Shown here: one piece after another, positions 1 through 64,000 of the stretch
Numbering within the stretch: position 1 is the stretch's first letter
Layout: each line of letters begins with the position of its first letter
Virus record (IMG/VR): IMGVR_UViG_3300012271_000008
Location: 1-64,000 of that record
DNA from: an uncultured virus (IMG/VR IMGVR_UViG_3300012271_000008)
Taxonomy: Duplodnaviria > Heunggongvirae > Uroviricota > Caudoviricetes
Direction: 5' to 3' (one strand)
DNA: 64,000 nt
Notes under the pieces: model-generated
Seen by the model: only the letters and a program-made list of their open reading frames with translations
Told to the model about the DNA's origin: nothing
Databases searched by the model: none
Made by a program: the position numbers and the translations under genes

Positions 1-3000
1 AGGAATTTCATCTACTTCAACTGTAGTAGATTTATCAGCTTGACTTTCTTTTAATTCATCCCACTGATCTATAGTGAAAGCATAAGGACTCATAAGATAA
101 TTACCTATTCTGTTTACTTTAACATAAGAAGCTTTAGAACCTTTGTTTATTTTTTCTCTAGTAAATCCTTCTAATTGGTAATACTCTTGTGCAACTCTTA
201 TTACTCTAGGAAAAGTTAATCTATTATAACCAGTTTCCCAATTCATATCCAGATCAAATAATTTACTCTTAGCTAAAGATTCCATATTTTTTCCAATTTT
301 TTTATTTATTTCAGAGTTAAAATACAATCTTTCAATACCGTCTTTACCTTTGTAATAAGAAACTAAATTATTATTAAAAGGATCATTAACTGTTTGATAT
401 GTAGGAAGATTGTCTGCATCAAATCCTGATCTAACATATCCTTCTTCATTAGTAGCTCCTAATAATGATTTTAATTGATTGTTATTTAAAGTTCTAACAT
501 TTTTGTAATTAACAGTATTTCTTGAATAAGATTTAATAAAATCATCTCTAAGTTGTCCTAAATCCATTCCAAATAAAGCATCATATTTAGCAGGTGTTCC
601 TGAATTTAAAGCTTCTTTTATTTCTGGTAATAAATCTATTAAATTAGGTTTTAAATAACGTAAAGATATTAGTCTAATAAGACTGTTAGATTTAAATTTA
701 AAATTATCTTTTATAGCAACTTGCTTAAATATTAATTTAGCTAGTTTTTTTGCTTTAGGATTAGATGATTCATGTAATTCAGAAAAACCATCTAATAGCT
801 CTGTAGTATCATCCGCATCTTTTTTTGTATTAGTGTTCATTTCACCCCAAGTTAATAAAAGACCTGCAAAATCAGATTTATCTTTAAATTTGTAATTTCT
901 TTGTCTAAGTTGTTGTAATAATTTATTTTCTTGTAAAATTGTATCACCAGCTTTAGCTTCAGCTTTTAAGTCATTTAAAGTATCATAAAATTCTCTATTA
1001 AAAATATCATCGTTGAAATCATATTTAATTTTATTTTTACCTTTATGCATGTAAGCTTTTAATTGTATAAAACTACTAAACTCTCCCAATACTGTTTTAA
1101 AATCGTCTTCTTTAGTAAATCTATTTGATTTGTTATTTATTATTAAAGACTCTAATAAATCTTTACCTCCTATAGAATGGGATATTAAAAATTCTTTTAA
1201 TATATCTCTATCTAATTCTTTTAAGTTAAGTAAACTTCTTTCTATATTTTTATTTTTATTTATAATTGAAAACCAATTAGTAGCTGTCATAACTTTATCT
1301 AAGTTACTAACAACCTTATAACCAGAATTAAATCCAACTCCTAATTTTTTAGTACTATCAAGTATGCTTTGAACATTAGCAGTAGATTTTTTAACTCCTT
1401 TTACTAAAGATAATACTCTAGTAAAATGGAAAATTTCATTTGCAATTTTATCAGTATTTTTAAAGTATTCATAAGATTGTAAATTTATGTCTACCCATCT
1501 TTTTAATTCTGGGCTTATAAATCTTTTGTTTATTTCTATTGAGTCTTCTACTCTAGCATAATTGTCTTCTTGAAATTTTAAATTAGCTAATATATTTTCT
1601 TTATTTACTTTATATTTAATTTTAGAACCAAAAGCAATTTCTAAATCAGATTTACTAAAACCATTAGCTTTTGCTTTTTCCATTAAACCTTTTTTAATGT
1701 CTTCATCAGTAATATAACTTTTATTAGCTTTTATATCTTTCCAAATTTGTATAGAATCTTGCAAAAAGAAAGGTACTGCTTCATTTAAAGGAACTCCTGA
1801 AGAAAATACAGTAGCTATATGTGTAATTAAGTTTTTATTAATACCTAATTTTTCAGAATCAAGATGTTTTGCATTATCTGTAAATGCAGTTATAAAAGCA
1901 GAGATTAATTTATTTACTCTATGCTTTCCTGCCATATCAGTATTAAAAGATGAAAAACCTGGATATACTTCTAAAGGTTTTTCTACAACTTTTATAACAT
2001 CAATACCATCTACATCTTCAATTTCTTTTACTTTAGTAGTAAATTTAGAATCATTAGCTCTCATATATTGAAAAGCAATGTTAAATAAAGCCATAGGCCC
2101 TATACCTCCACTTCCTGCATAATTAGCTTTATGAGCTTGATATTGTGAAGCAGGGTCATGAGCACCACTAACATTATCTTTTAGTGTTATACCTTGTTCT
2201 TCTAAAAATTTATAAGTTTCTAGTATAGGCTCTCTTTCTGAAGTTTCTGTAGCGTGGTCATTAAAGGCTAATTCCATTTGAGCTTCTAATATATTATTAT
2301 CAAGTTCTTCTCTAGTTAAACTAGTTCCGTAATTATCACCTTTTCTTACTGCAATAAATTTATCAAAATAATCACTTTCTTTAAACATTGGTATAGTTAA
2401 AATACCTAAATCAGCATAAACTGAATCTATAGCTGCTTCTATTTTACCATTTTTTAAAGCCATTTCTTTTATGTATTCATCAAATTCATCTACTTCTAAA
2501 GTATTTGATTGAATATTCATTAAATGTCTAAAGTCTTCACTAATATTTCTAACAGCTTCTCTAACTTTACTTTTAACAAGTTTACTTTCAGTAATTTCAG
2601 TCATAGCAGCTTGCATAGCTAACTCTTCACTTTTTATATTTTTATAGTCTCCAAATTTACCTTTATTAGTAAAATTAAATAATTTAGCAAACAAACTATC
2701 AACGTCAAAATCCGATCCAGATATTTCATTAATTTCTGAAGGTATTATAATAGTACTGCCATAAGCACCATCTATCATGTCAACTATTTTTAGTTTAACT
2801 ATAGAAGAATTATCTTGAGTAGGTATTCTAAATCCAAGTTGCATAGCTAAATATTCTGGAATAAATCCATTATTTTCTTTAATTTCTTCTAAATGGTCTT
2901 TAAAAGCATATTTAGATACTATTACTTCAGCTATACCTGTTTTTTTATCATACTTTAATCTTCTAACTGAAGAATGAGTATTGTTAGAATCTGTAGGTAT

Positions 3001-6000
3001 TACATTGTCATTTTTATCAACTTTTACTCTGTAACCAGCATTTGCTGTTAATGTATATTTTCTACCAGCAGATTTAAATTTAAATGAATGCTTACTTACA
3101 TAAGATAAAAACATAGATTCAAATTTAGAAACTACTGCTGTAAAGTTATTATCATATAAAGGTTGTCCTTTAGGATCTAATTCAAATAATTGAGCCATAT
3201 AAGGATCTTCTAAAGAAGAAGCTATATTTGCTTTAAATTCTTTATATAATTCTTTATATCTAGGAACAATGTCTTTTTTATTAGGCATATCTTCAAAAAT
3301 AGTACCTTTTAATATATCAAAACCTTCTTTACTTCTTTCAGCTAAATAAGATTTATATTTAGAAACTAAAGCTTGTTTTTCATCAGATTGCTCTGACCAT
3401 ATAATATTTAATAATTGAGTACCATCAACAATTTCTTCTTTAAAACCATCAGTATTAACTTGTTCTCTAAGAATTCTATTAGACATTTTAATAGGTGATA
3501 ATTTTTCACCTTTTGCGTAATCTGCAGAATTAATAATTGCAGTTTTCATAGCAGATTCATAAGTAACTAAATGAACATTGTTAAGTTCCATGTCATTTAA
3601 CATATTATGCATTTCTATTCTATGAGGTAAAGGCTTGTATAAAGCATGTAATTGAGTAAATAAATAATCTAATATTTCTTCATTTTCTCCTGATATTTCA
3701 ATTTCTTTTATATCTCTTAATAAATTTACAGCTTCTTGTCTGTCTTTAAAAGCAAGCTTAGAAACATCTGCTCTACTAATAGTACTTATAGATGTTTTTA
3801 AATAACTTTGTGCATCTCTTCCAACAATTTTTAATGAATTAAATAAAGCATTATGCTTTTTCATAACATTTAATTCTTTTAAATTAAGTTCTATACCTAA
3901 TCTAGCTTTATCTAATAAACCTATTCCATCTTTTGTGTAAGATCTTTCTAATTCATTTCTAAACTTACCTATACCCCTTAAATATGTGTTTATACGCCAC
4001 CCTGGAGTACTCCAAGTTTGCCCATCTCCTGCTTCATCTATTAAACCTTTTTCTTTACCATTTTCATCTTTAGAATAATTAATTCCAGGAATACTGTAAT
4101 CTTTAATAGTTGCTATATTAGTATGTCCAGATCCTAAAGATTGTCCATAAGCTACTTTACCACCATTTCTTTTTATAATGTCTAATATAGAATTATGACC
4201 TACCATGTCTGAACCATTCATTAAATCAGATAAAGAATGACTATTTATAAAAGTATTTAAAACAAATTTTCCAACTTCTTCTCTATTAACATTGTAAATA
4301 GGTTGTTTATTACTATCAACACCAGATTGACTTGCAAAAGATTCAGGTAATGAGTCAGTTGCTTGCTCTTTTTTAAGAACATTAACATAATTATTTATTT
4401 TTTTAGTAGCATCTGCAGCTAATTGTTTTTTAACTTCTTTTTCTAATTCTTCTGTAATAGTATCAGAATTTAATAAAGCTTTTTTCAAATCATCAGATAA
4501 GAAATTAAATTTAAAAAATTTGTTTTTTCTATCACTTTCTTCTCCTACATTAAATTTATTAATTTTATCAACTAAAGTATCATTTTTAATGATATTAAAT
4601 TCAGTTTGAAATAGTTTAAAATAATCCTTTAAAAAAACAGCATTTGGTTTACCTTTAAATAAATATTCTTTTACAGGTAAAGAAAAAATATAACTTGTAT
4701 TTTTATCTTCATTAACTTCTAAACTAAATTTAGAATAAGTTTTTTTATTTTTAGTAAAGAAAGAGTTTTCATAGTTATACATATTGAATAACATTCTTTC
4801 TATAGGAGTCATGTTTTTAAAATCTTTACCATTTTTAAAATCAGACTGAGTATTTACTGAACCATCTTCAGTAAAAGTAGCTTCTCTAATACCTCCAAGT
4901 ATTTCAGTTTCTTTATTAGCATTAAATATATCATCTAAATTTTCAGTTAAAAGAGGATTATTAGATATAGCTTCCATATACAGTTTAATAAAATCATCTG
5001 TATAAAAAATTTGATTATCTTCTAATACTGATTTTAAATCTTCCCAAGAAGCAACTCCTTCTTTAATATCTTTTAATAAAAACTTAAATTTAGGAGTTTT
5101 TAAAATTCTAAACATATCAGTATAAAAAGAATTACTTACTTTATCTGAAATATTATTACCTTCATTATTTCTAAAAGTAGTTTCTGATAGAGTAGAATCA
5201 AATATTGAATTTGCTGATGCTATAAATTTAAATCTAGTAACAGCTCCTGCACCTTGTCTAGCTACATCTTCATCAATATCATCACTTTGCAATGCAAAAG
5301 GATTATGATTAGCTTTATCATCTCTTAATATACTAAGAAGTCTGTCTGATAATAACCTAACTCCATCAACTTCTTGATCTAATGAATTTCCTGCACTTTC
5401 AAATGTTTCATAAAATTGAACTAAATCTTCTAATACTGCTAAATTAGTGTTACCAATATTTTTGTAATGTTCAATTAGTCCTGTTATGCTATTTTCTAAC
5501 ATTTCACCATTTATTTCTACAGTATTTTCACTAATAAGTGAATCTTTAATCATAGACCATTTAACATAATCTATGTGTAGTTTTAAACCTATTTTTTCTT
5601 CTAAGCTATCTCTTACAAATTTAGCGTTATTATCTAAATTAGCAACCCAAGTACCAATACCTTCATTTTTAGTTGCATTAGGTCCATAAACTTCCATTAC
5701 TTCTTTTTCTATAAAATCAGAAGCTTGATTAGGATCTACAGAGTTTCTAGCAATATTAAAATTAGCATTCCATTTAGAAACTTGATCTCTTGCAATATTT
5801 TTTCTATTAGAATTAAATATTCTATATGTTTTAGATTTAGGATCATATATCATACTTTGAAAATTAACTTTAGTTTTATCAAAATTAGAAACTAATTCTC
5901 TGTATAAAGTACTTCTGTCATAATTTAAAGAATTTTTTATATCAAAATCTTCTTCTATTCCTGCTTCTTTATGAATATCTATTATTACTTTGTCAAAAAA

Positions 6001-9000
6001 AGTTTTAATAGAAGGATTAGATTGTCCCATAAAATAAATTCTAGGTAATATATCTTTTTCAGCAACATCAGCTAAACCTCTAACAAGTGCATCATACACT
6101 CTGTCATGATTAACACTAACTTTCCACATATCATCTTTTAATTCCTCTTCAGTTAAATTTAAACCTAAGTAATCTTCTGATTGATGAACTGTCGTTAAAT
6201 ATGTTCTAATTCTTTTAGAAAGAGAACTTATCCCTGCATATTTACCTAAATCTGGATTAAAATCTCTTTCTGGAGTTTCATCATCATTATCTGTATTTTC
6301 TTCTTCAACTTCTTTAGTATTTACATTAAAGTTATAATTACCTATTCTAGAACTAATTTCATCTCTAATAAGTTTTTCATTAAGTTGTAAACCTTGGCCT
6401 CTCAATGAATTATACATTTTTTTAGATTTTGCAGTAGCTATACGTGGATTATTTATCCAATTAAGTTCTTCTTTAACTTCTTCTATAGCTTTAGTTATTT
6501 TAACTTTATAAGATTCTTCACTAGTATTATTTAAATATCTTTGATGTACTCTAGAAAAAATTATTTCACTATTTCTAGGAGTTAAAGTATTATTACCTGA
6601 AGTTTTTAACATACTAAATACAGGTTCTCCACTAACAATGCTAGTAGAAGTTCTGTCTTTTAATTTACCTTCATAAATAGCATCAAATACTTTAGATAAA
6701 GAACTATCTGTTACAAACCCTAACCAAGATTTAATTTTATTTATAAGTTTTTGTAACCAAGATAATTTAGTAGGTTTATATTCTGCAAATTTATCAGCTA
6801 ATTTTTCTTCTAACCATAATTCTGTAAGTTCTTTTTTACTATATTTATCGTATCTAGAAGTAACTTGTTTTAACTCATTTAAATCTTTAGAAGTAGGATC
6901 TCCAAATTCTTTTTGAGCTAATATTAACATTTGCTCTTTTTCTTCTTTAGTAAAAATAGTTCTAAATACTGCGTGAAAAGCCTCATGATACGCTGTACCT
7001 TTTGTTGCTTTGTTAGAATCTAAGTATATTATATTATTCATAAATACACCAAAAACTTCACCATTAGCTTGTAAATTTTTTAATACAGTATCTAGACTTT
7101 TTATTTTAATAGAAGAAGGTAAAATTTTACTTAATATTTTTTTAGCTTGAGCTATATTAACAGCTTCTCCTTCTAATTTTTTAGTAGAAAAAGCTAAATC
7201 ATCTGAATCTGGATCATCTTCGTTTTCTTTATTATTTATAGAATCTTCTACAATCTGTAAATCATTAAAAAACTGTGACATATTATAACTGTCATGTCCA
7301 AATTCTCTTTTAGCAATAGTAGTTAATGCTTCTAAATATTTAGGACCTAATGATTGTATATCACCTGCTAGTAACATTTCATGTTGTTCTGTACCTCCTA
7401 AAAGTTTTATAAATAATTTTAAACCTGCAGATAAGCTATTTGGAACATGTTCCCAAGTAGTTTTATTTAAATCACTACCGTATTCATTTAAATCTGGTTC
7501 TAAATTAGTAGGTTGTGGAGCAGGATTAGCTGGAGAATTTTCTTCTGGAGCAGGAGTTACAGGATCTTTAGAAGTAGGATTAAAATTTTCAGGAATATCT
7601 TCTGTCATTCTACTAGAAGGTTCTGTAACTATAGCTGCGTCAGTAGGACGTGCTGCTAGCTCTAAATTTTCTTTAGCAGTATTTACATCTTGAGGATATA
7701 TATTAGCAACAGACACGTTACCTGAAGGTACAGTGCCATTTTCTGTTATAATGTTAGCAACGTTTACAGTACCTGTTCTTTTGTCTTTTTGAGTTATAGA
7801 CCATTTAAGTCTAGTATTAATTTGTTCTTTTAAATTAGCAACTGTAAGATCAACTTTTTCTCCTTTTTTAGAGTCAGTAACTATTTGTATATTTGAAAAA
7901 TCTTCATTATAACTTAAACCTAAAAATAAACTATGATGTAAACTAGTTGATCCAGTTCCTTTTGCATTACCATATAAAGTTACTTTTTTACTCCAAGTTC
8001 CATCTTCATTTTTAGTTCTTAATAGAGGAACTGAAATATCTAAATTAACTTTAGTATTAGAATTTTCTCTAACTAAAGTAATTGTAAGAGGCATGTTGTA
8101 AATAGATTTTTTACTATTTTTATCTGTATTTTCGTTATTTTGTTTATCAGACCAATTACTAAATTTTTCAATATTTTCTGCAAAAGTAGTATTTAAAGTT
8201 TCATCATCTATGGTAGCATCATTTTCTGCAGGATAATCTAAACCTATTAACCCATAATTACTTGATCCATCTTTTTTGTTACCTCTAGGTACAAGTAAAA
8301 AATCACTATGATATAATTTAGAAGTGAATTTTGCTCCACCTTCCATCATAATTCTTTTAGCTTCTTGATACATAGCAGGATTAGATTGTCTACTTAATAC
8401 ATATTTATTACCTTCATGTAAAAATAAATAAGCACCTTTAGTCTTTCTAACATTACCTTCTTCATCTTCTGAACTAACAGAATATCCATTTCTATTATAA
8501 AGTAAATGTCCTTTTTTGTTTCCTAAATTTACTTGGGAATCAACAGAATCTTTTACAGAAGTTCTTCCTTCTCCTTTAGGTATGTATTCTAATTGTTTTA
8601 AATATAATTTAAAATCAACAACATCTTTCAAAGCTTCATAACCTATATAAGTACCAGATAAAGCTTCAGTTACTAATGCTTCATAATTATGCTTATAAAA
8701 ATTAAGTTGTTTTAATTCTTCTGGAGTAAAATCTTTATTAAGTTTTTTAATATCATTTAAATCACTAAAATCTAAAGGTCTACCATCAATTGTAAATTTA
8801 TTAGGAACAGACAATGCACCTATTAAAACACCTCCTATTTTTATTCTAAGTGCATATCTTTTACCATCTGTATGTAAATAACTTGAAGACACTTTAACAT
8901 CAGTGTCCATTAAACTTCCATCTTTATTTTTAGAAGGAGAATCTTCTACAGGAGCATCTTCCCATTCTTCTACAGAAAATTGAAGAACTTTTTTTATTTC

Positions 9001-12000
9001 ATCCCAACTTCTACCTTGAAGAACTTCTTCTACATTTATATCTTTACCATTTTCATCTTTATTAAAAAATCTAACAAAAGATTTTACAGAATTTAATACA
9101 CTAGTAAAACCATTATAAGATTTTTCTTTAGATTTATTTATTAAAGAACTTATTGAACTTTGTACATAATTTTCTAATTTATAAATAGTGTCTAATAATT
9201 CTTCATATTCTGCTTTAATTTCTTCAAAAGCAACTGTACCATCATCTTCATTTTTAATTTTATCTTTTAAACTATTTTTACTATTAGTTAAATATACTTT
9301 AAAATTATTAAATTGTGCTAAAGTTTTAGAAGTTTCGTTGTATGTATTTAAATTATCTATAATTGTTTTTATAAGTTTATTTTCACTTTTTGTTGTAAGA
9401 GTATTTGGTTTACTAACATCTTTATTGTCTAAATTAGCTTGTTCTTCTATTTTTTCTGTTATTTGTTGTATTTGCTCTTCAGTTAAAGTTTCACTAGATT
9501 GTACAATTTCTTTTAATTTGTTGTATAAATTAATTCTAGAATCTTTTATAGAAGCTTCTCTTACTTTATCTAATTCTTCTGTAAAAGCTTTAAAACCTTC
9601 TATTGATAATAGAGTTGACATATCTTCTACATAAGCTTCTCTTTGAGATGCCATTTTAGTCAAATCATTTAATTTGTTTTCAGTAGATTTAGCTCTAGTA
9701 GGTTTATCTACATATAAATTATTTACTTGATCTTGTAAAGCTGTAGTACTTTCTACTAATTCTTTAAAAGATTCAAAGTCTCTATCATATTTTTTACCTT
9801 TATTTGTAGTATTTTTTCTTTTAGTGTGTTCTTTTTTAAGAGCTCTGTAATATCTGCTTTTTTGTTTGTTAACTTTTTTTCTTAATACTTCAATTTCTGA
9901 CTGACTAGCATCAATACTTTCAGCATCTTTTAATTCTTCTTCAGATTCTTCAAGTTCTTTTTTATGACCTCTAAACCTATCTATAGCTTTTTTAGTCCAT
10001 CTTACACTATTATTTTCATTACGAATATCTAAAAGTGTTCTAGCATCTATATTTAAATCTTTAGAAATACTATCAGCTAACTCAACTTCTCTTTTATCTA
10101 AATCACTAACCATGTAATCATTATAAGCAACAGCTTCAATAAGTTCACTACTATTTAAAGTTCCAGCATCTGTTACAAAAGAATAATCTTGTATAGTCTT
10201 TTCAGCTTGTCTAATAGCTTCAACAGCTCTATTAGTATTATCTGTAGCAGTTTCTATAACTTCTTTTTTACGGGCATATAATTCCTCTTGAGTCATATTA
10301 CCTTCATATCCAAAAGTTTCTGCAAACTCTTCAATAGGCATATTTTCAACTTCTTCTACAGTGTCTCCAAGCATTTGATCTGATACACCAAGTTTGTATC
10401 TATTAGCAACCATATTATAAAACTCTTGAGATTCTGCATTTTTACCTCTATAAAAATCTTTTTTATTATGAGCTTCATGCATTTCTTTATTAGTTTCGTG
10501 AACTAAATTAGCTTGTTTTTGCATAAGAGCTAATTTACTCATACCAGGATCTGCATTTGCTAATTCTACTAATTTTTCAGCTTCAGCAATTTTATCATTT
10601 GTGTCAGTTACAGCTCCAACTAAAGATCCTTGCCACATTCCTTTAGCTCCACTTTTAAAATTAAAGGTAGGAGAACCTAAAGAACCTATTATCATACCTA
10701 TACCAACTTCTTTCCAAAATTCATTGTCAAATGAACTTCCATAAGTTTTATCAAATGCATCATTCATAGCTGAAACAACATCATAACTTGTTGCTACTCC
10801 TTCAGGACTATATGATTTAGATATGTATTCAAGACCAGTTCTTTTAACAAAACCTTGACCACCTTCCTCAAATAAACCTTCAGTTAAAGGTCTTTTAATA
10901 AGTTCTTTACTAAAATGTGAAGTTTTTTGTAACTTATTCCAATTATTATAAGCTAAATTATAAGCTCCTTCTCTGCCAGAAACTCTAGTAGGAGATAATA
11001 TGCTTGAATTTATTGAACCTGATTTAAATAATCCCTTACCAAATGTTTTAGGTAATGTAACAAAATTAGATAAACCAACTAAAGCAGTATTACCTGCAAA
11101 TACAAAATTAGCAGCACTATTAATTGAACTTTCTAAAGTATTATATAACTCAGGATTAGATTTTTTTAGTTGTTCTTTTGAATCAACACCTTCTAAACCT
11201 TTTAATCTTTCAGCCCAAGCTTCATCTTTAAATCCTCTAGCTTCAACACCTGCTTCATAACCTGCACCAGTGATAAGTCTTCTTGTAAATAAAGCAGTTT
11301 TATCTATTTTATTTGCAGCATTTATAGCTGATCTAGCAGAACTAATAGCACTTACTCCTGTTTTAGCTTTGTTAGCTTTGTTTAAAGAATTTATACCTCT
11401 AGCAGCTTTAGCCATTAATCTTGCAGTCATACCTGCTTGTAAAGCACCTGTAGCTCCAAATGTAGCTGCTGTAGCTGCTGTCATAGTTATTTCAGATAAT
11501 ACTGCAGATACTGTAAATGCCATACCTCCTAAAAAATCATCTGCCCAAAAATTAGCAGTACCCATATTTTTGTACCAAGCTCTATCTCTTTCTTGATTAG
11601 TACTAAAATTTTGAAACTTTTCTCTAGTAGCATCATCCCATGAATCTAATGTTTGAGTAAAATCATTATCAAAAAATTTATTAAAACTTCCATTTACAAT
11701 AGCAGAACCTGTACCATAAAATAAATTGGCTACATTACCTACTACTCCTGTACCTACTTGTTCAGTAAATTTAGCAATACCATTAGACCATTTTTCTCCT
11801 GTAGTTTGTTGTCTAGCTTGAAAATGTTCTAAATCATATCCTAAATCTCTAAATGAAGCTGAAGAAACTCTTCCTTTATACTCACCTGCAGCTATGCTAC
11901 CTGATAATGGTGCAGAACCTACATTTGCAGGTGTAGTTATTTCTGGAGTTACTCCTTCAGGTACTACTGTACCTCCTTGTTGTACAAAATCTTCTACTGT

Positions 12001-12021
12001 TAATACTTTTTTTTCTGGCAT
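1..12021 (-). CDS. Giant virion-packaged RNA polymerase polyprotein (N-terminal hydrophobic cargo region + zincin domain + crAss-type RNAP); 3' end beyond window
   Basis: ATG at 12021 (MPEKKVLTVEDF...). The frame is open wherever I translated it, including position 1, and the ORF track lists no stop-terminated ORF in this frame. Motifs: GFRIPTQ (~2815-2835), SGSDFDVD (2698-2721), GTAYHEAFH (6973-6999) and LEEKLAD (~6793-6813). Confidence 0.9.
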   Translation of the reverse strand, partial: MPEKKVLTVEDFVQQGGTVVPEGVTPEITTPANVGSAPLSGSIAAGEYKGRVSSASFRDLGYDLEHFQARQQTTGEKWSNGIAKFTEQVGTGVVGNVANLFYGTGSAIVNGSFNKFFDNDFTQTLDSWDDATREKFQNFSTNQERDRAWYKNMGTANFWADDFLGGMAFTVSAVLSEITMTAATAATFGATGALQAGMTARLMAKAARGINSLNKANKAKTGVSAISSARSAINAANKIDKTALFTRRLITGAGYEAGVEARGFKDEAWAERLKGLEGVDSKEQLKKSNPELYNTLESSINSAANFVFAGNTALVGLSNFVTLPKTFGKGLFKSGSINSSILSPTRVSGREGAYNLAYNNWNKLQKTSHFSKELIKRPLTEGLFEEGGQGFVKRTGLEYISKSYSPEGVATSYDVVSAMNDAFDKTYGSSFDNEFWKEVGIGMIIGSLGSPTFNFKSGAKGMWQGSLVGAVTDTNDKIAEAEKLVELANADPGMSKLALMQKQANLVHETNKEMHEAHNKKDFYRGKNAESQEFYNMVANRYKLGVSDQMLGDTVEEVENMPIEEFAETFGYEGNMTQEELYARKKEVIETATDNTNRAVEAIRQAEKTIQDYSFVTDAGTLNSSELIEAVAYNDYMVSDLDKREVELADSISKDLNIDARTLLDIRNENNSVRWTKKAIDRFRGHKKELEESEEELKDAESIDASQSEIEVLRKKVNKQKSRYYRALKKEHTKRKNTTNKGKKYDRDFESFKELVESTTALQDQVNNLYVDKPTRAKSTENKLNDLTKMASQREAYVEDMSTLLSIEGFKAFTEELDKVREASIKDSRINLYNKLKEIVQSSETLTEEQIQQITEKIEEQANLDNKDVSKPNTLTTKSENKLIKTIIDNLNTYNETSKTLAQFNNFKVYLTNSKNSLKDKIKNEDDGTVAFEEIKAEYEELLDTIYKLENYVQSSISSLINKSKEKSYNGFTSVLNSVKSFVRFFNKDENGKDINVEEVLQGRSWDEIKKVLQFSVEEWEDAPVEDSPSKNKDGSLMDTDVKVSSSYLHTDGKRYALRIKIGGVLIGALSVPNKFTIDGRPLDFSDLNDIKKLNKDFTPEELKQLNFYKHNYEALVTEALSGTYIGYEALKDVVDFKLYLKQLEYIPKGEGRTSVKDSVDSQVNLGNKKGHLLYNRNGYSVSSEDEEGNVRKTKGAYLFLHEGNKYVLSRQSNPAMYQEAKRIMMEGGAKFTSKLYHSDFLLVPRGNKKDGSSNYGLIGLDYPAENDATIDDETLNTTFAENIEKFSNWSDKQNNENTDKNSKKSIYNMPLTITLVRENSNTKVNLDISVPLLRTKNEDGTWSKKVTLYGNAKGTGSTSLHHSLFLGLSYNEDFSNIQIVTDSKKGEKVDLTVANLKEQINTRLKWSITQKDKRTGTVNVANIITENGTVPSGNVSVANIYPQDVNTAKENLELAARPTDAAIVTEPSSRMTEDIPENFNPTSKDPVTPAPEENSPANPAPQPTNLEPDLNEYGSDLNKTTWEHVPNSLSAGLKLFIKLLGGTEQHEMLLAGDIQSLGPKYLEALTTIAKREFGHDSYNMSQFFNDLQIVEDSINNKENEDDPDSDDLAFSTKKLEGEAVNIAQAKKILSKILPSSIKIKSLDTVLKNLQANGEVFGVFMNNIIYLDSNKATKGTAYHEAFHAVFRTIFTKEEKEQMLILAQKEFGDPTSKDLNELKQVTSRYDKYSKKELTELWLEEKLADKFAEYKPTKLSWLQKLINKIKSWLGFVTDSSLSKVFDAIYEGKLKDRTSTSIVSGEPVFSMLKTSGNNTLTPRNSEIIFSRVHQRYLNNTSEESYKVKITKAIEEVKEELNWINNPRIATAKSKKMYNSLRGQGLQLNEKLIRDEISSRIGNYNFNVNTKEVEEENTDNDDETPERDFNPDLGKYAGISSLSKRIRTYLTTVHQSEDYLGLNLTEEELKDDMWKVSVNHDRVYDALVRGLADVAEKDILPRIYFMGQSNPSIKTFFDKVIIDIHKEAGIEEDFDIKNSLNYDRSTLYRELVSNFDKTKVNFQSMIYDPKSKTYRIFNSNRKNIARDQVSKWNANFNIARNSVDPNQASDFIEKEVMEVYGPNATKNEGIGTWVANLDNNAKFVRDSLEEKIGLKLHIDYVKWSMIKDSLISENTVEINGEMLENSITGLIEHYKNIGNTNLAVLEDLVQFYETFESAGNSLDQEVDGVRLLSDRLLSILRDDKANHNPFALQSDDIDEDVARQGAGAVTRFKFIASANSIFDSTLSETTFRNNEGNNISDKVSNSFYTDMFRILKTPKFKFLLKDIKEGVASWEDLKSVLEDNQIFYTDDFIKLYMEAISNNPLLTENLDDIFNANKETEILGGIREATFTEDGSVNTQSDFKNGKDFKNMTPIERMLFNMYNYENSFFTKNKKTYSKFSLEVNEDKNTSYIFSLPVKEYLFKGKPNAVFLKDYFKLFQTEFNIIKNDTLVDKINKFNVGEESDRKNKFFKFNFLSDDLKKALLNSDTITEELEKEVKKQLAADATKKINNYVNVLKKEQATDSLPESFASQSGVDSNKQPIYNVNREEVGKFVLNTFINSHSLSDLMNGSDMVGHNSILDIIKRNGGKVAYGQSLGSGHTNIATIKDYSIPGINYSKDENGKEKGLIDEAGDGQTWSTPGWRINTYLRGIGKFRNELERSYTKDGIGLLDKARLGIELNLKELNVMKKHNALFNSLKIVGRDAQSYLKTSISTISRADVSKLAFKDRQEAVNLLRDIKEIEISGENEEILDYLFTQLHALYKPLPHRIEMHNMLNDMELNNVHLVTYESAMKTAIINSADYAKGEKLSPIKMSNRILREQVNTDGFKEEIVDGTQLLNIIWSEQSDEKQALVSKYKSYLAERSKEGFDILKGTIFEDMPNKKDIVPRYKELYKEFKANIASSLEDPYMAQLFELDPKGQPLYDNNFTAVVSKFESMFLSYVSKHSFKFKSAGRKYTLTANAGYRVKVDKNDNVIPTDSNNTHSSVRRLKYDKKTGIAEVIVSKYAFKDHLEEIKENNGFIPEYLAMQLGFRIPTQDNSSIVKLKIVDMIDGAYGSTIIIPSEINEISGSDFDVDSLFAKLFNFTNKGKFGDYKNIKSEELAMQAAMTEITESKLVKSKVREAVRNISEDFRHLMNIQSNTLEVDEFDEYIKEMALKNGKIEAAIDSVYADLGILTIPMFKESDYFDKFIAVRKGDNYGTSLTREELDNNILEAQMELAFNDHATETSEREPILETYKFLEEQGITLKDNVSGAHDPASQYQAHKANYAGSGGIGPMALFNIAFQYMRANDSKFTTKVKEIEDVDGIDVIKVVEKPLEVYPGFSSFNTDMAGKHRVNKLISAFITAFTDNAKHLDSEKLGINKNLITHIATVFSSGVPLNEAVPFFLQDSIQIWKDIKANKSYITDEDIKKGLMEKAKANGFSKSDLEIAFGSKIKYKVNKENILANLKFQEDNYARVEDSIEINKRFISPELKRWVDINLQSYEYFKNTDKIANEIFHFTRVLSLVKGVKKSTANVQSILDSTKKLGVGFNSGYKVVSNLDKVMTATNWFSIINKNKNIERSLLNLKELDRDILKEFLISHSIGGKDLLESLIINNKSNRFTKEDDFKTVLGEFSSFIQLKAYMHKGKNKIKYDFNDDIFNREFYDTLNDLKAEAKAGDTILQENKLLQQLRQRNYKFKDKSDFAGLLLTWGEMNTNTKKDADDTTELLDGFSELHESSNPKAKKLAKLIFKQVAIKDNFKFKSNSLIRLISLRYLKPNLIDLLPEIKEALNSGTPAKYDALFGMDLGQLRDDFIKSYSRNTVNYKNVRTLNNNQLKSLLGATNEEGYVRSGFDADNLPTYQTVNDPFNNNLVSYYKGKDGIERLYFNSEINKKIGKNMESLAKSKLFDLDMNWETGYNRLTFPRVIRVAQEYYQLEGFTREKINKGSKASYVKVNRIGNYLMSPYAFTIDQWDELKESQADKSTTVEVDEIP

Positions 12022-12032
12022 ATTTTATTTAT

Positions 12033-14087
12033 TTATTGAAACATTTTCATATAAGTAGTTGCATTATTTTTTTTCATGCGATTACTTTCTTCTCTAGATA
12101 AATCATTTTCTAATTGATTTTTTACAACATTTTGTAATTGATCAAAATTAATTGCTGAAGGCATTAATACAGTAACTTCTTCTCCACTTGGTAATCTTTG
12201 AGTAGTTTTTTCAGAAAGTTTACTTTCAAAAGATTCTCCATTCCATACAGTTTTTACATCATATGTTGTGGGAACAGTTTCGCCTTTTTCATTTAATTTA
12301 TAAAAATTAATTTCTCCACTTCCATTATTTTTAACGTCATTAATTCCAATTCTACCTTGAACTCCATAAGTGTTAGAAACTTCTGGTTTAGCTTCAGCTA
12401 TTATAGTGTAATTATCGTCTCCATCAGTAATTCTTATAGTTTCTCCTCCTATATAAGATCCACCAGCTGCTCCTGCAGTGTTATAAGAATCTATTAATAT
12501 TCTTGGAGACCCTTCTCCACCACCAACTTTAGCACTATTCATAAGTTCATATAACTTATCATCAGGTACATCTATTTTAGAATCTTCTGATCTTATAGAA
12601 TATTCTCTACCTTCTAAATAACCATTTAAATTTTTATCTCCAAAAACTTCTTTAGTGTGAGAAAGTCTTTCAGATTGAGGTATATCTATTTTAGCATTAT
12701 CATAAGTATTATGTGCGTTTCTAAAGTTTTGATAATTAGTTAAAAGAGTTAAACCTTCTTCAAAATCATCTATAGGATTACCATTATTTAATTGAGTTAC
12801 TAGATTTTTTTGTTTATCAGTAAAATCATTAAAAGTCATGTCTTCTTTATGTCTTTTATAACCTACTTCATAAGTAACTTTACCTGGTGTTGATAAATCT
12901 CTTATAGGATTTACATAAACATCTTCTATATCTACATTATACTTTTCAGCAGTATCTTCCATAAGTTTTTGTCTATCTCTAAATCCACCTGAAGATCTTG
13001 TCATACTTACAGTTTCAACTTTATGATTCATTTCTACATCTTCATTTTTAAATTCACCTACTAAATCTATTGTTTCTCTATTAGTTTTAGCATCTAAATT
13101 TTCTGTTAATGTTACTTGGAATAAAGCATCTATGGCTGCTTTTTTTCTAGACCAAGCTCTGTCTTGATTATATAAACTATTATTAGTAGTTTTAGAAGAT
13201 TTTTCATAAGTACTTCCAATACTACCATAAGTATCTTTAAATAATTTTGCTTTATAACTTTTATCATTTAATTGTTTTTGCATTTTAGTAGTACCATCTT
13301 CTTGCAATACAGGAACTTCTTTATACATGTCTGCTTCATAAGACTCTTTAGTAAGACCTGACTCATAACCAAATTCTACAGCATCTCTAATATAATCTTG
13401 ATTAGCTCCTTGAGATAAAACACTTTCCATAACTCTTTCCATTCTTTCTACAGGTTTCATTTTAGTAAATTCAGTTTCATTGACAAAATAAGGAATTACA
13501 GCTGTTGTAAATTCTCCTTTTACTATATCTTGTTCAGCGTCTAACATAGCTGTTCTTACTTGAGAAACGTTATCTTGGTATTTAGATATTCCTCTTGAAC
13601 CATAATTTTCATATTCAGCTCCATATTTTTCTTGTCCACCTACACCTTTATATTTATCATCAAAACCTCTCATAGCTTTTTCAACCATCATAGGATTATC
13701 TTTATGTATTTCTTTTAATTCTTTATATCTAGCAGCTCTAGCATCATAATTAGCTTGAATATTTCCTGCAGCACCATATTGTGAAAAAGTTTTAGCTACT
13801 TCTCTGGAAAAATCACGAACTTGATTTTTATTAACTCTGTCTGTTAGATCCATTCCAGAAAATTTATCTGCAGAGCTATCTATCCATTTCATAATTCCTT
13901 CAGCTTGATCATTATCTTTTTCTAAAGATCTTAATTTTTGGCTTTGAGCTTCCCATTTTTTTGTTTTAGCAATTTCTGCATCTTGTTGCATTTGTTTTGC
14001 ACCCAAGCCTTGAAACATTTCTTGGTAAGGCATATCATATGCCCAATCTGCAGGTGTACCCCTACTAGTTTTATAAAATCTACTCAT
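12033..14087 (-). CDS. Putative ejected cargo protein
   Basis: 684 aa helical protein directly upstream of the virion RNAP; crAss-like synteny. Confidence 0.6.
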   Translation of the reverse strand: MSRFYKTSRGTPADWAYDMPYQEMFQGLGAKQMQQDAEIAKTKKWEAQSQKLRSLEKDNDQAEGIMKWIDSSADKFSGMDLTDRVNKNQVRDFSREVAKTFSQYGAAGNIQANYDARAARYKELKEIHKDNPMMVEKAMRGFDDKYKGVGGQEKYGAEYENYGSRGISKYQDNVSQVRTAMLDAEQDIVKGEFTTAVIPYFVNETEFTKMKPVERMERVMESVLSQGANQDYIRDAVEFGYESGLTKESYEADMYKEVPVLQEDGTTKMQKQLNDKSYKAKLFKDTYGSIGSTYEKSSKTTNNSLYNQDRAWSRKKAAIDALFQVTLTENLDAKTNRETIDLVGEFKNEDVEMNHKVETVSMTRSSGGFRDRQKLMEDTAEKYNVDIEDVYVNPIRDLSTPGKVTYEVGYKRHKEDMTFNDFTDKQKNLVTQLNNGNPIDDFEEGLTLLTNYQNFRNAHNTYDNAKIDIPQSERLSHTKEVFGDKNLNGYLEGREYSIRSEDSKIDVPDDKLYELMNSAKVGGGEGSPRILIDSYNTAGAAGGSYIGGETIRITDGDDNYTIIAEAKPEVSNTYGVQGRIGINDVKNNGSGEINFYKLNEKGETVPTTYDVKTVWNGESFESKLSEKTTQRLPSGEEVTVLMPSAINFDQLQNVVKNQLENDLSREESNRMKKNNATTYMKMFQ

Positions 14088-16930
14088 TACACATTAACTA
14101 TTTTTCCTTTAAATAAAAAATTACCTTTACTATCCATAGTAAAATCTGAAGATATTTCTTGTAGCATTTTTAATTTAACTTTATTTGATTCATTTTGATT
14201 CATATTTTTACCAAAACCTTGTGTCATATCACCAAGATTACTTACATTATCTGAAAGATTACTGTAGTAATTATCTTTATTCATATCTTCATTAACATTC
14301 TTTTGAGTTCTACCTCTAGCATCTTGCAAATCTCCTTGCATTCTTAATTGAGAAGTTGCACTAGCTTCATTAGTATCATAACCTAAACCAGCTTCAGCTA
14401 AACTTTGTTGAGTGTTATTTATTATGTTTTGCTCATTTGATAACATAGAAGCAAAAGAACCTGATCTATTTCTATTTATATTAGAAACTACATTAGCTTG
14501 TCTTTTTATATTATTTAAAGTATCTTCTTTACCTCTTCTATGTATTCCTGATAACTCATTGATAGCAGCACCTTCTACATTAGCATACTCATTAACTTCA
14601 TCTTTATCCATTCCATTTGCTAAAGTCATTGCTAGTGGCCCTAAACCTCCTACAATGTTACCTGCTGCACCTATAGTATTACCTCTAGTCCAAACACTGT
14701 CTTTATTAGTATTTTTAGGTCTAGGATCTATTTGATTTACATTAAATGTTTCTCCAGTTTTATCTGGAATTCTTGATAAATCTATTTCAGGATAATCACC
14801 TTCTGGAGGAAAACCTCCTGATGGATTAAAACTAGCTAAATCATTTTCATGTTGTTTTAGAGGATCATTTCCTCCACCATAGTTATATTTTTTTACACCC
14901 CCATACAAATATTGTTGTACACCTCCATCTTTCATTTTAGCAAAAGATTTAGCATTACCATCAACATCTTTACCATAAAGTTCTCTATCTACTTGTTTGT
15001 TAAGTACATCTCTTATAATTCCTTTACGAGAAGTTTTATTATCTAAATAACTTTCTCTCCATTTTCTAGGAATAACTACTCCATTTTCTTGAGCTTCTAC
15101 AAAGTTACCTAAATGTTCTTTATTTTTACCTTTAGAATGACTCTTATATCTAGGGCTTTTATAATCTTCAATAACATTACCTGAATCTAAATCAACCATA
15201 AGTTCATCACTTTGAATATTTATAAGAGGATTATTCATCATACCACCTTCTTCCATGCTAGGAATACCATAAGGATTTTGAGATACATTACCTGACATAC
15301 TTTGTAAAGGTTTTTGTATTTGTTCTCTTTGGTTTTGATTTTTTTCATTTCCTGATAAACCTCCTGCAATAGCACCTACACCTGCACCTATAGCAGTTCC
15401 AACTCCTGGCATTATCATAGTACCAAGAGTAGCACCTTGTCCAGCACCTTTTAAAGCACCTTTACCTACAGCTTCTCCCTGGGAATCTATTTCTTGCCCA
15501 TAAAATTGTTCATTAGTAGCACCAAGTTCAATTCCTTGTGCAGCTATTTGACCCATTTGTCCATAAGGCATAGTTGGATTTCCTCCAGGAATATCATTAA
15601 TTCCATTAGGATTTTCTAAAAAATCTAATTTTCCTGGTACATTAGGAGGCATAGCACCTCCTTTAGCAAATTGAGGTGCATTAGCTTCAGCCCAACCTTT
15701 AGGCATATTTTGGTTTTTAGCAATAGCATTAAATTCTTCTATAGTATTAAAACCATATTGTTTACCTTTTATATTTGTATATTTACTATACTCTTTGTTT
15801 GGAGTAGTTTTTTTCATTTCTTTTGTATTTTTATTTAAATCTACTATTACATTACCATCAGCATCTAATAATTGATCATTATCCCACCCTTTAGTTGTTT
15901 CTTTATGTCTAGAAGCTCCTATAGTAGAACCAGATTGATTTTTTAACTCAGGATACATTTTAGTTATTCTATCTAGCTCATCCTGATCATACACGTCAAA
16001 AGTCTTACCATGTAAATTTATTTTTTGAATAATTTTTTTATTTTTAGAAACTGAAGTACTTGAAGTATTTACAGGATCTTTTTTTACATTTTGAGTAGTA
16101 GCAGTAGGAGTAATAACAGTTGATTCTTTTGTATTAGTTTTTGGTGTTTTATATCTTTTTAATGCAGATATATTTTGAGCTGAACTACCATTGTAAGCAC
16201 CAAATTCTGCAGCTAATCCCATATCATTATACATTTGTTTACGAGAACTATAAGACCCATCTTTACCTTCTGATTGTAATACTGCAGTCCAATCTGTATT
16301 CATATTAGGTTTTGGGGGAGTATTAGTATTTACATTTGATTGAGATGCAGAAGCACTTGGTAAAACATTAGAACTTCCTACAGGTCTTTGAAACCTGTTA
16401 ATATTTATTCTATCTACACCTGGACTTTCATAAGTAAATGGGTAACCTTGTCTCCCGTCATTTGAATCTGGGGTATATGACATTGATGAATTTTGACCAG
16501 AAATAACTGGACGTTGATATACTCTATTATTAGAGTATGTTTCTGTACCTGTTGGAGCAATATCTGTTTCTTTTTGATAATTATCTAATAAATTTATATC
16601 AGGATTTGGCATAGTTAGTTTTACAGGATCATCAAAAGATTGCACCATACTATTTGAATGATTTTCTTTGTAAAAATACCCATTTTTAAAATCATTACGA
16701 GTCACTTTTCCAGGTTTATATTCACCTTCTCCCCCAAACATATTACTCATATAATCACTATTTTCTTGGTATTGATTGTACAAAGTCATACTATCTTGAT
16801 AAGTTGGAGGAGGATCCCCTAACCCTCCATCAGGAAAACTATCAAAAATACTTGCACCTCCAGCCATATACTTAGATAAGGTGTAAGGTGAAGCTTTTTT
16901 ATTTCTACTATATTTCTTTTTAGATTTCAT
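14087..16930 (-). CDS. Putative ejected cargo protein with glycine-zipper TM region and DUF3597-like motif
   Basis: 947 aa. Contains GAGQGATLGTMIMPGVGTAIGAGVGAIAGG and a second hydrophobic segment IGAAGNIVGGLGPLAM; lies between muzzle and RNAP genes. Confidence 0.65.
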   Translation of the reverse strand: MKSKKKYSRNKKASPYTLSKYMAGGASIFDSFPDGGLGDPPPTYQDSMTLYNQYQENSDYMSNMFGGEGEYKPGKVTRNDFKNGYFYKENHSNSMVQSFDDPVKLTMPNPDINLLDNYQKETDIAPTGTETYSNNRVYQRPVISGQNSSMSYTPDSNDGRQGYPFTYESPGVDRININRFQRPVGSSNVLPSASASQSNVNTNTPPKPNMNTDWTAVLQSEGKDGSYSSRKQMYNDMGLAAEFGAYNGSSAQNISALKRYKTPKTNTKESTVITPTATTQNVKKDPVNTSSTSVSKNKKIIQKINLHGKTFDVYDQDELDRITKMYPELKNQSGSTIGASRHKETTKGWDNDQLLDADGNVIVDLNKNTKEMKKTTPNKEYSKYTNIKGKQYGFNTIEEFNAIAKNQNMPKGWAEANAPQFAKGGAMPPNVPGKLDFLENPNGINDIPGGNPTMPYGQMGQIAAQGIELGATNEQFYGQEIDSQGEAVGKGALKGAGQGATLGTMIMPGVGTAIGAGVGAIAGGLSGNEKNQNQREQIQKPLQSMSGNVSQNPYGIPSMEEGGMMNNPLINIQSDELMVDLDSGNVIEDYKSPRYKSHSKGKNKEHLGNFVEAQENGVVIPRKWRESYLDNKTSRKGIIRDVLNKQVDRELYGKDVDGNAKSFAKMKDGGVQQYLYGGVKKYNYGGGNDPLKQHENDLASFNPSGGFPPEGDYPEIDLSRIPDKTGETFNVNQIDPRPKNTNKDSVWTRGNTIGAAGNIVGGLGPLAMTLANGMDKDEVNEYANVEGAAINELSGIHRRGKEDTLNNIKRQANVVSNINRNRSGSFASMLSNEQNIINNTQQSLAEAGLGYDTNEASATSQLRMQGDLQDARGRTQKNVNEDMNKDNYYSNLSDNVSNLGDMTQGFGKNMNQNESNKVKLKMLQEISSDFTMDSKGNFLFKGKIVNV

Positions 16931-16932
16931 AA

Positions 16933-19900
16933 TTATCTCTCTGTGTAATTTTTATCTGTAATATTAAAGTTAGTTATTAACTTAGTATTTACAAAGGTAG
17001 TGAAAAAAAGTCGTATTAACAAGTACTTATCCCTGAATACCTCTTGTTCCCACCAGTTTTTGTTTAAGTTTATTGATGTGGGATTTATCACCTTATCAAT
17101 ATAGTATTTGTCCTGAAAAGAAGGTTCTTCCCAATTTTTTGTAAATAAAGGTATGTCCCTATTTTCAACTAAATCTCTAAATTCATTAAAGCTATATTCT
17201 TTTTCATTTATATCTAATAAAGCTTGTTGATGCCAACTCTCTTGGTCTCTACCTAAATGATTCTGTACCCTTTTAGTTAACAAGTCTATGTCACCCGAAG
17301 ACTGATAACTGTTGTATAGGTTAGCTTTATCAAAAGTTATTAACCTTTTATCTATAAAATATTTATTAATTGGATCCCACTGTTGAGCTTGAGTATGAAA
17401 TCTTACAGCATTGTGTATACTAGATTCTATAGGATTTTTATTAGCAACTACTTCAATTATATGAGGATATTGTACCCCATAAAAAGTTTGGTATTCAAAT
17501 CTTTTATGATGTTTCCATATGTTATTGTCATTGTTAATAGTACTATACAATTTAGTTTTACTATCTATATAATAATTAGGAATGTAACTATGAAAACTAG
17601 TCCATGATTGATCTTTTACTGAATAACTAATTGTCCAACTACAATTTTCAAATAAAGTAGGTTCATTTTTAGGATAAATTAATTTAGTTATTTCAGTTGA
17701 AAATGAATCAGGAGTTACAATATACCAATTACCATTTTCAAATTTTAATGAACCAGTGCTAGGTATATTTGGATTAAATATTTGTACTTCAGTTAACATC
17801 CTTTTACTTTTGTCTGTTAATTTAAAATCATGTTTAGTTAATAGCCATCTATCATATCTAGTATCATAACCTGCTACAAATCCTACATTATTAGTAGGGT
17901 TGTCTGGGCAAGGAAATTCTAAACCAGTTACATCTTCATATTCAGTTTCTAAATTTAATTCTAAATTATTTTCAAAGAAATTTCTTTTACCTTTATTAGA
18001 TATAACATTTGTTTTACCATTAAATAAAAATACTTTACCATCTCTAGCATCTAAAGAAAAAACTCCATGTTCTGTTATATTAAAAGCTCTTTGAGATTGA
18101 TTACCCATGTAACCTACATCTGAATCTACAAGCTCTTGTACAGAAGCAGAAAAGAATTCTCCAGTTCCTATAAACACTTGTGATTCATTAGATTGAATAG
18201 CTTGATTAGTAGAAGGTAAATAAAATCTAGATTCCTCTGTATCTATAAATAATTTATTTTGATAATTAAAAATTTTAGTTATATCACCTTTGTTAGCTAA
18301 TATGTCTCTATAATTATTAGTTTTAGAATTTAAATAGTTATCCGCTAATTCTTCTTGAAAAGATCTTTCAGAGTAAAGAACTCTATTTGGAAATAAACAC
18401 TCACAATCTGAACAATATCTATATGAATTAGGTAAACTAATAAAAGCATTTATATTATTTGGTTTATGGAAATCAGAATTGTAATTATAATAATTTGGGG
18501 TATAACCAGATCCATCATCAGTTATACAATTTAAAAATAAACCTGCATTTAAAGTTTTAGGATAGTAAAGTTCTCCAGGCAACTCATGTCTTAATTCTGA
18601 ATTAATAGTAGATTCTGTAAAAAATCCTATTAAAGAACTATAATTGTGTTTTCTATCTGCTATTTTATTATCTTCATTAACCCATTCTTCAGATTCAGCT
18701 ATCATTCTTCCTGAATTAATAAAATTAAATCTAGTAATAAAAGTATCTCCTCCTAAAACTAAAGTTTCATTTGCTTCAGTCCAATCTTTAGATACAGTAT
18801 AATAAATTAATCTGTTAAGATTATTGTAAACATCTTTAACAACTTTTAATGATTGATAAATAGCTTGTGACCCTGATCTTAAAGTTCCTCCGCTACCATT
18901 AGAGCCTTCTGTAATTGTATCATTTGCATGAGTAAATACTTCAGTATTACCATCATAAGCTCGTACATTACTATTTGTTTCTATAGCAAAAGTATCATCA
19001 GAGTAATTATTAATAAATTTTTCTGTTAAAATGCCAGCAGGTAAAATAGAATTTTTTCCAATATATGCTTGTTTATTTATTACAGAATTAATACTAGTAT
19101 TTAAAGAAGGATTTACATTAATTTCAACATCATCTGTATTAAAAGATAATCCAATACTTGTTCTTCTATTACTTTGCAAATAAGGTGTTTCTGCTGCTGC
19201 ATTTAAAACATTTTCAGTTTTTAAATAACTTGCTTTAATAAATGGTTTTACAAACTTAGTTAAAGGGGAATGAAAACATATCCTGTCACTAATAGTATTT
19301 TGAATAGGAACTGTATCTCCAGCACCTATTAAAGCACCTGATTCAAGACCATCAGGAATTACTCTAAGTCCTGTAGTTGGTCCAATAGCAAGTTCTAATT
19401 TAGATAAATTACCTAAAAAAGGTTGAAAATGTATTGGAGAGTCTCCAACTTCAGATATTCTTCCATAAAAACTAATACCTTTATCTAATACAGTTTTATT
19501 TTCATCTCTATCACACCTAACAATCCTATAAGATTTAGTATCAGGGGGTAAAATTATATTTTTAAATTTAATACCTATTGGATGTATATTGTTATTTGAA
19601 GAGTGAGGTTCTAAAGAACTATCAGGAAATTTATGATGTCTAATAGGAGTTCCCACTAAATCCCCAAATATAAAATTATCATTACAATCTTTAGTATTAG
19701 GATAATTAGCATTAGATTCATGATAAGCCATTTGACCCGCAGAATGTACGTTAGAATTTAAAGAAGAATCTTTATAAGCTGTATTATAAACTTTCCACCT
19801 TTCAACTGTATCCCCCGCAATTAAAGATAAATGTTCTGCTTCTGTATCAGGAATACTACTTACATTATCCCAACTTGAACTTACTAAATCATAAGAAGTT

Positions 19901-21276
19901 GAATCCCAACCTGTTATAGAATCTGGCCTGTGAGCACCTTGAGTACTTCCTGTAAAAGAATCTTTAGCTCTGCCTGGAATATGCATAACAGGTGAAAAAG
20001 TATTATTGTTATATTTATAAACTATACCAAATGCATAAATTTCATCACGCATATAAGATTTACCATACCAATAATAATCTCCAGTTTTTACAGCTATGTC
20101 ATTTACATCAGTAGAATCTTGTTCATAAACTTCATAATGAGATTTAATGTCATTAGCGTATTGTTGTAATCCTGAATAATTTTTAGAGTTGCATTTTATA
20201 TTACTTCTTATTAATCTGTTCTCTAATTGAGTAATACTTTTAGAACTATAAATTTCTTTTACACTACTAATAGATCTAACATCAGTAGGCACAGAATCAT
20301 CAATACTAGTAACAGTGTACCTAATTAAAGATTCCGTTATAGGTAATTCAGCAACAACATAAGAAGAAGTTACACTAGCAGTAGTTACAATAGCTGTTAC
20401 TTCTAAAAATTCATAATTTAAATTTATACCATTAATTTCAAATTCTATAGATTTATTACTGTTCATAGCAATGTTTCCATCTATATTTAAATAAGTTTCA
20501 GAGTATCTATCATCTATAACTGGTATAGTTTCAGTAGCTATAGTATAACCTGCTCCATTTTTATTTGAATCTAAATGTCTTACAACTAGTTGAATAGTAC
20601 CAATAGGTAAGTTACCTGTTTCTAAATATTTTAAAAAACTAACTGATAAATTATCATCAATTTTTTCAATTTGAAATTCTTCACAGTTCCATTTAGATAA
20701 AGGATTGTCAGTTCCTTCTTGATAATCTGATTTTATATATTGTTCTAAGTAATTTAAATTAACTGATCTATCAGGATTCAAATGATCTACAAAATAAATT
20801 ATAGTATCACATCCATTTTTAACTCTATAAGTAGCTTCAATCTCATTACATATATTAAAATCTAAACAATCAGATTCTATTAAAGTTTCAAAATTGTAAT
20901 TTTTATCTAATGTTCCAATTAAAGAAATGTTTGTTAAACTATTAACTGCAAATATAACATCTTTTTCTCCACTTATATAAGTATGACCTAACACCTGAAA
21001 ACCTTCAGGTAAAGCTGCTACAGATTCATTAGATAATTCATTACTTCTAAAACCTAAATCTCCTTCAGTAGTTTCTGAAATAGTATTTAAAGCAAATCTA
21101 TATGTGCCATCAGGTTGTCTGTTAGGAGAAAAATCAGTATGAAGTCCAGATTCAAAACTATCAATAGTTTCTTTTCTTAATTTTGTATTTCTCCTGTCTC
21201 TTCTATCTCTACTGTTCTGACTATATCTACCTCTTTCATTATCATTACTGTCTCTTATTCTGTTATTTCTAGCCAT
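16933..21276 (-). CDS. Tail muzzle/stabilization protein
   Basis: 1447 aa. GLHTDFSP...DGTYRFALN near the N-terminus, YMRDEIYAFGIVY, GGDTFITRF and SWTISYS...WTSFHSYIP resemble crAss-like tail stabilization proteins. Confidence 0.75.
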   Translation of the reverse strand: MARNNRIRDSNDNERGRYSQNSRDRRDRRNTKLRKETIDSFESGLHTDFSPNRQPDGTYRFALNTISETTEGDLGFRSNELSNESVAALPEGFQVLGHTYISGEKDVIFAVNSLTNISLIGTLDKNYNFETLIESDCLDFNICNEIEATYRVKNGCDTIIYFVDHLNPDRSVNLNYLEQYIKSDYQEGTDNPLSKWNCEEFQIEKIDDNLSVSFLKYLETGNLPIGTIQLVVRHLDSNKNGAGYTIATETIPVIDDRYSETYLNIDGNIAMNSNKSIEFEINGINLNYEFLEVTAIVTTASVTSSYVVAELPITESLIRYTVTSIDDSVPTDVRSISSVKEIYSSKSITQLENRLIRSNIKCNSKNYSGLQQYANDIKSHYEVYEQDSTDVNDIAVKTGDYYWYGKSYMRDEIYAFGIVYKYNNNTFSPVMHIPGRAKDSFTGSTQGAHRPDSITGWDSTSYDLVSSSWDNVSSIPDTEAEHLSLIAGDTVERWKVYNTAYKDSSLNSNVHSAGQMAYHESNANYPNTKDCNDNFIFGDLVGTPIRHHKFPDSSLEPHSSNNNIHPIGIKFKNIILPPDTKSYRIVRCDRDENKTVLDKGISFYGRISEVGDSPIHFQPFLGNLSKLELAIGPTTGLRVIPDGLESGALIGAGDTVPIQNTISDRICFHSPLTKFVKPFIKASYLKTENVLNAAAETPYLQSNRRTSIGLSFNTDDVEINVNPSLNTSINSVINKQAYIGKNSILPAGILTEKFINNYSDDTFAIETNSNVRAYDGNTEVFTHANDTITEGSNGSGGTLRSGSQAIYQSLKVVKDVYNNLNRLIYYTVSKDWTEANETLVLGGDTFITRFNFINSGRMIAESEEWVNEDNKIADRKHNYSSLIGFFTESTINSELRHELPGELYYPKTLNAGLFLNCITDDGSGYTPNYYNYNSDFHKPNNINAFISLPNSYRYCSDCECLFPNRVLYSERSFQEELADNYLNSKTNNYRDILANKGDITKIFNYQNKLFIDTEESRFYLPSTNQAIQSNESQVFIGTGEFFSASVQELVDSDVGYMGNQSQRAFNITEHGVFSLDARDGKVFLFNGKTNVISNKGKRNFFENNLELNLETEYEDVTGLEFPCPDNPTNNVGFVAGYDTRYDRWLLTKHDFKLTDKSKRMLTEVQIFNPNIPSTGSLKFENGNWYIVTPDSFSTEITKLIYPKNEPTLFENCSWTISYSVKDQSWTSFHSYIPNYYIDSKTKLYSTINNDNNIWKHHKRFEYQTFYGVQYPHIIEVVANKNPIESSIHNAVRFHTQAQQWDPINKYFIDKRLITFDKANLYNSYQSSGDIDLLTKRVQNHLGRDQESWHQQALLDINEKEYSFNEFRDLVENRDIPLFTKNWEEPSFQDKYYIDKVINPTSINLNKNWWEQEVFRDKYLLIRLFFTTFVNTKLITNFNITDKNYTER
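16992..17023 (-). promoter_or_regulatory. Bacteroidota sigma-70 type promoter upstream of cargo/RNAP genes
   Basis: Minus strand CTTG-N20-TACCTTTG inside the 3' end of the muzzle gene. Confidence 0.6.
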
Positions 21277-22192
21277 AATTGTTAAAATTTAAATTATCTA
21301 AGTTGTTAGAATTAGCAAAGAAAGATCCATAAGCATTTCTTTTTTTAACTAATCTCATATTGCTTCTGTATAGTTGTTCTCTTTCATCTAAGTTAGAAGG
21401 CATAAGTTGGGTATTCTTAGCTTGTTTACAGTACCATTGCCAGTCATTTGTATATCTTTGTAATAATCTTTCATGAGAAGGTGTAGGGTCTGTAAAATAC
21501 TTTATATCAGCTAGCCTCATTTTTAAATAAGCTACTATTGCTGTCCTAAAAGAAATTTCATCTATAACCATAGGATACCCATTTTCATCTGTAGGTTGTT
21601 GTAAATAAGCTAAAGCTAATGTTCCAGTTTGAAAACTTGTATTTATATAACCTTTATGTATTGAATAAGAATCTTCTGAATCACAGTATAGATTAATTGA
21701 ATCCATACAATGAGAACTTTTAGCAGATCTAAAGTTAGATTTGTCTAGTTTTAAAGGTTGAAAATTATTGTAATAATTATTATTGTAATTTGATACAGTA
21801 TTGTATGAAGCTATTACATCATAATATCTTTGTTCTGGTATATAATATTCATTATGAGAATTCCAACAAGATGGAGTTTCAGCTTCAGGACAAGTTGGAC
21901 AAGATTCATCCAAGGTTTCTCCTTCATCTGTTAAACATAAATTATTATCTACTGTTTCTTTAGTATAAGCTATTTGAATAATTTCTACTAAATCACTTGG
22001 TAAAGAAACTTTATGATCTTCTACTTTTAAAATTATAGACTCTTCTTCATATTGCCCAAAAGCTCCTATGAATTCTAAAGCCTCTCCAATCATTTCTACA
22101 GTATCTGCTTCAGATACTCCAACTCCAGTGAGTCCTTCTCTTACAGACTTTGCTATAAGGTTATTAACTGATACTAAACTGTACTTACTCAT
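21269..22192 (-). CDS. Tail ring/tubular protein
   Basis: 307 aa with the pattern EMIGEALEFIG...LPSDL...YINTSFQTG...PTDENGYPM...WQWYCKQA; synteny. Confidence 0.65.
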   Translation of the reverse strand: MSKYSLVSVNNLIAKSVREGLTGVGVSEADTVEMIGEALEFIGAFGQYEEESIILKVEDHKVSLPSDLVEIIQIAYTKETVDNNLCLTDEGETLDESCPTCPEAETPSCWNSHNEYYIPEQRYYDVIASYNTVSNYNNNYYNNFQPLKLDKSNFRSAKSSHCMDSINLYCDSEDSYSIHKGYINTSFQTGTLALAYLQQPTDENGYPMVIDEISFRTAIVAYLKMRLADIKYFTDPTPSHERLLQRYTNDWQWYCKQAKNTQLMPSNLDEREQLYRSNMRLVKKRNAYGSFFANSNNLDNLNFNNYG

Positions 22193-22605
22193 TTTATTTT
22201 TACTATTTCTAAGTTATCTGCTTTTGCTAATTTAGCTAAAGCTCTTGCGTTTGCTCTACTAGGTTTAAATTCATAAATACTTTTGTTTATAAATCTTGCT
22301 TTATTTTTATTCCACTTATATTTAAATATTAAACCATCACTGTGTAAATTTAAATGATAAATATATTTACCAAATTTTTTAGTATTTTTCCAGTCTATAG
22401 GTTTTCTCTTTTGCCTTTTTTTATAAATATAAAAATCTCCTAAGTTAAAAGGAAATTTAAAAGTTTTACCAGATTGTATGTCATTTAGTATTTCTTTAAT
22501 TAGAACTTTTACTAAAAACTTATACTCACCCTGAACTAAATCAAAGTGAGTATCTTTATTTTTTGTTCTATAATCTCTATAGAAGTTAGTTAATGTCTTT
22601 GTCAT
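22189..22605 (-). CDS. IHF/HU-like DNA-binding protein
   Basis: Basic 138 aa protein with FKFPFNLGDFYI and KPIDWKNTK; typical crAss tail-block IHF homolog. Confidence 0.7.
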   Translation of the reverse strand: MTKTLTNFYRDYRTKNKDTHFDLVQGEYKFLVKVLIKEILNDIQSGKTFKFPFNLGDFYIYKKRQKRKPIDWKNTKKFGKYIYHLNLHSDGLIFKYKWNKNKARFINKSIYEFKPSRANARALAKLAKADNLEIVKIK

Positions 22606-23273
22606 TTATCTTTAGAATCATTTTCTAAATCTTCTGGTATTCTACTAAATTGATTAATTAGTTCTTGAAATGCTAATTCAATTATAGGCTCTGTTAAATA
22701 AGAATCAACTTTAAATTCTTTATCTCTTATATCTTCACACTTAGTAGATTCTTCGCAACAGCTATTGCAATTAAAATCTGTAGTGTCATCAAAAATTCCT
22801 GCAACCGTAATTGCAGGAATTAATTCTTTTGATGTAACATAGAGATAATCATTCTTTGTAAAATAATCAATTGCATTTTTTGTGTATTTATTAAATGCTT
22901 TGTATTTTTTATCTTCAAAAGTTGTAGGAGAGAAGTGATATTCCCCATCTATAGAGTTTACACTAATTATATAATCTCCTCTTTTGTTAGAAACAAACTT
23001 TGGTATTTTACATTCAGTTTTTAGTATAGTGCAACCTAATGCAGGTATACAAGGACATTCATAAGGTAAAGCTTTTATTAAAGGTATACATTCTAAATAT
23101 TCTATATTTCTTTCTGATAGCTTTTTATTTTTATTTAATTCTCTATTTAATAAAAAACTTCTAGCAGATTTTAATTTAGAATATATGTGTCTAGAACTTA
23201 ATCTAGTATCATCCGAAGCTGCACCTTTACTGTATAAACTTTGAACTCTATCAATGGCCTCTCTTATTTTCAT
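22602..23273 (-). CDS. Tail ring/structural protein
   Basis: 223 aa, SDDTRLSSRHI motif, Cys-rich; synteny next to the IHF-like gene. Confidence 0.6.
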   Translation of the reverse strand: MKIREAIDRVQSLYSKGAASDDTRLSSRHIYSKLKSARSFLLNRELNKNKKLSERNIEYLECIPLIKALPYECPCIPALGCTILKTECKIPKFVSNKRGDYIISVNSIDGEYHFSPTTFEDKKYKAFNKYTKNAIDYFTKNDYLYVTSKELIPAITVAGIFDDTTDFNCNSCCEESTKCEDIRDKEFKVDSYLTEPIIELAFQELINQFSRIPEDLENDSKDK

Positions 23274-23281
23274 TTTATTTT

Positions 23282-24358
23282 TTATCTATTAACTTGTAAG
23301 AAACCTTCTTTTCCAGTTTCTTTATTCCAAATATAAGCTGTTGCTCTTTTTTTACTCCCTATGTAACCCATAGCTCTGTGCCATTCATCTGCTCCACATA
23401 GAGAAGGTAAAAATTCTACTTCAACTCCTTGGTATTCATCTTTCATGTGTTTGTGTATATGACCTAAATGCCAACATCTAGTTGTAGTATTAGCAAACAA
23501 TAAAGGTTGCTCTACTGCCATAATTAAAGGTAGTTCATGTGGCTTCTCTTTATCACCATGAGTATAACCTATAAGGTTTTTACCGTAAACGTAATAATTT
23601 CTGCTTTCACCATTGTTAGTAACTTTTACATTATTGTTATTAAAGTAATAAGCTCCTAAAGTTTCTCCTAAATAATAAGTTCTTTCAAAGTCATGATTAC
23701 CTGGAACAACTATAATATCTACTGGAGCTTTACCAGCTAGATAATTAATACTTTTAACAATAGACATCCAAGCTATTCTATAATTAACTCTCCAATCAGA
23801 ATTATCTGTTTGTGGAGTTCCTTTAGTTGTAGTAGCTCTCATGCCTTCTGAATTAAATAAGTCATTACCTATTGGCATAACTATTCTTTCTACATCGTAA
23901 CCACTAGATTTGTCATACAACTCTAAAACAGTTTCTACAAAGATGTCTGCTTGTTCTTGAATAGAGTTTCCATCTATCTTACCAAAATGAAAATCTGGTA
24001 TAGATATTTCTAATGCTACAGGGTCTTTAGTATTTTTTTCTCTAGTCTTAACTTGTAAAGGGCTTAAATTTCTTATATCTTTTATAAGTTCATTTTTTAA
24101 CTCTTTAAACTCACTGGAAGTTTTGTTCTTATTTGTGGTATAGGACTCTCTCCACTCACCACCTGCTGTTTGCCATTTAGACTTTAACACTAAGTTATTA
24201 ATCTCATTATCCTCTTCTCGCACTATTTTACGAGCTTCCCTTAATGCTGCCAGTGCTGTCTCAGGATCTGTCCCTAGTTTGTCAGCAAGCCTTTGTGAAC
24301 CTTCTTTTAAAAAACCTTTTTTTTCTAATAAGAAATCTATTATCTCATCTTTATTCAT
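23282..24358 (-). CDS. Calcineurin-like metallophosphoesterase
   Basis: Motifs PDFHFG, GND, VPGNHD, THGD, GHIH. Confidence 0.85.
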   Translation of the reverse strand: MNKDEIIDFLLEKKGFLKEGSQRLADKLGTDPETALAALREARKIVREEDNEINNLVLKSKWQTAGGEWRESYTTNKNKTSSEFKELKNELIKDIRNLSPLQVKTREKNTKDPVALEISIPDFHFGKIDGNSIQEQADIFVETVLELYDKSSGYDVERIVMPIGNDLFNSEGMRATTTKGTPQTDNSDWRVNYRIAWMSIVKSINYLAGKAPVDIIVVPGNHDFERTYYLGETLGAYYFNNNNVKVTNNGESRNYYVYGKNLIGYTHGDKEKPHELPLIMAVEQPLLFANTTTRCWHLGHIHKHMKDEYQGVEVEFLPSLCGADEWHRAMGYIGSKKRATAYIWNKETGKEGFLQVNR

Positions 24359-24369
24359 ATCTTCTTTTG

Positions 24370-24948
24370 TTATTTATTATCTTTAATAGTGTGTATCCAG
24401 GTGTAGCCATAAGCTGTATGCTGTCTACCATTACAAGCTGCTACAATATTTTTAGAATTAGTGTTTGGGTTATAAAATCTTTCAGCATCTTTTATGCAAT
24501 TCCAAGTTTTTATTAAATAGCCTTCTTGCGAATACTGGTTAACTTTAACAGCTCTACTTGATTTACTTCCTGTAGGTTTTTTAATATTCTTTAAACTTTT
24601 TGATATTTTATCCTTCCACTCTTGTGTTCTAGTATAACACCCTTCTTTATCAGTAAATATTTTTACTTGATTACAATTAAAACAAAGAGTTTGTAAAGCA
24701 TAATCACACTTAAAGTTATTTCTATAAAGAAAATTATATAAATTATAACCTTTCTTATTATTTTTTAACCCTTTTCTATGTGCTCCACCATCTCCATTTA
24801 CATGGTCCAAACATAAAGCTCTTATATCCTCATACCCACAATTAACGCAGCAAGGAATATCACTTTTAGAGAAATAAGAAAGTACGGCATTTTTTATAAT
24901 CTTTTGTCTTTTACTAACCTTATTCTGTATTATTTCATCTCTTTCCAT
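24370..24948 (-). CDS. Free-standing HNH homing endonuclease with NUMOD DNA-binding domains
   Basis: CVNCG...LDHVNGDG...LCFNCN; KDKISKSLK; NUMOD1-like VNQYSQEG...TAYGYTW. Start moved to ATG 24948 because the annotated TTG start overlaps a promoter. Confidence 0.85.
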   Translation of the reverse strand: MERDEIIQNKVSKRQKIIKNAVLSYFSKSDIPCCVNCGYEDIRALCLDHVNGDGGAHRKGLKNNKKGYNLYNFLYRNNFKCDYALQTLCFNCNQVKIFTDKEGCYTRTQEWKDKISKSLKNIKKPTGSKSSRAVKVNQYSQEGYLIKTWNCIKDAERFYNPNTNSKNIVAACNGRQHTAYGYTWIHTIKDNK

Positions 24949-24952
24949 TATA

Positions 24953-24984
24953 CAAAGATACAATTTTAAATTGATATTTCCAAA
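24953..24984 (-). promoter_or_regulatory. Bacteroidota sigma-70 type promoter of HNH gene
   Basis: Perfect TTTG-N20-TATCTTTG, 4 nt before the ATG. Confidence 0.8.
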
Positions 24985-25176
24985 TTATTTTTTATTTTTT
25001 TTCTTAAAAATTACTGGAAGTATGTGATGTCTAAGTAAGTATGAAATTGTAGTAGTAACTACAGTTACAACGATACCTACTAAAAGGGGTAAGGCTAAAT
25101 CCATATCTTGCAAAAATTTTATTAAGCTAGCAGCTCCTCCGCCAGCTATTCCGTTCTTAATGTCTAAAGTATCCAT
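24985..25176 (-). CDS. Small membrane protein (holin-like)
   Basis: 63 aa with a TM segment and a basic C-terminus KKKNKK. Confidence 0.5.
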   Translation of the reverse strand: MDTLDIKNGIAGGGAASLIKFLQDMDLALPLLVGIVVTVVTTTISYLLRHHILPVIFKKKNKK

Positions 25177-25177
25177 G

Positions 25178-26779
25178 TTATATTAAATCTATGTTACTTA
25201 CAAAATCTGTATCAGATGTTAAAGTTCCAATAAAGTTTGTATTACCTGCAGCTGTTACTTGCCCATTAGAAGTATTAGAACCATAGTAATAAACATTAGC
25301 ATCATCACCCATAAAAGTACTGCTTCCACAATCAAAAGCTATATAAGTAATTTCACTTGCACTATACTGATGACAATTTTGTAACCAAATATTAGTATGA
25401 GAAGCTGCACAATCTCCTGAAATACCTATACAACCTGCATTAGTATCTGAATTTATTTGAGTTATAGTTGTTTGTTCAAATTTAACATTACAATAATCAC
25501 TAGTACCTACTGTAGGTATTCCAATATTTATTAAATTAATAGTTTGAGGTGAAGGAGGATTTTCATCTGTAGGTGTTTCTCCCTCTATATGACAAGAACT
25601 AAATATAACTTTTGAAGTTAATCCAATATGCCCTTCTATTTGTATAATATTACTAGTATCATCTCTACCTTTTATACTACTGTTTATTAATTTTAAATTA
25701 CTATTAATTATTTTAAATCCTTGAAATCCAGTTTTTACATAATTTATTGTAACATACCCACTACATTGTTCAATATATATACTTTTATAAAAATCAGAGT
25801 TTGTTAGTTTTAAAACTTTAAAATCCAATAATCCTATATTAAATAATTTAACCATGTAATTATCTCCACTGTAATAACTATATATAGATTCACCTTGATA
25901 TTTTAAAGTTTCTACATTTTTAATATCTACAGCACCTAAAGCTTGAACGCCACCAGTTACTACATTATTTGTATATTTAATTTTAACATCAGCTCCTAAA
26001 AATGTATCTAATTTTAAACAATGATTAATACTACCACATTGTACTCTAAATAAATCTATAACAGTTTCTCTTGAATTTGTTCCAGTTAAATTTATAGCAA
26101 CTTCTTCCGTAGAACTTATAGTAGCACTTTTACCTAAAATATCTAAACCATATTTAGTACCTACAATACTGCCATCTATAATAACATTTCCAATTAAATT
26201 TAAAGTTAATTTACTGTAACCATTTGTTTCATCAATTAAAGAGTCAAGGTTTATTATACCTTCTTCATAAGTTCCTGGATACACTTGTATAGTATCCCCT
26301 TCTAAAGAATCTGCTAATGCAGCAGATATAGTAAGATAATGAGTATTTAAACTTTCTCTTAGACCAGTTGCATCAACTCCTTCCTTAGATACAAATAAAG
26401 TTTTACCTATATCAAATACTAGATCTGATAAATTTTTCCAAATAATAGTATCAGTGTCTTCGTCATAAGTAAATACTTGACCATCTGTAGCTCCTGTAAC
26501 ATCTATTGCAAAAGCAAAAGTGTTAGTTTCACTTACTATTGGTTTAACTTTAGTTGCTACATTTTCTGCTAAAGTAATAGTTTCTCCTACCGCAATTTCT
26601 TCAGTAGTTATACCATCTGATATAAATATTCTATGATTAACTGCTTGTAAATCTGCGACATCATCACAAACTGTACTAGCACAACCTATTGTAGTACCTG
26701 TTATTTCTTGAGTAATTTTAGTAGTTATTATATTAATAACTTCTTCTCGGGATATTGGGCATTTATTAAAAAATTTCAT
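25178..26779 (-). CDS. Tail spike, pectin-lyase-like beta-helix
   Basis: YLTISAALADSLEGDTIQVYPGTYEE is a beta-helix entry motif, followed by an Ile/Asn-rich solenoid. Confidence 0.7.
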   Translation of the reverse strand: MKFFNKCPISREEVINIITTKITQEITGTTIGCASTVCDDVADLQAVNHRIFISDGITTEEIAVGETITLAENVATKVKPIVSETNTFAFAIDVTGATDGQVFTYDEDTDTIIWKNLSDLVFDIGKTLFVSKEGVDATGLRESLNTHYLTISAALADSLEGDTIQVYPGTYEEGIINLDSLIDETNGYSKLTLNLIGNVIIDGSIVGTKYGLDILGKSATISSTEEVAINLTGTNSRETVIDLFRVQCGSINHCLKLDTFLGADVKIKYTNNVVTGGVQALGAVDIKNVETLKYQGESIYSYYSGDNYMVKLFNIGLLDFKVLKLTNSDFYKSIYIEQCSGYVTINYVKTGFQGFKIINSNLKLINSSIKGRDDTSNIIQIEGHIGLTSKVIFSSCHIEGETPTDENPPSPQTINLINIGIPTVGTSDYCNVKFEQTTITQINSDTNAGCIGISGDCAASHTNIWLQNCHQYSASEITYIAFDCGSSTFMGDDANVYYYGSNTSNGQVTAAGNTNFIGTLTSDTDFVSNIDLI

Positions 26780-26963
26780 TACAAAGTATTTTATCTATAT
26801 TAATACAACTTCCATTTTCTAATAGAAATAATATATTTAAGTTGTATGACAACTCTTTCTTAGTTTCAAAAGCTCCTTTCATTTTTAAACTATCTATTAG
26901 TATAAATTCTTCCGAAGCATTTATTAAATTTATATTTAAGGCTTTAACAATCTCTGCACTCAT
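26766..26963 (-). CDS. Hypothetical tail-associated protein
   Basis: 65 aa ORF overlapping both neighbours in the structural operon. Confidence 0.45.
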   Translation of the reverse strand: MSAEIVKALNINLINASEEFILIDSLKMKGAFETKKELSYNLNILFLLENGSCINIDKILCNEIF

Positions 26964-27471
26964 TTATTTTTTGTTTTAAATATGTTAGTATATTACAAGC
27001 TGTACAGCAATTTTCACAATCTAATGCTAATTTTACTGCATTGTATAATGGAACTAATTCTGAATTGTATAAATTATTTTGTACTTTTTTTGCTATTTTA
27101 CAAGGTATTGTTCCTTCTACAAAACTGCATACATAATAACTATAGTAATTTGAAACAGCATCTGCTCCATCATTTACATCTATTTCTACTTTTAAACTAT
27201 ATATACCTTCTTTCATATCAGCAGCTTGAAGCCAAGCTTGAGGATTTATAGTAACTACATCATTTACTATTGTGTAATATGTAGAACTACTTGATAGATC
27301 TAATTCAAAAGTATTTATTACACTGTCTGCTCCAGAACAGCTATTACATTTTTCTAAAGCTTTTATATTTACTTTAGTAATTTCTTCTCCTAAACCAGAG
27401 TCTATAGAAAGCCAGTCTCCATTAGACACTAATCCTTCTAATACAAAGTTTGTTAATTTTAAATTTAGCAT
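26944..27471 (-). CDS. Putative tail hub/structural protein
   Basis: 175 aa, EGIYSLKV, Cys-rich C-terminus; synteny. Confidence 0.5.
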   Translation of the reverse strand: MLNLKLTNFVLEGLVSNGDWLSIDSGLGEEITKVNIKALEKCNSCSGADSVINTFELDLSSSSTYYTIVNDVVTINPQAWLQAADMKEGIYSLKVEIDVNDGADAVSNYYSYYVCSFVEGTIPCKIAKKVQNNLYNSELVPLYNAVKLALDCENCCTACNILTYLKQKINECRDC

Positions 27472-27485
27472 GTTTTTTTATTTTA

Positions 27486-27710
27486 TTATATTTCTGTGGT
27501 GATATTAAATTCTTTTGGCTGCCCTAAAACTACTCTTATGCTTTCATCAAACTTTATATACCAAAACTTTGGAGTATCAAGACTAGCCTCTGAGTAATTG
27601 ACCTTATAGAGTGTAGTACTTGTAGGTGTCTTGGGTAGTCCGTAATAGTCAGCACATTGTTTGCGTGCAGTTATGGCTAGCTCTTCTGTTATGTATGTGT
27701 AGCCTATCAT
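27486..27710 (-). CDS. Hypothetical protein (fibre-associated)
   Basis: 74 aa, coupled to the upstream lectin-like gene. Confidence 0.55.
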   Translation of the reverse strand: MIGYTYITEELAITARKQCADYYGLPKTPTSTTLYKVNYSEASLDTPKFWYIKFDESIRVVLGQPKEFNITTEI

Positions 27711-28564
27711 TAATAAATTGTATATCTTCCGTTAATGTTAGACTCTATGCCTGCTTTGTTTGCTGTTTGGTTGGAATTATAAAGGATTATTTCTTGCACC
27801 GTAGACTGCCAAGGTCTGCTAAATATTTTACCTCCTACATTTAAGTAGGGTAATGCTATTGGACCAGTTAATGGAGTTGACCCAGACCCCTGATTTGAAG
27901 AACCTATTTGACTACCATTTGAATATAATGCTGCCGTAGATAAAGTGTACAAAGTAGTTATTATTTGCTGAGAATATGTTAAAGAATTTGATGACGCTTG
28001 TAAAGCGTTACCGCTACCATCATCAATAAATGTGTTTTGTATACTACTATGGTTTAGTTCTAAAAACCCTACACCTTCAAAAGATCCAAAAGTACCAAGT
28101 TCTCTATTTCTAAATAATGTCTTAGTACCATTACCTGAAGTATTAGCCACTCCAAAAAAAGAATAGTCGTTACTGCTTATTGAAACTGTAGCTTTATTAA
28201 GCTCACTACTCCCCCCAAAATCCAAAGCAGGCTTACCATTTTCAAGTACAACAGAACCGCTATCAACTATTTTAGGCTGCTCCCCAGATGTTGCATTTAT
28301 AATGTGGTTATCCTCGCTTTGGTCGTACCATATTGTCACAAATCCATCACCTGCACCCGTCCAAGTGGTAAGTGTGCCGTCCGTTATTTCTGCTGCTGTA
28401 AAGTCTAGTTCTGCATCATCACTACTTCGCCTTGCTTTGATTACATTCGTAGTAGTAGCCTTTATTTTTTGCAAAGAGTAGGCTGCTGCTGCTCCTGCGT
28501 AAGTGTCTAAAAATAGACCTGCTGCACCGCTTACTCGTAGTTTATGTAATAATGTTAAATTCAT
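27710..28564 (-). CDS. LamG/concanavalin-like (arabinofuranosidase-B-like) structural protein
   Basis: AAAYSLQK...RRSSDDAELDF...GFVTIWYDQS...QEIILY pattern. Confidence 0.65.
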   Translation of the reverse strand: MNLTLLHKLRVSGAAGLFLDTYAGAAAAYSLQKIKATTTNVIKARRSSDDAELDFTAAEITDGTLTTWTGAGDGFVTIWYDQSEDNHIINATSGEQPKIVDSGSVVLENGKPALDFGGSSELNKATVSISSNDYSFFGVANTSGNGTKTLFRNRELGTFGSFEGVGFLELNHSSIQNTFIDDGSGNALQASSNSLTYSQQIITTLYTLSTAALYSNGSQIGSSNQGSGSTPLTGPIALPYLNVGGKIFSRPWQSTVQEIILYNSNQTANKAGIESNINGRYTIY

Positions 28565-28935
28565 ATTTCTAAAAAGAAGTATTCTACTCTGGTTCCATTA
28601 TAAGTAACTACCATATACATATCTACACCTGTAGTCCAACTTGCTCCTGAAATTGGAGATGAAGAACCATCTACTGTGGGTTCACTAGTAGTATTAATTA
28701 ACACTTGTGTAAAAGCTCCTAAAGTTGTTCCTGTTGTTGTATACGTTGTTAAACTTTTAGCTGCTCCTGATGGGCCTGTATAATAGATGCCTAATACATT
28801 AGTAAGGTCTAATACAGAAGTAGATGCTGTAGTGTCTAGCGTACTTTTAAAATTTTTAAGTTTAACACGTTCTTTACAAATTAAATTTTCTATTTTTTTA
28901 ATCTGTTTCTGTGTTACTATATCGTATTCATCCAT
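28561..28935 (-). CDS. Hypothetical structural protein
   Basis: 124 aa, Thr-rich and beta-strand-like. Confidence 0.5.
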   Translation of the reverse strand: MDEYDIVTQKQIKKIENLICKERVKLKNFKSTLDTTASTSVLDLTNVLGIYYTGPSGAAKSLTTYTTTGTTLGAFTQVLINTTSEPTVDGSSSPISGASWTTGVDMYMVVTYNGTRVEYFFLEI

Positions 28936-28952
28936 AATTTTTTTAATTTATT

Positions 28953-30632
28953 TTATACTGGTATGCAAGCTATTTTATAATCATCTCCGTTTATTTTTAC
29001 TGTCCAAGTTTTAGTTGCAGTAATTGTTTCTGTAGTTATAGCTCCTGCATTAACTGAAGAACTGCCTATTACAAATTGATTATCTGCTGTTGCTACTGCA
29101 GTATGACCTATTACAACTGAACCATCAAAGTCTCCACTTTGAGAAAATTTACCTATAGCAATGTTATTACTTCCTGTTGTATTATTAGGTAAAGAACCAT
29201 AACCTATAGCGGTGTTTTCACTTCCTGTTGTATTGTAAGCAAGACTTAAAGCTCCGTTTGCTGTATTTTTATTTCCTGTAGTATTAGTTAAAAGACTTCT
29301 CCAACCTGAAGCCTGATTTTCTTCTCCTGTAGTGTTTGCTGTAAGACTCTCAAATCCATAAGCAGAATTTTTATCCGCAGTAGTGTTACTCAAAAGACTA
29401 CTAACTCCTGATGCTGTATTTTGAGTTCCTGTAGTATTTTCTGCAAGGCTATTAAATCCATAAGCTGTATTATCATCTGCTGTAGTGTTATTTAAAAGAC
29501 TAGAAGTTCCTGTTGCGGTGTTACTAGTTCCTGTGGTATTGCTTAAAAGACTACTATAACCAATAGCTGTATTACCATCTGCAGTAATATTATTTTGAAG
29601 ACTAGAACGCCCTACAGCAGTATTATTATCTCCTGTAGTATTATAAAGAAGACTATTTGTTCCATTAGAAACATTATTACTACCTGTTGTGTTTGAAAGA
29701 AGACTTTGACGTCCAATAGCATTATTACTATTTCCAGTAGTATTAGCAAAAAGGCTTTTAAACCCTAAAGAGGAATTATTGATTCCTGTTGTATTATTCT
29801 GAAGATTACCCATTCCATTTGAAGTATTATTATCTCCTGAAGTATTAGATAAAAGACTGTTAACTCCTGTAGCAGTGTTGTTACCTCCTGATATATTACG
29901 TTCAAGACTTTTAGACCCGTTAGCAGTATTATTAACTCCATTAACGTTTGCTTTAAGAGCATTATAACCACTTGCAGTGTTGTTTTCTCCTATAGTGTTA
30001 CTGGATAAAGATTCAGTTCCTATAGCAGTGTTGCCATCTCCCGATGTATTATCAGTAAGAGTTTTATAACCTAATCCAGTATTATTAGATCCTACAATAT
30101 TTGTTTTAAGACTTTCAAATCCAAAAGCTACACTGTTATCGCCTGAAATATTACTAGCAAGACTACTTTGACCACTAGCTGTGTTATTGTTTCCGTTAGT
30201 ATTACTCCCTAAACTTAAAACTCCATTAGCTGTATTACTACTACCAGTAGTATTACTAAGAAGACTTTGACGACCATAAGCAGTATTATTACTACCTGTA
30301 GTATTTGCTTTTAAACTTTCAAAACCATCAGAAGTGTTATTAGAACCTGTGGTATTTACTACAAGTGAATCAAATCCAAAAGCAGTGTTTTCTGTACCTG
30401 TACCTGGACCTGCATTAGTTACACTAGTTCCGTTATCATATATTAATCCATCTCCAATAGTATCTCCTAAAGTAAATTTAGCAACTTGATTTAATGTTCC
30501 ATAAAATTTTGGTTTATCAAGAATAACTGTGTCACAAAGCTTAACTTTAGTTTCTTTGCCATCACTATTTATTGTAAAAAGACTATATTTATTAAAATAA
30601 TCTTTTACAGTTTTTATTAATTGTTTTGTCAT
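28953..30632 (-). CDS. Fibre protein with ~14-aa beta-roll repeats
   Basis: About 30 tandem copies of NTAxGxxSLxxNTTG. Confidence 0.75.
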   Translation of the reverse strand: MTKQLIKTVKDYFNKYSLFTINSDGKETKVKLCDTVILDKPKFYGTLNQVAKFTLGDTIGDGLIYDNGTSVTNAGPGTGTENTAFGFDSLVVNTTGSNNTSDGFESLKANTTGSNNTAYGRQSLLSNTTGSSNTANGVLSLGSNTNGNNNTASGQSSLASNISGDNSVAFGFESLKTNIVGSNNTGLGYKTLTDNTSGDGNTAIGTESLSSNTIGENNTASGYNALKANVNGVNNTANGSKSLERNISGGNNTATGVNSLLSNTSGDNNTSNGMGNLQNNTTGINNSSLGFKSLFANTTGNSNNAIGRQSLLSNTTGSNNVSNGTNSLLYNTTGDNNTAVGRSSLQNNITADGNTAIGYSSLLSNTTGTSNTATGTSSLLNNTTADDNTAYGFNSLAENTTGTQNTASGVSSLLSNTTADKNSAYGFESLTANTTGEENQASGWRSLLTNTTGNKNTANGALSLAYNTTGSENTAIGYGSLPNNTTGSNNIAIGKFSQSGDFDGSVVIGHTAVATADNQFVIGSSSVNAGAITTETITATKTWTVKINGDDYKIACIPV

Positions 30633-30657
30633 TTTAATTTTTTTTATTTTTTAATAT

Positions 30658-30691
30658 AAAAAGGGGTAACAGAATAAACTATTACCCCTAT
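30658..30691 (-). terminator. Intrinsic terminator
   Basis: Minus strand AGGGGTAATAG-TTTATT-CTGTTACCCCT followed by a T-run. Confidence 0.75.
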
Positions 30692-30715
30692 TATAACAAT
30701 TGAAGATATATAAAA

Positions 30716-32035
30716 TTAGTCTATTAAACCAACAAGTGTATCTATAGCAGTTTCTGTAGTAGAACCTGCACCAGCACCCGAGGTTGCAACAGCTAATATT
30801 GTGTATTGTGTACTATCAAATCTATGGCCAGAAGGTGCTCCTTCATGATTATCCACATGCTCAATTGCATACGTTACATATTTTAAACTTGCATCTGTAT
30901 AAAGATCTCTATTAATAACACTATCTGGAGTATTAGTTAATGAAGTATATCTATATAGCAAGTTAGTTCCGAATCCTGTAGACTCTTCTTCTCTATTTTT
31001 AATGGTAACTCCGTTGTTCATTTCATAAACAAGCTTTTGAGGCTCAGTTACAGTTAAATTACAATCAAAACCACATAGTCCTGTTATAGTCAAACTAACA
31101 CCAGAAGTATCTAAGACACTAGTAGGTATTTGACAAAAATCAGAAAGTGCGGTAAAGTTAGTAGTTAACAATATTCCAGAACATCCATCAGAATCTGTAG
31201 AAGCAATAGCTCCTGTAGAATCTAGCGTAATACTTGCAGCTGCTGAATTAAGAATTAATACTGTAAAGTCAGTAGTAGCGTTAAATACTACAGTAGCTTT
31301 TCCTCCTAAACCTGATGCAACTAAAGCATCACTAATAGAATTTTGTAGTAAAAGTGCTCCAGCAGCGTCATCAGAAACTGTTACAGCTGCGGAAGTAGTA
31401 GTTACTCCATTAAATACTATGTCTACTTCTGTGTCAGATGTTAAATCTACATTCTCTAATGTAAAGTCTCCAGGTGTAACTAAAGCTGCACTAAAGAATT
31501 TATCAGGATCTGCGTTAATTTGCTCTACAAGAGATGCTCCTAAAAGGGCACAATCTCCACCACCACAAGTGTCGCAATCTGCATCACAACAATCTGTAGT
31601 AACTGTAAATGTCTTATATAAAGGATTAAATCCTAAATATTCAGAAATCTCTACAGAGTCTACATTTACTTTTAAGCAATAGTCAGTTTCACAACTAGTT
31701 TTTGCCCAATTAATAAATTGCATTTGAGGTACAGGTGCAACGTAATCTTGTTTTTCCACTCCTGTCACTCTCTTAATATCAATAGGTAATGAAACCTCTA
31801 AATTATCTGTTGTACCATCTCCGTCTGCATCTACTCCTACTACAAAATATACTTTTTTAGTAGTTGAAGGAACAGAAGAAGAGATAGCTATTTTTGTATT
31901 ATAGTCAAACATTCCAAGTTGTCCTGGGTCTATATTAAAAGCACCAGTTGTTAGATTATAAAGACTTGTACCGTTAGATACTACTGCTTTACCACTATTT
32001 ACTAGTGACAAAAATTTACTTACTCTTTTTTCCAT
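30716..32035 (-). CDS. Virion structural protein (probable auxiliary capsid/decoration protein)
   Basis: 439 aa, Thr/Ala/Asp-rich with highly expressed codon style; downstream of MCP and followed by a terminator. Confidence 0.6.
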   Translation of the reverse strand: MEKRVSKFLSLVNSGKAVVSNGTSLYNLTTGAFNIDPGQLGMFDYNTKIAISSSVPSTTKKVYFVVGVDADGDGTTDNLEVSLPIDIKRVTGVEKQDYVAPVPQMQFINWAKTSCETDYCLKVNVDSVEISEYLGFNPLYKTFTVTTDCCDADCDTCGGGDCALLGASLVEQINADPDKFFSAALVTPGDFTLENVDLTSDTEVDIVFNGVTTTSAAVTVSDDAAGALLLQNSISDALVASGLGGKATVVFNATTDFTVLILNSAAASITLDSTGAIASTDSDGCSGILLTTNFTALSDFCQIPTSVLDTSGVSLTITGLCGFDCNLTVTEPQKLVYEMNNGVTIKNREEESTGFGTNLLYRYTSLTNTPDSVINRDLYTDASLKYVTYAIEHVDNHEGAPSGHRFDSTQYTILAVATSGAGAGSTTETAIDTLVGLID

Positions 32036-32048
32036 TTTATTTATTTAT

Positions 32049-32819
32049 TTATTCGTTTATATTCAACTTAGTATTTCCAAGTTGTACTCTTTGATCCCCT
32101 AAATCCATCATTGCTAATACAATTGATTCATCTACTATTTCTGAAGTAACATACATAGACTGTAATTCACAGTCTGTCTGTACTGCAGTAGTACCGTCAG
32201 GGTAATTATATCCTATAACAGCTCCCAAATTATTTTTTATAGCATTTGGATTAGCTATTTTTAATGGTCTTTTAATGTAATCTAACTCTAACTCTGTTAT
32301 TGAAAATGTTCCATCTGTATATACATACAAGAAATTTTCTGAAAATAAGTAAGGAGCTTGTCTCCACTCAAATGAGGGGTTATAAAACTCTGATCTTAGT
32401 ATTTCATTTAAATCATCAGTTTGAGCAGCAATACCATCTAGGCTTACATTAGTACATTCACCTTTAGTACCTTTAAAGCTTACTCTAGTTTTGTAAAGAT
32501 ATTTTAATTTACCATTTACTAACCCTAAATCCTCTAAATTAAATCTGTAGACATTAGCATTAACAATAGAAGCTGTTAAAGGCTGTAATGTATCACCTTC
32601 AAACTTAATATGTATATCTCTTAGGTCTTCTATTCTTTTTTGAGTAGTTTCAAAACCAAGTTGATATGTATTATTACGGTTAATTCTTTTCTTAACAAAA
32701 AGTTCTTGACCTTCATTTAGGTATAAATCTATTTCTTCAGGTCTAAAATTTCTGTAATTCTGTGAATCAACTTTATTAAGTTTCCTTTTAAAATCAATAT
32801 GTTGTTCTTCTACAGTCAT
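32049..32819 (-). CDS. Head-tail ring/adaptor protein
   Basis: NKVDSQ...EEIDLYLNEGQ...GFETTQKRIEDLR...YIKRP resembles a conserved crAss-like core gene. Confidence 0.7.
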   Translation of the reverse strand: MTVEEQHIDFKRKLNKVDSQNYRNFRPEEIDLYLNEGQELFVKKRINRNNTYQLGFETTQKRIEDLRDIHIKFEGDTLQPLTASIVNANVYRFNLEDLGLVNGKLKYLYKTRVSFKGTKGECTNVSLDGIAAQTDDLNEILRSEFYNPSFEWRQAPYLFSENFLYVYTDGTFSITELELDYIKRPLKIANPNAIKNNLGAVIGYNYPDGTTAVQTDCELQSMYVTSEIVDESIVLAMMDLGDQRVQLGNTKLNINE

Positions 32820-32824
32820 TAAAT

Positions 32825-33646
32825 TTAGCTACTTAGTTTAGAATGCTCTAATCTATCTTTATACATTATATAAGAAGATTGCTTATCTGGTTGTAATAGG
32901 AATTCAGAGAATATTCTAATATCTCCTAAGCTATTGTCTCCATCAAAGTAAACATCTGCTCTTTTTCTAATTACACCATAATCTTCTAAATCAAATATGA
33001 AAGCTCTAATCTTTACTATTTCTTTAGATAGTTTAGTAATACTTAAAAACTTTTCTGGACTATCCTCTAATTTAGACGCTAACATTTGTTTTATAGTAGT
33101 ATCACTTACAGTATCTCCACCTTCTCCATATATTTTTAATATGTCTTTTTTACCTTGAGATGAAAGTTTAGCAAATTTAAGGAATGCTTCTTCTTTAAGT
33201 TCAACTTTTTTAATATTTTCTTCTGCTTCAGCTTCTATATCTTCTATATAAAAGTCTGTATCAGGACTAATATCTTCTATTGAATTGGCTACTTTACCAT
33301 GTGCTTTTAGTACTTCAATTATAAGAGCCTCTCTTGGAGTGGCTTTATGGTACACATTTGGCTCATCTTTCAATTTAATGGTAAAATTAGTCCAATATTC
33401 ATTAGTAATTACACTAGCTAAATGCTTTTCAGGATAACCTAATAGTTTTTCAAACTTAGATTCGCTTTCTTCAGTTAATCCAGTATGTAAACCATAGGAA
33501 TCATAATCTGGAACTAATACTGTACTAGCATTATGTAATTTATTTTTATCAAATTCTTTAGTATTAACCCAAGGCTTTTTCCTAATTACGGGTCTTACTA
33601 TTACTGTTGCTTCTTTTATTTCTCTCATTTTATATATATATATCAA
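32825..33646 (-). CDS. Conserved crAss-like protein downstream of MCP
   Basis: 273 aa, TGLTEE...YWTNF motif; synteny. The true start is probably MREIKE (33628). Confidence 0.6.
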   Translation of the reverse strand: MIYIYKMREIKEATVIVRPVIRKKPWVNTKEFDKNKLHNASTVLVPDYDSYGLHTGLTEESESKFEKLLGYPEKHLASVITNEYWTNFTIKLKDEPNVYHKATPREALIIEVLKAHGKVANSIEDISPDTDFYIEDIEAEAEENIKKVELKEEAFLKFAKLSSQGKKDILKIYGEGGDTVSDTTIKQMLASKLEDSPEKFLSITKLSKEIVKIRAFIFDLEDYGVIRKRADVYFDGDNSLGDIRIFSEFLLQPDKQSSYIMYKDRLEHSKLSS

Positions 33647-33653
33647 TTTAAAA

Positions 33654-33682
33654 TATAGGGAGAGTGTTATGCTCTCCCTATA
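33654..33682 (-). terminator. Hairpin terminator after MCP
   Basis: TATAGGGAGAG-N7-CTCTCCCTATA inverted repeat with a T-run on the minus strand. Confidence 0.75.
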
Positions 33683-33691
33683 AGTTTTTAT

Positions 33692-35140
33692 TTATTTACT
33701 AATACTTAGTCTAAGTTGACCACATCTAGAAACATCTGTTATTTTAACACCTGCTTCCTCTTGCTCAATCATAGTATAAGCATCTTCAGAATTACTCATC
33801 ATTTCACCACGGTTAGCACCATAAGGAGAAGTAAGACCAGATACATAACCTGACTTCTTTTCACCTTGTAGTATTTCTAGGTTACCACCACCAGTTGAGT
33901 CTGAAAGATCAAAGAAAGTAAATTTCTGGGATTCTGCAGGCTTTCCTGTTACTGGGTCTACCAACCATTGTTTAGAAGTATCATCATAACAAGGATTATG
34001 GTTTATGTCAAAAACAACACCATTAATTCCTCTATAACGTACAAACTGACGACCAAATTCTTTAGCATTCTTATTGAATTCAGAACCTGCAGCATCATTA
34101 ATGATAGAAGTATCCATTGTAAGGAACTTACTAGCATCACTTTCTAATGCTTTATGTAGAGAAGCTGATCCGTACTCACCTGTGTAAGACTGTACGTGAC
34201 GTGAATTAAATCCTACTCTATTATAAAAAATGTCTTCAAGATACTCTTGAATAAGCTTAGTGCTTAATTTGTTATAATAATGAAGATGACCTGATTCCAT
34301 CAGTTGTTCTATACCAGCACCTGTTCTTACTGGACGACCAGTAGTGTCAGGAGTACCATTAGACTCTCTTCCATACCAAAATAAGAATTCTCTCTCACGA
34401 GCGAACTGTGCCTTAAATTCAGCATCTGCATAATTGATCCATTTAGATTCATGTACTTTGTTATTAGCATCCATTAGTGCAATTTCTAGCACTCCTTTAG
34501 ACGCAGCATCACCTGTAATCTTGTATTCCTTCTTAATCTTAGAAGTTTGCGTTCTAAGAGAAAAAGGCATTGCAAAATGTACAGAACCTGCACTATCAGA
34601 ACCTTCTCCATAAGTAGAGAATAGTTTTGAGAATTTAGCTCCTGTTCTTAGGTATGAGTTTGGAAGAAACATTGTTTTGTCATCTTCTTGAAACATAACT
34701 GTGTATTTATAACCTTTAGCTCCACCAACTTTAACTGGGGGTGCTTGTACTCTTAGCAAGTACTTTTTGTTAGCAGGGGCTATTACATCACCTACTTTAT
34801 ACCAATTAGCATCCAACATAATCTCAAATTGTGATTTACCAAGACCTTTTTTAAGGTTAGCTGGTTCTAAATCACGAACACATACAAGAGGTCTATCAGA
34901 CGCTCCCATTAGTTCCCATTCGTAAACGTCTTGAGTCATTTTCTTCACACGTGAAGGATTTGCATCAGCATACGCTTGCATTGGATTATACATATTTGAT
35001 CTAGATATGAACTGACGCTCAAGTTTTCTAGATACTTTTTCTGGTGATACCAAACCTGCCTTTGCAAGGTGGTTCATTTCTGTATCGTTAGCATGCCACG
35101 GTCTGTGGCGTACTTTTGCTTTTAAATTTAAATTTGCCAT
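33692..35140 (-). CDS. Major capsid protein
   Basis: 482 aa, portal-scaffold-MCP order; YEWEL, KEYKITG, LFWYG, RPVRTGAGIEQ motifs. Confidence 0.85.
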   Translation of the reverse strand: MANLNLKAKVRHRPWHANDTEMNHLAKAGLVSPEKVSRKLERQFISRSNMYNPMQAYADANPSRVKKMTQDVYEWELMGASDRPLVCVRDLEPANLKKGLGKSQFEIMLDANWYKVGDVIAPANKKYLLRVQAPPVKVGGAKGYKYTVMFQEDDKTMFLPNSYLRTGAKFSKLFSTYGEGSDSAGSVHFAMPFSLRTQTSKIKKEYKITGDAASKGVLEIALMDANNKVHESKWINYADAEFKAQFAREREFLFWYGRESNGTPDTTGRPVRTGAGIEQLMESGHLHYYNKLSTKLIQEYLEDIFYNRVGFNSRHVQSYTGEYGSASLHKALESDASKFLTMDTSIINDAAGSEFNKNAKEFGRQFVRYRGINGVVFDINHNPCYDDTSKQWLVDPVTGKPAESQKFTFFDLSDSTGGGNLEILQGEKKSGYVSGLTSPYGANRGEMMSNSEDAYTMIEQEEAGVKITDVSRCGQLRLSISK

Positions 35141-35170
35141 TGTTTTTTGTTTTATTTATTTATTTATTTA

Positions 35171-36316
35171 TTAATCTAAAGCAAGCCAATCATTAAATGA
35201 TGATTTAGATTTAGAACTCTTTTTAGAGTTTTTTCCTCCTCCAGTGGCTAACTTTGACGCCGTGGATTGCTGTTTGTATTGCTTACTTAGTTCTTTAAAT
35301 TTGTTGGAATGTTCTGTTACACCTTTCTTTTTAATAGAGGTAAGTTTACCTTTATTTTTAGTATATAGTGCATCAAAAATTATATCCTCAAATTTTACTT
35401 CTTTAACTTTTTGTCTTTCAACTTTATCCAATTGATACTGTGTAATCATATAAGCATTACCATTATCATCTACATATTTGTTATTTCTATCAAATATATA
35501 ACTAGTAAGTTCATCTTTTGATTTTTTAGTAGTAATTGGAAAATCATTTATTTCAGAAGAATTTTTAATTAAATCCTTAATAGTTTTTTCTCTGTCAGCT
35601 TGTTCAGATTGCTGAAGTGCTCTTCTAGCAGTTTCAGTATCTTCTATTTCTTTTAACTCAGACTCTTTTTCGTCTTTAAAGAATTTTTTTGCGTCTTCAA
35701 ACTCTTCATCAATTTCTTCATTATCTTCTAATGCAGTTACTAATGTGTTTATTCTGTTAGAACTTAAACCTTTTCTTTTATAAAGCTCTTTAATTGCTTC
35801 CAATTTACCCTCTTCATCAGAGGATTCTATGTTAGCATAATCTTCTTTAGAAGAAATCTGTATGTAGTCAGTTGCTCTACCACCTTTTTCAATGAACTCA
35901 ATAAAACTTTTAGAATCACTTGACAAAGAATTCTTGTAATTACTTACTTGTTCTTGTATAGTATGTTCTATAATTTTATCTAAATCATCTTCATTTTCAA
36001 TATCCATACCTTCTGGTATGCTTACTAATCCTGAATCTGCCCATTTTGCAGTAATATAAGAAAGCAAATTTTCATTACCCTCTCCTTCTTCTTCCTCTTC
36101 TTCAGATTCGTCAGATTCATCATCAGATTTATCATCCTCTTCTTCCTCTTCTTCTTCTAATTCCTCTTCTTCTTCTTCCTCGTCCTCATCAGTTACTTCT
36201 TTTTTGGATGATTTTTTTTTAGAATCTTCAACTTCAAAAGTCTCGTCATCTAAGAATTCCCAATCCTCACTATCGTCTCCACTGAAAACATCTTCAAATG
36301 TTGTTTTTTCACTCAT
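35171..36316 (-). CDS. Putative scaffold protein (highly acidic)
   Basis: 381 aa with poly-Glu/Asp tracts, between portal and MCP. Confidence 0.65.
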   Translation of the reverse strand: MSEKTTFEDVFSGDDSEDWEFLDDETFEVEDSKKKSSKKEVTDEDEEEEEEELEEEEEEEDDKSDDESDESEEEEEEGEGNENLLSYITAKWADSGLVSIPEGMDIENEDDLDKIIEHTIQEQVSNYKNSLSSDSKSFIEFIEKGGRATDYIQISSKEDYANIESSDEEGKLEAIKELYKRKGLSSNRINTLVTALEDNEEIDEEFEDAKKFFKDEKESELKEIEDTETARRALQQSEQADREKTIKDLIKNSSEINDFPITTKKSKDELTSYIFDRNNKYVDDNGNAYMITQYQLDKVERQKVKEVKFEDIIFDALYTKNKGKLTSIKKKGVTEHSNKFKELSKQYKQQSTASKLATGGGKNSKKSSKSKSSFNDWLALD

Positions 36317-36404
36317 TTTAATACAATTATAATTATTTTAATTTACTTTTACAAATTTATTTAGTGTGTTTTATAAGTTTTATTGGCCACTGTATAGCCT
36401 TTTC

Positions 36405-38819
36405 TTATTTCTCTCCACTTACTTTATTCTTTAAAGCTGTCTTAGCTTTTAACTTTTCTGTTCTTTCTTTACTTTCTATTTCTTTTTCTTTTAATCTATT
36501 TTTTTCTGTTTCTATACCTAATTTTTTATTAATTTCATCAGACTTCATGTCTAACTCTTTCATTCTCATCTCGGAATCTGCTAAAAATTTATCAACTTCT
36601 AACTGATCTGGAATTCCATTACCATCACTATCTTGTGTTTCTGCAAACTTAAATGAACCAACTTCTGCAACATAACGAGCTGTTTCAGCTACTAAATCTG
36701 CTTTATATTTTTCCATTTGTAGTTTTGTGTTTTCTAATTCTAATTTATTTTTTTCATTTTCAGCATTAGCTTCTCTTTCTGCTTGAGCACCTTGAGCTTG
36801 CATTTGTTGCATTTTCATTTCGCCACCTTCTAAAGTATCTATTAATTCTCCTGGAGTTGCATTACCTCTAATCATTTTAGCAATAGAACTTAAAGTAGCA
36901 GATTGATTTTGTAAAGCTGCATGTGCTAATTGCTTTAACTCATTATACATTCTCATGTCTTCAGAAGAAGAAGATATATAAGCACCTATTCTTGCTAAAG
37001 GTAATTTTTCTAAATCTAATTCAATAATCTTTTTAGATAAATCAGATAGTATATAAGTTAAATTTTCAGTACCATATTTATGATATGCAAATTTAGCAAC
37101 ATTTAAAAGTTGAGTTACAAAAGCTTTTTTACCTAACTCATGTGTAGCAAACCAAGGTTCTGTAGTATAGTTAGACTGAACTATTTGTTGTTGCGTAGTT
37201 CCAACTAATTCTCTATTACCCTGTTGACCTGTTCTAGCATCATTCATTCCAATAACTTTACCACATTGAGCATCAATATATTCTAGTAATTGTACTTTTT
37301 TATCTATAGATGCAGCTGCAGTCATATCAACACTTCTCCAAGAAGTCATGTCATTATTACCTCTATTACCTTCTTCATTAGGATTTATCCAAATAATGTC
37401 ATCTACATTTAAGTAATGTTGCCATTTATCTAGATCTATTCCCATTGATGTAGGAATTTGATTAATATTTGCTAGTAGTTTTTTACCTTTATCAGAAGCT
37501 ATATCTCTTTGTATTAATCTAAATACAATATTAGCAAAGTATTGAAAAGGTAACATTAAATCTACTGGACCTACTGGTTGTGAATTTAAATTATTATGTA
37601 TAACACCTGTGTAAGGTAATGGGCAATCATAAGGATCATCCTCATTATCATAAAATTTATCTACTGCTCCCCAATCTGTCCAAATATCATCATTAATTTC
37701 AGTTATTTGTCTAATCTCTGGATACCATTCCCACTTAATACTTAAATCTCCTCTTTCTTCATTTACACTGTAACCTTCTGGCACACGCATAACTTGAATA
37801 CCTTCGTCTTCATCCATGTAAGTTAAAAAGCCTACTTTGTACCAATCTCTCCAAACATGATGCATAACTTTAGATTTATTACTAGTAGTAGCTGGACTAC
37901 CATCAGTATCTAAAGAGAACCAGTCATTTTGATCTACATCAGATTCTATTTCCCATTTGTCATCTATTCTAGTTCTAGCTCCACCACCTCTACTGCTTCC
38001 TTCATAAATTCTATCTATTTCAGATTTAGTTAAGTTAGGAAACATAGATACAACTCTAGATGGACTCATGTAATCATATGTAGTAGCCCATTCACCTTCG
38101 TGAATAAACATTAAATCTGAATCCATATCACAAGAAAATCTTAAAGGATTAACAACTTTACCTATTGGTTTTTTATTAACAATACCAGTATAGTATATTT
38201 CAAAAGCTGAAGTTAATCCATGCTTCCAAGCTGTTCTATCTTTTTCTTTTAAGAATTGATCTTCTTTAAGATGATTGTAAATTTCTTGAGCCATTGTTTC
38301 ATATGAGTCTCTGTAGTCTCTCATATAATCCGCAATTTCTTCTGGGGACATAACCTCTTGTTCCATTTTAGCAATTTCTTTTTCTTGCAAATCTGGATTA
38401 CTTTTAAGAGCTTCTTCCATTCTAGCTTTTTTAATTTCATTAACTACATACATAGAAGTTAACTCACCTTTCTTTTTATTATTTTCTTGAACTGCTTCAG
38501 GATTTGTAGTAAATATTCTAGTGTTATCTGGACGTTTTAACATCTCTCCTTCTAAATATTTAAAATGAGAAGTAAGTATAGGAAAATTATGCATTTCATC
38601 TGCTAAGTCTCCACTTGAAAATCCATGAGGTTTTGTAATGTGTTCAAAATTTTCTTGATTAAGTATACCATTTACAGCATCATAATTTATTTTGTTCTTT
38701 TTGTAGTTTGAGGAATAGTTACTATCTGTACTAATTTCTCTAGCTTTGGCAATATGCCATTCTTTTGTTTTTTGAGATTTTGACACTCTGTTTTTATAAA
38801 CAACTTTTTTATTTTCCAT
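36405..38819 (-). CDS. Portal protein
   Basis: 804 aa after TerL; SKSQKTKEW, VVNPL, PFQYFANIV, ASDKGK and a coiled-coil C-terminus. Confidence 0.85.
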   Translation of the reverse strand: MENKKVVYKNRVSKSQKTKEWHIAKAREISTDSNYSSNYKKNKINYDAVNGILNQENFEHITKPHGFSSGDLADEMHNFPILTSHFKYLEGEMLKRPDNTRIFTTNPEAVQENNKKKGELTSMYVVNEIKKARMEEALKSNPDLQEKEIAKMEQEVMSPEEIADYMRDYRDSYETMAQEIYNHLKEDQFLKEKDRTAWKHGLTSAFEIYYTGIVNKKPIGKVVNPLRFSCDMDSDLMFIHEGEWATTYDYMSPSRVVSMFPNLTKSEIDRIYEGSSRGGGARTRIDDKWEIESDVDQNDWFSLDTDGSPATTSNKSKVMHHVWRDWYKVGFLTYMDEDEGIQVMRVPEGYSVNEERGDLSIKWEWYPEIRQITEINDDIWTDWGAVDKFYDNEDDPYDCPLPYTGVIHNNLNSQPVGPVDLMLPFQYFANIVFRLIQRDIASDKGKKLLANINQIPTSMGIDLDKWQHYLNVDDIIWINPNEEGNRGNNDMTSWRSVDMTAAASIDKKVQLLEYIDAQCGKVIGMNDARTGQQGNRELVGTTQQQIVQSNYTTEPWFATHELGKKAFVTQLLNVAKFAYHKYGTENLTYILSDLSKKIIELDLEKLPLARIGAYISSSSEDMRMYNELKQLAHAALQNQSATLSSIAKMIRGNATPGELIDTLEGGEMKMQQMQAQGAQAEREANAENEKNKLELENTKLQMEKYKADLVAETARYVAEVGSFKFAETQDSDGNGIPDQLEVDKFLADSEMRMKELDMKSDEINKKLGIETEKNRLKEKEIESKERTEKLKAKTALKNKVSGEK

Positions 38820-38820
38820 T

Positions 38821-40989
38821 TTATTTATTTTCTAATCTATTAAGTAATTGGCTAGCAATCGTATTTACATTTTTTTCTTTAAACTCTTCTTCTTTATATT
38901 CTTCAATCACTAGCATTAACTGGAATAAAGCCATCACTCTATCAAAGTTACCAGATCTGCTGTATGCCATAAGTTCTTCTATTAGTCCAAGTGAAGGTAT
39001 AAGGTCTAAATTAAATATAGTTTCCCCTTCCTCACTTATACCTCTTTCTATCATTAACCAATTGTAACACCATTTTTCACAAGCACCTTTCATCTTGTCA
39101 TTCATAGGAGCACCATACACACGAGATACTTTAGAATTCTTTATAACCTTACCCATTGCTGAATCAGGTTGATGTTCTAATAAATGTACTTTACCTTTTC
39201 TATGAAAATAAGCCATAACATCTTTACCTATTTCATTCTCATGCATTATTTTAGCATTACCATAATACATAGATAACATCATAGCAACCTCATTTATATC
39301 ATCTGTAGATTCATATCTACCTGTATATTCTGCTACTATTTCATCATAACCGTGATCAAATTTTTGATAACCTTTATACACTATTAATGATGCTAAAGAT
39401 TTATATGCAGATTTATTATCTACATCAAACTTAACAGGGTCATACCCTATCTTATACATTTCAGAAGGATAATCAGTTTCTGGCGGACTTTGATAAATCA
39501 TTACAGCACTTTCAGCATTGTTTGATTTTTTGTGAGGATAAGAATATATAGGTTCTAACGATCTGTCAGGTATAAATTTAATAGGTCTCTGTGGATCTCT
39601 AGTTCTTTCTAACTTTCCAGGAACTCCTATATTTTTATATCTGTTGTTCATTTTTAACCTGCTCTTAACTCTTTTAAGTAAAGCAACTGGAAATACGTTT
39701 CCTTCAGGCTTTAGGAAAGCTTCTGTTGGAGTTTTACACTTTTGAGTAATGGATACATCATAATCTTCTTTAGATCCCTTAGAAGCTACTTTACGTTCTT
39801 TATCCAAAGACAATTCAGCTACCCATCTAAAAGAGTTTCCATTTTTATCCATTGAAACATGTAATTTACCATTTTCATCTACATAAGATGCACCTGGTCT
39901 AAACCACATTTCATCTACAAATAAACCTGACTTACTTTGTGTTTCATTTTCTTCGTATATGTTATCATACTCTGCTAAACCATAATCTGAAGGTGAGTTA
40001 TGCATCTCTGCAAAATCTTGTGTAGATCCCTCCATGTCACCACCTGTACCAAATATAATAGGTATACCAATCCACGTTTCACCATCTCTTAAAGTAGGTT
40101 CAGCAAATCTGTAAGCTTTTTTTAGCATGTTAATAAGACCACCCTCCTCAAATATAAATCTAGTACAAGATAGACCTGCGGATTTATCTGGATTATCTTT
40201 AAGAGTAAGAATTTTTATTTCAGATAAGAATCCCTTTTCAACATCTTGTCCATTAATTTTTTCCATCCAACCAGACCTAATAAATGTTTGAGTATCTTTT
40301 AGTTTAGAGTGTCTAAATTCTGTGTATTCATTTAAGAAGTTACACATATTCTTAGCCATGTTAAATGTGTTAATAGCTTTGTCTTCAATTTCAGCTGCAA
40401 TTACAACTCTAGATTTAGAGAAGAATGTGTATATCCATACAGCACCTGCAGCATTTTTAAATGAGAATCCTTTACGTCTAGCTTTTGCTAGTATAATTCC
40501 TTTTTTATCTTTACTAGATTTTCCAAATTTTACAGGGTTTTCACAAAGTTCTAATTCTAAGAAATAGTAATAGTCCATAGAAACAAAATTAGGGAATCCT
40601 AATTCCTTAGTTTCCCTTCCATCTGGTTTTGTAACTGTTTTTTCTATTCTACAAAAGTTTAAATAAAAGTAATGTTCTCCTGTAATATAAACTCCTCCAA
40701 TTGTAAAACCATTTAAACATCTATCTTTTTGCTCTTGCCAATATTTATAATATTGAGAGCTTCCAGGTATAGCCGTAGTGTAACAAGTGTTACCTTTACT
40801 TTCATTTAAATCAAATTCATTAGCAGCAGGTGTAAACACACTACTATCTTTAAACAAAAGATAATCTCTATTTAAATTAGAAACTGGATTTCTAAAAGAT
40901 AAATCAGACACTAAATCTTTTACCTCTTCAGGTATAGTTGATTTAATATCTGTTATAACCTCTGCTATTTTTGGATCGTATTTAGTCAT
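38821..40989 (-). CDS. terL: Terminase large subunit
   Basis: ITGEHYFYLNF, Walker A KARRKGFS, FEEGG, GTGG, GYDP and GNFDRVMA nuclease motif. Confidence 0.92.
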   Translation of the reverse strand: MTKYDPKIAEVITDIKSTIPEEVKDLVSDLSFRNPVSNLNRDYLLFKDSSVFTPAANEFDLNESKGNTCYTTAIPGSSQYYKYWQEQKDRCLNGFTIGGVYITGEHYFYLNFCRIEKTVTKPDGRETKELGFPNFVSMDYYYFLELELCENPVKFGKSSKDKKGIILAKARRKGFSFKNAAGAVWIYTFFSKSRVVIAAEIEDKAINTFNMAKNMCNFLNEYTEFRHSKLKDTQTFIRSGWMEKINGQDVEKGFLSEIKILTLKDNPDKSAGLSCTRFIFEEGGLINMLKKAYRFAEPTLRDGETWIGIPIIFGTGGDMEGSTQDFAEMHNSPSDYGLAEYDNIYEENETQSKSGLFVDEMWFRPGASYVDENGKLHVSMDKNGNSFRWVAELSLDKERKVASKGSKEDYDVSITQKCKTPTEAFLKPEGNVFPVALLKRVKSRLKMNNRYKNIGVPGKLERTRDPQRPIKFIPDRSLEPIYSYPHKKSNNAESAVMIYQSPPETDYPSEMYKIGYDPVKFDVDNKSAYKSLASLIVYKGYQKFDHGYDEIVAEYTGRYESTDDINEVAMMLSMYYGNAKIMHENEIGKDVMAYFHRKGKVHLLEHQPDSAMGKVIKNSKVSRVYGAPMNDKMKGACEKWCYNWLMIERGISEEGETIFNLDLIPSLGLIEELMAYSRSGNFDRVMALFQLMLVIEEYKEEEFKEKNVNTIASQLLNRLENK

Positions 40990-41521
40990 GTAGTATAGTT
41001 GAAGGTTTTACATTACCTTTTCTTTTAGCTGTAGTAGCTTTTTGTTTAGTAACAAGATCTTTTAAAGAATCTAATGATTCAAATAATTTACCTGCTTCTT
41101 TAATAGTATTTACAACATCTCTTACGTTATAAATAGGTTTACCTTTATCGTCTAAAGCTTTAAAATCTACAGAATAATTAAACTCTTCTAATTTTTTAAG
41201 AGCATATTCAGCAGAAGCTAAAAATCTCATTGCTTCAGTTTCTTCTAAAATTTTTACTTTGTCAATAGCTAATTGGATTTCTTTTTCAGGAAACCAATCA
41301 TTAACTATACAATCTTCTCTAACTAAAAGAGGTCTATCTTCTGGTGAAGACTTTGCATAAATAGAAGCTGGTGATGCCATATGATACACGTATTTAATGG
41401 CACCAGAAGCTTTTAATTTATCTGCTTTTTTGTCTAATTTCCATAGAACTGTAAATTCAGGAATATGTAAACCTTCAATTGTTATAATTGGTTCATTATT
41501 TATTAGATCAAAAATATTCAT
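40982..41521 (-). CDS. Conserved protein upstream of TerL (possible small terminase)
   Basis: 179 aa overlapping the TerL start; helical. Confidence 0.5.
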   Translation of the reverse strand: MNIFDLINNEPIITIEGLHIPEFTVLWKLDKKADKLKASGAIKYVYHMASPASIYAKSSPEDRPLLVREDCIVNDWFPEKEIQLAIDKVKILEETEAMRFLASAEYALKKLEEFNYSVDFKALDDKGKPIYNVRDVVNTIKEAGKLFESLDSLKDLVTKQKATTAKRKGNVKPSTILHD

Positions 41522-41974
41522 TTATTTAGTATTTCGTGTATCTACTTTTTTATATTTTTCATAAGTTCTCATACCTCCTATACCTAACATACCTAATACT
41601 ACTGGCATCATTTGGCTCATATCCAAAGTTTCTGGACATACTGCATTTAGACTTAGAGTTTCTACTAAAGTACAATAGACAGGTATAAATATAAAGTTAA
41701 TTGCAAAAACGGATGCACATACCCAGCCTATTGCTGGCCTCCAACCTGCTACAAATATAGAAGGGTGCGATGCTTCAACTTTATTAATACTTATCTGACC
41801 TAGCATTAATTCTTGTTCAAGCTTTTTCTCTTCTAATAATATCTCCATGTACTTCTCTTCAATTTCTCTTTTAGAAGTAAAATTTTTATCTACGGCATCT
41901 CCAATTTTTTCAATTAAAGACCCATCTCCTTTACCTTTTACAAGGTTTAGTGCTGCTGTTAATATTGGTCCCAT
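41522..41974 (-). CDS. Holin (3TM/DUF3154-like)
   Basis: EASHPSIFVAGWRPAIGWVC...LGMLGIGGMRTYEK; adjacent to the endolysin. Confidence 0.85.
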   Translation of the reverse strand: MGPILTAALNLVKGKGDGSLIEKIGDAVDKNFTSKREIEEKYMEILLEEKKLEQELMLGQISINKVEASHPSIFVAGWRPAIGWVCASVFAINFIFIPVYCTLVETLSLNAVCPETLDMSQMMPVVLGMLGIGGMRTYEKYKKVDTRNTK

Positions 41975-42414
41975 TATACTTTTCTTAATTCAAAATGAGG
42001 CATATCATCAAATCTTTGATCTGTTAATATCTCTCCGTCCATATCCCAATTGGCTCCCCACCTTACTTGGTGTGTTATTTCTCCTTCTGACAATAATATT
42101 GTAGCTGATGCTAAAATAGAACCTCCTAAAGCAGCTAAATGTGCAGGGTCAAAAGCCAATTTTTTATTTCCCTTCACATAGGCACATATGTCCACAGCCA
42201 TAGAAGGCGAAAGATTATGCTTACCTAGTTTTTTATATCCATCTATTTTAGATGCACCTTTTTTAAACAACTCATTTTGCCTTGCAATGCTTCTGTGCCC
42301 CTCTGTGATAATAAAATCAACAGGAGTTAACTGGATTGCTAACGCAAATATTTTTTGTAAATCTTCATGACAAGTTTTTAAATTGCCAAAAGATCTTTTA
42401 CTTAATTTATACAT
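41974..42414 (-). CDS. Endolysin, M15 family L-Ala-D-Glu peptidase
   Basis: LSKRS...HEDL...EGHRS...KH...AVD...WGANW...DMPHFEL. Confidence 0.88.
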   Translation of the reverse strand: MYKLSKRSFGNLKTCHEDLQKIFALAIQLTPVDFIITEGHRSIARQNELFKKGASKIDGYKKLGKHNLSPSMAVDICAYVKGNKKLAFDPAHLAALGGSILASATILLSEGEITHQVRWGANWDMDGEILTDQRFDDMPHFELRKV

Positions 42415-43927
42415 ATTTAGTTTTTACCATTACTTTAGTTGTAAGCAAAGTAGCCACAACTGAAACTGCATTTTCAACTGCAATTATTGTTACTTTAGCA
42501 GGATCTAATATTTTAGTTTTGCTCCTTTTCTCCATCTCCATAGTCTTTGCATTAAAAATAGAATCAGTATCATGATTTAGTATTGCTTCTTCAATTACTA
42601 ATATATCTTTTTCTTGAACACTTGCATTAATGCATATTTGTTTAAAAGGTATACTAGCTGCTACAGACAATAATTTACAGTGTTGTCCAGCTATTAATAA
42701 AGCAACACCTCCACCTGGAAGTACACCTTGTTCTAAGGCTGCTCTAGTTGCTGCGACTGCATCATCTACTCTGTCTTTCTTTTCTTTTAATTCAATTTCT
42801 GTGGTAGCACCTACTTTTATAATAGCTACTTTGCCTTTTAATTTAGCAATTCTTTCATCCACTCTACTTTGTTCGTACTCAGTAGGCAATTCATCTTTTA
42901 TGTTTAATAGACCTTGAATTCTGTCTTCTGCTTTATTTTCTTTACCTATAAAAGTAGTTTTTCTTTGAGATATAATTACTTTTTCAATAGTACCAAAAGG
43001 TTCGGTTGGTTTTAAAGTATCTGTAACAACACTTCCACCTGTAATAGCACATATATCTTTTAAGCTTTCTAATCTACCTTGTGCATATCCTTCTGGAGTT
43101 ATAACACAACATTTAATCCTACCATTAACATTGTTATGTGCTAACCAAGATAAAGCTTCACCAGTTACTTTAGCGTTAACTATAAGTAAAGGTTTATTAG
43201 CTTCCATAGCTTGTTGCATTAAAGGTAATACATCTGCAGAGGATTTCATAGGTAAATTAGTACAATATACTAAAGGATTTTCATATTCAACTACTTTTGA
43301 ATCAGCTCCAGGAGTTAAAAAGTGTATAGACTCATAACCTCTGTCTATTTCCATACCTTTTACAAATTCTACTTCTGTTTCTATACCAGTAGCTTCTTCA
43401 ACAGTTACTACACCATTTTTTCCTACAGTATTAAATACTCCTGCTATTAATTCTCCTAGTTTTTCATCACCATTACAAGAAATAGTAGAAATATCTATTA
43501 AATTCTTAGAGTTTACTTTTAAAGTTTGTTCTTTTAAGGATTCTATAATAACAACTAGATCATCCTCCATTTCTTTTTTAATTGTTAAAGGATCTGCTCC
43601 ATTAGCAATTCTTTCTGCACCTAGATTGTAAATAGATTGAGCTATTACTGTAGCTGTAGTTGTTCCATCACCTACTAAGTCATTTGATTTAGTAGCTACT
43701 TCTTGTATAACTCTAATAGCAATATTTTCTATTGCATCTTCAGACCATATCTCTTTAGCTACTGATACACCATCTTTTGTTATAATAGCTTTAGGATTAC
43801 CATTAACATCTTCTTTATATATAATTACATTCCTACCTTTAGGTCCTAACGTCACTTTTACGGCGTCACATATAATGTTAACGCCGTCTTTTAGTGAATC
43901 TTGTAATTCTTTTCCAAATATAACCAT
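42407..43927 (-). CDS. groEL: Chaperonin GroEL homolog
   Basis: TLGPKGRNV, TKDGVSVA, GDGTTTATV, DRGYES, EKKDRVDDA, PGGGVALL, DPAKV. Confidence 0.95.
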   Translation of the reverse strand: MVIFGKELQDSLKDGVNIICDAVKVTLGPKGRNVIIYKEDVNGNPKAIITKDGVSVAKEIWSEDAIENIAIRVIQEVATKSNDLVGDGTTTATVIAQSIYNLGAERIANGADPLTIKKEMEDDLVVIIESLKEQTLKVNSKNLIDISTISCNGDEKLGELIAGVFNTVGKNGVVTVEEATGIETEVEFVKGMEIDRGYESIHFLTPGADSKVVEYENPLVYCTNLPMKSSADVLPLMQQAMEANKPLLIVNAKVTGEALSWLAHNNVNGRIKCCVITPEGYAQGRLESLKDICAITGGSVVTDTLKPTEPFGTIEKVIISQRKTTFIGKENKAEDRIQGLLNIKDELPTEYEQSRVDERIAKLKGKVAIIKVGATTEIELKEKKDRVDDAVAATRAALEQGVLPGGGVALLIAGQHCKLLSVAASIPFKQICINASVQEKDILVIEEAILNHDTDSIFNAKTMEMEKRSKTKILDPAKVTIIAVENAVSVVATLLTTKVMVKTKYV

Positions 43928-43929
43928 AA

Positions 43930-44388
43930 TTATTCTGCTGGTTCTACATAGTCTACTCCGTAAGACTCATAAGTTAGTACATAGGGAGAAAACTTTTTAT
44001 TGTTATCAGTCCATGCACTAGAATCTGTCTTATCAAAATAAATTGTACTTCTTGGATAATTATCTAAGCTCCAATGAACAATATCCCCTACTTCTACTTC
44101 TACACATTGTGGTCCTTTTGCTATTACTATACCTTTGTTTTGATACATAGGTTTGTAGCTGTCCTCTCTATCTACACCTTCTGAATCTGTGATTAGTCCT
44201 GATTCAGGAGCTAACAATCCATTGTCATCTTCATCTGGCATATCATATCTTTTAATTATTAGTAAATCTTTAATGGTTTTTCCAATTTTATCTTTGTACT
44301 CATCCATTACATAAACTTCTTCTGTCTTTTTAACCATGGCTGTAGCCATATCCTCATTTGTTGTTTTGTTTTTCATATTAATCTTCAA
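43930..44388 (-). CDS. GroES-like co-chaperonin
   Basis: GIVIAKGPQCVEVEVGDIV motif, directly upstream of GroEL. Confidence 0.65.
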   Translation of the reverse strand: MKINMKNKTTNEDMATAMVKKTEEVYVMDEYKDKIGKTIKDLLIIKRYDMPDEDDNGLLAPESGLITDSEGVDREDSYKPMYQNKGIVIAKGPQCVEVEVGDIVHWSLDNYPRSTIYFDKTDSSAWTDNNKKFSPYVLTYESYGVDYVEPAE

Positions 44389-44671
44389 TTATTATGTTAT
44401 TGTCTTCTTTAAACTTAAACCATTCTTTTGTCTCCATAATGTCTGGAAACCTCTTACCTTCATTGCAGCTCTTATATACATATAGCTTACCAGGGTAACT
44501 GCATCCACATTGAACACACTTTCCTGCAACACCACAAGTACTGGCACAAATTTTGTCTCTATATATAATCTGCTCTTTGACATGTTCTTCTAATAAATTA
44601 AATCTATCACCAAACATTCTAATATTACCACTAACAAAATCTTTTATATTGGTTAATGTTATACCTTTCAT
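44378..44671 (-). CDS. Hypothetical Cys-rich (Zn-binding) protein
   Basis: CASTC...CVQCGC...C. Confidence 0.6.
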   Translation of the reverse strand: MKGITLTNIKDFVSGNIRMFGDRFNLLEEHVKEQIIYRDKICASTCGVAGKCVQCGCSYPGKLYVYKSCNEGKRFPDIMETKEWFKFKEDNNIIIED

Positions 44672-45027
44672 TATAATCTGTCGTATTTGTACTTAGTTAA
44701 AGCAGTTAATTTTAGCATATTAGTTACAATAGATGCTAATTCAGGTAGTGATTCTACATAAGGGTAAAACTCATCTAACTTCTGAATAAACTCATCTAGT
44801 ACTTCTTCAAAAGGTAAACCCTTATGATATACTGGTAAATTAACACTTAATTCTTCCTTAAACCTTGTAGAATAAATTATATTAAATTCTCTTAATAAAT
44901 TATTTGATTCTACTAAATAACTATCTATTAGTTCTCTCTCTTGCACTGTTTCTACAGTCATTCCATTTAGTAGAGTGCTGACTAACGTTTCTGTTACGCC
45001 CTCTACAAATACTCTTACTTTTTTCAT
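44671..45027 (-). CDS. Hypothetical protein
   Basis: 118 aa, coupled ORF. Confidence 0.55.
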   Translation of the reverse strand: MKKVRVFVEGVTETLVSTLLNGMTVETVQERELIDSYLVESNNLLREFNIIYSTRFKEELSVNLPVYHKGLPFEEVLDEFIQKLDEFYPYVESLPELASIVTNMLKLTALTKYKYDRL

Positions 45028-45311
45028 TATCTTTTATATCCCATTGGTACTACTATTGTTAAACTTTCTTTTAATTCTATTAGCTTTTTAAAACTCATTT
45101 TTATTAAGCTACTTTCTTTTCTAATGTCATCATATATTAAGCATTTAGTTTTATAAGGTTTTCCCCCTTGTTTTAGTACCTCTTCAGGGAAAACAAACCT
45201 TATATCAAAATTCTTTTTTAGTGTTACACTCTCATGAGCACAATATTCATTCCCTTCTTTGTCTTTTTTCCAGACATCTACTAATGTGTTTAATGTTTTA
45301 TAGTGTTCCAT
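45027..45311 (-). CDS. Hypothetical protein
   Basis: 94 aa, coupled ORF. Confidence 0.55.
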   Translation of the reverse strand: MEHYKTLNTLVDVWKKDKEGNEYCAHESVTLKKNFDIRFVFPEEVLKQGGKPYKTKCLIYDDIRKESSLIKMSFKKLIELKESLTIVVPMGYKR

Positions 45312-45589
45312 GTGTTATTTCTAATTTTCCAAAGAATTTTAATTTTTTCTTTAATCTTAATATTATCTTTACCTTTGTTCTTTAAACTTTTAGCTGTTTT
45401 AATATGTGCTGATATAATATGTTTTATTATCCGTGGATTAACTTTTATTTTACCAAGCTCTTGTATATGTATTGTGTTACCTTCATTGTTTGACATTTCT
45501 TCTTTAATATATTTGAAGAAGTGGTTGTAAACATTTTTAAGTAAGAACTCTGATACATTATTTTCTTCTGCTAATACTTTTAGATCCAT
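45290..45589 (-). CDS. HU-like DNA-binding protein
   Basis: LAEENNVS...FFKYIKEEM...IHIQELGKI resembles the HU fold. Confidence 0.55.
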   Translation of the reverse strand: MDLKVLAEENNVSEFLLKNVYNHFFKYIKEEMSNNEGNTIHIQELGKIKVNPRIIKHIISAHIKTAKSLKNKGKDNIKIKEKIKILWKIRNNTWNTIKH

Positions 45590-45963
45590 TATACAATATT
45601 GAACTCATATACTAGTGTAATTTTTTTATGATCTCTTAATTTATCTTTAGCTAAGTTAATAGCAGGTTTAATAGAAATCTTTTTATTAACTTTTATTAAA
45701 TAACCTTTTTCTATTAATTTAGTAATATAATTTTCTAGGTTAGAATAATTTTTAAAACCAAATTCTTCTCTTACTGCTCTTTTAGCTGTAGTAGAAAATC
45801 TATCCTTTCTTATTAAGTCACCCTCTAGTATCCAAAACTCTGTTAAGATCTCTAACTCCATATCTGTGATTCTTCTATGAGCTGGGAAACTATTTGAGGT
45901 GTGTCTTAAAAATTCTTTGTAAAATTGCTTTAAATTTAGTTCTTTACTTCTTCTAGCTATCAT
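45589..45963 (-). CDS. Winged-helix DNA-binding protein (putative)
   Basis: ITDMELEIL...LENYITKLIEKGYLIK. Confidence 0.55.
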   Translation of the reverse strand: MIARRSKELNLKQFYKEFLRHTSNSFPAHRRITDMELEILTEFWILEGDLIRKDRFSTTAKRAVREEFGFKNYSNLENYITKLIEKGYLIKVNKKISIKPAINLAKDKLRDHKKITLVYEFNIV

Positions 45964-46154
45964 ATTAAAATTACTTTTATATCATCTTCCTCCCCTTCAA
46001 TAGGACTACCATCAAGTTTATACATACTTATAGCACCACCATAGTGTTTAATAAAACCAAAAGGGTATTCAATATAAGTGTGATCCGCTACTGTATTTAA
46101 ATTTGAAACACTTTCTATGTAATCAAAAATTTCTTTTTTTATCTCTATCTTCAT
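45960..46154 (-). CDS. Hypothetical protein
   Basis: ATG 46154 lies just downstream of a promoter. Confidence 0.55.
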   Translation of the reverse strand: MKIEIKKEIFDYIESVSNLNTVADHTYIEYPFGFIKHYGGAISMYKLDGSPIEGEEDDIKVILI

Positions 46155-46161
46155 TGTAATA

Positions 46162-46193
46162 CAAAGGTACGACAAATTATCATAACAACCAAG
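46162..46193 (-). promoter_or_regulatory. Bacteroidota sigma-70 type late promoter
   Basis: CTTG-N20-TACCTTTG. Confidence 0.75.
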
Positions 46194-46232
46194 TAGTATT
46201 TATAATTTTTTTTGTGTAGATAAAATTAGGCA

Positions 46233-46259
46233 TAAAAAAAGGAGAGTGTAAACTCTCCT
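46233..46259 (-). terminator. Intrinsic terminator
   Basis: Minus strand AGGAGAG-TTTACA-CTCTCCT-TTTTTT. Confidence 0.8.
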
Positions 46260-46281
46260 AATTATGGTCCTAAGCGATTCT

Positions 46282-46470
46282 TTAAGAACTGTATCCTGTT
46301 TTCCTGTAATAGAAGTGTGCAGCAGTCCAACCTAAAAGTGTAAGTACTATTGTACATAATGCTACTTTAAGTCCTGATCCATTAATAAGAGTAAAAGATA
46401 TAATAGCACCTGTTATAGCAAATAAGCTTTTTAATGGTCTAAGTACTGAGTAATTTTTAAATAAATTCAT
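46282..46470 (-). CDS. Small membrane protein
   Basis: 62 aa with two hydrophobic segments. Confidence 0.55.
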   Translation of the reverse strand: MNLFKNYSVLRPLKSLFAITGAIISFTLINGSGLKVALCTIVLTLLGWTAAHFYYRKTGYSS

Positions 46471-46825
46471 ATGTGTATGTTATATAAGTTAATGTAACTG
46501 CTATTATTAAAGAAGTTATTCTAACAAATAGATTAGCAGCTACGGGTAGTTTTTTAAATTCTAAATCAGTTTTATTACTACCTAAATAAAACCATTCTTT
46601 CATTTTTATCTTTGAGAAAGCTAAATCAAATATAGCTACTCTTAAAAAAAAGTATATAGGAACTCCTAAATAACTATTTATTAATAGTCCCATTATACTA
46701 GCAATCATAACAGTACCAGTTAACCTTAAATTTGATATTAGATCATGTTTGTCACCATATATTACTTCTAAAGTAACTTCTAATAGAACCAATAACAATA
46801 AGTTTATAAATAAGAGTGTATACAT
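46457..46825 (-). CDS. Membrane protein
   Basis: 122 aa with 3-4 hydrophobic segments. Confidence 0.6.
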   Translation of the reverse strand: MYTLLFINLLLLVLLEVTLEVIYGDKHDLISNLRLTGTVMIASIMGLLINSYLGVPIYFFLRVAIFDLAFSKIKMKEWFYLGSNKTDLEFKKLPVAANLFVRITSLIIAVTLTYITYTYEFI

Positions 46826-46841
46826 AATTTCTTTGTCTTTT

Positions 46842-47119
46842 ATACTTACTGTGAAATAAGCATAGCTTTTCCCCTTGTAAGTTTTACCTTAGTTGCTATT
46901 TCAAGTTTAAACTTCGTTAGTAGCAGTGATTGAGCCTCTGGATAACAATATGGGGTGAACTCCCCAGACCTTTATGGTGTCTAATCTATCCAACACTACT
47001 AACTCGTTTTAACCCTTGTGTATCTATTGGAGAAAACTCTGATTCTATTTGAATCTACAATCCAACTTCTAACCTCTTATTGGTTACCTAGAGGTGGTAT
47101 TCATAACTGAATGATACAC
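46842..47119 (-). ncRNA. Candidate large structured ncRNA
   Basis: ORF-free and GC-elevated, starts immediately after a promoter, many nested stems (see findings). Confidence 0.6.
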
Positions 47120-47121
47120 TA

Positions 47122-47153
47122 CAAATATACAACTATTTTTATTAATATCCTAA
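47122..47153 (-). promoter_or_regulatory. Bacteroidota sigma-70 type promoter
   Basis: TTAG-N20-TATATTTG. Confidence 0.65.
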
Positions 47154-47167
47154 TTTATTTTAAAGTT

Positions 47168-47605
47168 TTATGTATATTTTTTCATTATATTCTCTAAATC
47201 ATTTAATATCTTTACATTAGATGTAATATCTTTTTCTTTAATGTCTTCTACTCTCTGTATTAGCTTTATCCAATCATCTGCCTTCATTACAACAAAGTGT
47301 TCATTAGTTTTAGAAGTCTTCTTATGTGCTATTACAGTAGGGTATTTTTGTATACTATCATCTTCTGTAAAGTTCTTTTCTTTGCAAGCATCTATCTTAT
47401 CAAATATATCTTTATAGTTAATGCCTCTAGGATACCCACATTTTAATTGCATATTATAAGGTATGTTTATAAGGTCTATACCTGAATCATCAGCTATCCT
47501 ACTACCTTGCCTTGCAGTAATACATTTATCCCAACCTAAGTCTTTAAACACATTAGCCCACATTCTTTCATACCTATGCCCTTTGTCTCTGTTTTTATTT
47601 GCCAT
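47168..47605 (-). CDS. Holliday junction resolvase-like PD-(D/E)xK nuclease
   Basis: NRDKGHRYER...DDSGIDL...MQLK. Confidence 0.75.
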   Translation of the reverse strand: MANKNRDKGHRYERMWANVFKDLGWDKCITARQGSRIADDSGIDLINIPYNMQLKCGYPRGINYKDIFDKIDACKEKNFTEDDSIQKYPTVIAHKKTSKTNEHFVVMKADDWIKLIQRVEDIKEKDITSNVKILNDLENIMKKYT

Positions 47606-47852
47606 TATTCAAACTCATCTTTTACTTTGTTATATAAAGCTTCTATTTCATCTTCACTCATATCATCTAGTATAACATTTAATGGAAACTCTTGGTATAT
47701 CTCAAAAAATTCTTTTTTACTTATCATTACTTTTTACTTTTATTTTTTTTTCAATTTCAAGTGCTTGTTCTAATAAAAATTTTTCAATTTTATCATTAAC
47801 TTTTCTTTGAGATTTAAATCTTTCAGGAGTATTTACATACTCTGCATTTACA

Positions 47853-48053
47853 TTATTTATTAGCATAATTTACTTCTTCAAAGTTCCTACAATTAACACA
47901 TTTAGGATTATTGCAATTCATTCCTATTGGAACCATTACATTAAATTCTAAACAAGTAGTTAATACTTCTATTTCTTCTCCTTTAAATCTTTCAGGATTT
48001 CTTTTATACCTTTCCATTTCTTCTAGGCTTATTTCTGTTTGTATTTTTTTCAT
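47853..48053 (-). CDS. Hypothetical Cys-rich protein
   Basis: 66 aa, CNNPKCVNC. Confidence 0.5.
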   Translation of the reverse strand: MKKIQTEISLEEMERYKRNPERFKGEEIEVLTTCLEFNVMVPIGMNCNNPKCVNCRNFEEVNYANK

Positions 48054-48054
48054 A

Positions 48055-48192
48055 TTATTTTTTCCACTTTAAGTTTTTTAGTACTTCTTCATCTGGTGTG
48101 TCTTTAAGTATTTCATCTAACATCTCCATATTAGTTTTTATAATATTAGTTTTAACCTTTATTTTTTCCCACCATTCTAATTTATTTTTCAT
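48055..48192 (-). CDS. Small hypothetical protein (45 aa, not in ORF track)
   Basis: MKNKLEWWEK...KWKK*; ATG 6 nt after a promoter. Confidence 0.5.
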   Translation of the reverse strand: MKNKLEWWEKIKVKTNIIKTNMEMLDEILKDTPDEEVLKNLKWKK

Positions 48193-48198
48193 TTACTA

Positions 48199-48230
48199 CA
48201 AAGGTAGTACATATATAGCGTAAATGCTAA
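48199..48230 (-). promoter_or_regulatory. Bacteroidota sigma-70 type promoter starting the leftward arm
   Basis: TTAG-N20-TACCTTTG. Confidence 0.7.
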
Positions 48231-48361
48231 TTTAGTACTCAGAAAAAAAATTATAAAAAAAAATTTAGAAAGAGTTCAGGTGGTTAGAGGAGCCAAAACA
48301 ACAACCCCCCATCTTAAATCTGACGGTAAAGCCCCCTAATGGGTAATATCATAGAAACAGA

Positions 48362-48742
48362 ATGCATACATATATAGTTAAAGAGGTCAGTACTGCTGAT
48401 CCAGCTAAAACAAACGGAGTTGTTCTACACTCAGCACAGGTTGCTCAAGTAGGAGGAGTGGTAAAGAGAGGTGACAAGACAATTCAACTGAAAGATAAAG
48501 CAGTTGGATGGATCACAACATTTGATGACAAACTAGAGGTAGGTGATTCTATTGACTATGATGAGAAGCTTCATCGTGTCAACTGGCTAACTGCCAATGA
48601 TAGAGTTATTCACCTTGCTGTTAATGAGCAAGAGCGTGAAGACAGAAAAGCTGTCCTAGCTGCTGGTGGTTATGAGAAGCAACAAGAAAGCATTAAAGCA
48701 ATGCTAATGGCTGATGCTGCTATTGCAGGCAATGAAGGCTAA
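48362..48742 (+). CDS. Hypothetical protein, first gene of rightward arm
   Basis: 126 aa, higher GC than neighbours, followed by a terminator. Confidence 0.7.
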   Translation: MHTYIVKEVSTADPAKTNGVVLHSAQVAQVGGVVKRGDKTIQLKDKAVGWITTFDDKLEVGDSIDYDEKLHRVNWLTANDRVIHLAVNEQEREDRKAVLAAGGYEKQQESIKAMLMADAAIAGNEG

Positions 48743-48746
48743 AGAT

Positions 48747-48768
48747 AAGGGGGCTAACGCCCCTTTTT
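48747..48768 (+). terminator. Intrinsic terminator
   Basis: GGGGC-TAAC-GCCCC-TTTTT. Confidence 0.85.
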
Positions 48769-48801
48769 CTCTTTAAATTGCAATAAGAATTAGATTAAAA
48801 A

Positions 48802-48842
48802 TACTTAAATGGTTAGATAAGGTTCGATTCCTTAATAAGTAG
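48802..48842 (+). ncRNA. Minimal tRNA-like element (acceptor stem + T arm only)
   Basis: TACTTA/TAAGTA stem; TAAGG-TTCGATT-CCTTA arm. Confidence 0.5.
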
Positions 48843-48933
48843 CTAAAGAAATAAAGATATGATGATGATAATTTGGTTTATAATATTAATACTGATAATA
48901 ACTCAGGTAGATTAACAATTTAAAAGAAATAAA

Positions 48934-49179
48934 ATGGAAATAATTAACAAAATAGATGGCATAAAGTCACAAATTCCTATTCAATTAGAATATTATATAG
49001 GTTTAAACACTATGATATTTTCTAAACCTCGTACAAGCTTTGAAAATATAGTTTCAATAGAATTAATAGTTAAAGATGTGCAAGGTTGGGACGTAATGGT
49101 AGTAACTAATTCCACAGGCTTTAAGTATATGTACAAAGGTAAGTGGAATGATGGTTTTATGCCACAAAATGAGTCATAG
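48934..49179 (+). CDS. Hypothetical protein
   Basis: 81 aa with an A-rich leader. Confidence 0.6.
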   Translation: MEIINKIDGIKSQIPIQLEYYIGLNTMIFSKPRTSFENIVSIELIVKDVQGWDVMVVTNSTGFKYMYKGKWNDGFMPQNES

Positions 49180-49308
49180 TAAGAGTTTAGAGAGTGGTAG
49201 GAGTTAACATCCACCACTCTAAGCCTATTCTAACACTATTTCTCTAAGTTATCACACATACTATTATATAGCTTTTTAACAATTTTAACAATCTAACAAG
49301 AAACTAAA

Positions 49309-49545
49309 ATGAATCAAAACAAAAATTTACTAGAAGACAATACTATTACTAACACTGAAGAAGATAATTTTGCAATATTAGCAAACAAATCTAAATCATT
49401 AGTAGATAAAAATAAAAATAGTGTAAAATGTCAACATTTGTCAACATCAGACTTTACATCAAGTGGTAAAACTAAAATTTGCAATGATTGTGGAGTAATA
49501 TTTAAAGCTACTGTTATTTGGACAGAACAAATAGCATCTCATTAA
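49309..49545 (+). CDS. Hypothetical Zn-ribbon protein
   Basis: CQH...CNDCG. Confidence 0.6.
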   Translation: MNQNKNLLEDNTITNTEEDNFAILANKSKSLVDKNKNSVKCQHLSTSDFTSSGKTKICNDCGVIFKATVIWTEQIASH

Positions 49546-49571
49546 TCTAACAATCTAACAATAACAATCAA

Positions 49572-49775
49572 ATGAAAAGATTAACAAACTTACAGTTAAA
49601 AGACATTATAAAGCAATTTAATGATCTTAAAGAAGATGGGCAGATTATACAGACTAGTGAAGATGAATTCATTACTGTTGATGATTATGCTAAAAATGTA
49701 AAAGAAGATATAGAAAGTTTTCAAGAAAAAGATTTTGATTGGGATTTAAACTTACATAACAAAAACAATGAATAA
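49572..49775 (+). CDS. Small acidic hypothetical protein
   Basis: 67 aa, Asp/Glu-rich. Confidence 0.6.
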   Translation: MKRLTNLQLKDIIKQFNDLKEDGQIIQTSEDEFITVDDYAKNVKEDIESFQEKDFDWDLNLHNKNNE

Positions 49776-49872
49776 ATTAAACAAAAAAATAGACCCTAAT
49801 GAATGGGATGAATTTGGTAATTTAGTACCTGATCCAGAAGGTAATGATCCTGATGGACACGAAGCTCTTTAA
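49768..49872 (+). CDS. Small acidic peptide (34 aa, not in ORF track)
   Basis: MNKLNKKIDPNEWDEFGNLVPDPEGNDPDGHEAL*; overlaps the previous stop. Confidence 0.5.
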   Translation: MNKLNKKIDPNEWDEFGNLVPDPEGNDPDGHEAL

Positions 49873-49978
49873 CAATACTAATAAACAACTGTAACCAATT
49901 TGTATTACTGAATATAATTGGGTAAAAACATTTGAACTGCACTTCAGTTGTTTATTTTTTTAAACTCTTTAACAATAT

Positions 49979-50348
49979 GGGGGTGTTCTGGCTTTTGACA
50001 GAATGGCTATGATTAGACGAACAAGTATGCAAAAATGAAACTATCAATGCATTAAATAATATGTTTCAAGTCATAAACGACAAACAAATATCAAATACAA
50101 CTGTTGATGCTCAAGGAGTATTACAGATGTTCCCTACTGTTAAGCTAGAAATAGCAGCATAGTATGGCTGATTTAAGCTGGTAACTAAATTACCAAAAAC
50201 AGAGATAAAACTGTAAAGCTAAAGGTGGAGCTTGTACTAAGTAGTACAGCCTAATATTCTAGTTTAAAGAATACAAACAAAAACAAAACTTGTAACAATT
50301 TATTTATGATTAACATTTTGGACCTGGGTTCGACTCCCAGCACCTCCA
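49979..50348 (+). ncRNA. ssrA: tmRNA
   Basis: Acceptor stem GGGGGTG/CACCTCC with G3:U pair and discriminator A; TTCTGGCTTTTGAC at the 5' end; GAC-CTGGG-TTCGACT-CCCAG T arm; internal tag frame ending ...EIAA-TAG (50160-50162). Confidence 0.92.
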
Positions 50349-50382
50349 CAATAATAATTTAACATTTTAACAATTTAACATT

Positions 50383-50676
50383 ATGAATAACGAAGAAAAA
50401 ACAAAAAATAATATGAAAACATTTGCAGTATTAATTACATCATCAGATGGTAAAACATTAATCAGTAATCACGATGAATCTGGAGATAGTATTGTCAGTA
50501 TTATACAATTGTATGAAAGTTTAGGTCAATTACCTAAAGGTCAAATCATAAAAGCAATAGTTGAAAAAACTGAACATTATACTCCAATAGAAGCTAAAGA
50601 TTTTGATAATGGTACAATAAAGGAAATGAATTCTGATTTTAATGTTGACTTATATGAACAAATTTTGTGTATGTAA
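50383..50676 (+). CDS. Hypothetical protein
   Basis: 97 aa, acidic. Confidence 0.6.
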   Translation: MNNEEKTKNNMKTFAVLITSSDGKTLISNHDESGDSIVSIIQLYESLGQLPKGQIIKAIVEKTEHYTPIEAKDFDNGTIKEMNSDFNVDLYEQILCM

Positions 50677-50842
50677 ATCAAAAATCATAGTCAGACAAAA
50701 GACGTTAAAAGAAGGGAATAGCTGAATATCCTTAAACAAATAGAAGCTAGATCTACATAAAACCATCCGTAAGATAGATGGCACACAACCAAAAAAGGGA
50801 AAAGTGTGCTGATGTAGAAGGAATAGAAAACAGTGAAATAAT

Positions 50843-50925
50843 AAAATGTCTCTTTCATGGGCGAGGTTAATACGGATATTCTTTTAAAGATCCCTATTAA
50901 TAGTGGTTCAAGTCCACTGCATTTT
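50843..50925 (+). ncRNA. tRNA-like element with extended anticodon arm
   Basis: AAAATGT/GCATTTT stem; AGTGG-TTCAAGT-CCACT T arm; TTAATA..GGAT..CTTTTAA..ATCC..TATTAA arm. Confidence 0.45.
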
Positions 50926-51078
50926 TTATTTTAACCAAAAACACACTGTATTACTGCAGTAGTACCACGTTTTATCTATAATGATAAATTCAATAAAGTA
51001 TAATCTACAAGGTAGAGGGTTCTTTCAGTGTGTTTTATTTTATTTTTATTAATCAAAAAACAAGAAAAAAGAAATATT

Positions 51079-51270
51079 ATGAATTATTTAGATTTAGATC
51101 CTTATTTAATAATAGGATTATCAGCCGTTTTAATTATAGTAGTAATGTTTACTGCATATGATTTATTTGAAAATGAGTTAGTGATGACCAATAATTGGTT
51201 TACGTGTAGTATGATATTTTGGGTATCTATAGCTTTGCTTATTTTATCTTTTATTTATTTAACTTATTAA
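51079..51270 (+). CDS. Small membrane protein
   Basis: Two TM segments; likely start MNYLDL. Confidence 0.55.
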   Translation: MNYLDLDPYLIIGLSAVLIIVVMFTAYDLFENELVMTNNWFTCSMIFWVSIALLILSFIYLTY

Positions 51271-51281
51271 CAGAAATCAAT

Positions 51282-51452
51282 ATGAAAAAATTATTATTAT
51301 TTACATTATTAGGCTTAACATTAATTTTAATATTATTAGGTTATGCTACAATAATATGGTGGGGAACATTACAAAGTTATATAGCTTTATTTGAAGTTTT
51401 TGTATTCTCTTTTTTACTTTATAAAACTTTTATTGAATTAAAAAGAATATGA
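51282..51452 (+). CDS. Small membrane protein
   Basis: Likely start MKKLLLF; two TM segments. Confidence 0.5.
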   Translation: MKKLLLFTLLGLTLILILLGYATIIWWGTLQSYIALFEVFVFSFLLYKTFIELKRI

Positions 51453-51739
51453 ATTTTCTTATTATATATTTTATAGGGTATCTTATTATGTTTTTATATG
51501 CATCTATAAGTGAAATTTTAATTGAAAAAGATAAACTTACAGTAGAAATTTTACTTGGATTTTTTTTGATAAGTATAAGTTCTTGGGGGGGTTTATTTTT
51601 TATTTTAGCAATTAAATCAATTGATAGAATAATTGTATTAAAAAGTAAAATGAGTAAACCTCTTAAAAAATGGTTAAACACAACAATTTATACTCCTAAC
51701 ACAGGTGGAGCTAATCATTTTACAACAAACAAGAAATAG
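51449..51739 (+). CDS. Membrane protein
   Basis: 96 aa with two TM segments. Confidence 0.6.
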   Translation: MNFLIIYFIGYLIMFLYASISEILIEKDKLTVEILLGFFLISISSWGGLFFILAIKSIDRIIVLKSKMSKPLKKWLNTTIYTPNTGGANHFTTNKK

Positions 51740-52048
51740 ATAATTGAAACACATCCTTTGCGGAAATTTGGAACGTTGTTATCTTTATATTAATAGTAGT
51801 GAAGCTGTAAAAATGTGGACAAGCTAAGGGTTTAGCTCACATTAGGTTCTACGGAATTAACAGAAACCTTGAAAGACCCGAAACTATTAATAACACAAAC
51901 TATTCACAAAGTAAGAAAGCTCGTACTGACTCTTAACTGAGAAGTACAAGTATATATTAAAAGAACTACGATAAATTAATATCACGTAGAATCTTAAAAG
52001 GCAGGTGAAGATCCTGAAGTGAATAGTTTTTTAAAAAATTAAATACAA

Positions 52049-52294
52049 ATGAAAAAATTACTATTAATACTAACATTTCTTACATTTTTAGGATGTAACA
52101 AAGAAAATATTACACCAACACCAGAGTGTAATTGTGGAACAATATCTGATTATGGAACTAAAAATGGTTTGTATTGGATAGAATTAGAAAATGATTGTTC
52201 AGGTAATAAAGAACATTGGTTTTTTAGAGAAGAAGTTTTTATAACTGCACAAATAGGTTATAATTTGTGTATGTATGATGAACCAAATTGGTAA
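52049..52294 (+). CDS. Lipoprotein
   Basis: Signal peptide II MKKLLLILTFLTFLG-C. Confidence 0.75.
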   Translation: MKKLLLILTFLTFLGCNKENITPTPECNCGTISDYGTKNGLYWIELENDCSGNKEHWFFREEVFITAQIGYNLCMYDEPNW

Positions 52295-52744
52295 AGAAAT
52301 ACGTTAAACCTATGACGTTGTGATTAACCTCGGTCCTGAAAATGGATAAAACCGTGGTCAATGTCACTAAATAAAGATAGAATATAAATTGTAATAACAC
52401 AAGCACCTGGAGGTAAGCAGGTTTAATAGAAACTACAGTCTAAGCTTAGTGTTATTACATACAAATTTATCAAGTGTACCAACTGTATGGTAATATGTTG
52501 GATAGAGATATAGTAACTAATCTGTTAAATGACGTTACTTAGATGAAACAATAGTATGTTTGAATAGATTTAACACTATAATAAAACATTGAGAAGTAGT
52601 TAGAATACACTTAGGAGTTTACAACAAGAGATAGACAGAATGGAGGATGAATTAAGTAATCCGAGTCATGTACTAATTATCTTGTGACCATTTATAGAAA
52701 TATAGATGGTGCTAATACATCACTGAGAATACAGTAAAACTCCT

Positions 52745-52769
52745 AGCAGGAGAGTATAATCCTGCTTTT
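52745..52769 (+). terminator. Putative conditional terminator
   Basis: AGCAGGA-N8-TCCTGCT-TTT, 16 nt before the ATG at 52786. Confidence 0.55.
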
Positions 52770-52785
52770 AAAAAAATTAAAAATT

Positions 52786-52941
52786 ATGACAATATTAGAA
52801 ATTACATTAACAGGAATAATATGGATAGCGTATGGTTGTCGTGTAAGTGACCAACATGATTGGAATGAACACTCTGCATCTCATATAATTTTTGCACCTA
52901 TTGTGCTACTTTATAGAGTAGTAGTAGGAATTTTCAATAAA
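52786..52941 (+). CDS. Small membrane protein (51 aa, not in ORF track)
   Basis: MTILEITLTGIIWIAYG...IIFAPIVLLYRVVVGIFK*. Confidence 0.6.
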
Positions 52942-52959
52942 CCTTAAAACAAAATCAAA

Positions 52960-53592
52960 ATGCAATTAGAAACAGTACAGGTAATAATGTTACCTGCAAA
53001 GAGCGGAGCTATTCATAGATACGGTCCTAGTTTATTGTTATATCCTTATGGAGACAGTAAAGCTTGTCATCTCTATTTCACATCAGATGAAGAGATTAAA
53101 GATGAGGATTGGTACTATTGGAGTGTGACAAACTCTATACAAAAATTTAAGGCTCACCTTCGCGACACAAATACACCCAAAAACTCTGATGGTAGTAGAA
53201 AAATTGTAGCAACAACAGATAAGAAGCTTATTGGAGTAAACCAAATACCACAATCATTTGTAGAAGAATATTCTAGACAAGGCGGTATTAATGAGGTTAA
53301 CTTAGAATATCTTGATTGGTGTGACTACGATGATGATAACCCTACAGGATTAGATAAACCTGATTGGAGATTAAAATTAACACCTAACAATGAAGTAATA
53401 ATACACTTGATTAAAGAAAAAATGTATAGTAAAAGTGAAGTTGAAATCTTTCTTAAAAAAGGATTTAATGATTTTAGACTAAAAACAAAAAGTGTTCAAT
53501 ATGTTGTTGGAAATGGAAATCCAAATACAAATGGAACTAAAAAAAAGTTTTTAATTACTAATATAAACAATTGGATTAAAGAAAATTTATAA
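52960..53592 (+). CDS. Hypothetical protein
   Basis: 210 aa; HLYFTSDEEIK, KIVATTD, IPQSFVEEY. Confidence 0.7.
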   Translation: MQLETVQVIMLPAKSGAIHRYGPSLLLYPYGDSKACHLYFTSDEEIKDEDWYYWSVTNSIQKFKAHLRDTNTPKNSDGSRKIVATTDKKLIGVNQIPQSFVEEYSRQGGINEVNLEYLDWCDYDDDNPTGLDKPDWRLKLTPNNEVIIHLIKEKMYSKSEVEIFLKKGFNDFRLKTKSVQYVVGNGNPNTNGTKKKFLITNINNWIKENL

Positions 53593-53595
53593 ATT

Positions 53596-53847
53596 ATGAA
53601 TTATAGAAAAATACATATAAAACCTAAACCTCCATTAAGTAAAACATCAAAACCACCACCAGCTCCTATAGCAAAAGTAACAGTTAAAACTTATACTGTA
53701 GAAGAAATTAACGCTATATTTGATGAAAGAATATCAAATATAAAAACAGAATTAAAACATACTAATTGTCCTACTTACCTAGACACTACATCTTATTTAA
53801 TAGGAGCAAGAGAAATACTAACAGATTTAAAAAAAAAATTTAAGTAA
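53596..53847 (+). CDS. Hypothetical protein
   Basis: 83 aa, Pro-rich N-terminus. Confidence 0.55.
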   Translation: MNYRKIHIKPKPPLSKTSKPPPAPIAKVTVKTYTVEEINAIFDERISNIKTELKHTNCPTYLDTTSYLIGAREILTDLKKKFK

Positions 53848-53997
53848 TTATGAAAAATAAAAGACCAAGAATTAAAGTAAAACAACCTACAAATGTTAAA
53901 ACTACTAATAGAGTAGAACTGATTTGTAGTGGTAATTTAGATGGATTTAATAGTTCACAAAGAAAAATGAATCCAGGAACTGTAACAAGATTTTAAT

Positions 53998-54201
53998 ATG
54001 ATATTATATTTAATAATATACTTTTTAATAGGAGTATTGATTAATTTCAAATTAGTTTCATTAACTGAAAAGCATGGAATTGAATTTTGGAATAAAGATG
54101 ATGGTAAAGACATTGATAAAATGTTATTTTCCACGTTAATAGCGTGGCCTTTAATGTTGTTAGTCATTTTTTACATAATAATTAAACATTATAAGAAATA
54201 A
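53998..54201 (+). CDS. Small membrane protein
   Basis: Two TM segments, AWPL motif. Confidence 0.6.
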   Translation: MILYLIIYFLIGVLINFKLVSLTEKHGIEFWNKDDGKDIDKMLFSTLIAWPLMLLVIFYIIIKHYKK

Positions 54202-54203
54202 TT

Positions 54204-54491
54204 ATGAAATTAAAAGGATATAATAAATTAATATTACAAGTAATATTATTATCTGTAAGTATGATGTTAATGTCACTTTTTACTGACACTGAATTTTGGT
54301 ATAACAATTTTAATACTTTACATTTATTAGATTTAAGTGAAAGATGTGGAAAAGGTGGTTTTGGAGGATCAGAAGGTCACCATTATCACTGGAACTATAG
54401 AGGATTTGTATATAGTATTTCTGGATTTATATTATTTGTAATTACAGTAATAAGAATAATTAACACACATAAAGAAGATGATTTTAGCTAA
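54204..54491 (+). CDS. Membrane protein
   Basis: Two TM segments flanking a His/Gly-rich loop. Confidence 0.6.
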   Translation: MKLKGYNKLILQVILLSVSMMLMSLFTDTEFWYNNFNTLHLLDLSERCGKGGFGGSEGHHYHWNYRGFVYSISGFILFVITVIRIINTHKEDDFS

Positions 54492-54744
54492 ATATCAAAG
54501 AATAAGTCTAAATATGTTAATAACTTCTATAATATGTTATAGTATATTTTATTTAATTAAAATATATATTGTATGGGAATCAGAACATTTTTTTCAAATA
54601 TTTATGGATTTACCTAATATAAATTTAGAAGAAAGAGCAACATTTTTGTTTATATGGGCATTCTTTCAATTTGTAAATTGCATAGTATGGTTCAATATTA
54701 TAACTGATAGAATTAAAAAAAATAAATCAAATTTAAGGTATTAA
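54478..54744 (+). CDS. Membrane protein
   Basis: Two TM segments. Confidence 0.55.
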   Translation: MILAKYQRISLNMLITSIICYSIFYLIKIYIVWESEHFFQIFMDLPNINLEERATFLFIWAFFQFVNCIVWFNIITDRIKKNKSNLRY

Positions 54745-54758
54745 AACAAGAAAAAACA

Positions 54759-55040
54759 ATGAACAAAGTAACACGTAAAAAGAGATATTCATCTCCAGAT
54801 GAAGTGATTAGATCACTATCAACTAAAAATGATGTAAGAATTGTATCTGCAAAAGATGGCAATCAAATTGTAAGAGTACTATCTAATAGTGCTAGAGGTA
54901 GAAAAAATGATCTAGGTAATAGTAGTCTTGGAAAAATAGACTATTTAACAAATCATTGTGGTAACAAATTTACTAAACAAATAGTAGATAAGTTTGAACC
55001 AAAAAAGCCTTTTAAAAAGAAATACCCTACAACAAGGTAA
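54759..55040 (+). CDS. Basic hypothetical protein
   Basis: 93 aa, DLGNSSLGKIDYL. Confidence 0.65.
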   Translation: MNKVTRKKRYSSPDEVIRSLSTKNDVRIVSAKDGNQIVRVLSNSARGRKNDLGNSSLGKIDYLTNHCGNKFTKQIVDKFEPKKPFKKKYPTTR

Positions 55041-55203
55041 TTAAGTAAATACTACTGTGTAGAAATATGCAGTAGTATACTTTTAAAATATCAATGAGAT
55101 TAAAATTAAAATTGTTTTATTTATTCAGATTGAATAAAATTACAAAGAATTTAATAAAAAATGGAGTAGTATCCAAAAGAGACCTAATAAAAATTAACAA
55201 GAA

Positions 55204-55932
55204 ATGAACAAATTAAAAATTGGATTAGTAACAAATATGACTGTAAGAAGTCATGTAGGCATGGGAATTGCTTATGTAAGATTTTGTGAAGAAATAGCAA
55301 GAAGAGCCGAAAAAACATTAAATTTAGTATTAATACATCATACTAATGATTTTATTAAAGACTTAGACATTTTAATATTACCTGGTGGAGCTGACGTAGA
55401 TCCTGCACTTTATGATGAAGAATTATCTTCATTAGTAGGTCGTTTAGATCCACAGAGAGACTTTTTTACTAGAAATGTATTACCATTATATGTTGAGAGT
55501 AAAACGCCTATATTTGGCATTTGTAGAGGTCATCAAGAATTAGCTGCTCATTTTGGTATGAAGCTTATTCAAGATAAGATAGAACCTTTGTCTGAATATG
55601 TATTTGGAGCAGTTATAGAAAAAGTGGAATTAAAGAATTTCTTTAATACTCATGCTTCTGGTGCTAAAAAAGGAGAATACATATTAATAAAAGATGAAAG
55701 AGTTAATCACATTATGGATGTTAATTCTAGACATCATCAATGTGTTAAAGTTTGTGACACTGAAAAAGCAGTTGTAACAGCAGCTCTAGGTAAAATTGAT
55801 TCTGGTAGAATAGAAGCAATGGAATATATAGGTTATCCTATAGTGTCTGTACAATGGCATCCTGAAATTTTGTTTGATACATATACTATGAGATCAATTG
55901 AATTACTACTAGAATATGAAAAAAAAGATTAA
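55204..55932 (+). CDS. Class I glutamine amidotransferase / peptidase C26 family
   Basis: LPGGADVDP..Y, GICRGHQ, VNSRHHQ, VQWHPE. Confidence 0.88.
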   Translation: MNKLKIGLVTNMTVRSHVGMGIAYVRFCEEIARRAEKTLNLVLIHHTNDFIKDLDILILPGGADVDPALYDEELSSLVGRLDPQRDFFTRNVLPLYVESKTPIFGICRGHQELAAHFGMKLIQDKIEPLSEYVFGAVIEKVELKNFFNTHASGAKKGEYILIKDERVNHIMDVNSRHHQCVKVCDTEKAVVTAALGKIDSGRIEAMEYIGYPIVSVQWHPEILFDTYTMRSIELLLEYEKKD

Positions 55933-56021
55933 AATAGTAAAGATTATTAATTTTGAGTATTACTCAAGATTTGGAGCACCTTTTTAAGGTAGGATCAAAG
56001 CCGTGAGAACCTAATTCTCAA

Positions 56022-56089
56022 GAACACACATAGCTTAATGGTAAAAGCATTTTTTAAAAAAGATTATGGTTCGATTCCATGTGTGTTCG
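56022..56089 (+). ncRNA. tRNA-like element with collapsed anticodon arm
   Basis: GAACACA/TGTGTTC stem; D arm GCTT-AATGGTAA-AAGC; T6A6 hairpin in place of the anticodon arm; TATGG-TTCGATT-CCATG T arm. Confidence 0.6.
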
Positions 56090-56091
56090 CT

Positions 56092-56367
56092 ATGTATAGT
56101 AAAATAGAAGGAAAAGAAGGTGAATATTTAAAAGAAGTAAATGATTTGTTTGAAAATAATGGGATAGATGATTTTATAATTGATCATGATGATTATGTAG
56201 AAAAATCAGTTAAAAACCAGAAACCTATAAGAGGTTTTTATTTTTGTACAAATAATAGAGAAATTAATATTCAATTGGAAGAGATAAATACTCTAAGAAT
56301 GGACGTTTTTAAAGGAATGTGTGCAGTAAAATGTTTAAAAGAAGTAGAAAATGTATTACCGTTTTAA
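56092..56367 (+). CDS. Hypothetical protein
   Basis: Likely start MYSKIEG, downstream of the tRNA-like element. Confidence 0.55.
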   Translation: MYSKIEGKEGEYLKEVNDLFENNGIDDFIIDHDDYVEKSVKNQKPIRGFYFCTNNREINIQLEEINTLRMDVFKGMCAVKCLKEVENVLPF

Positions 56368-56665
56368 ATTAAGATCAAAAATATTTTTAGTATTGTTATC
56401 AATATTAACATTTATATTAACAATAAGTTTTATTGTTAAAAATTACGAGAATTTACAATTTTTAGTAATGTTTTTTATAATTATTATTTTTGTCTTAATA
56501 TATCAAGGATTAATAATAAGTAGTAAACTTACTCAATTTAATTTAGGATTTGAGGATTGTAAAAGAAATAAAAGTAAAAAGAAATTAATAATAGATGAAG
56601 ATTATCATTTAGGTTATAATTTCTATATAAACAAAATGTTTAATGAACAAAATAGAAAAAAATAA
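56351..56665 (+). CDS. Membrane protein
   Basis: Two TM segments. Confidence 0.55.
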   Translation: MYYRFKLRSKIFLVLLSILTFILTISFIVKNYENLQFLVMFFIIIIFVLIYQGLIISSKLTQFNLGFEDCKRNKSKKKLIIDEDYHLGYNFYINKMFNEQNRKK

Positions 56666-56972
56666 AAAAAATGTTATAACAAGTCATAAAGGTATTGTTA
56701 ACTTTTATGCAGGCCATTATGATACACTTTTAAAAAATCATTTTGAAGTAAAATCTTGTATTATACCTAAAATGGAATTAGGTTTTAAAAAAGCAAATGA
56801 TGGCGAATCTACTTTTGTTTTTCATAGTAGGCAAGGAAGAGAATTTACAATTAAATTTGATTTTCCTAAAAAATTACCTCTTAAACTGGTAAAAGCTTTT
56901 GCAGCTGTAGAATGTTTAAAAAATGTTCAATCTGTTATTATGAATGATTACTATCATAATAACATTTATTAA
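56643..56972 (+). CDS. Hypothetical protein
   Basis: 109 aa; C-terminal AVECLKNV resembles AVKCLKEV in 56092-56367. Confidence 0.6.
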   Translation: MNKIEKNKKNVITSHKGIVNFYAGHYDTLLKNHFEVKSCIIPKMELGFKKANDGESTFVFHSRQGREFTIKFDFPKKLPLKLVKAFAAVECLKNVQSVIMNDYYHNNIY

Positions 56973-57098
56973 AATATCCCTATACTCCATACAAGGTATG
57001 TGAGTGGGAAGGTTGGTATGACTCTATTACAGTACCTTAAACTGTAAGAGTAATTATTCTATACGTTAATTAAAATCCTAGTATAGTAGGTAAACAAC

Positions 57099-57320
57099 AT
57101 GTATTTAATTATATTTGAAAATCACCTTAAAAGAGTTTGGAAACAATTTGGTAACTATCACAGAAGATTCTATTGGAAGCCTGGTCAATATCAATATTGC
57201 CAGCAAGGTAAAAGAATCTTGTGTAGAAAAGAAGTCCAAGAAGATAGAACTCTATTTTTTAATGCTATAACAGGCGAAGAAGTTATTTTAACTAAAGAAG
57301 CAACAGTAGAAGCAATATGA
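57099..57320 (+). CDS. Hypothetical protein
   Basis: 73 aa. Confidence 0.55.
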   Translation: MYLIIFENHLKRVWKQFGNYHRRFYWKPGQYQYCQQGKRILCRKEVQEDRTLFFNAITGEEVILTKEATVEAI

Positions 57321-57559
57321 GAGTAATATCAATTGAAGACATTAAATGGTCTTTAGATCTTAAAAAAAGATTTAGTAATTATCCTAAGCTACCTAATGCT
57401 TTAGTTCAACAGTGTTTTACTGGTGGAGATTTAGAACATGGTAGAGTTGAAAGAGAATATAGAGGGAGTCACATCTCAATATATTCTTTTCAAAGAAGAC
57501 TCAGAAATTGGGAGAATAATTATCAAATGCAATCAATAAATAATTTAAACAAAAGATAG
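57317..57559 (+). CDS. Hypothetical protein
   Basis: 80 aa, ATGA overlap. Confidence 0.55.
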   Translation: MRVISIEDIKWSLDLKKRFSNYPKLPNALVQQCFTGGDLEHGRVEREYRGSHISIYSFQRRLRNWENNYQMQSINNLNKR

Positions 57560-57560
57560 T

Positions 57561-57977
57561 ATGAAAAAAAGATCATTATATTTTGAAAACAAATCTAAGT
57601 TTAAAAAAGTAAAAATTGCTAGAAAAGTAAAAGCTCCTAAGCCTGGAAATCCTAATGCAGCTAAGTTTAACCCTCCTATAAAAAGTACATATCTTCAAAA
57701 TTATTTTTTAGATGAAAATTGTCCAAGAACTTCTGAAGAAAATGGAAATTTAAAAGTATTTTCAACTGGAATTCCTAACAGAGCCACAAGAAAATCAATG
57801 ATGGGTCAAGCTAAGATGCCTAATTCTGGAAACAGAAAAATGACTAGAGGTAGAAAAAAAACCTATTTAATGGTTAATAAATTCATAAAAGTTAAAAAAA
57901 TAACTAAAAATGGATTTAAAATTTTTTACAAAAAAGTTCAAGTAAGTTTAATTCACGTTTATAACAAATTTAGATAA
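57561..57977 (+). CDS. Highly basic hypothetical protein
   Basis: 138 aa, Lys/Arg-rich. Confidence 0.65.
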   Translation: MKKRSLYFENKSKFKKVKIARKVKAPKPGNPNAAKFNPPIKSTYLQNYFLDENCPRTSEENGNLKVFSTGIPNRATRKSMMGQAKMPNSGNRKMTRGRKKTYLMVNKFIKVKKITKNGFKIFYKKVQVSLIHVYNKFR

Positions 57978-58285
57978 TGAGAAAAAAAGAACAAGTAGTA
58001 AATCAAGAAAAAGTGTATTTCTTTTATGGTAAAAGAGGTAAAAATCAAATAACTTTAGGAGGAATAGTTAACCCTAAAGATAATACTAAAATGACTATTG
58101 GTCTTGCACAATGTCATAAAAATGATGTCTTTAAAAAAGAAAAAGCAAGAATGATTGTAACAGGTAGAGCTGTGACTCATTTAGAAAATAGGGATAATAG
58201 AGAAAATGAATCTATGCAGATAAATATAAACCCTAAAAATCCTGGAAGAGAGTTTTCTGCATTTGCACAAGCATACTGTGATTAA
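57977..58285 (+). CDS. Conserved phage hypothetical protein
   Basis: IGLAQCHKNDVFKKEKARMI motif. Confidence 0.65.
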   Translation: MRKKEQVVNQEKVYFFYGKRGKNQITLGGIVNPKDNTKMTIGLAQCHKNDVFKKEKARMIVTGRAVTHLENRDNRENESMQININPKNPGREFSAFAQAYCD

Positions 58286-58306
58286 ACATTTTTATAAATT
58301 ATAATA

Positions 58307-58331
58307 TAGGGGATTAATTTCCCCTTTATTT
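58307..58331 (+). terminator. Intrinsic terminator
   Basis: AGGGGA-TTAATT-TCCCCT-TTATTTT. Confidence 0.75.
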
Positions 58332-58332
58332 T

Positions 58333-58422
58333 GGTCAATTAAACTCATTGGTAGAGTTCTAGACTTTAAGTGATTAAGTTCACCCAAATCCTGAGTAATA
58401 AGTTCGATTCTTATATTGACTG
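58333..58422 (+). ncRNA. tRNA-like element (Trp-like) with insertion in anticodon loop
   Basis: GGTCAAT/ATTGACT stem; ACTC-ATTGGTA-GAGT D arm; ATAAG-TTCGATT-CTTAT T arm; CT-[18 nt]-CCA-AA. Confidence 0.6.
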
Positions 58423-58437
58423 CTATTATTTAATATT

Positions 58438-58974
58438 ATGAATATAATTAATTTTAAAGTAATAGCTATACTAACACTAATAACAATTAGTGGATTTTGT
58501 ATAACACCTACAAAGGTTGTGGAAAAACCTGTAGTTATAGAAATCCTATGTGAAGAAGATACTTACATAGAAGAAAAAGAAAACATATTTAATTTAATTG
58601 ACAAATACTGTGCAAAATACAATGTATGTAATGCCGTAGTATATCAAATAGGATTAAACGAATCTGGATGGCCTAACCCTAATAACTTAGAATATACTCA
58701 AAAAGTATGGGATTGTGGTGCATTTAGTTATGGTGATATGCAAATATGGGAACCAACTCGTAAAAGTATGTTTAAAAAACTTAATTTAAGTGATACAACT
58801 AGAGAAAACTGTTTGCACGCTAGCATATATTATTTACATTTAAAATATGTAAAATATGGCAGTTGGTATAAAGCTAGATTTGCTTACGGTAGAGGAAGTT
58901 GGAGACCAGAAAATACTTGGAAACCAATAGAAAAAAGATTTATGAACAAACACAACTGGAAACAATATGACTAA
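58438..58974 (+). CDS. Lytic transglycosylase (SLT/lysozyme-like) with N-terminal signal/anchor
   Basis: LNESG (catalytic ES), YGDMQI, YLHLKY..YGSW..A..AY. Confidence 0.7.
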   Translation: MNIINFKVIAILTLITISGFCITPTKVVEKPVVIEILCEEDTYIEEKENIFNLIDKYCAKYNVCNAVVYQIGLNESGWPNPNNLEYTQKVWDCGAFSYGDMQIWEPTRKSMFKKLNLSDTTRENCLHASIYYLHLKYVKYGSWYKARFAYGRGSWRPENTWKPIEKRFMNKHNWKQYD

Positions 58975-58979
58975 TAAAA

Positions 58980-59591
58980 ATGAAGATAACTAAAAATAAA
59001 GTTTTTTCTAATAGAAGTTTTAACAATAAAATATATTACAAGACTCATAAAAATGCACCAAAATATGGTGCAGAGTCTTGTTTTTCATTTTTAAATTTAA
59101 ACTCAAACTATTTAAAAATTGAATTACACAAACATTCTGATATTACAAGAAAAGAATTCTTAGAATATTTAAGAAAAATGAAATTAATTTTTAAAGATTT
59201 AGAATACAAAAAAGAAAAAAAGAAATATTATTTAATTATGGGTAGTTCTTTATTACCTAAAGGTACTTTAAATTCTAAAAAAAAAACTCTTGCAATTCTA
59301 ACAATAATTAGATTTTTATGGGAAAGCCATGGAGATTGTTATTCTGTTTCTTTTATTAAAGAATTTGTAAATGATAATCGTAGAATAGAAACTATGATTA
59401 AATTTTCAGAAGCATTCAATAATAATAAAGATAAAATCTATTATTCTTCAGGACATGGTATAGATAGCCTCAATAATAAATCAAAAGGAATAGTAATTCA
59501 AACTTCTAAAGAATTTTTTAGTAAAGATAAAGATAGTGTGACAGGTTATTTTGCAAGAAAAGAATCTAAATTTAAACCAAAAGCAATATGA
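58980..59591 (+). CDS. Hypothetical protein
   Basis: 203 aa; SCFS, LTIIRFLWE, SGH; coupled to the GATase gene. Confidence 0.65.
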   Translation: MKITKNKVFSNRSFNNKIYYKTHKNAPKYGAESCFSFLNLNSNYLKIELHKHSDITRKEFLEYLRKMKLIFKDLEYKKEKKKYYLIMGSSLLPKGTLNSKKKTLAILTIIRFLWESHGDCYSVSFIKEFVNDNRRIETMIKFSEAFNNNKDKIYYSSGHGIDSLNNKSKGIVIQTSKEFFSKDKDSVTGYFARKESKFKPKAI

Positions 59592-60196
59592 AAAAAGTAT
59601 ATGTAATAGGAAATGCAGTAAATTATGCTGAATTTTTAAAAGATTTTGAACTAACTAATGATTCAAAATCAGCAGATCTTATAATTTTAACAGGAGGAGA
59701 GGATGTAAGTCCTGAACTTTATGAAGAAGATTCTCATCCACATACAGGAAACAATCCTGTAAGAGATGCTAGTGAAATAAATTCTTGGAATAAAATAAAA
59801 CAAGAAAATCCTGATGTTTTAACTATGGGTATATGTAGAGGGTCTCAATTGGGATGTGTGTTGTCAGGTGGAAAACTTGTACAACATATGAATCATCCTT
59901 ATATGCACAAAGTTTCTACACCAGAAGGTAAAGATTATGAAGTAACTAGTACCCATCATCAAATGCAATATCCTTTTAATCTTAATGAAAAAGATTATGA
60001 AATTAAAGCTTATTGTAAAATAACAGGTAGTACTTATGCAGAAGGAGTTCCAGCAGGTATGGAAAAACCTCCTGTAGATCCTGAAATAGTATTTTATAAT
60101 AAAACTAAAATATTAGCAATACAAGGTCATCCTGAAATGGTTCCTAACAGTGAATTTGCTTTAGAAGTAAATAATCTGGTTAATAGTCTTATTTAA
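59588..60196 (+). CDS. Class I glutamine amidotransferase / peptidase C26 family
   Basis: TGGEDVSPELY, GICRGSQ, VTSTHHQM, IQGHPE. Confidence 0.88.
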   Translation: MKKVYVIGNAVNYAEFLKDFELTNDSKSADLIILTGGEDVSPELYEEDSHPHTGNNPVRDASEINSWNKIKQENPDVLTMGICRGSQLGCVLSGGKLVQHMNHPYMHKVSTPEGKDYEVTSTHHQMQYPFNLNEKDYEIKAYCKITGSTYAEGVPAGMEKPPVDPEIVFYNKTKILAIQGHPEMVPNSEFALEVNNLVNSLI

Positions 60197-62208
60197 TGAA
60201 CTATATAGTAACTAAAAATCCTCAATTTTTTAAAAAGATTGGGGATTATAATTACTGTGCATTAGAAGATTTAAATTTAAAATCTACAATAGCTGTAGAT
60301 AGTGAAACTACAGGATTAGATTGGAAAACAGAAGATATGTTTTGCATTCAAATAGGAACAGGAGAAGATAATTACATTATAGATTTTTATACATCTGAAA
60401 ATGCTTATACTTTTTCTGATGTTATACCGTATTTAAAAAATAGAGAACAAATATATCATAATGCTAATTTTGATTTAGGTTTTTGTTATAAGTATGGTTA
60501 TTATCCTGATAAAGTTGGTGATACTTTTTTACAAAGTAAATTATTAACTAACGGAATTCCTTCTTTTATCCAAGGAAATGATTTTGGATCTGTAATGGAA
60601 AGAGTATTGCATATTAAATATGATAAGCAAGACCAAAAAACTATTAATGTAATTAAATTATCTACTAAAGAATCAATACAATATTGTTTTAATGATGTAG
60701 ATAAGTTAATTGAATTGCATACTGTTCAAAATAAAATAATTGATGCTAAAGGTATGAGTGTAACTTATAATGTTCATAAAAACTATGTATTAGCTATAAC
60801 TTATGTTGAACAATGTGGGGCACCAATAGATGCAGATAGATTAAAAGTTAAAATTAAAATAGATTTAAAAAAATTAAAAAAATCTGAACAAATAGTAAAG
60901 AATTACATTTTAGATAATTTGTCTAGTAAATTTCATGTTCAACAACATAATATTTTTAATATTGTTAAATTAGGAGTTTCATTATCATCTCCAATACAAA
61001 TGGTTCCAGTTTTTGAAGAAATGGGAATTAATGTATTAGATAAAGATAATAAAAAATCTATTAACAAAGATGTTATTAATAAATCTAAACATGAATTTCT
61101 AACAATTTGGAAAGATTATCAAGATGCTAAACAACAAGTTAATTCTTATGGTCAAAATTTATTAGATCAATTAATTGATGGAAGAGGTTATAGTTCTTAT
61201 AATCAAATGTTAGATACTGCTAGAATATCAACTAGAAGTAAAACTTTTAGTAGTCTTACTTTACCTGCAACTGAAGAAATGAGAGCATGTATTAAAGCCA
61301 AAGAAGGTTATGATATTATATGTGCTGATTATGCTGGTCAAGAAAATGTTGTTACAGCAGATCTTACCAGAGATAATGCTATGTTAGAATCTATATGGAA
61401 AGATTTAGATTTACATTGTGCTTTTGCTAGAATGATTTTTCCTGAATTAAAAGATTTACCTGACAATATTATCATGGAAAAATTTAGTAAGGAAAGAAAA
61501 TATAGTAAAGCTCCTAGATTTGCATTTGCTTATGGAGGTTCAGCTTACACTATACATGTAAATCAAGGTATACCTTTAGAAGAAGCTGAAAAACTTGAAA
61601 AGCTTTTTAAAGAACTTCACGCAGGTATATACAAAAAAGGTGATGAAACATATGCTGAAGCAATAAGAGTTGGTTACATAACTTCTGCAGGAGGTTTTAG
61701 ACTTCATTTATCTTCTTATAAAAGATTTAAAGCTTTAAGATTTGAAAATGAAATGTATACTGATTTAGATTGGGAACAATATAATGCTGGTAAAGAAGAA
61801 CATATTAGATCTATAGAAGAAGGAGATGATTATAAAATAGGTAATGTATTAGCTTATAGAAAATATAGAGACATGAAACCTGTAGTTTCTGAATTTGCTA
61901 AGTTAAAAGGAGATTATATGAGATTATGTCTCAATAATCCTTCTCAAACAACTGCAGCTCATCAAACAAAAACTGCTGCAGCTATGTTATTTAACGAAAT
62001 TAAGAAAAATAATCATTTAGGGAGAGTATTAATATGTATTATACCTCATGATGAATTTGTTTTAGAGTGTGAAAAATCTTTATCCAATAAATACAAAACT
62101 ATATTAGAAGATTGTATGAAAAAAGGAGGAGATTATTTTTTAAAAAGTAAAGATTTAACTATGAAAGCTGATGCCAATGTAAAAGATGATTGGTGGTTAG
62201 CTAAATAA
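60196..62208 (+). CDS. polA: DNA polymerase family A with 3'-5' exonuclease
   Basis: DSETTG, HNANFD and YCFND (exonuclease); ADYAGQE (motif A), RKYSKAPRFAFAYGG (B), PHDE (C). Confidence 0.93.
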   Translation: MNYIVTKNPQFFKKIGDYNYCALEDLNLKSTIAVDSETTGLDWKTEDMFCIQIGTGEDNYIIDFYTSENAYTFSDVIPYLKNREQIYHNANFDLGFCYKYGYYPDKVGDTFLQSKLLTNGIPSFIQGNDFGSVMERVLHIKYDKQDQKTINVIKLSTKESIQYCFNDVDKLIELHTVQNKIIDAKGMSVTYNVHKNYVLAITYVEQCGAPIDADRLKVKIKIDLKKLKKSEQIVKNYILDNLSSKFHVQQHNIFNIVKLGVSLSSPIQMVPVFEEMGINVLDKDNKKSINKDVINKSKHEFLTIWKDYQDAKQQVNSYGQNLLDQLIDGRGYSSYNQMLDTARISTRSKTFSSLTLPATEEMRACIKAKEGYDIICADYAGQENVVTADLTRDNAMLESIWKDLDLHCAFARMIFPELKDLPDNIIMEKFSKERKYSKAPRFAFAYGGSAYTIHVNQGIPLEEAEKLEKLFKELHAGIYKKGDETYAEAIRVGYITSAGGFRLHLSSYKRFKALRFENEMYTDLDWEQYNAGKEEHIRSIEEGDDYKIGNVLAYRKYRDMKPVVSEFAKLKGDYMRLCLNNPSQTTAAHQTKTAAAMLFNEIKKNNHLGRVLICIIPHDEFVLECEKSLSNKYKTILEDCMKKGGDYFLKSKDLTMKADANVKDDWWLAK

Positions 62209-62216
62209 ACAAGAAA

Positions 62217-62657
62217 ATGAAAAAATATAAATTAATAAAAGCATACCCTGGTAGTCCTAAATTAGGATACATTGTTGAAGCTAGTAATCATAGTATGTTT
62301 AAAAATCAAGCATATTATCGAGGTGTAAGAATTAATAGCTCAAATAATCAAGAATTTTGGGAAGAAATAATTGAAAAACCTTTATTTACAACAGAAGATG
62401 GTGTTGATGTATTTGAAAAACAAGAAGTTTTTGAACTTATTAATAATACAAAAATTTTTAGAATTACGTTTTTAAAATGTACTTCAATGACTGGTAAAAA
62501 TAGTAGAAAATATTTTTCAACTAAAGAAAAAGCTGAAAATTATATATTAATGAATAAACCTTGTTTATCTTTAAATGATGTATTTAATATGGGTGGTAAA
62601 AATAATTCTATAGCTTTTAAAAAAGGTCTTAAAGATATAGTAAAAAGTAAATTATGA
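62217..62657 (+). CDS. Hypothetical protein (YPGSP family paralog 1)
   Basis: MKKYKLIKAYPGSP...EFWEEIIEK. Confidence 0.7.
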   Translation: MKKYKLIKAYPGSPKLGYIVEASNHSMFKNQAYYRGVRINSSNNQEFWEEIIEKPLFTTEDGVDVFEKQEVFELINNTKIFRITFLKCTSMTGKNSRKYFSTKEKAENYILMNKPCLSLNDVFNMGGKNNSIAFKKGLKDIVKSKL

Positions 62658-63418
62658 AAAAATATAAATTAATAAAAAAATATCCTGGAAGTCCTCCAAT
62701 TAATACTATTATAGAAAATCATAAAGGTACTAATATGTATTTTTATAATAGATTACTAATTCAAACTCCTAATAAATATTCAGAATTTTGGGAAGAAATA
62801 ATTGAAAAAGATTATGAAATATTAGCTTATTATTGTCCAACAAGAAATAATAATAATGTATTTCATAAATATGATTCTAAAAGTGATGGTAAAAAATGGG
62901 GGTGTACAACTTCTGTAACTCATGTATTTATACCTTCTGAAAATTATAATACAATTCATTCAGTTAAAAGATTGTCTGATGGTCAAATATTTACTACAGG
63001 TGATGATATAAAATCATGTAATGATGTAAATTATGTTATTCAAGGTTTTTTTATAGAAGATAAATCTAATGAAATACAAATAAGAGTTTGTAACTCTTTT
63101 GGTAGTTTAAGTTTAAATTTAGTAGAAAATATCACACAACCAATATTAGTAACACAAGATGGTTATGATATATTTGATGGAGATATTTTTCATTACACTA
63201 ATCTTATTGATTTTACTAAAACATTAAATGTAAGATCCAATAAAAATCATATACCTAATCCTGAAAATATTAAATTTAAAAAAGTAGAAGCATTAAATTG
63301 TTGGATTAAAATTAATAAACCTACAGTAAGTATTAAACAATTATATGATTTAATAACTTTTAGACGTCACGAAGATATTGTTGAAAATTTAGAAACATTA
63401 ATACGCACACTTAAATAA
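62654..63418 (+). CDS. Hypothetical protein (YPGSP family paralog 2)
   Basis: MKKYKLIKKYPGSP...EFWEEIIEK...IHSVKRLSDGQIF. Confidence 0.7.
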   Translation: MKKYKLIKKYPGSPPINTIIENHKGTNMYFYNRLLIQTPNKYSEFWEEIIEKDYEILAYYCPTRNNNNVFHKYDSKSDGKKWGCTTSVTHVFIPSENYNTIHSVKRLSDGQIFTTGDDIKSCNDVNYVIQGFFIEDKSNEIQIRVCNSFGSLSLNLVENITQPILVTQDGYDIFDGDIFHYTNLIDFTKTLNVRSNKNHIPNPENIKFKKVEALNCWIKINKPTVSIKQLYDLITFRRHEDIVENLETLIRTLK

Positions 63419-63421
63419 ATA

Positions 63422-63838
63422 ATGGATAAAATATACTGTAAAATAGAAAAACAAATGTATGCTACTGAATTTCTTAGATTAGGATTCACAGCTACTAGAA
63501 ATAGTATTCCAGGTAAATTTGTAGAAACTTTTCACGATGAAGAATGTTCTGTGACACAGTGTAAAGTAGCAAGAAGAACCTTTCAAGATTTATATGCTAT
63601 AATTAAAACTTATTACCCTAAATATACTAAAAAAAATGTTGCAAATATGTTAAAAACTTTACATAAAAGTGATAATATATTTCCCATATGGTGTCATGCT
63701 CAAGATAAAATAGTTTTTATAAAGCAAAAACCTAGAGGTGAAAATTTATTAATAACTCATTACATTCAAAATGAAAGTTGGACAGCAACAGGTAATGGTA
63801 ATTATTCTTGGAAGAATATTAACAACTTAATGATTTAA
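63422..63838 (+). CDS. Hypothetical protein
   Basis: 138 aa; QCKVARRTFQDLY. Confidence 0.65.
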   Translation: MDKIYCKIEKQMYATEFLRLGFTATRNSIPGKFVETFHDEECSVTQCKVARRTFQDLYAIIKTYYPKYTKKNVANMLKTLHKSDNIFPIWCHAQDKIVFIKQKPRGENLLITHYIQNESWTATGNGNYSWKNINNLMI

Positions 63839-63842
63839 AAAA

Positions 63843-64000
63843 ATGTTTGGAACATATAGAATAACACGAGAAATTGACGAAAAAATTTATTATTATAATC
63901 AAAGTGAAAACCAATACGCTGTTTATAATAATAAAGGAGAACCTTTATTTAGTTTTAGTATAGCTCCTTTTAGTAGTTGTAGTAGTTTAATAATTAACAA
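63843..64000 (+). CDS. Hypothetical protein, truncated by window end
   Basis: ATG 63843, MFGTYRITRE..., open to the edge. Confidence 0.55.
   Translation, partial: MFGTYRITREIDEKIYYYNQSENQYAVYNNKGEPLFSFSIAPFSSCSSLIIN

What the first reader, a model, noticed from the sequence alone, without database searches (positions are those of the whole stretch)
46842..47129. Promoter-driven ~280-nt multi-domain structured RNA on the late strand
Seen: an ORF-free, GC-elevated region starting right after TATATTTG. Domain 1 is closed by 47113-47119/47018-47024 (GTGTATC/GATACAC) and contains hairpins ATTCA/TGAAT, ACCTCT/AGAGGT, TTGGA/TCCAA and GATTC/GAATC. Domain 2 is closed by the 8-bp GTTAGTAG/CTACTAAC (46996-47003/46916-46923) and contains TGGATA/TATCCA, AGAC/GTCT and GGGG/CCCC junction helices. 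Domain 3 has CTTG/CAAG with TAAG/CTTA and a 3' hairpin. I cannot assign it to a known family. Inference: a novel phage ncRNA (ribozyme, packaging/scaffold RNA or protein sponge) or a large 5' leader for two membrane genes.
Basis: partly seen in the sequence, partly recalled or inferred. Interest (0 to 1): 0.75.

Follow-up and report, generated by a model that had tools for sequence, protein, structure and literature searches.

The report
New structured RNA gene of crAss-like phages
The spacer holds a real, roughly 270-base folded RNA gene with its own promoter, from a previously undescribed family shared by many crAss-like phages and a few mobile elements in Bacteroidota chromosomes; what it does is still unknown.

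Summary
Observation confirmed.

**It is a conserved structured RNA:**
- A diverged copy in a relative (TerL 68% identical) keeps the helices; 23 of 53 predicted pairs changed on both sides.
- A core pattern found 113 stretches in viral contigs and 8 in Bacteroidota genomes.
- On 64 distinct phage copies, 91.3% of cells pair against 64.7% in shuffles, and 44 of 49 pairs show compensatory change.

**It has its own promoter:** a Bacteroidota -7 box (TAnnTTTG) lies 2-6 nt before the first helix in 41 of 64 copies.

**It is not known:** no Rfam 15 family matches the window, 14 phage loci or the 8 bacterial loci.

**Carriers:** crAss-like phages (35 of 38 records hold the capsid homolog) and integrase-bearing islands.

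**It is probably not a leader for the two membrane genes.** Downstream genes differ. In 21 of 28 long spacers a second promoter box follows. In six of eight bacterial loci the next ORF converges on it.

Best reading: a stand-alone non-coding RNA gene of a new family, mechanism unknown.

The parts
47122..47129 (-). -7 promoter box TATATTTG (Bacteroidota type, TAnnTTTG), 2 nt before helix P1
   Evidence: Read. The same box lies within 16 nt upstream of P1 in 41 of 64 family members, and a relaxed form in 51 of 64. It is exact in 6 of 8 bacterial copies. That TAnnTTTG is the Bacteroidota -7 consensus is recalled knowledge, not a tool result.
47018..47119 (-). 5' domain, the conserved core. P1 is 47113-47119 with 47018-47024. 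The optional hairpin P1a is 47108-47112 with 47099-47103. P2 is 47090-47095 with 47072-47077. The junction UUAGA is 47068-47072. P3 is 47061-47066 with 47026-47031. P4 is 47051-47055 with 47041-47045. The strand GUUUUC is 47032-47037.
   Evidence: helices 1-5: P1 has 7 of 7 pairs with changes on both sides, P4 has 5 of 5, and P3 is 100% paired. In P3 the two degenerate pairs covary (CG 41, UA 19, UG 4; AU 31, GC 31, GU 2), although the search pattern left them free. The same holds on a plain MAFFT alignment.
46903..47015 (-). Central domain. The outer helix is GGGTT 47011-47015 with AACTT 46903-46907. The closing helix is 46996-47003 with 46916-46923. Inside are hairpins AGAC/GTCT and GGGG/CCCC.
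   Evidence: One search gives compensatory changes against L087 (for example GGGG/CCCC becomes CCTG/CAGG). helices 6-10, are 88-98% paired with changes on both sides. The domain varies in size and is replaced by another version in some members.
46850..46905 (-). 3' part. Hairpin CTTG 46902-46905 with CAAG 46874-46877. G-run GGGG 46871-46874. Then GCTATGC 46860-46866, inside a small hairpin AAAAGC-UAU-GCUU.
   Evidence: A hairpin followed by AGGG(G)(G)A, 4-5 nt and UAU(A/G)(U/C) recurs 100-250 nt after the core in 56 of 64 distinct phage copies. A related form, AAGGGGAUUUUUAUG, occurs in the bacterial ones. The 3' end of the RNA is not mapped.

Best explanation
This is the gene of a stand-alone, highly structured non-coding RNA of about 270 nt, running from about 47119 to about 46850 on the minus strand. 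It is the first described member of a family carried by crAss-like phages and by integrated mobile elements of Bacteroidota.

Shown:
- A host-type promoter (-7 box TAnnTTTG) sits 2-6 nt before the first helix, so the 5' end of the RNA is probably the start of helix P1.
- The RNA folds into a 5' multi-helix junction, a variable central domain, and a 3' hairpin followed by a G-run motif.
- The junction has conserved unpaired strands UUAGA and GUUKUC, and an internal loop of the AGUA/GA type.

Inferred:
- It is its own transcription unit.
- It acts in trans, as a folded RNA that binds a host or element factor (decoy, scaffold or RNP component) during takeover or maintenance of the mobile element. 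It does not regulate one particular downstream gene.

The partner and the biochemical activity are unknown.
For: **Structure conserved through compensatory change**
- 23 of 53 pairs changed on both sides with two sequences.
- 64 distinct sequences, 91.3% paired against 64.7% shuffled; 0 of 500 shuffles reach any measure; slid controls 35-46% paired.
- G-U pairs on this strand (P3: GU 31 and UG 33 of 64) would be A-C mismatches on the other strand. This points to an RNA read from the minus strand.

**Own promoter**
- A TAnnTTTG box lies directly upstream of P1 in 41 of 64 copies and in 6 of 8 bacterial copies.
- Two members carry TTGACA with a TATATT-like or TATTTT-like hexamer instead (L152, L111).

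**Not tied to a gene**
- The first downstream ORF differs between members: membrane protein, 72-aa protein, GroES-like, others.
- Of 56 phage copies with a recognisable 3' motif and a downstream ORF, 28 have spacers of 60 nt or more. 21 of those 28 hold another TAnnTTTG box, against a background of 1.16 per kb.
- In six of eight bacterial loci the next ORF downstream converges on the RNA: integrase in L209, L213 and L215; other ORFs in L212, L214 and L216.
- No protein neighbour is shared between phage and bacterial contexts.

**Accessory, mobile distribution**
- 113 stretches in viral contigs.
- 35 of 38 carrier records encode a homolog of the window's crAss-type capsid protein; complete ones are 85-102 kb.
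- 8 hits in 185,579 species genomes, all Bacteroidota, next to tyrosine integrases, tRNA genes, AAA_24, DUF3871, RadC, or Vsr with a C5 methylase.
- One copy per genome in 4 of 5 bacterial genomes.
- Only the seed genome matched among 401 genomes of its family.
Against: - No transcript data. No RNA run holds the sequence, so start, end and abundance are inferred.
- A clean intrinsic terminator after the RNA is not general. My scan found a hairpin plus T-run somewhere in the 420 nt after the core in 20 of 72 copies, and at the 3' motif in only about 8.
- In the other 28 of 56 phage copies the next ORF starts 0-50 nt after the 3' motif. There the RNA must be co-transcribed with it, so a leader role cannot be excluded.
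- In the window the 122-aa ORF starts 34 nt after the model's end.
- The family was collected with an exact pattern built from three sequences. The 27 pattern positions are invariant by construction, and low-scoring model hits (20-40 bits) owe much of their score to the pattern itself.
- The alignment was fitted to the model's structure.
- Acting in trans and binding a factor is pure inference.
Confidence: 0.6

Rival explanations
1. It is a cis-acting leader at the head of the long leftward (late or structural) gene block. It would work as a switch or a processive antitermination element that decides whether RNA polymerase reads on. The G-run of the 3' motif would pair either in a terminator-like hairpin or with the UCYCC strand of helix P3.
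For: - The RNA is promoter-proximal and co-directional with about 35 kb of minus-strand genes in the window.
- It is co-directional with the conserved downstream genes in the phage loci: 31 of 32, 26 of 26 and 23 of 23 for the three commonest neighbour clusters.
- In 28 of 56 phage copies an ORF starts within 50 nt of the 3' motif.
- In L216, L211 and L215 the G-run is the 3' strand of a hairpin followed by a U-run.
- GGGGA of the motif is complementary to UCYCC of P3 in nearly all copies. I read this by eye.
Against: - Downstream genes are not conserved.
- 21 of 28 long spacers carry a fresh promoter box.
- In 6 of 8 bacterial loci nothing co-directional follows.
- The G-run/UCYCC complementarity shows no covariation: G pairs with both C and U, so it proves nothing.
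- At 250-350 nt, with several conserved junctions, it is larger than known antiterminator RNAs. That comparison is recalled.
Confidence: 0.2
2. It is an origin-associated primer or pre-primer RNA, working in the manner of ColE1 RNA II. Host RNA polymerase would make a folded transcript whose G-run, followed by an A/T-rich stretch, forms a persistent hybrid and hands over to DNA synthesis.
For: - It is shared by two kinds of self-replicating elements.
- In the window it lies about 1 kb from the point where gene orientation and cumulative GC skew turn, at about 48.1-48.3 kb.
- In bacterial islands it lies between the integrase and replication-type genes: AAA_24 in L212 and L214, helicase plus AAA_25 in L211.
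- The G-run followed by UAUAU or U-rich sequence is conserved.
Against: - No iterons or notable repeats lie around it.
- The skew turn coincides with the switch in gene strand and need not mark an origin.
- Nothing requires such a complex conserved 5' junction for priming.
- The analogy with RNA II is recalled, not tested.
Confidence: 0.08
3. It is a ribozyme (self-cleaving or otherwise catalytic), or an RNA-only assembly of the kind recently reported for other large phage RNAs.
For: - It has a multi-junction fold with conserved unpaired nucleotides, which is typical of RNAs with tertiary structure.
- It is carried by mobile elements.
- There is no conserved protein partner in cis.
Against: - No match to any ribozyme family of Rfam.
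- No feature here points to a cleavage site.
Confidence: 0.07
4. There is no functional RNA. The region is a decayed gene, or a DNA-level site such as a packaging or attachment site.
For: - The single-sequence fold is only z = -2.55.
- A 40-150 aa ORF can be read inside the element in some group members.
Against: - Compensatory changes occur in nearly every helix, and G-U pairs are specific to one strand.
- No ORF lies on the RNA strand in the window.
- The internal ORFs are not shared between groups.
Confidence: 0.03

Closest known systems
GOLLD and ROOL RNAs (large structured RNAs of phages and prophages, function unknown)
   Same: A large, multi-junction, well-conserved RNA carried by phages and integrated elements. 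It is not tied to one protein gene, and its function is unknown.
   Different: - No match to these or any other Rfam models.
- About half their size or less.
- Hosts are Bacteroidota and the carriers are crAss-like phages.
- tRNA genes lie within 2.5 kb in only 6 of 47 loci scanned.
UG27-associated ncRNA of gut phages (PMC9226505; passages read)
   Same: A predicted structured RNA in phages of Bacteroidetes, some of them Crassvirales.
   Different: - That RNA lies between a UG27 reverse transcriptase and a partner gene and is described as three long stem-loops.
- The window's record has no reverse transcriptase (PF00078 found 0 matches).
- None appeared among the frequent neighbours.
- The supplementary figure with its structure was not seen, so the two could not be compared directly.
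Promoter-proximal antiterminator RNAs (phage HK022 put, EAR)
   Same: It sits directly behind a promoter at the head of a long one-strand gene block in the phages.
   Different: - It is much larger.
- It stands alone facing convergent genes in bacterial islands.
- No Rfam match.
- Properties of put and EAR are recalled.
6S RNA, tmRNA, RNase P RNA and SRP RNA (housekeeping RNAs that phages sometimes copy)
   Same: Similar size range and a host-type promoter. The same phage does carry a tmRNA gene elsewhere.
   Different: - None of their models match at E up to 10.
- It is rare in bacterial genomes: 8 of 185,579 species genomes and 1 of 401 in one family, whereas housekeeping RNAs are universal.

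Membership tests
Any Rfam 15 family (4227 models) | Score at or above the family's gathering threshold, or at least a low E-value | tested here: not met
   - Window at gathering threshold: only a tmRNA and two tRNAs, elsewhere.
- 46600-47400 at E up to 10: one 22.6-bit snoRNA hit outside the element.
- 13 homolog loci at E up to 1: tRNAs and noise only.
- 8 bacterial loci at gathering threshold: tRNAs only.
- L213 and L101 elements at E up to 10: noise of 12.6-20.2 bits.
Housekeeping RNA copy (6S, RNase P, SRP, tmRNA) | Present in essentially every genome of the host lineage | tested here: not met
   The exact core pattern occurs in 8 of 185,579 species genomes, and in 1 of 401 genomes of the family of G039, which is the seed itself. 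An exact pattern undercounts, but the gap is very large.
Gene-specific cis-regulator (riboswitch or protein-binding leader) | The same gene family, or functionally related genes, downstream across members | tested here: not met
   The first downstream ORFs differ. The window's two membrane genes occur in 2 of 80 phage loci. In six of eight bacterial loci the next ORF downstream converges on the RNA.
Gene-specific cis-regulator (riboswitch or protein-binding leader) | An expression platform: a terminator, or occlusion of the start site, that alternates with the sensor fold | tested here: inconclusive
   A terminator-like hairpin at the 3' motif appears in about 8 of 72 copies. The G-run is complementary to the P3 strand, but without covariation (read by eye).
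Retron or UG/Abi reverse-transcriptase ncRNA | An adjacent reverse transcriptase gene | tested here: not met
   PF00078 finds nothing in the window's 74.7-kb record (the record is 74% complete). No RT cluster is among the frequent neighbours.
GOLLD/ROOL-like large phage RNA | Homology to the family model | tested here: not met
   No Rfam hit.
GOLLD/ROOL-like large phage RNA | Forms RNA-only multimers | not testable with these tools
   This needs native gels or cryo-EM.
Self-cleaving ribozyme | Site-specific cleavage of the transcript | not testable with these tools
   This needs an in vitro transcription and cleavage assay. No ribozyme model matches.

The most novel reading that the evidence does not exclude
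The RNA is a new functional class of trans-acting RNA machine. Mobile elements of Bacteroidota, both lytic crAss-like phages and integrative islands, would bring it along to act on a core host apparatus (transcription, translation or replication), comparable in standing to 6S RNA or tmRNA. Alternatively it is a new ribozyme or a self-assembling RNA. Its conserved junction strands and the G-run tail would be the working surfaces.
Probability: 0.2. Interest if true: 0.9.

Novelty: categorically new. Interest (0 to 1): 0.8.

Why it matters
- **Abundant phages, poorly known RNAs.** crAss-like phages are among the most abundant phages known (recalled), yet their non-coding RNAs are almost unexplored. 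Two full-text searches pairing crAss terms with structured or non-coding RNA found nothing relevant, and a third turned up only the reverse-transcriptase-linked UG27 RNA.
- **A large family.** Here is a complex RNA of 250-350 nt with strong covariation, a defined promoter, more than 100 copies in viral contigs, and relatives in integrated elements of cultured Bacteroidota. Large conserved RNAs of this kind have repeatedly turned out to be ribozymes, riboswitches or RNP cores.
- **Directly testable.** Five bacterial carriers are cultured isolates, so the family can be studied without a phage-host system.
- **Immediate practical gains.** The family offers a new annotation feature for crAss-like genomes and a marker of the start of their late or structural gene block.

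Tried and rejected
**Searches that found nothing**
- blastn of the window RNA, of three other variants, and of the 12-kb neighbourhood against named phages and plasmids: no match.
- Model R1 against FpV4, phi14:2, crAss001 and cr56_1: nothing except an 8.8-bit hit at E 0.66. The family is therefore not general in Crassvirales, or R1 is too narrow.
- Expression data: no RNA holder listed.
- Earlier notes of this scan: nothing.

**Technical limits**
- A broader core model was not built. MAFFT alignments A7 and A8 were not structure-aware: RNAalifold recovered only P3 on A7, and on A8 the P1 strands were visibly misaligned. A6 has too many columns for a model.
- The sigma-70 promoter scan is uninformative here: 11 sites found against 15.1 expected.

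**Ideas considered and dropped**
- *tRNA adjacency.* Only 6 of 47 loci have a tRNA gene within 2.5 kb.
- *The 3' motif as Shine-Dalgarno plus start codon of a mini-ORF.* The window reads MLISQ-stop. However, about half of the copies have AUA instead of AUG, the peptides are unrelated, and the G-run is GGGG(G), not GGAGG.
- *The 3' motif pairing with GUUKUC or with the P2 strand.* There is no compensating change.
- *Resemblance of UUAGAAG..GG to the 23S GTPase-centre loop, of AGAAGUCGGG to RNase P CR-I, and of GGUAACC..GUUGGAU to the 16S 3' end.* These were noticed from memory only. The topology differs, the RNase P and rRNA models do not match the element, and the similarities were not tested further.
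- *Iterons or an origin signature.* No notable repeats.
- *A conserved protein partner in cis.* None is shared between phage and bacterial loci.

Full report
**What is in the window**

The stretch 46826-47167 lies between a 145-aa gene and a 122-aa membrane ORF, all on the minus strand. The 145-aa gene matches PHROG families for a RusA-like resolvase. No ORF of 30 aa or more is on the minus strand in the spacer. GC rises to 0.34-0.38 against 0.22-0.29 around it.

Folding 310 nt gives -71.8 kcal/mol against -59.7 +/- 4.8 for shuffles (z = -2.55; 1 of 100 shuffles as good). That is suggestive but not decisive. Rfam finds nothing there at gathering threshold or at E up to 10.

**The phage**

- The window belongs to a 74.7-kb virus record, 74% complete.
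- Genes found include major head, portal, large terminase, virion structural proteins, holin, endolysin and a GroEL/GroES-like pair. An ORF of more than 3,800 codons runs off the window start.
- The terminase finds 145 named phage records, all below 60% identity. The best are Flavobacterium psychrophilum phages (35%), then gut crAss-like phages.
- It is therefore an environmental crAss-like phage. DNA runs holding the sequence are from lake water and a salt lake.

**Homologs and covariation**

Two IMG/VR contigs carry identical copies. Relatives with 68% identical terminase carry a diverged copy, found by nhmmer at E 8e-9 (L087 and L089).

- In L087 the copy has different neighbours: a 219-aa ORF upstream that looks PhoH-like to my eye (not scanned) and a 72-aa ORF downstream.
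- RNAalifold on window plus L087 predicts 53 pairs, of which 23 changed on both sides and stayed paired. One example is GTGTATC/GATACAC becoming TTGTTAG/CTAACAA.
- Model R1 built from this pair found a third, shorter version in L082, in the same position relative to HU-like, GroES-like and GroEL genes.

From the three sequences I wrote the pattern TTAGAMRTYGGRTT-N15-45-GTTKTCYCCRRTA.

- It matched 113 stretches in viral contigs. DNA was fetched for 80 of them.
- R1 matched in 78 of those 80 at E up to 0.01, giving 64 distinct sequences.
- On that alignment 91.3% of cells pair (shuffles 64.7%) and 44 of 49 pairs show compensatory changes.
- The covariation score is 0.435, against 0.149 for shuffles (0 of 500 reach it) and at most 0.063 for slid partners.

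Caveats:
- The alignment is fitted to the model.
- The pattern positions are fixed by the way the set was collected.
- Weak model hits draw much of their score from the pattern.

Checks that do not depend on the model or the pattern:
- The two degenerate P3 pairs were left free by the pattern, yet they are always compatible on a plain MAFFT alignment (CG 39, UA 15, UG 4; AU 29, GC 27, GU 2; 0 of 58 broken).
- An anchored search finds P1 directly behind the promoter box with very different sequences. Examples are TGCAAC/GTTGCA, GAAGC/GCTTC, AGTAG/CTACT and TGGCT/AGCCA.
- Frequent G-U pairs on this strand argue for RNA rather than DNA structure, and for the minus strand.

**Anatomy**

1. *Promoter.* TAnnTTTG lies within 16 nt upstream of P1 in 41 of 64 members, and a relaxed form in 51 of 64. 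Helix P1 starts 2-6 nt after the box. Two members have TTGACA with a TATATT-like or TATTTT-like hexamer instead. That TAnnTTTG is the Bacteroidota -7 element is recalled knowledge.
2. *5' domain, about 100 nt.*
   - P1 and an optional hairpin.
   - P2, directly followed by UUAGA.
   - P3 and P4, separated by an internal loop (UU(A)GUA facing RAGGUUKUC). P4 usually carries an AAAUA loop.
   - After P1 closes comes an A-rich strand.
3. *Central domain.* It varies in size and occurs in at least two versions. One has a GAAUUAA hairpin and, in some members, GGGUGUA..UGACGUACAG. This version is shared by phage and bacterial copies.
4. *3' part.* A hairpin is followed by AGGG(G)(G)A, 4-5 nt and UAU(A/G)(U/C), 100-250 nt after the core. 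Total length is about 250-350 nt.

**Who carries it**

- 35 of 38 carrier virus records encode a homolog of the window's capsid protein (23-79% identity). Complete records are 85-102 kb. The carriers are therefore a deep range of crAss-like phages.
- R1 did not find it in FpV4, phi14:2, crAss001 or cr56_1.
- The same pattern hit 8 contigs among 185,579 species genomes, all Bacteroidota. R1 confirms 7 of the 8; L215 has the pattern but no model hit.
- These loci carry tyrosine integrases next to tRNA genes (L209, L213) or an integrase trio (L215). Others carry AAA_24, DUF3871, RadC, helicase plus AAA_25, or Vsr plus a C5 methylase. They look like integrated mobile elements.
- Four of five bacterial genomes searched have one copy.
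- In 401 genomes of one carrier's family, only the carrier itself matches.
- The RNA is accessory and mobile, not housekeeping.

**Leader or gene?**

Against a gene-specific leader:
- The next ORF differs among members.
- The window's two membrane genes recur in only 2 of 80 phage loci.
- 21 of 28 spacers of 60 nt or more hold a further TAnnTTTG box, against a background of 1.16 per kb.
- In L209, L213 and L215 the RNA converges on the integrase. In L212, L214 and L216 it converges on other ORFs.

For some cis role:
- The RNA is always co-directional with the downstream phage genes.
- 28 of 56 copies have an ORF within 50 nt of the 3' motif.
- A canonical terminator is seen at the motif in only about 8 of 72 copies.

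I therefore rank a stand-alone RNA gene first (0.6). A cis leader or switch comes second (0.2), an origin or primer RNA third (0.08), a ribozyme or self-assembling RNA fourth (0.07), and no function last (0.03). That a conserved structured RNA exists at all I put above 0.95.

**Comparison with what is known**

- No Rfam 15 model matches the window, 14 phage loci or the 8 bacterial loci.
- Full-text searches pairing crAss terms with structured or non-coding RNA gave nothing relevant.
- A Crassvirales/ncRNA search and a CMfinder-based one turned up the UG27 reverse-transcriptase ncRNA of gut phages. I read passages of that paper (PMC9226505).
- The UG27 RNA is tied to a reverse transcriptase. 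The window's record has none.
- Candidate RNA lists in supplements of microbiome surveys (for example PMC8040213, seen only as a search listing) were not checked and could hold an unnamed match.
- In lifestyle the nearest analogues are the large phage RNAs GOLLD and ROOL (recalled), but there is no homology.

**Verdict**

Its function is open and can be tested in cultured carriers.

Noticed in passing
window 49979-50351 (+): The phage carries a tmRNA gene. Rfam scores it 55.5 bits (gathering score 47). ARAGORN gives the tag peptide VDAQGVLQMFPTVKLEIAA.
   Followed up: partly
window 56024-56089 (+) and 58333-58423 (+): Rfam calls two tRNA genes. ARAGORN confirms only the second, tRNA-Leu(taa), 91 nt long.
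   Followed up: partly
window 1-11500 (-): One open frame of more than 3,800 codons runs off the start of the window. It is reminiscent of the giant virion proteins of crAss-like phages (recalled) and was not scanned.
   Followed up: no
window 42407-43927 (-) and 43930-44376 (-): A GroEL-like chaperonin (PHROG E 9e-120; Pfam Cpn60_TCP1) sits next to a weak GroES-like gene. GroES-like genes also follow the RNA directly in 19 of 64 homolog loci.
   Followed up: partly
window 55204-55932 (+) and 59588-60196 (+): Two genes match the PHROG family 'glutamine amidotransferase'.
   Followed up: no
L120:3355-5024 (+): In one group of 92-102 kb phage contigs, an array of 11 tRNA genes starts about 640 nt downstream of the RNA on the same strand.
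   Followed up: partly
L215:3436-6055 (-): The Sediminibacterium locus has three consecutive tyrosine-recombinase ORFs next to the RNA. On its other side are DUF5677 and Peptidase_M91 genes.
   Followed up: no
window 46240-46259 (-): A strong terminator-like hairpin (AGGAGAGT-TTAC-ACTCTCCT followed by TTTTTTT) lies after the two small membrane ORFs. The RNA plus these two ORFs may therefore form a short unit of their own in this phage.
   Followed up: no

What the first reader, a model, noticed from the sequence alone, without database searches (positions are those of the whole stretch)
49186..57090. Array of multibranched RNA modules with long perfect closing stems between early genes
Seen closing stems: AATAAACAACTG/CAGTTGTTTATT (49880-49956), TCTACAT/ATGTAGA three-way junction (~50752-50818), AAAACACACTG/CAGTGTGTTTT (50938-51036), TATTAATAGT/ACTATTAATA (51788-51892), AAACTATTCAC/GTGAATAGTTT (51897-52029), TGTAATAACAC/GTGTTATTACA (52390-52459) and TAGGAGTTT/AAACTCCTA (52612-52745). 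Further structures lie at 49186-49223, 55049-55078, 55953-56021 and 56979-57090. Most enclose one to three internal hairpins, some with T-loop-like loops (CAGG-TGAAGAT-CCTG, TCC-TGAAAAT-GGA) or GAAA loops. The sequences are unrelated but the architecture is shared. Inference: a cassette of small RNAs or processing sites (compare RNase III sites in the T7 early mRNA), possibly decoys for host RNA-binding or defence proteins.
Basis: partly seen in the sequence, partly recalled or inferred. Interest (0 to 1): 0.7.

Follow-up and report, generated by a model that had tools for sequence, protein, structure and literature searches.

The report
RNA-gene island in crAss-like phage
A 3-kb stretch at the head of a crAss-like phage's rightward genes is packed with real, conserved folded RNAs: a ribosome-rescue tmRNA, tRNA look-alikes without anticodons, and several uncatalogued families, one related to an abundant RNA seen in a cultured phage. 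Their jobs are still unknown.

Summary
The window is 64 kb of a 74.7-kb crAss-like phage. Between 49.9 and 52.8 kb on the + strand lie:
- a three-way-junction RNA (M2) fused to a tRNA-shaped RNA with no anticodon arm (Z);
- a pseudoknotted about 105-nt RNA (X);
- a three-hairpin RNA (Y);

A second anticodon-less tRNA mimic sits at 56022-56089.

M2, Z, X, Y and the large RNA all recur in other uncultured phage contigs with compensatory base changes, and none matches Rfam 15. The large RNA's 3' domain matches (E about 1e-11) the intergenic region of Cellulophaga phage phi14:2 that was reported as an abundant, stable early non-coding RNA. X occurs in at least 119 viral contigs, usually wedged between tRNA genes.

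Two modules (49880-49956, 50938-51036) have no relatives found, and two "further structures" fold no better than shuffles. An unbiased folding scan of the island is not significant, so the case rests on covariation. Nothing supports RNase III sites. tRNA-style punctuation and end-sealing stems are my favoured, untested, mechanism.

The parts
49880..49956 (+). Module M1: a 12-bp perfect closing stem around one or two hairpins, followed by a T-run and preceded by CTTTAACAAT. It is an orphan with no relative found.
   Evidence: Stem and fold; z -3.2 (a biased cut); no blastn match in the fetched loci.
49979..50351 (+). One-piece tmRNA gene.
   Evidence: Rfam RF00023 at 55.5 bits (gathering score 47), E 4.7e-19. 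ARAGORN calls a tmRNA at 49979-50349 with a tag reading frame.
50752..50818 (+). Module M2: a conserved three-way junction. Conserved sequence runs on to about 50840, and the module leads straight into Z.
   Evidence: Five distinct sequences, 98.7% of cells paired, 5 of 15 pairs with compensatory change, slid controls 0-2. M2 lies directly upstream of Z in the window, L277 and L279.
50843..50925 (+). Module Z: a tRNA-shaped RNA with an acceptor stem, a 3-bp D-like stem, a T arm with a GTTCAAGTC loop region, and a variable arm in place of the anticodon arm. A T-run follows.
   Evidence: Seven distinct sequences, 99.3% of cells paired, 11 of 21 pairs compensatory, 7 of 7 acceptor pairs covary. 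Not called by ARAGORN and no Rfam tRNA match at E<=10.
50938..51036 (+). Module M4: an 11-bp closing stem around three hairpins (a four-way junction), followed by a T-run. It is an orphan.
   Evidence: z -3.5 (a biased cut); no blastn match in the fetched loci.
51787..51894 (+). Module X: a member of a widespread phage RNA family. It has a closing stem, an invariant GTGAAGCTG block, an H-type pseudoknot (AAGGTTW with WAACCTT) and an invariant GAAAGACCCGAA block.
   Evidence: Its motif is found in at least 119 viral stretches. In the 52-sequence alignment 84.8% of cells are paired against 72.9% in shuffles, with 189 compensatory cells against 82; the pseudoknot pair is AU:27 / UA:25 with 0 broken. 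Model R2 scores 74.9 bits here, but the window was a training row. No Rfam family matches.
51897..52029 (+). Module Y: an 11-bp closing stem, a conserved hairpin pair and a conserved 7-nt-loop hairpin next to the 3' strand of the closing stem. A T-run follows.
   Evidence: Four distinct sequences, 96.7% of cells paired, 8 of 23 pairs compensatory, slid controls 1-2. In L036 the same domain sits in the anticodon-arm position of a Z-type RNA.
52298..52722 (+). Large conserved nine-helix RNA.
   Evidence: Alignment of 31 distinct sequences: 48 pairs, 96.1% of cells paired, 23 pairs compensatory against 8.4+-2.0 in shuffles and 6-11 when slid. nhmmer finds a single copy in the genome, 52298-52719, E 4.7e-58. 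No Rfam match.
52746..52770 (+). Hairpin plus T-run immediately after the large RNA (terminator-like).
   Evidence: Read from the sequence. Comparable hairpin plus T-run features follow the RNA in L014, L024 and L038.
52960..53592 (+). 210-aa protein of unknown function that neighbours the large RNA here and in relatives. It is a possible partner, untested.
   Evidence: Homologs lie next to the RNA in L004 and L024. In phi14:2 the RNA follows g004, whose C-terminus reads like the family consensus. 44 homologs, all unnamed. No fold match.
56022..56089 (+). tRNA-like element with a 10-bp acceptor stem, normal D and T arms, and a 13-nt T6A6G stretch where the 17-nt anticodon arm should be. It ends 3 nt before an ATG at 56093.
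   Evidence: Rfam tRNA at 42.4 bits (gathering score 29) for 56024-56089. Not called by ARAGORN. 10-bp inverted repeat 56022-56031/56079-56088. Sequence.
58333..58423 (+). Ordinary tRNA-Leu (anticodon taa), the only canonical tRNA in the window.
   Evidence: ARAGORN; Rfam 38 bits.
49186..49223 (+). Stable hairpin after ORF 48934-49179.
   Evidence: Fold; z -4.9.
55049..55078 (+). Perfect 13-bp hairpin with a T-run after ORF 54759-55040 (terminator-like).
   Evidence: Fold; z -5.6; sequence.

Best explanation
The region is an island of RNA genes at the head of the rightward (early, by analogy with phi14:2) gene arm of a crAss-like phage. It is not an array of RNase III sites.

On the + strand it encodes a tmRNA, two tRNA-shaped RNAs that have lost the anticodon arm (Z and 56022-56089), three small conserved folded RNAs (M2, X, Y), two orphan modules (M1, M4), and one about 425-nt nine-helix RNA of the same family as the abundant, long-lived early non-coding RNA of Cellulophaga phage phi14:2.

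Shown:
- The elements exist.
- Five of them are conserved with compensatory changes.
- They are modular: X and Y occur free-standing here, but in relatives they sit inside variable loops of the large RNA, inside a tmRNA, or in the anticodon-arm position of Z.
- None is in Rfam 15.

Inferred:
- They are transcribed with the early genes, in phi14:2 by the virion-borne RNA polymerase.
- The tRNA-shaped parts serve as punctuation where host RNase P and RNase Z cut.
- The 7-12-bp closing helices, often followed by a T-run, pair the 5' and 3' ends of each released RNA. This insulates its fold from its neighbours and protects it from exonucleases, which would explain the stability seen in phi14:2.

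My committed guess for function: the products act in trans on the host's tRNA and translation apparatus, as protein-binding mimics or scaffolds. I base this on three points: every identifiable member (tmRNA, tRNA mimics) belongs to that world, X lives inside tRNA arrays of many phages, and the conserved single-stranded junctions look like binding or active sites.
For: - Identity of the phage: Crass_capsid 1.4e-99, crAss_MUZ 1.1e-44, CrAss_Ring_1 7.1e-45. The genome is 74,712 bases. The strand switch lies near 48.2 kb.
- tmRNA and tRNA-like calls.
- Large RNA: 31 distinct sequences, 96.1% of cells paired, 23 of 48 pairs compensatory, 0 of 500 shuffles as high, slid controls 6-11. A covariance model of its 3' domain hits phi14:2 3183-3365 at 58.3 bits, E 1.1e-11. 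That is inside the g004-g006 gap, where annotated ORFs were withdrawn in 2020.
- Expression of the relative: the phi14:2 preprint states that two long intergenic regions there are transcribed rightward above most genes, from the earliest time point, and do not decline (passages of 10.1101/2020.03.07.982082).
- X. Of 75 distinct X loci, 41 hold a tRNA and all of these are on X's strand. In 28 a tRNA starts within 25 nt downstream; in 17 one ends within 25 nt upstream.
- Z, Y and M2 covariation.
- Strand: the frequent U-G pairs (for example 23 of 31 at one pair of the large RNA; 6 of 7 at the base of Z's acceptor stem) would be A-C mismatches on the other strand.
- Modularity: X lies inside loops of the large RNA in L013 and L025, and inside the phi14:2 tmRNA.
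- T-runs follow M1, Z, M4, Y and the hairpin after the large RNA.
Against: - There are no RNA data for this phage: no RNA run is listed that holds it. So transcription, ends and processing are all inferred.
- Fixed-grid folding z-scores of the island are not significantly below background.
- M1 and M4 have no relatives in what I fetched and could be chance or lineage-specific.
- The sequence-only profile sees phi14:2 only marginally (nhmmer E 0.012), and only the 3' domain was modelled.
- The phi14:2 paper found no common motif upstream of early transcripts, so no promoters can be placed here.
- The two models found nothing in the first 50 kb of crAss001, which carries a plain 23-tRNA array in the equivalent place. 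The families are therefore not general to Crassvirales.
- Nothing I ran bears on function.
Confidence: 0.55

Rival explanations
1. X, and perhaps other modules, is a new class of self-cleaving ribozyme. It would cut the early or tRNA-array precursor at its own boundary, doing for these phages what HDV-like theta ribozymes do next to tRNAs of gut phages.
For: X has a compact pseudoknotted core with long invariant single-stranded blocks (27 invariant columns in 52 sequences, partly forced by my 18-nt search motif). It abuts tRNA genes at 0-9 nt on the same strand. Theta ribozymes show that small ribozymes next to phage tRNAs exist (abstract of PMC10879173). Earlier notes of this scan report hatchet and twister ribozymes in RNA islands of other crAss-like phages (unchecked).
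Against: No Rfam ribozyme family matches X or anything else in 48000-58600, even at E<=10. X's topology, with the 5' and 3' ends paired in P1, differs from the HDV fold. A closing stem that joins both ends would also fit a stable product. No cleavage site can be inferred.
Confidence: 0.15
2. One reading: the stems are RNase III processing and stabilising sites in the early mRNA, as in T7.
For: The modules lie between small early ORFs. Long terminal stems could stabilise upstream messages. Two plain hairpins (49186-49223, 55049-55078) follow ORF stops.
Against: The closing stems are 7-12 bp and enclose multibranch loops. From my recalled knowledge, RNase III sites need roughly two turns of coaxial duplex. 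The conserved parts are junctions and pseudoknots, not the stems. The same modules occur inside other RNAs and inside tRNA arrays, where no mRNA needs processing.
Confidence: 0.08
3. The large RNA is a functional analogue of GOLLD and ROOL: an ornate phage RNA that works as an RNA-only multimeric assembly.
For: It has about 425 nt, nine helices, several multistem junctions, variable peripheral hairpins on an invariant core, a phage location and neighbouring tRNA-family genes. GOLLD and ROOL are described as large, often near tRNAs and in prophages (passages of PMC5737381), and as forming RNA-only complexes (abstract shown in the listing).
Against: It matches neither Rfam model. It is smaller than ROOL (581 nt on average). 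I have no evidence of self-association. A conserved neighbouring protein (52960-53592) hints at a ribonucleoprotein instead.
Confidence: 0.1
4. The modules are cis-regulatory leaders (riboswitch or attenuator-like) of the adjacent small ORFs.
For: Several end in a stem plus T-run just upstream of an ORF. The element at 56022-56089 abuts a start codon.
Against: The large RNA lies upstream of the 210-aa gene here but downstream of its homolog in L004 and phi14:2. X sits between tRNAs or inside other RNAs. The phi14:2 RNAs accumulate as abundant stable species.
Confidence: 0.07
5. Chance folding of AT-rich spacer. This applies only to M1, M4, 55953-56021 and 56979-57090.
For: No relatives were found for M1 or M4. 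z is -1.4 and -0.8 for the last two. The grid scan is not significant.
Against: The 11-12-bp perfect stems of M1 and M4 are 2 of only 10 such repeats in the genome, and they lie in the same 2.6 kb as proven RNAs, each followed by a T-run.
Confidence: 0.3

Closest known systems
Early long non-coding RNAs of Cellulophaga phage phi14:2 (Drobysheva et al., preprint 10.1101/2020.03.07.982082; passages read)
   Same: crAss-like phage and rightward early arm. The phi14:2 gap after g004 holds a match to the 3' domain of the window's large RNA (58.3 bits, E 1.1e-11), a tmRNA, and an X module (48.5 bits, E 2.5e-9).
   Different: In phi14:2 the RNAs were only reported as abundant transcripts, with no structure or family described. 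The sequence is too diverged for blastn and marginal for nhmmer. X is inside the tmRNA there but free-standing here. The RNA lies downstream of the g004-type gene there and upstream of it here.
GOLLD and ROOL large ornate RNAs (Weinberg et al. 2017, PMC5737381, passages read)
   Same: Large, multi-junction RNAs with unknown function, found in phages or prophages and near tRNA genes.
   Different: No match to either Rfam model. The window's RNA is smaller, has many more invariant nucleotides (58 invariant columns in 31 sequences), and so far appears only in crAss-like or uncultured aquatic phage contigs.
HDV-like theta ribozymes beside phage tRNAs (Kienbeck et al. 2024, PMC10879173, abstract read)
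   Same: A small structured RNA wedged against tRNA genes of uncultured phages; a pseudoknotted core.
   Different: X has a different topology (its ends pair with each other), is about 100-135 nt long, matches no Rfam HDV-type family, and self-cleavage is untested.
tRNA punctuation of mitochondrial transcripts, and the tRNA-like mascRNA that sets the 3' end of MALAT1 (recalled, no call)
   Same: tRNA-shaped elements without a decoding role placed at boundaries between other RNAs, where RNase P or Z could cut: Z after M2, and 56022-56089 directly before an ORF.
   Different: No cleavage has been shown here, and the host and enzymes are bacterial.
Stable RNAs 'species 1 and 2' (rnaC, rnaD) in the phage T4 tRNA cluster (recalled, no call)
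   Same: Small stable phage RNAs of unknown function, co-located with tRNA genes.
   Different: No sequence comparison was made. blastn of a typical X against 50,697 phage records found nothing.
RNase III sites of the T7 early mRNA (recalled)
   Same: Structured elements between early genes.
   Different: Short closing stems, multibranch interiors, conserved junctions, and occurrence inside other RNAs.

Membership tests
tmRNA (Rfam RF00023), element 49979-50351 | Covariance-model score above the curated threshold over the full model (tRNA-like ends plus body) | tested here: met
   55.5 bits against a gathering score of 47, model positions 1-374.
tmRNA (Rfam RF00023), element 49979-50351 | Internal tag reading frame ending in a stop | tested here: met
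   ARAGORN reports a 19-residue tag ending ..LEIAA*.
tRNA (Rfam RF00005), element 56022-56089 | Acceptor, D and T arms scored by the tRNA model | tested here: met
   42.4 bits against a gathering score of 29.
tRNA (Rfam RF00005), element 56022-56089 | 5-bp anticodon stem with a 7-nt loop | tested here: not met
   The model alignment leaves 1 nt where the 7-nt loop belongs. ARAGORN does not call the element.
tRNA, element Z 50843-50925 | Cloverleaf with acceptor stem, T arm and D-like stem | tested here: met
   Covariation in 7 sequences, with 7 of 7 acceptor pairs compensatory.
tRNA, element Z 50843-50925 | Anticodon arm; recognised by tRNA models | tested here: not met
   A variable arm stands in its place, about 13 nt in L281 and over 100 nt in L279 and L274 (my count from the rows). 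No Rfam tRNA match at E<=10 and no ARAGORN call.
phi14:2 early lncRNA family (defined here by model R1) | 3' domain: two covarying helices flanked by the invariant blocks | tested here: met
   Window 99.5 bits (a training row); phi14:2 58.3 bits, E 1.1e-11, not in the training set.
phi14:2 early lncRNA family (defined here by model R1) | Abundant, stable early transcript | not testable with these tools
   Reported for phi14:2 only. There are no RNA data for the window's phage.
GOLLD / ROOL | Match to the family covariance model | tested here: not met
   No match at the gathering score or at E<=10.
GOLLD / ROOL | Large multi-junction RNA, in a phage, near tRNA genes | tested here: met
   Nine helices over about 425 nt. 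A tmRNA and tRNA-like genes lie within 2 kb.
Known small self-cleaving ribozymes (hammerhead, twister, pistol, hatchet, HDV-like) | Match to any Rfam ribozyme model | tested here: not met
   None in 48000-58600 at E<=10. None on 20 X-bearing loci at E<=0.1.
RNase III processing site (T7 type) | About two turns of coaxial duplex, often with an internal loop (recalled definition) | tested here: not met
   Closing stems are 7-12 bp with multibranch interiors. Cleavage itself cannot be tested here.

The most novel reading that the evidence does not exclude
X is a previously uncatalogued, widespread RNA class of phage tRNA arrays with an active role. It could be a new self-cleaving or tRNA-processing ribozyme. 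More speculatively, it could be a mimic of the 23S rRNA peptidyl-transferase loop: the words of its three invariant blocks (GTGAAG..TG..CAG, AACCTT, GAAAGACCC) all occur within E. coli 23S positions 2023-2076. In this reading the about 425-nt RNA is a new ornate RNA on the scale of ROOL. Together they would form a kit of interchangeable RNA domains that phages graft into tmRNAs, tRNA scaffolds and each other.
Probability: 0.15. Interest if true: 0.9.

Novelty: new variant of a known kind. Interest (0 to 1): 0.75.

Why it matters
crAss-like phages are among the most abundant viruses known, yet their early programme is almost unexplored. The only published hint is one sentence on two abundant, stable non-coding RNAs of phi14:2, whose functions "remain to be determined".

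This window gives that observation a structure and a family: a nine-helix consensus with covariation, with relatives in dozens of uncultured contigs. It also shows that the RNA travels with a set of other conserved RNAs.

One of these, X, is not confined to crAss-like phages. It sits between tRNA genes in at least 119 viral contigs and matches nothing in Rfam 15, so it is a candidate new RNA class whose function can be tested directly in vitro.

The modular grafting of whole folded domains into different host RNAs is unusual for bacterial and phage RNAs. phi14:2 with Cellulophaga baltica is a cultured system in which all of this can be tested.

Tried and rejected
- **Phage database searches.** Megablast of 48000-58000 and blastn of 52295-52790 against 50,697 phage records gave no match. 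blastn of a typical X (L110) also gave no match.
- **Rfam.** Nothing matched any module at the gathering score or at E<=10. Nothing but tRNA/tmRNA (plus sub-threshold YrlA and Plastid-ycf2 matches overlapping those tRNAs) matched on 20 X loci.
- **Folding energy.** A fixed-grid z-score scan was not significant. The first run stopped at 38.9 kb, so the background is 649 windows of the minus-strand gene block read on the + strand.
- **RNA data.** Sequencing-run search: no RNA holder listed, 5 DNA holders. I did not lay reads.
- **Neighbouring 210-aa protein.** No Pfam family; one PHROG of unknown function. AlphaFold model with pLDDT 80. No Foldseek match at E<=0.001 (best E 0.38; OB-fold proteins only among the weak rows). 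VIA-align found only helical-hairpin matches at Z<=5.9. No complex prediction was attempted.
- **23S rRNA mimicry by X.** The 9-mer match has a blast-short E of 0.88, and model R2 does not hit the 23S gene. I keep this only as a speculation.
- **X motif in 185,579 prokaryote genomes.** 42 hits, about what chance gives (my estimate is about 70 for uniform composition). By eye only L209, L224 and L231 look like X.
- **A mis-spaced Z pattern.** One search returned 15 hits, of which only 1 (the L036 contig) is a Z. The corrected pattern gave 8 stretches, 6 of them distinct.
- **crAss001.** Models R1 and R2 found no hit at E<=1 on its first 50 kb. The second half was not searched.
- **Literature.** Searches for crAss-like plus structured or non-coding RNA, Crassvirales plus ncRNA, crAss plus GOLLD/ROOL, and Cellulophaga plus crAss-like plus long non-coding RNAs turned up only the phi14:2 preprint. 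A search on RNA motifs next to phage tRNAs gave the theta-ribozyme paper and nothing resembling X. I judged all other listed papers by title and abstract only.
- **Group I intron, retron ncRNA and Y RNA.** I considered these from memory and dropped them: there are no split exons, no reverse transcriptase gene and no Rfam match.

Full report
**Setting.** The window is the first 64 kb of a single 74,712-base contig. Pfam places it among crAss-like phages: Crass_capsid 1.4e-99, crAss_MUZ 1.1e-44, CrAss_Ring_1 7.1e-45. ORFs run on the minus strand up to about 48.2 kb and on the plus strand beyond it, and the GC skew changes sign at the same place. The finding therefore lies at the head of the rightward arm, ahead of a family A DNA polymerase at 60196-62208. 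Almost all small ORFs in 48.3-58.3 kb are orphans in PHROGs.

**The observation.**
- Ten perfect inverted repeats of 11 bp or more with a 20-140 nt loop exist in the whole genome. Four of them lie in 49880-52459.
- Cut at their stems, the modules fold 3-5 SD better than dinucleotide shuffles, except 51788-51892 (z -1.3). 55953-56021 (z -1.4) and 56979-57090 (z -0.8) are unremarkable.
- These cuts are chosen by the stems, so I also ran a fixed 120-nt grid. The 19 windows lying wholly inside the non-coding blocks have mean z -1.08, with 3 below -2. The 649 background windows have mean z -0.24, with 46 below -2 (Fisher p 0.16). Mann-Whitney against 184 + strand coding windows gives p 0.085.
- Folding energy alone therefore does not establish the structures.

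**Known families.** Rfam and ARAGORN find a one-piece tmRNA at 49979-50351 (55.5 bits, gathering score 47, with a tag frame) and a tRNA-Leu(taa) at 58333-58423. Rfam alone finds a tRNA-like element at 56024-56089 whose anticodon arm is collapsed to a T6A6G stretch. Nothing else in 48000-58600 matches any of the 4227 Rfam families, even at E<=10.

**The large RNA.**
- A search with the neighbouring 210-aa protein brought in relatives. One of them (L004) shared two short non-coding blocks with 52367-52506.
- A 21-mer from that block occurs in 13 IMG/VR stretches. A degenerate 22-mer from a second block occurs in 20 IMG/VR stretches and 49 metagenome stretches.
- These gave 36 distinct complete instances. 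I aligned 31 of them. The 5 dropped rows (L024, L043, L057, L062, L071) lacked a recognisable 5' block or were truncated.
- The alignment shows long invariant blocks separated by hairpins of very different length.
- On my nine-helix structure, 96.1% of 1438 cells pair and 23 of 48 pairs show compensatory change. Shuffles give 8.4+-2.0 (0 of 500 as high), and slid partners give 6-11. RNAalifold independently found 33 of these pairs.
- One helix (AAGTGT with ACACTT) is invariant, so its support is only that it pairs.
- A profile HMM finds exactly one copy in the genome, 52298-52719.
That block is unpaired in the consensus. Its 3' arm lies beyond the family's conserved end, and I saw it in no relative I read.

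**Link to phi14:2.**
- The preprint on the phi14:2 virion RNA polymerase reports that two long intergenic regions (the g004-g005 and g005-g006 junctions) are transcribed rightward above most genes. They are present from the earliest time point and do not decline, and their functions are 'to be determined' (passages read).
- The record shows a 1.7-kb gap after g004 in which earlier ORF calls were withdrawn.
- blastn finds nothing, and nhmmer is marginal (E 0.012 on 12 kb).
- I built a covariance model of the 3' domain from 32 of the 36 instances. The four whose domain exceeded 215 nt (L038, L055, L058, L077) were left out. This model hits phi14:2 3183-3365 at 58.3 bits, E 1.1e-11.
- The window's RNA is thus a relative of an RNA known to be expressed, abundant and stable.
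- The 210-aa gene next to it also travels with the RNA. It is downstream of the RNA here and in L024, and upstream of it in L004. In phi14:2 the upstream gene g004 ends in the family's C-terminal consensus. That last link is read by eye only. The protein's fold gave no lead.

**Module X (51787-51894).**
- Its 3' block recurs inside variable loops of the large RNA in L025, L055 and L013, and inside the phi14:2 tmRNA.
It found 42 stretches in prokaryote genomes, which is about chance.
- Of 110 distinct viral loci, 75 carry the second invariant block GTGAAGCTG (2 mismatches or fewer) upstream.
- I aligned 52 distinct sequences. Thirteen odd or subtype rows were excluded in the script, and three more of a short subtype (L154, L166, L186) were left out when I sent the list.
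- The structure is a closing stem, a second stem, and a pseudoknot. It has 84.8% of cells paired against 72.9% in shuffles, and 189 compensatory cells against 82+-7 in shuffles and 43-78 when slid. One pseudoknot pair is A-U in 27 sequences and U-A in 25, with none broken. Only one side of that pair was constrained by my search motif. The closing stem is partly out of register in the MAFFT alignment, which lowers its figures.
- Model R2 finds one copy in the window, plus copies in phi14:2 (4197-4313, E 2.5e-9), L013, L025 and L030.
- X abuts tRNA genes. 41 of 75 loci hold a tRNA, always on X's strand. In 28 a tRNA starts within 25 nt downstream (typically 3-9 nt), and in 17 one ends within 25 nt upstream (0-5 nt).
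- No Rfam family covers it.

**Modules Z, M2 and Y.**
- Z (50843-50925) has seven distinct relatives with a fully covarying 7-bp acceptor stem, a conserved U-G at its base, an invariant 3-bp D-like stem, a T arm, and a variable arm in place of the anticodon arm. By my count from the alignment rows, this arm is about 13 nt in L281 and over 100 nt in L279 and L274. Overall 99.3% of cells pair and 11 of 21 pairs are compensatory.
- M2 (50752-50818) has five sequences, 98.7% of cells paired and 5 of 15 pairs compensatory. It directly precedes Z in the window, L277 and L279.
- Y (51897-52029) has four sequences, 96.7% of cells paired and 8 of 23 pairs compensatory. In L036 the same domain fills the anticodon-arm position of a Z-type RNA.
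- The small alignments are thin, and they were anchored on motifs I chose.
- M1 and M4 found no relative by blastn in the loci held at that point. I had no collection scans left to search further.

**Mechanism.**
- What is shown is a set of conserved, independently folding, recombining RNA domains on the + strand. The U-G pairs fix the strand.
- What I infer is how they are made. They are probably co-transcribed with the early genes, as their phi14:2 relatives are. The tRNA-shaped elements are placed where cuts would separate units: Z right after M2, 56022-56089 three bases before an ATG, and X between tRNAs elsewhere. The long terminal helices, often followed by T-runs (M1, Z, M4, Y and the hairpin after the large RNA), would seal the ends and terminate or protect the RNA.
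- Function is open. The company these RNAs keep (tmRNA, tRNA mimics, tRNA arrays) points to the host's tRNA and translation machinery.
RNase III sites are the least supported.

**Context from this scan.** After I had formed this reading I looked up earlier notes. Several describe RNA islands in other crAss-like phages. One marine case has a roughly 450-base uncatalogued RNA compared with phi14:2. Others have anticodon-less tRNA shapes and, in gut and rumen phages, hatchet or twister ribozymes. These are unchecked AI notes; they agree with my reading but are not independent evidence. crAss001 carries a plain 23-tRNA array in the equivalent position and matches neither model in its first 50 kb.

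**Verdict.** The content is several uncatalogued RNA families, one of them tied to an expressed RNA of a cultured phage and one widespread in phage tRNA arrays. That is worth experimental follow-up.

Noticed in passing
window 48913-50376 (+): The heptamer TAACAAT is clustered: 10 of its 32 + strand occurrences in the genome fall in these 1.5 kb. They mostly lie just upstream of small ORF starts. CTTTAACAAT sits 2-3 nt before both M1 (49867) and the tmRNA (49967). It could be an early promoter, a leader or a processing signal.
   Followed up: partly
L013 (reverse strand), about 4090-4725 in the oriented locus: An HNH endonuclease ORF of about 175 aa, within an insertion of about 640 nt, splits the most conserved block of the large RNA. 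The two halves match profile positions 6-247 and 248-402. This looks like a homing-type insertion into an RNA gene.
   Followed up: partly
L009 4524-4705: A second, partial copy of the large RNA's 3' domain lies about 200 nt after the full copy.
   Followed up: no
L104 344-468 and about 30 similar loci (L091, L095, L105, L107 and others): A shortened X core (the pseudoknot helix plus GAAAGACCC) is embedded in a 125-nt tRNA-like scaffold. The scaffold has a class II-type D arm, and Rfam scores it as tRNA at 38.6 bits. In L104 it directly follows a GGTGCTAA block like the 3' end of the large RNA.
   Followed up: partly
window 48800-48835 (+): A T-arm-like hairpin (AAGG-TTCGATT-CCTT) with a short acceptor-like stem lies after the terminator of ORF 48362-48742. 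Similar T-arm-like hairpins follow the large RNA in phi14:2 and L007.
   Followed up: no
L250 (E. coli 23S rRNA), positions 2023-2076: The words of X's three invariant blocks (GTGAAG.TGCAG, GAAAGACCC at 2057-2065, AACCTT) all occur within this 54-nt stretch of 23S rRNA around the peptidyl-transferase loop. Statistically this is weak (E 0.88 for the 9-mer, and no model hit).
   Followed up: partly
relatives L007, L011, L083, L281, L282, L286: A further recurrent module, with a closing stem AAACTCTCA.../...TGAGAGTTT and an inner TCCAATTGC block, appears in the relatives' islands. It is absent from this genome: there is no CATCCAAT anywhere.
   Followed up: no
window 1-12021 (-), 42407-43927 (-), 55204-55932 and 59588-60196 (+): A giant ORF of more than 4007 aa runs off the window's start. 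The phage also encodes a Cpn60/TCP-1-type chaperonin (6.2e-43) and two paralogous peptidase C26 / glutamine amidotransferase-like genes.
   Followed up: no
L289 (Bacteroides phage crAss001) 1683-5807: In the position equivalent to the island, crAss001 carries 23 annotated tRNA genes interleaved with small ORFs and an HNH endonuclease gene.
   Followed up: partly
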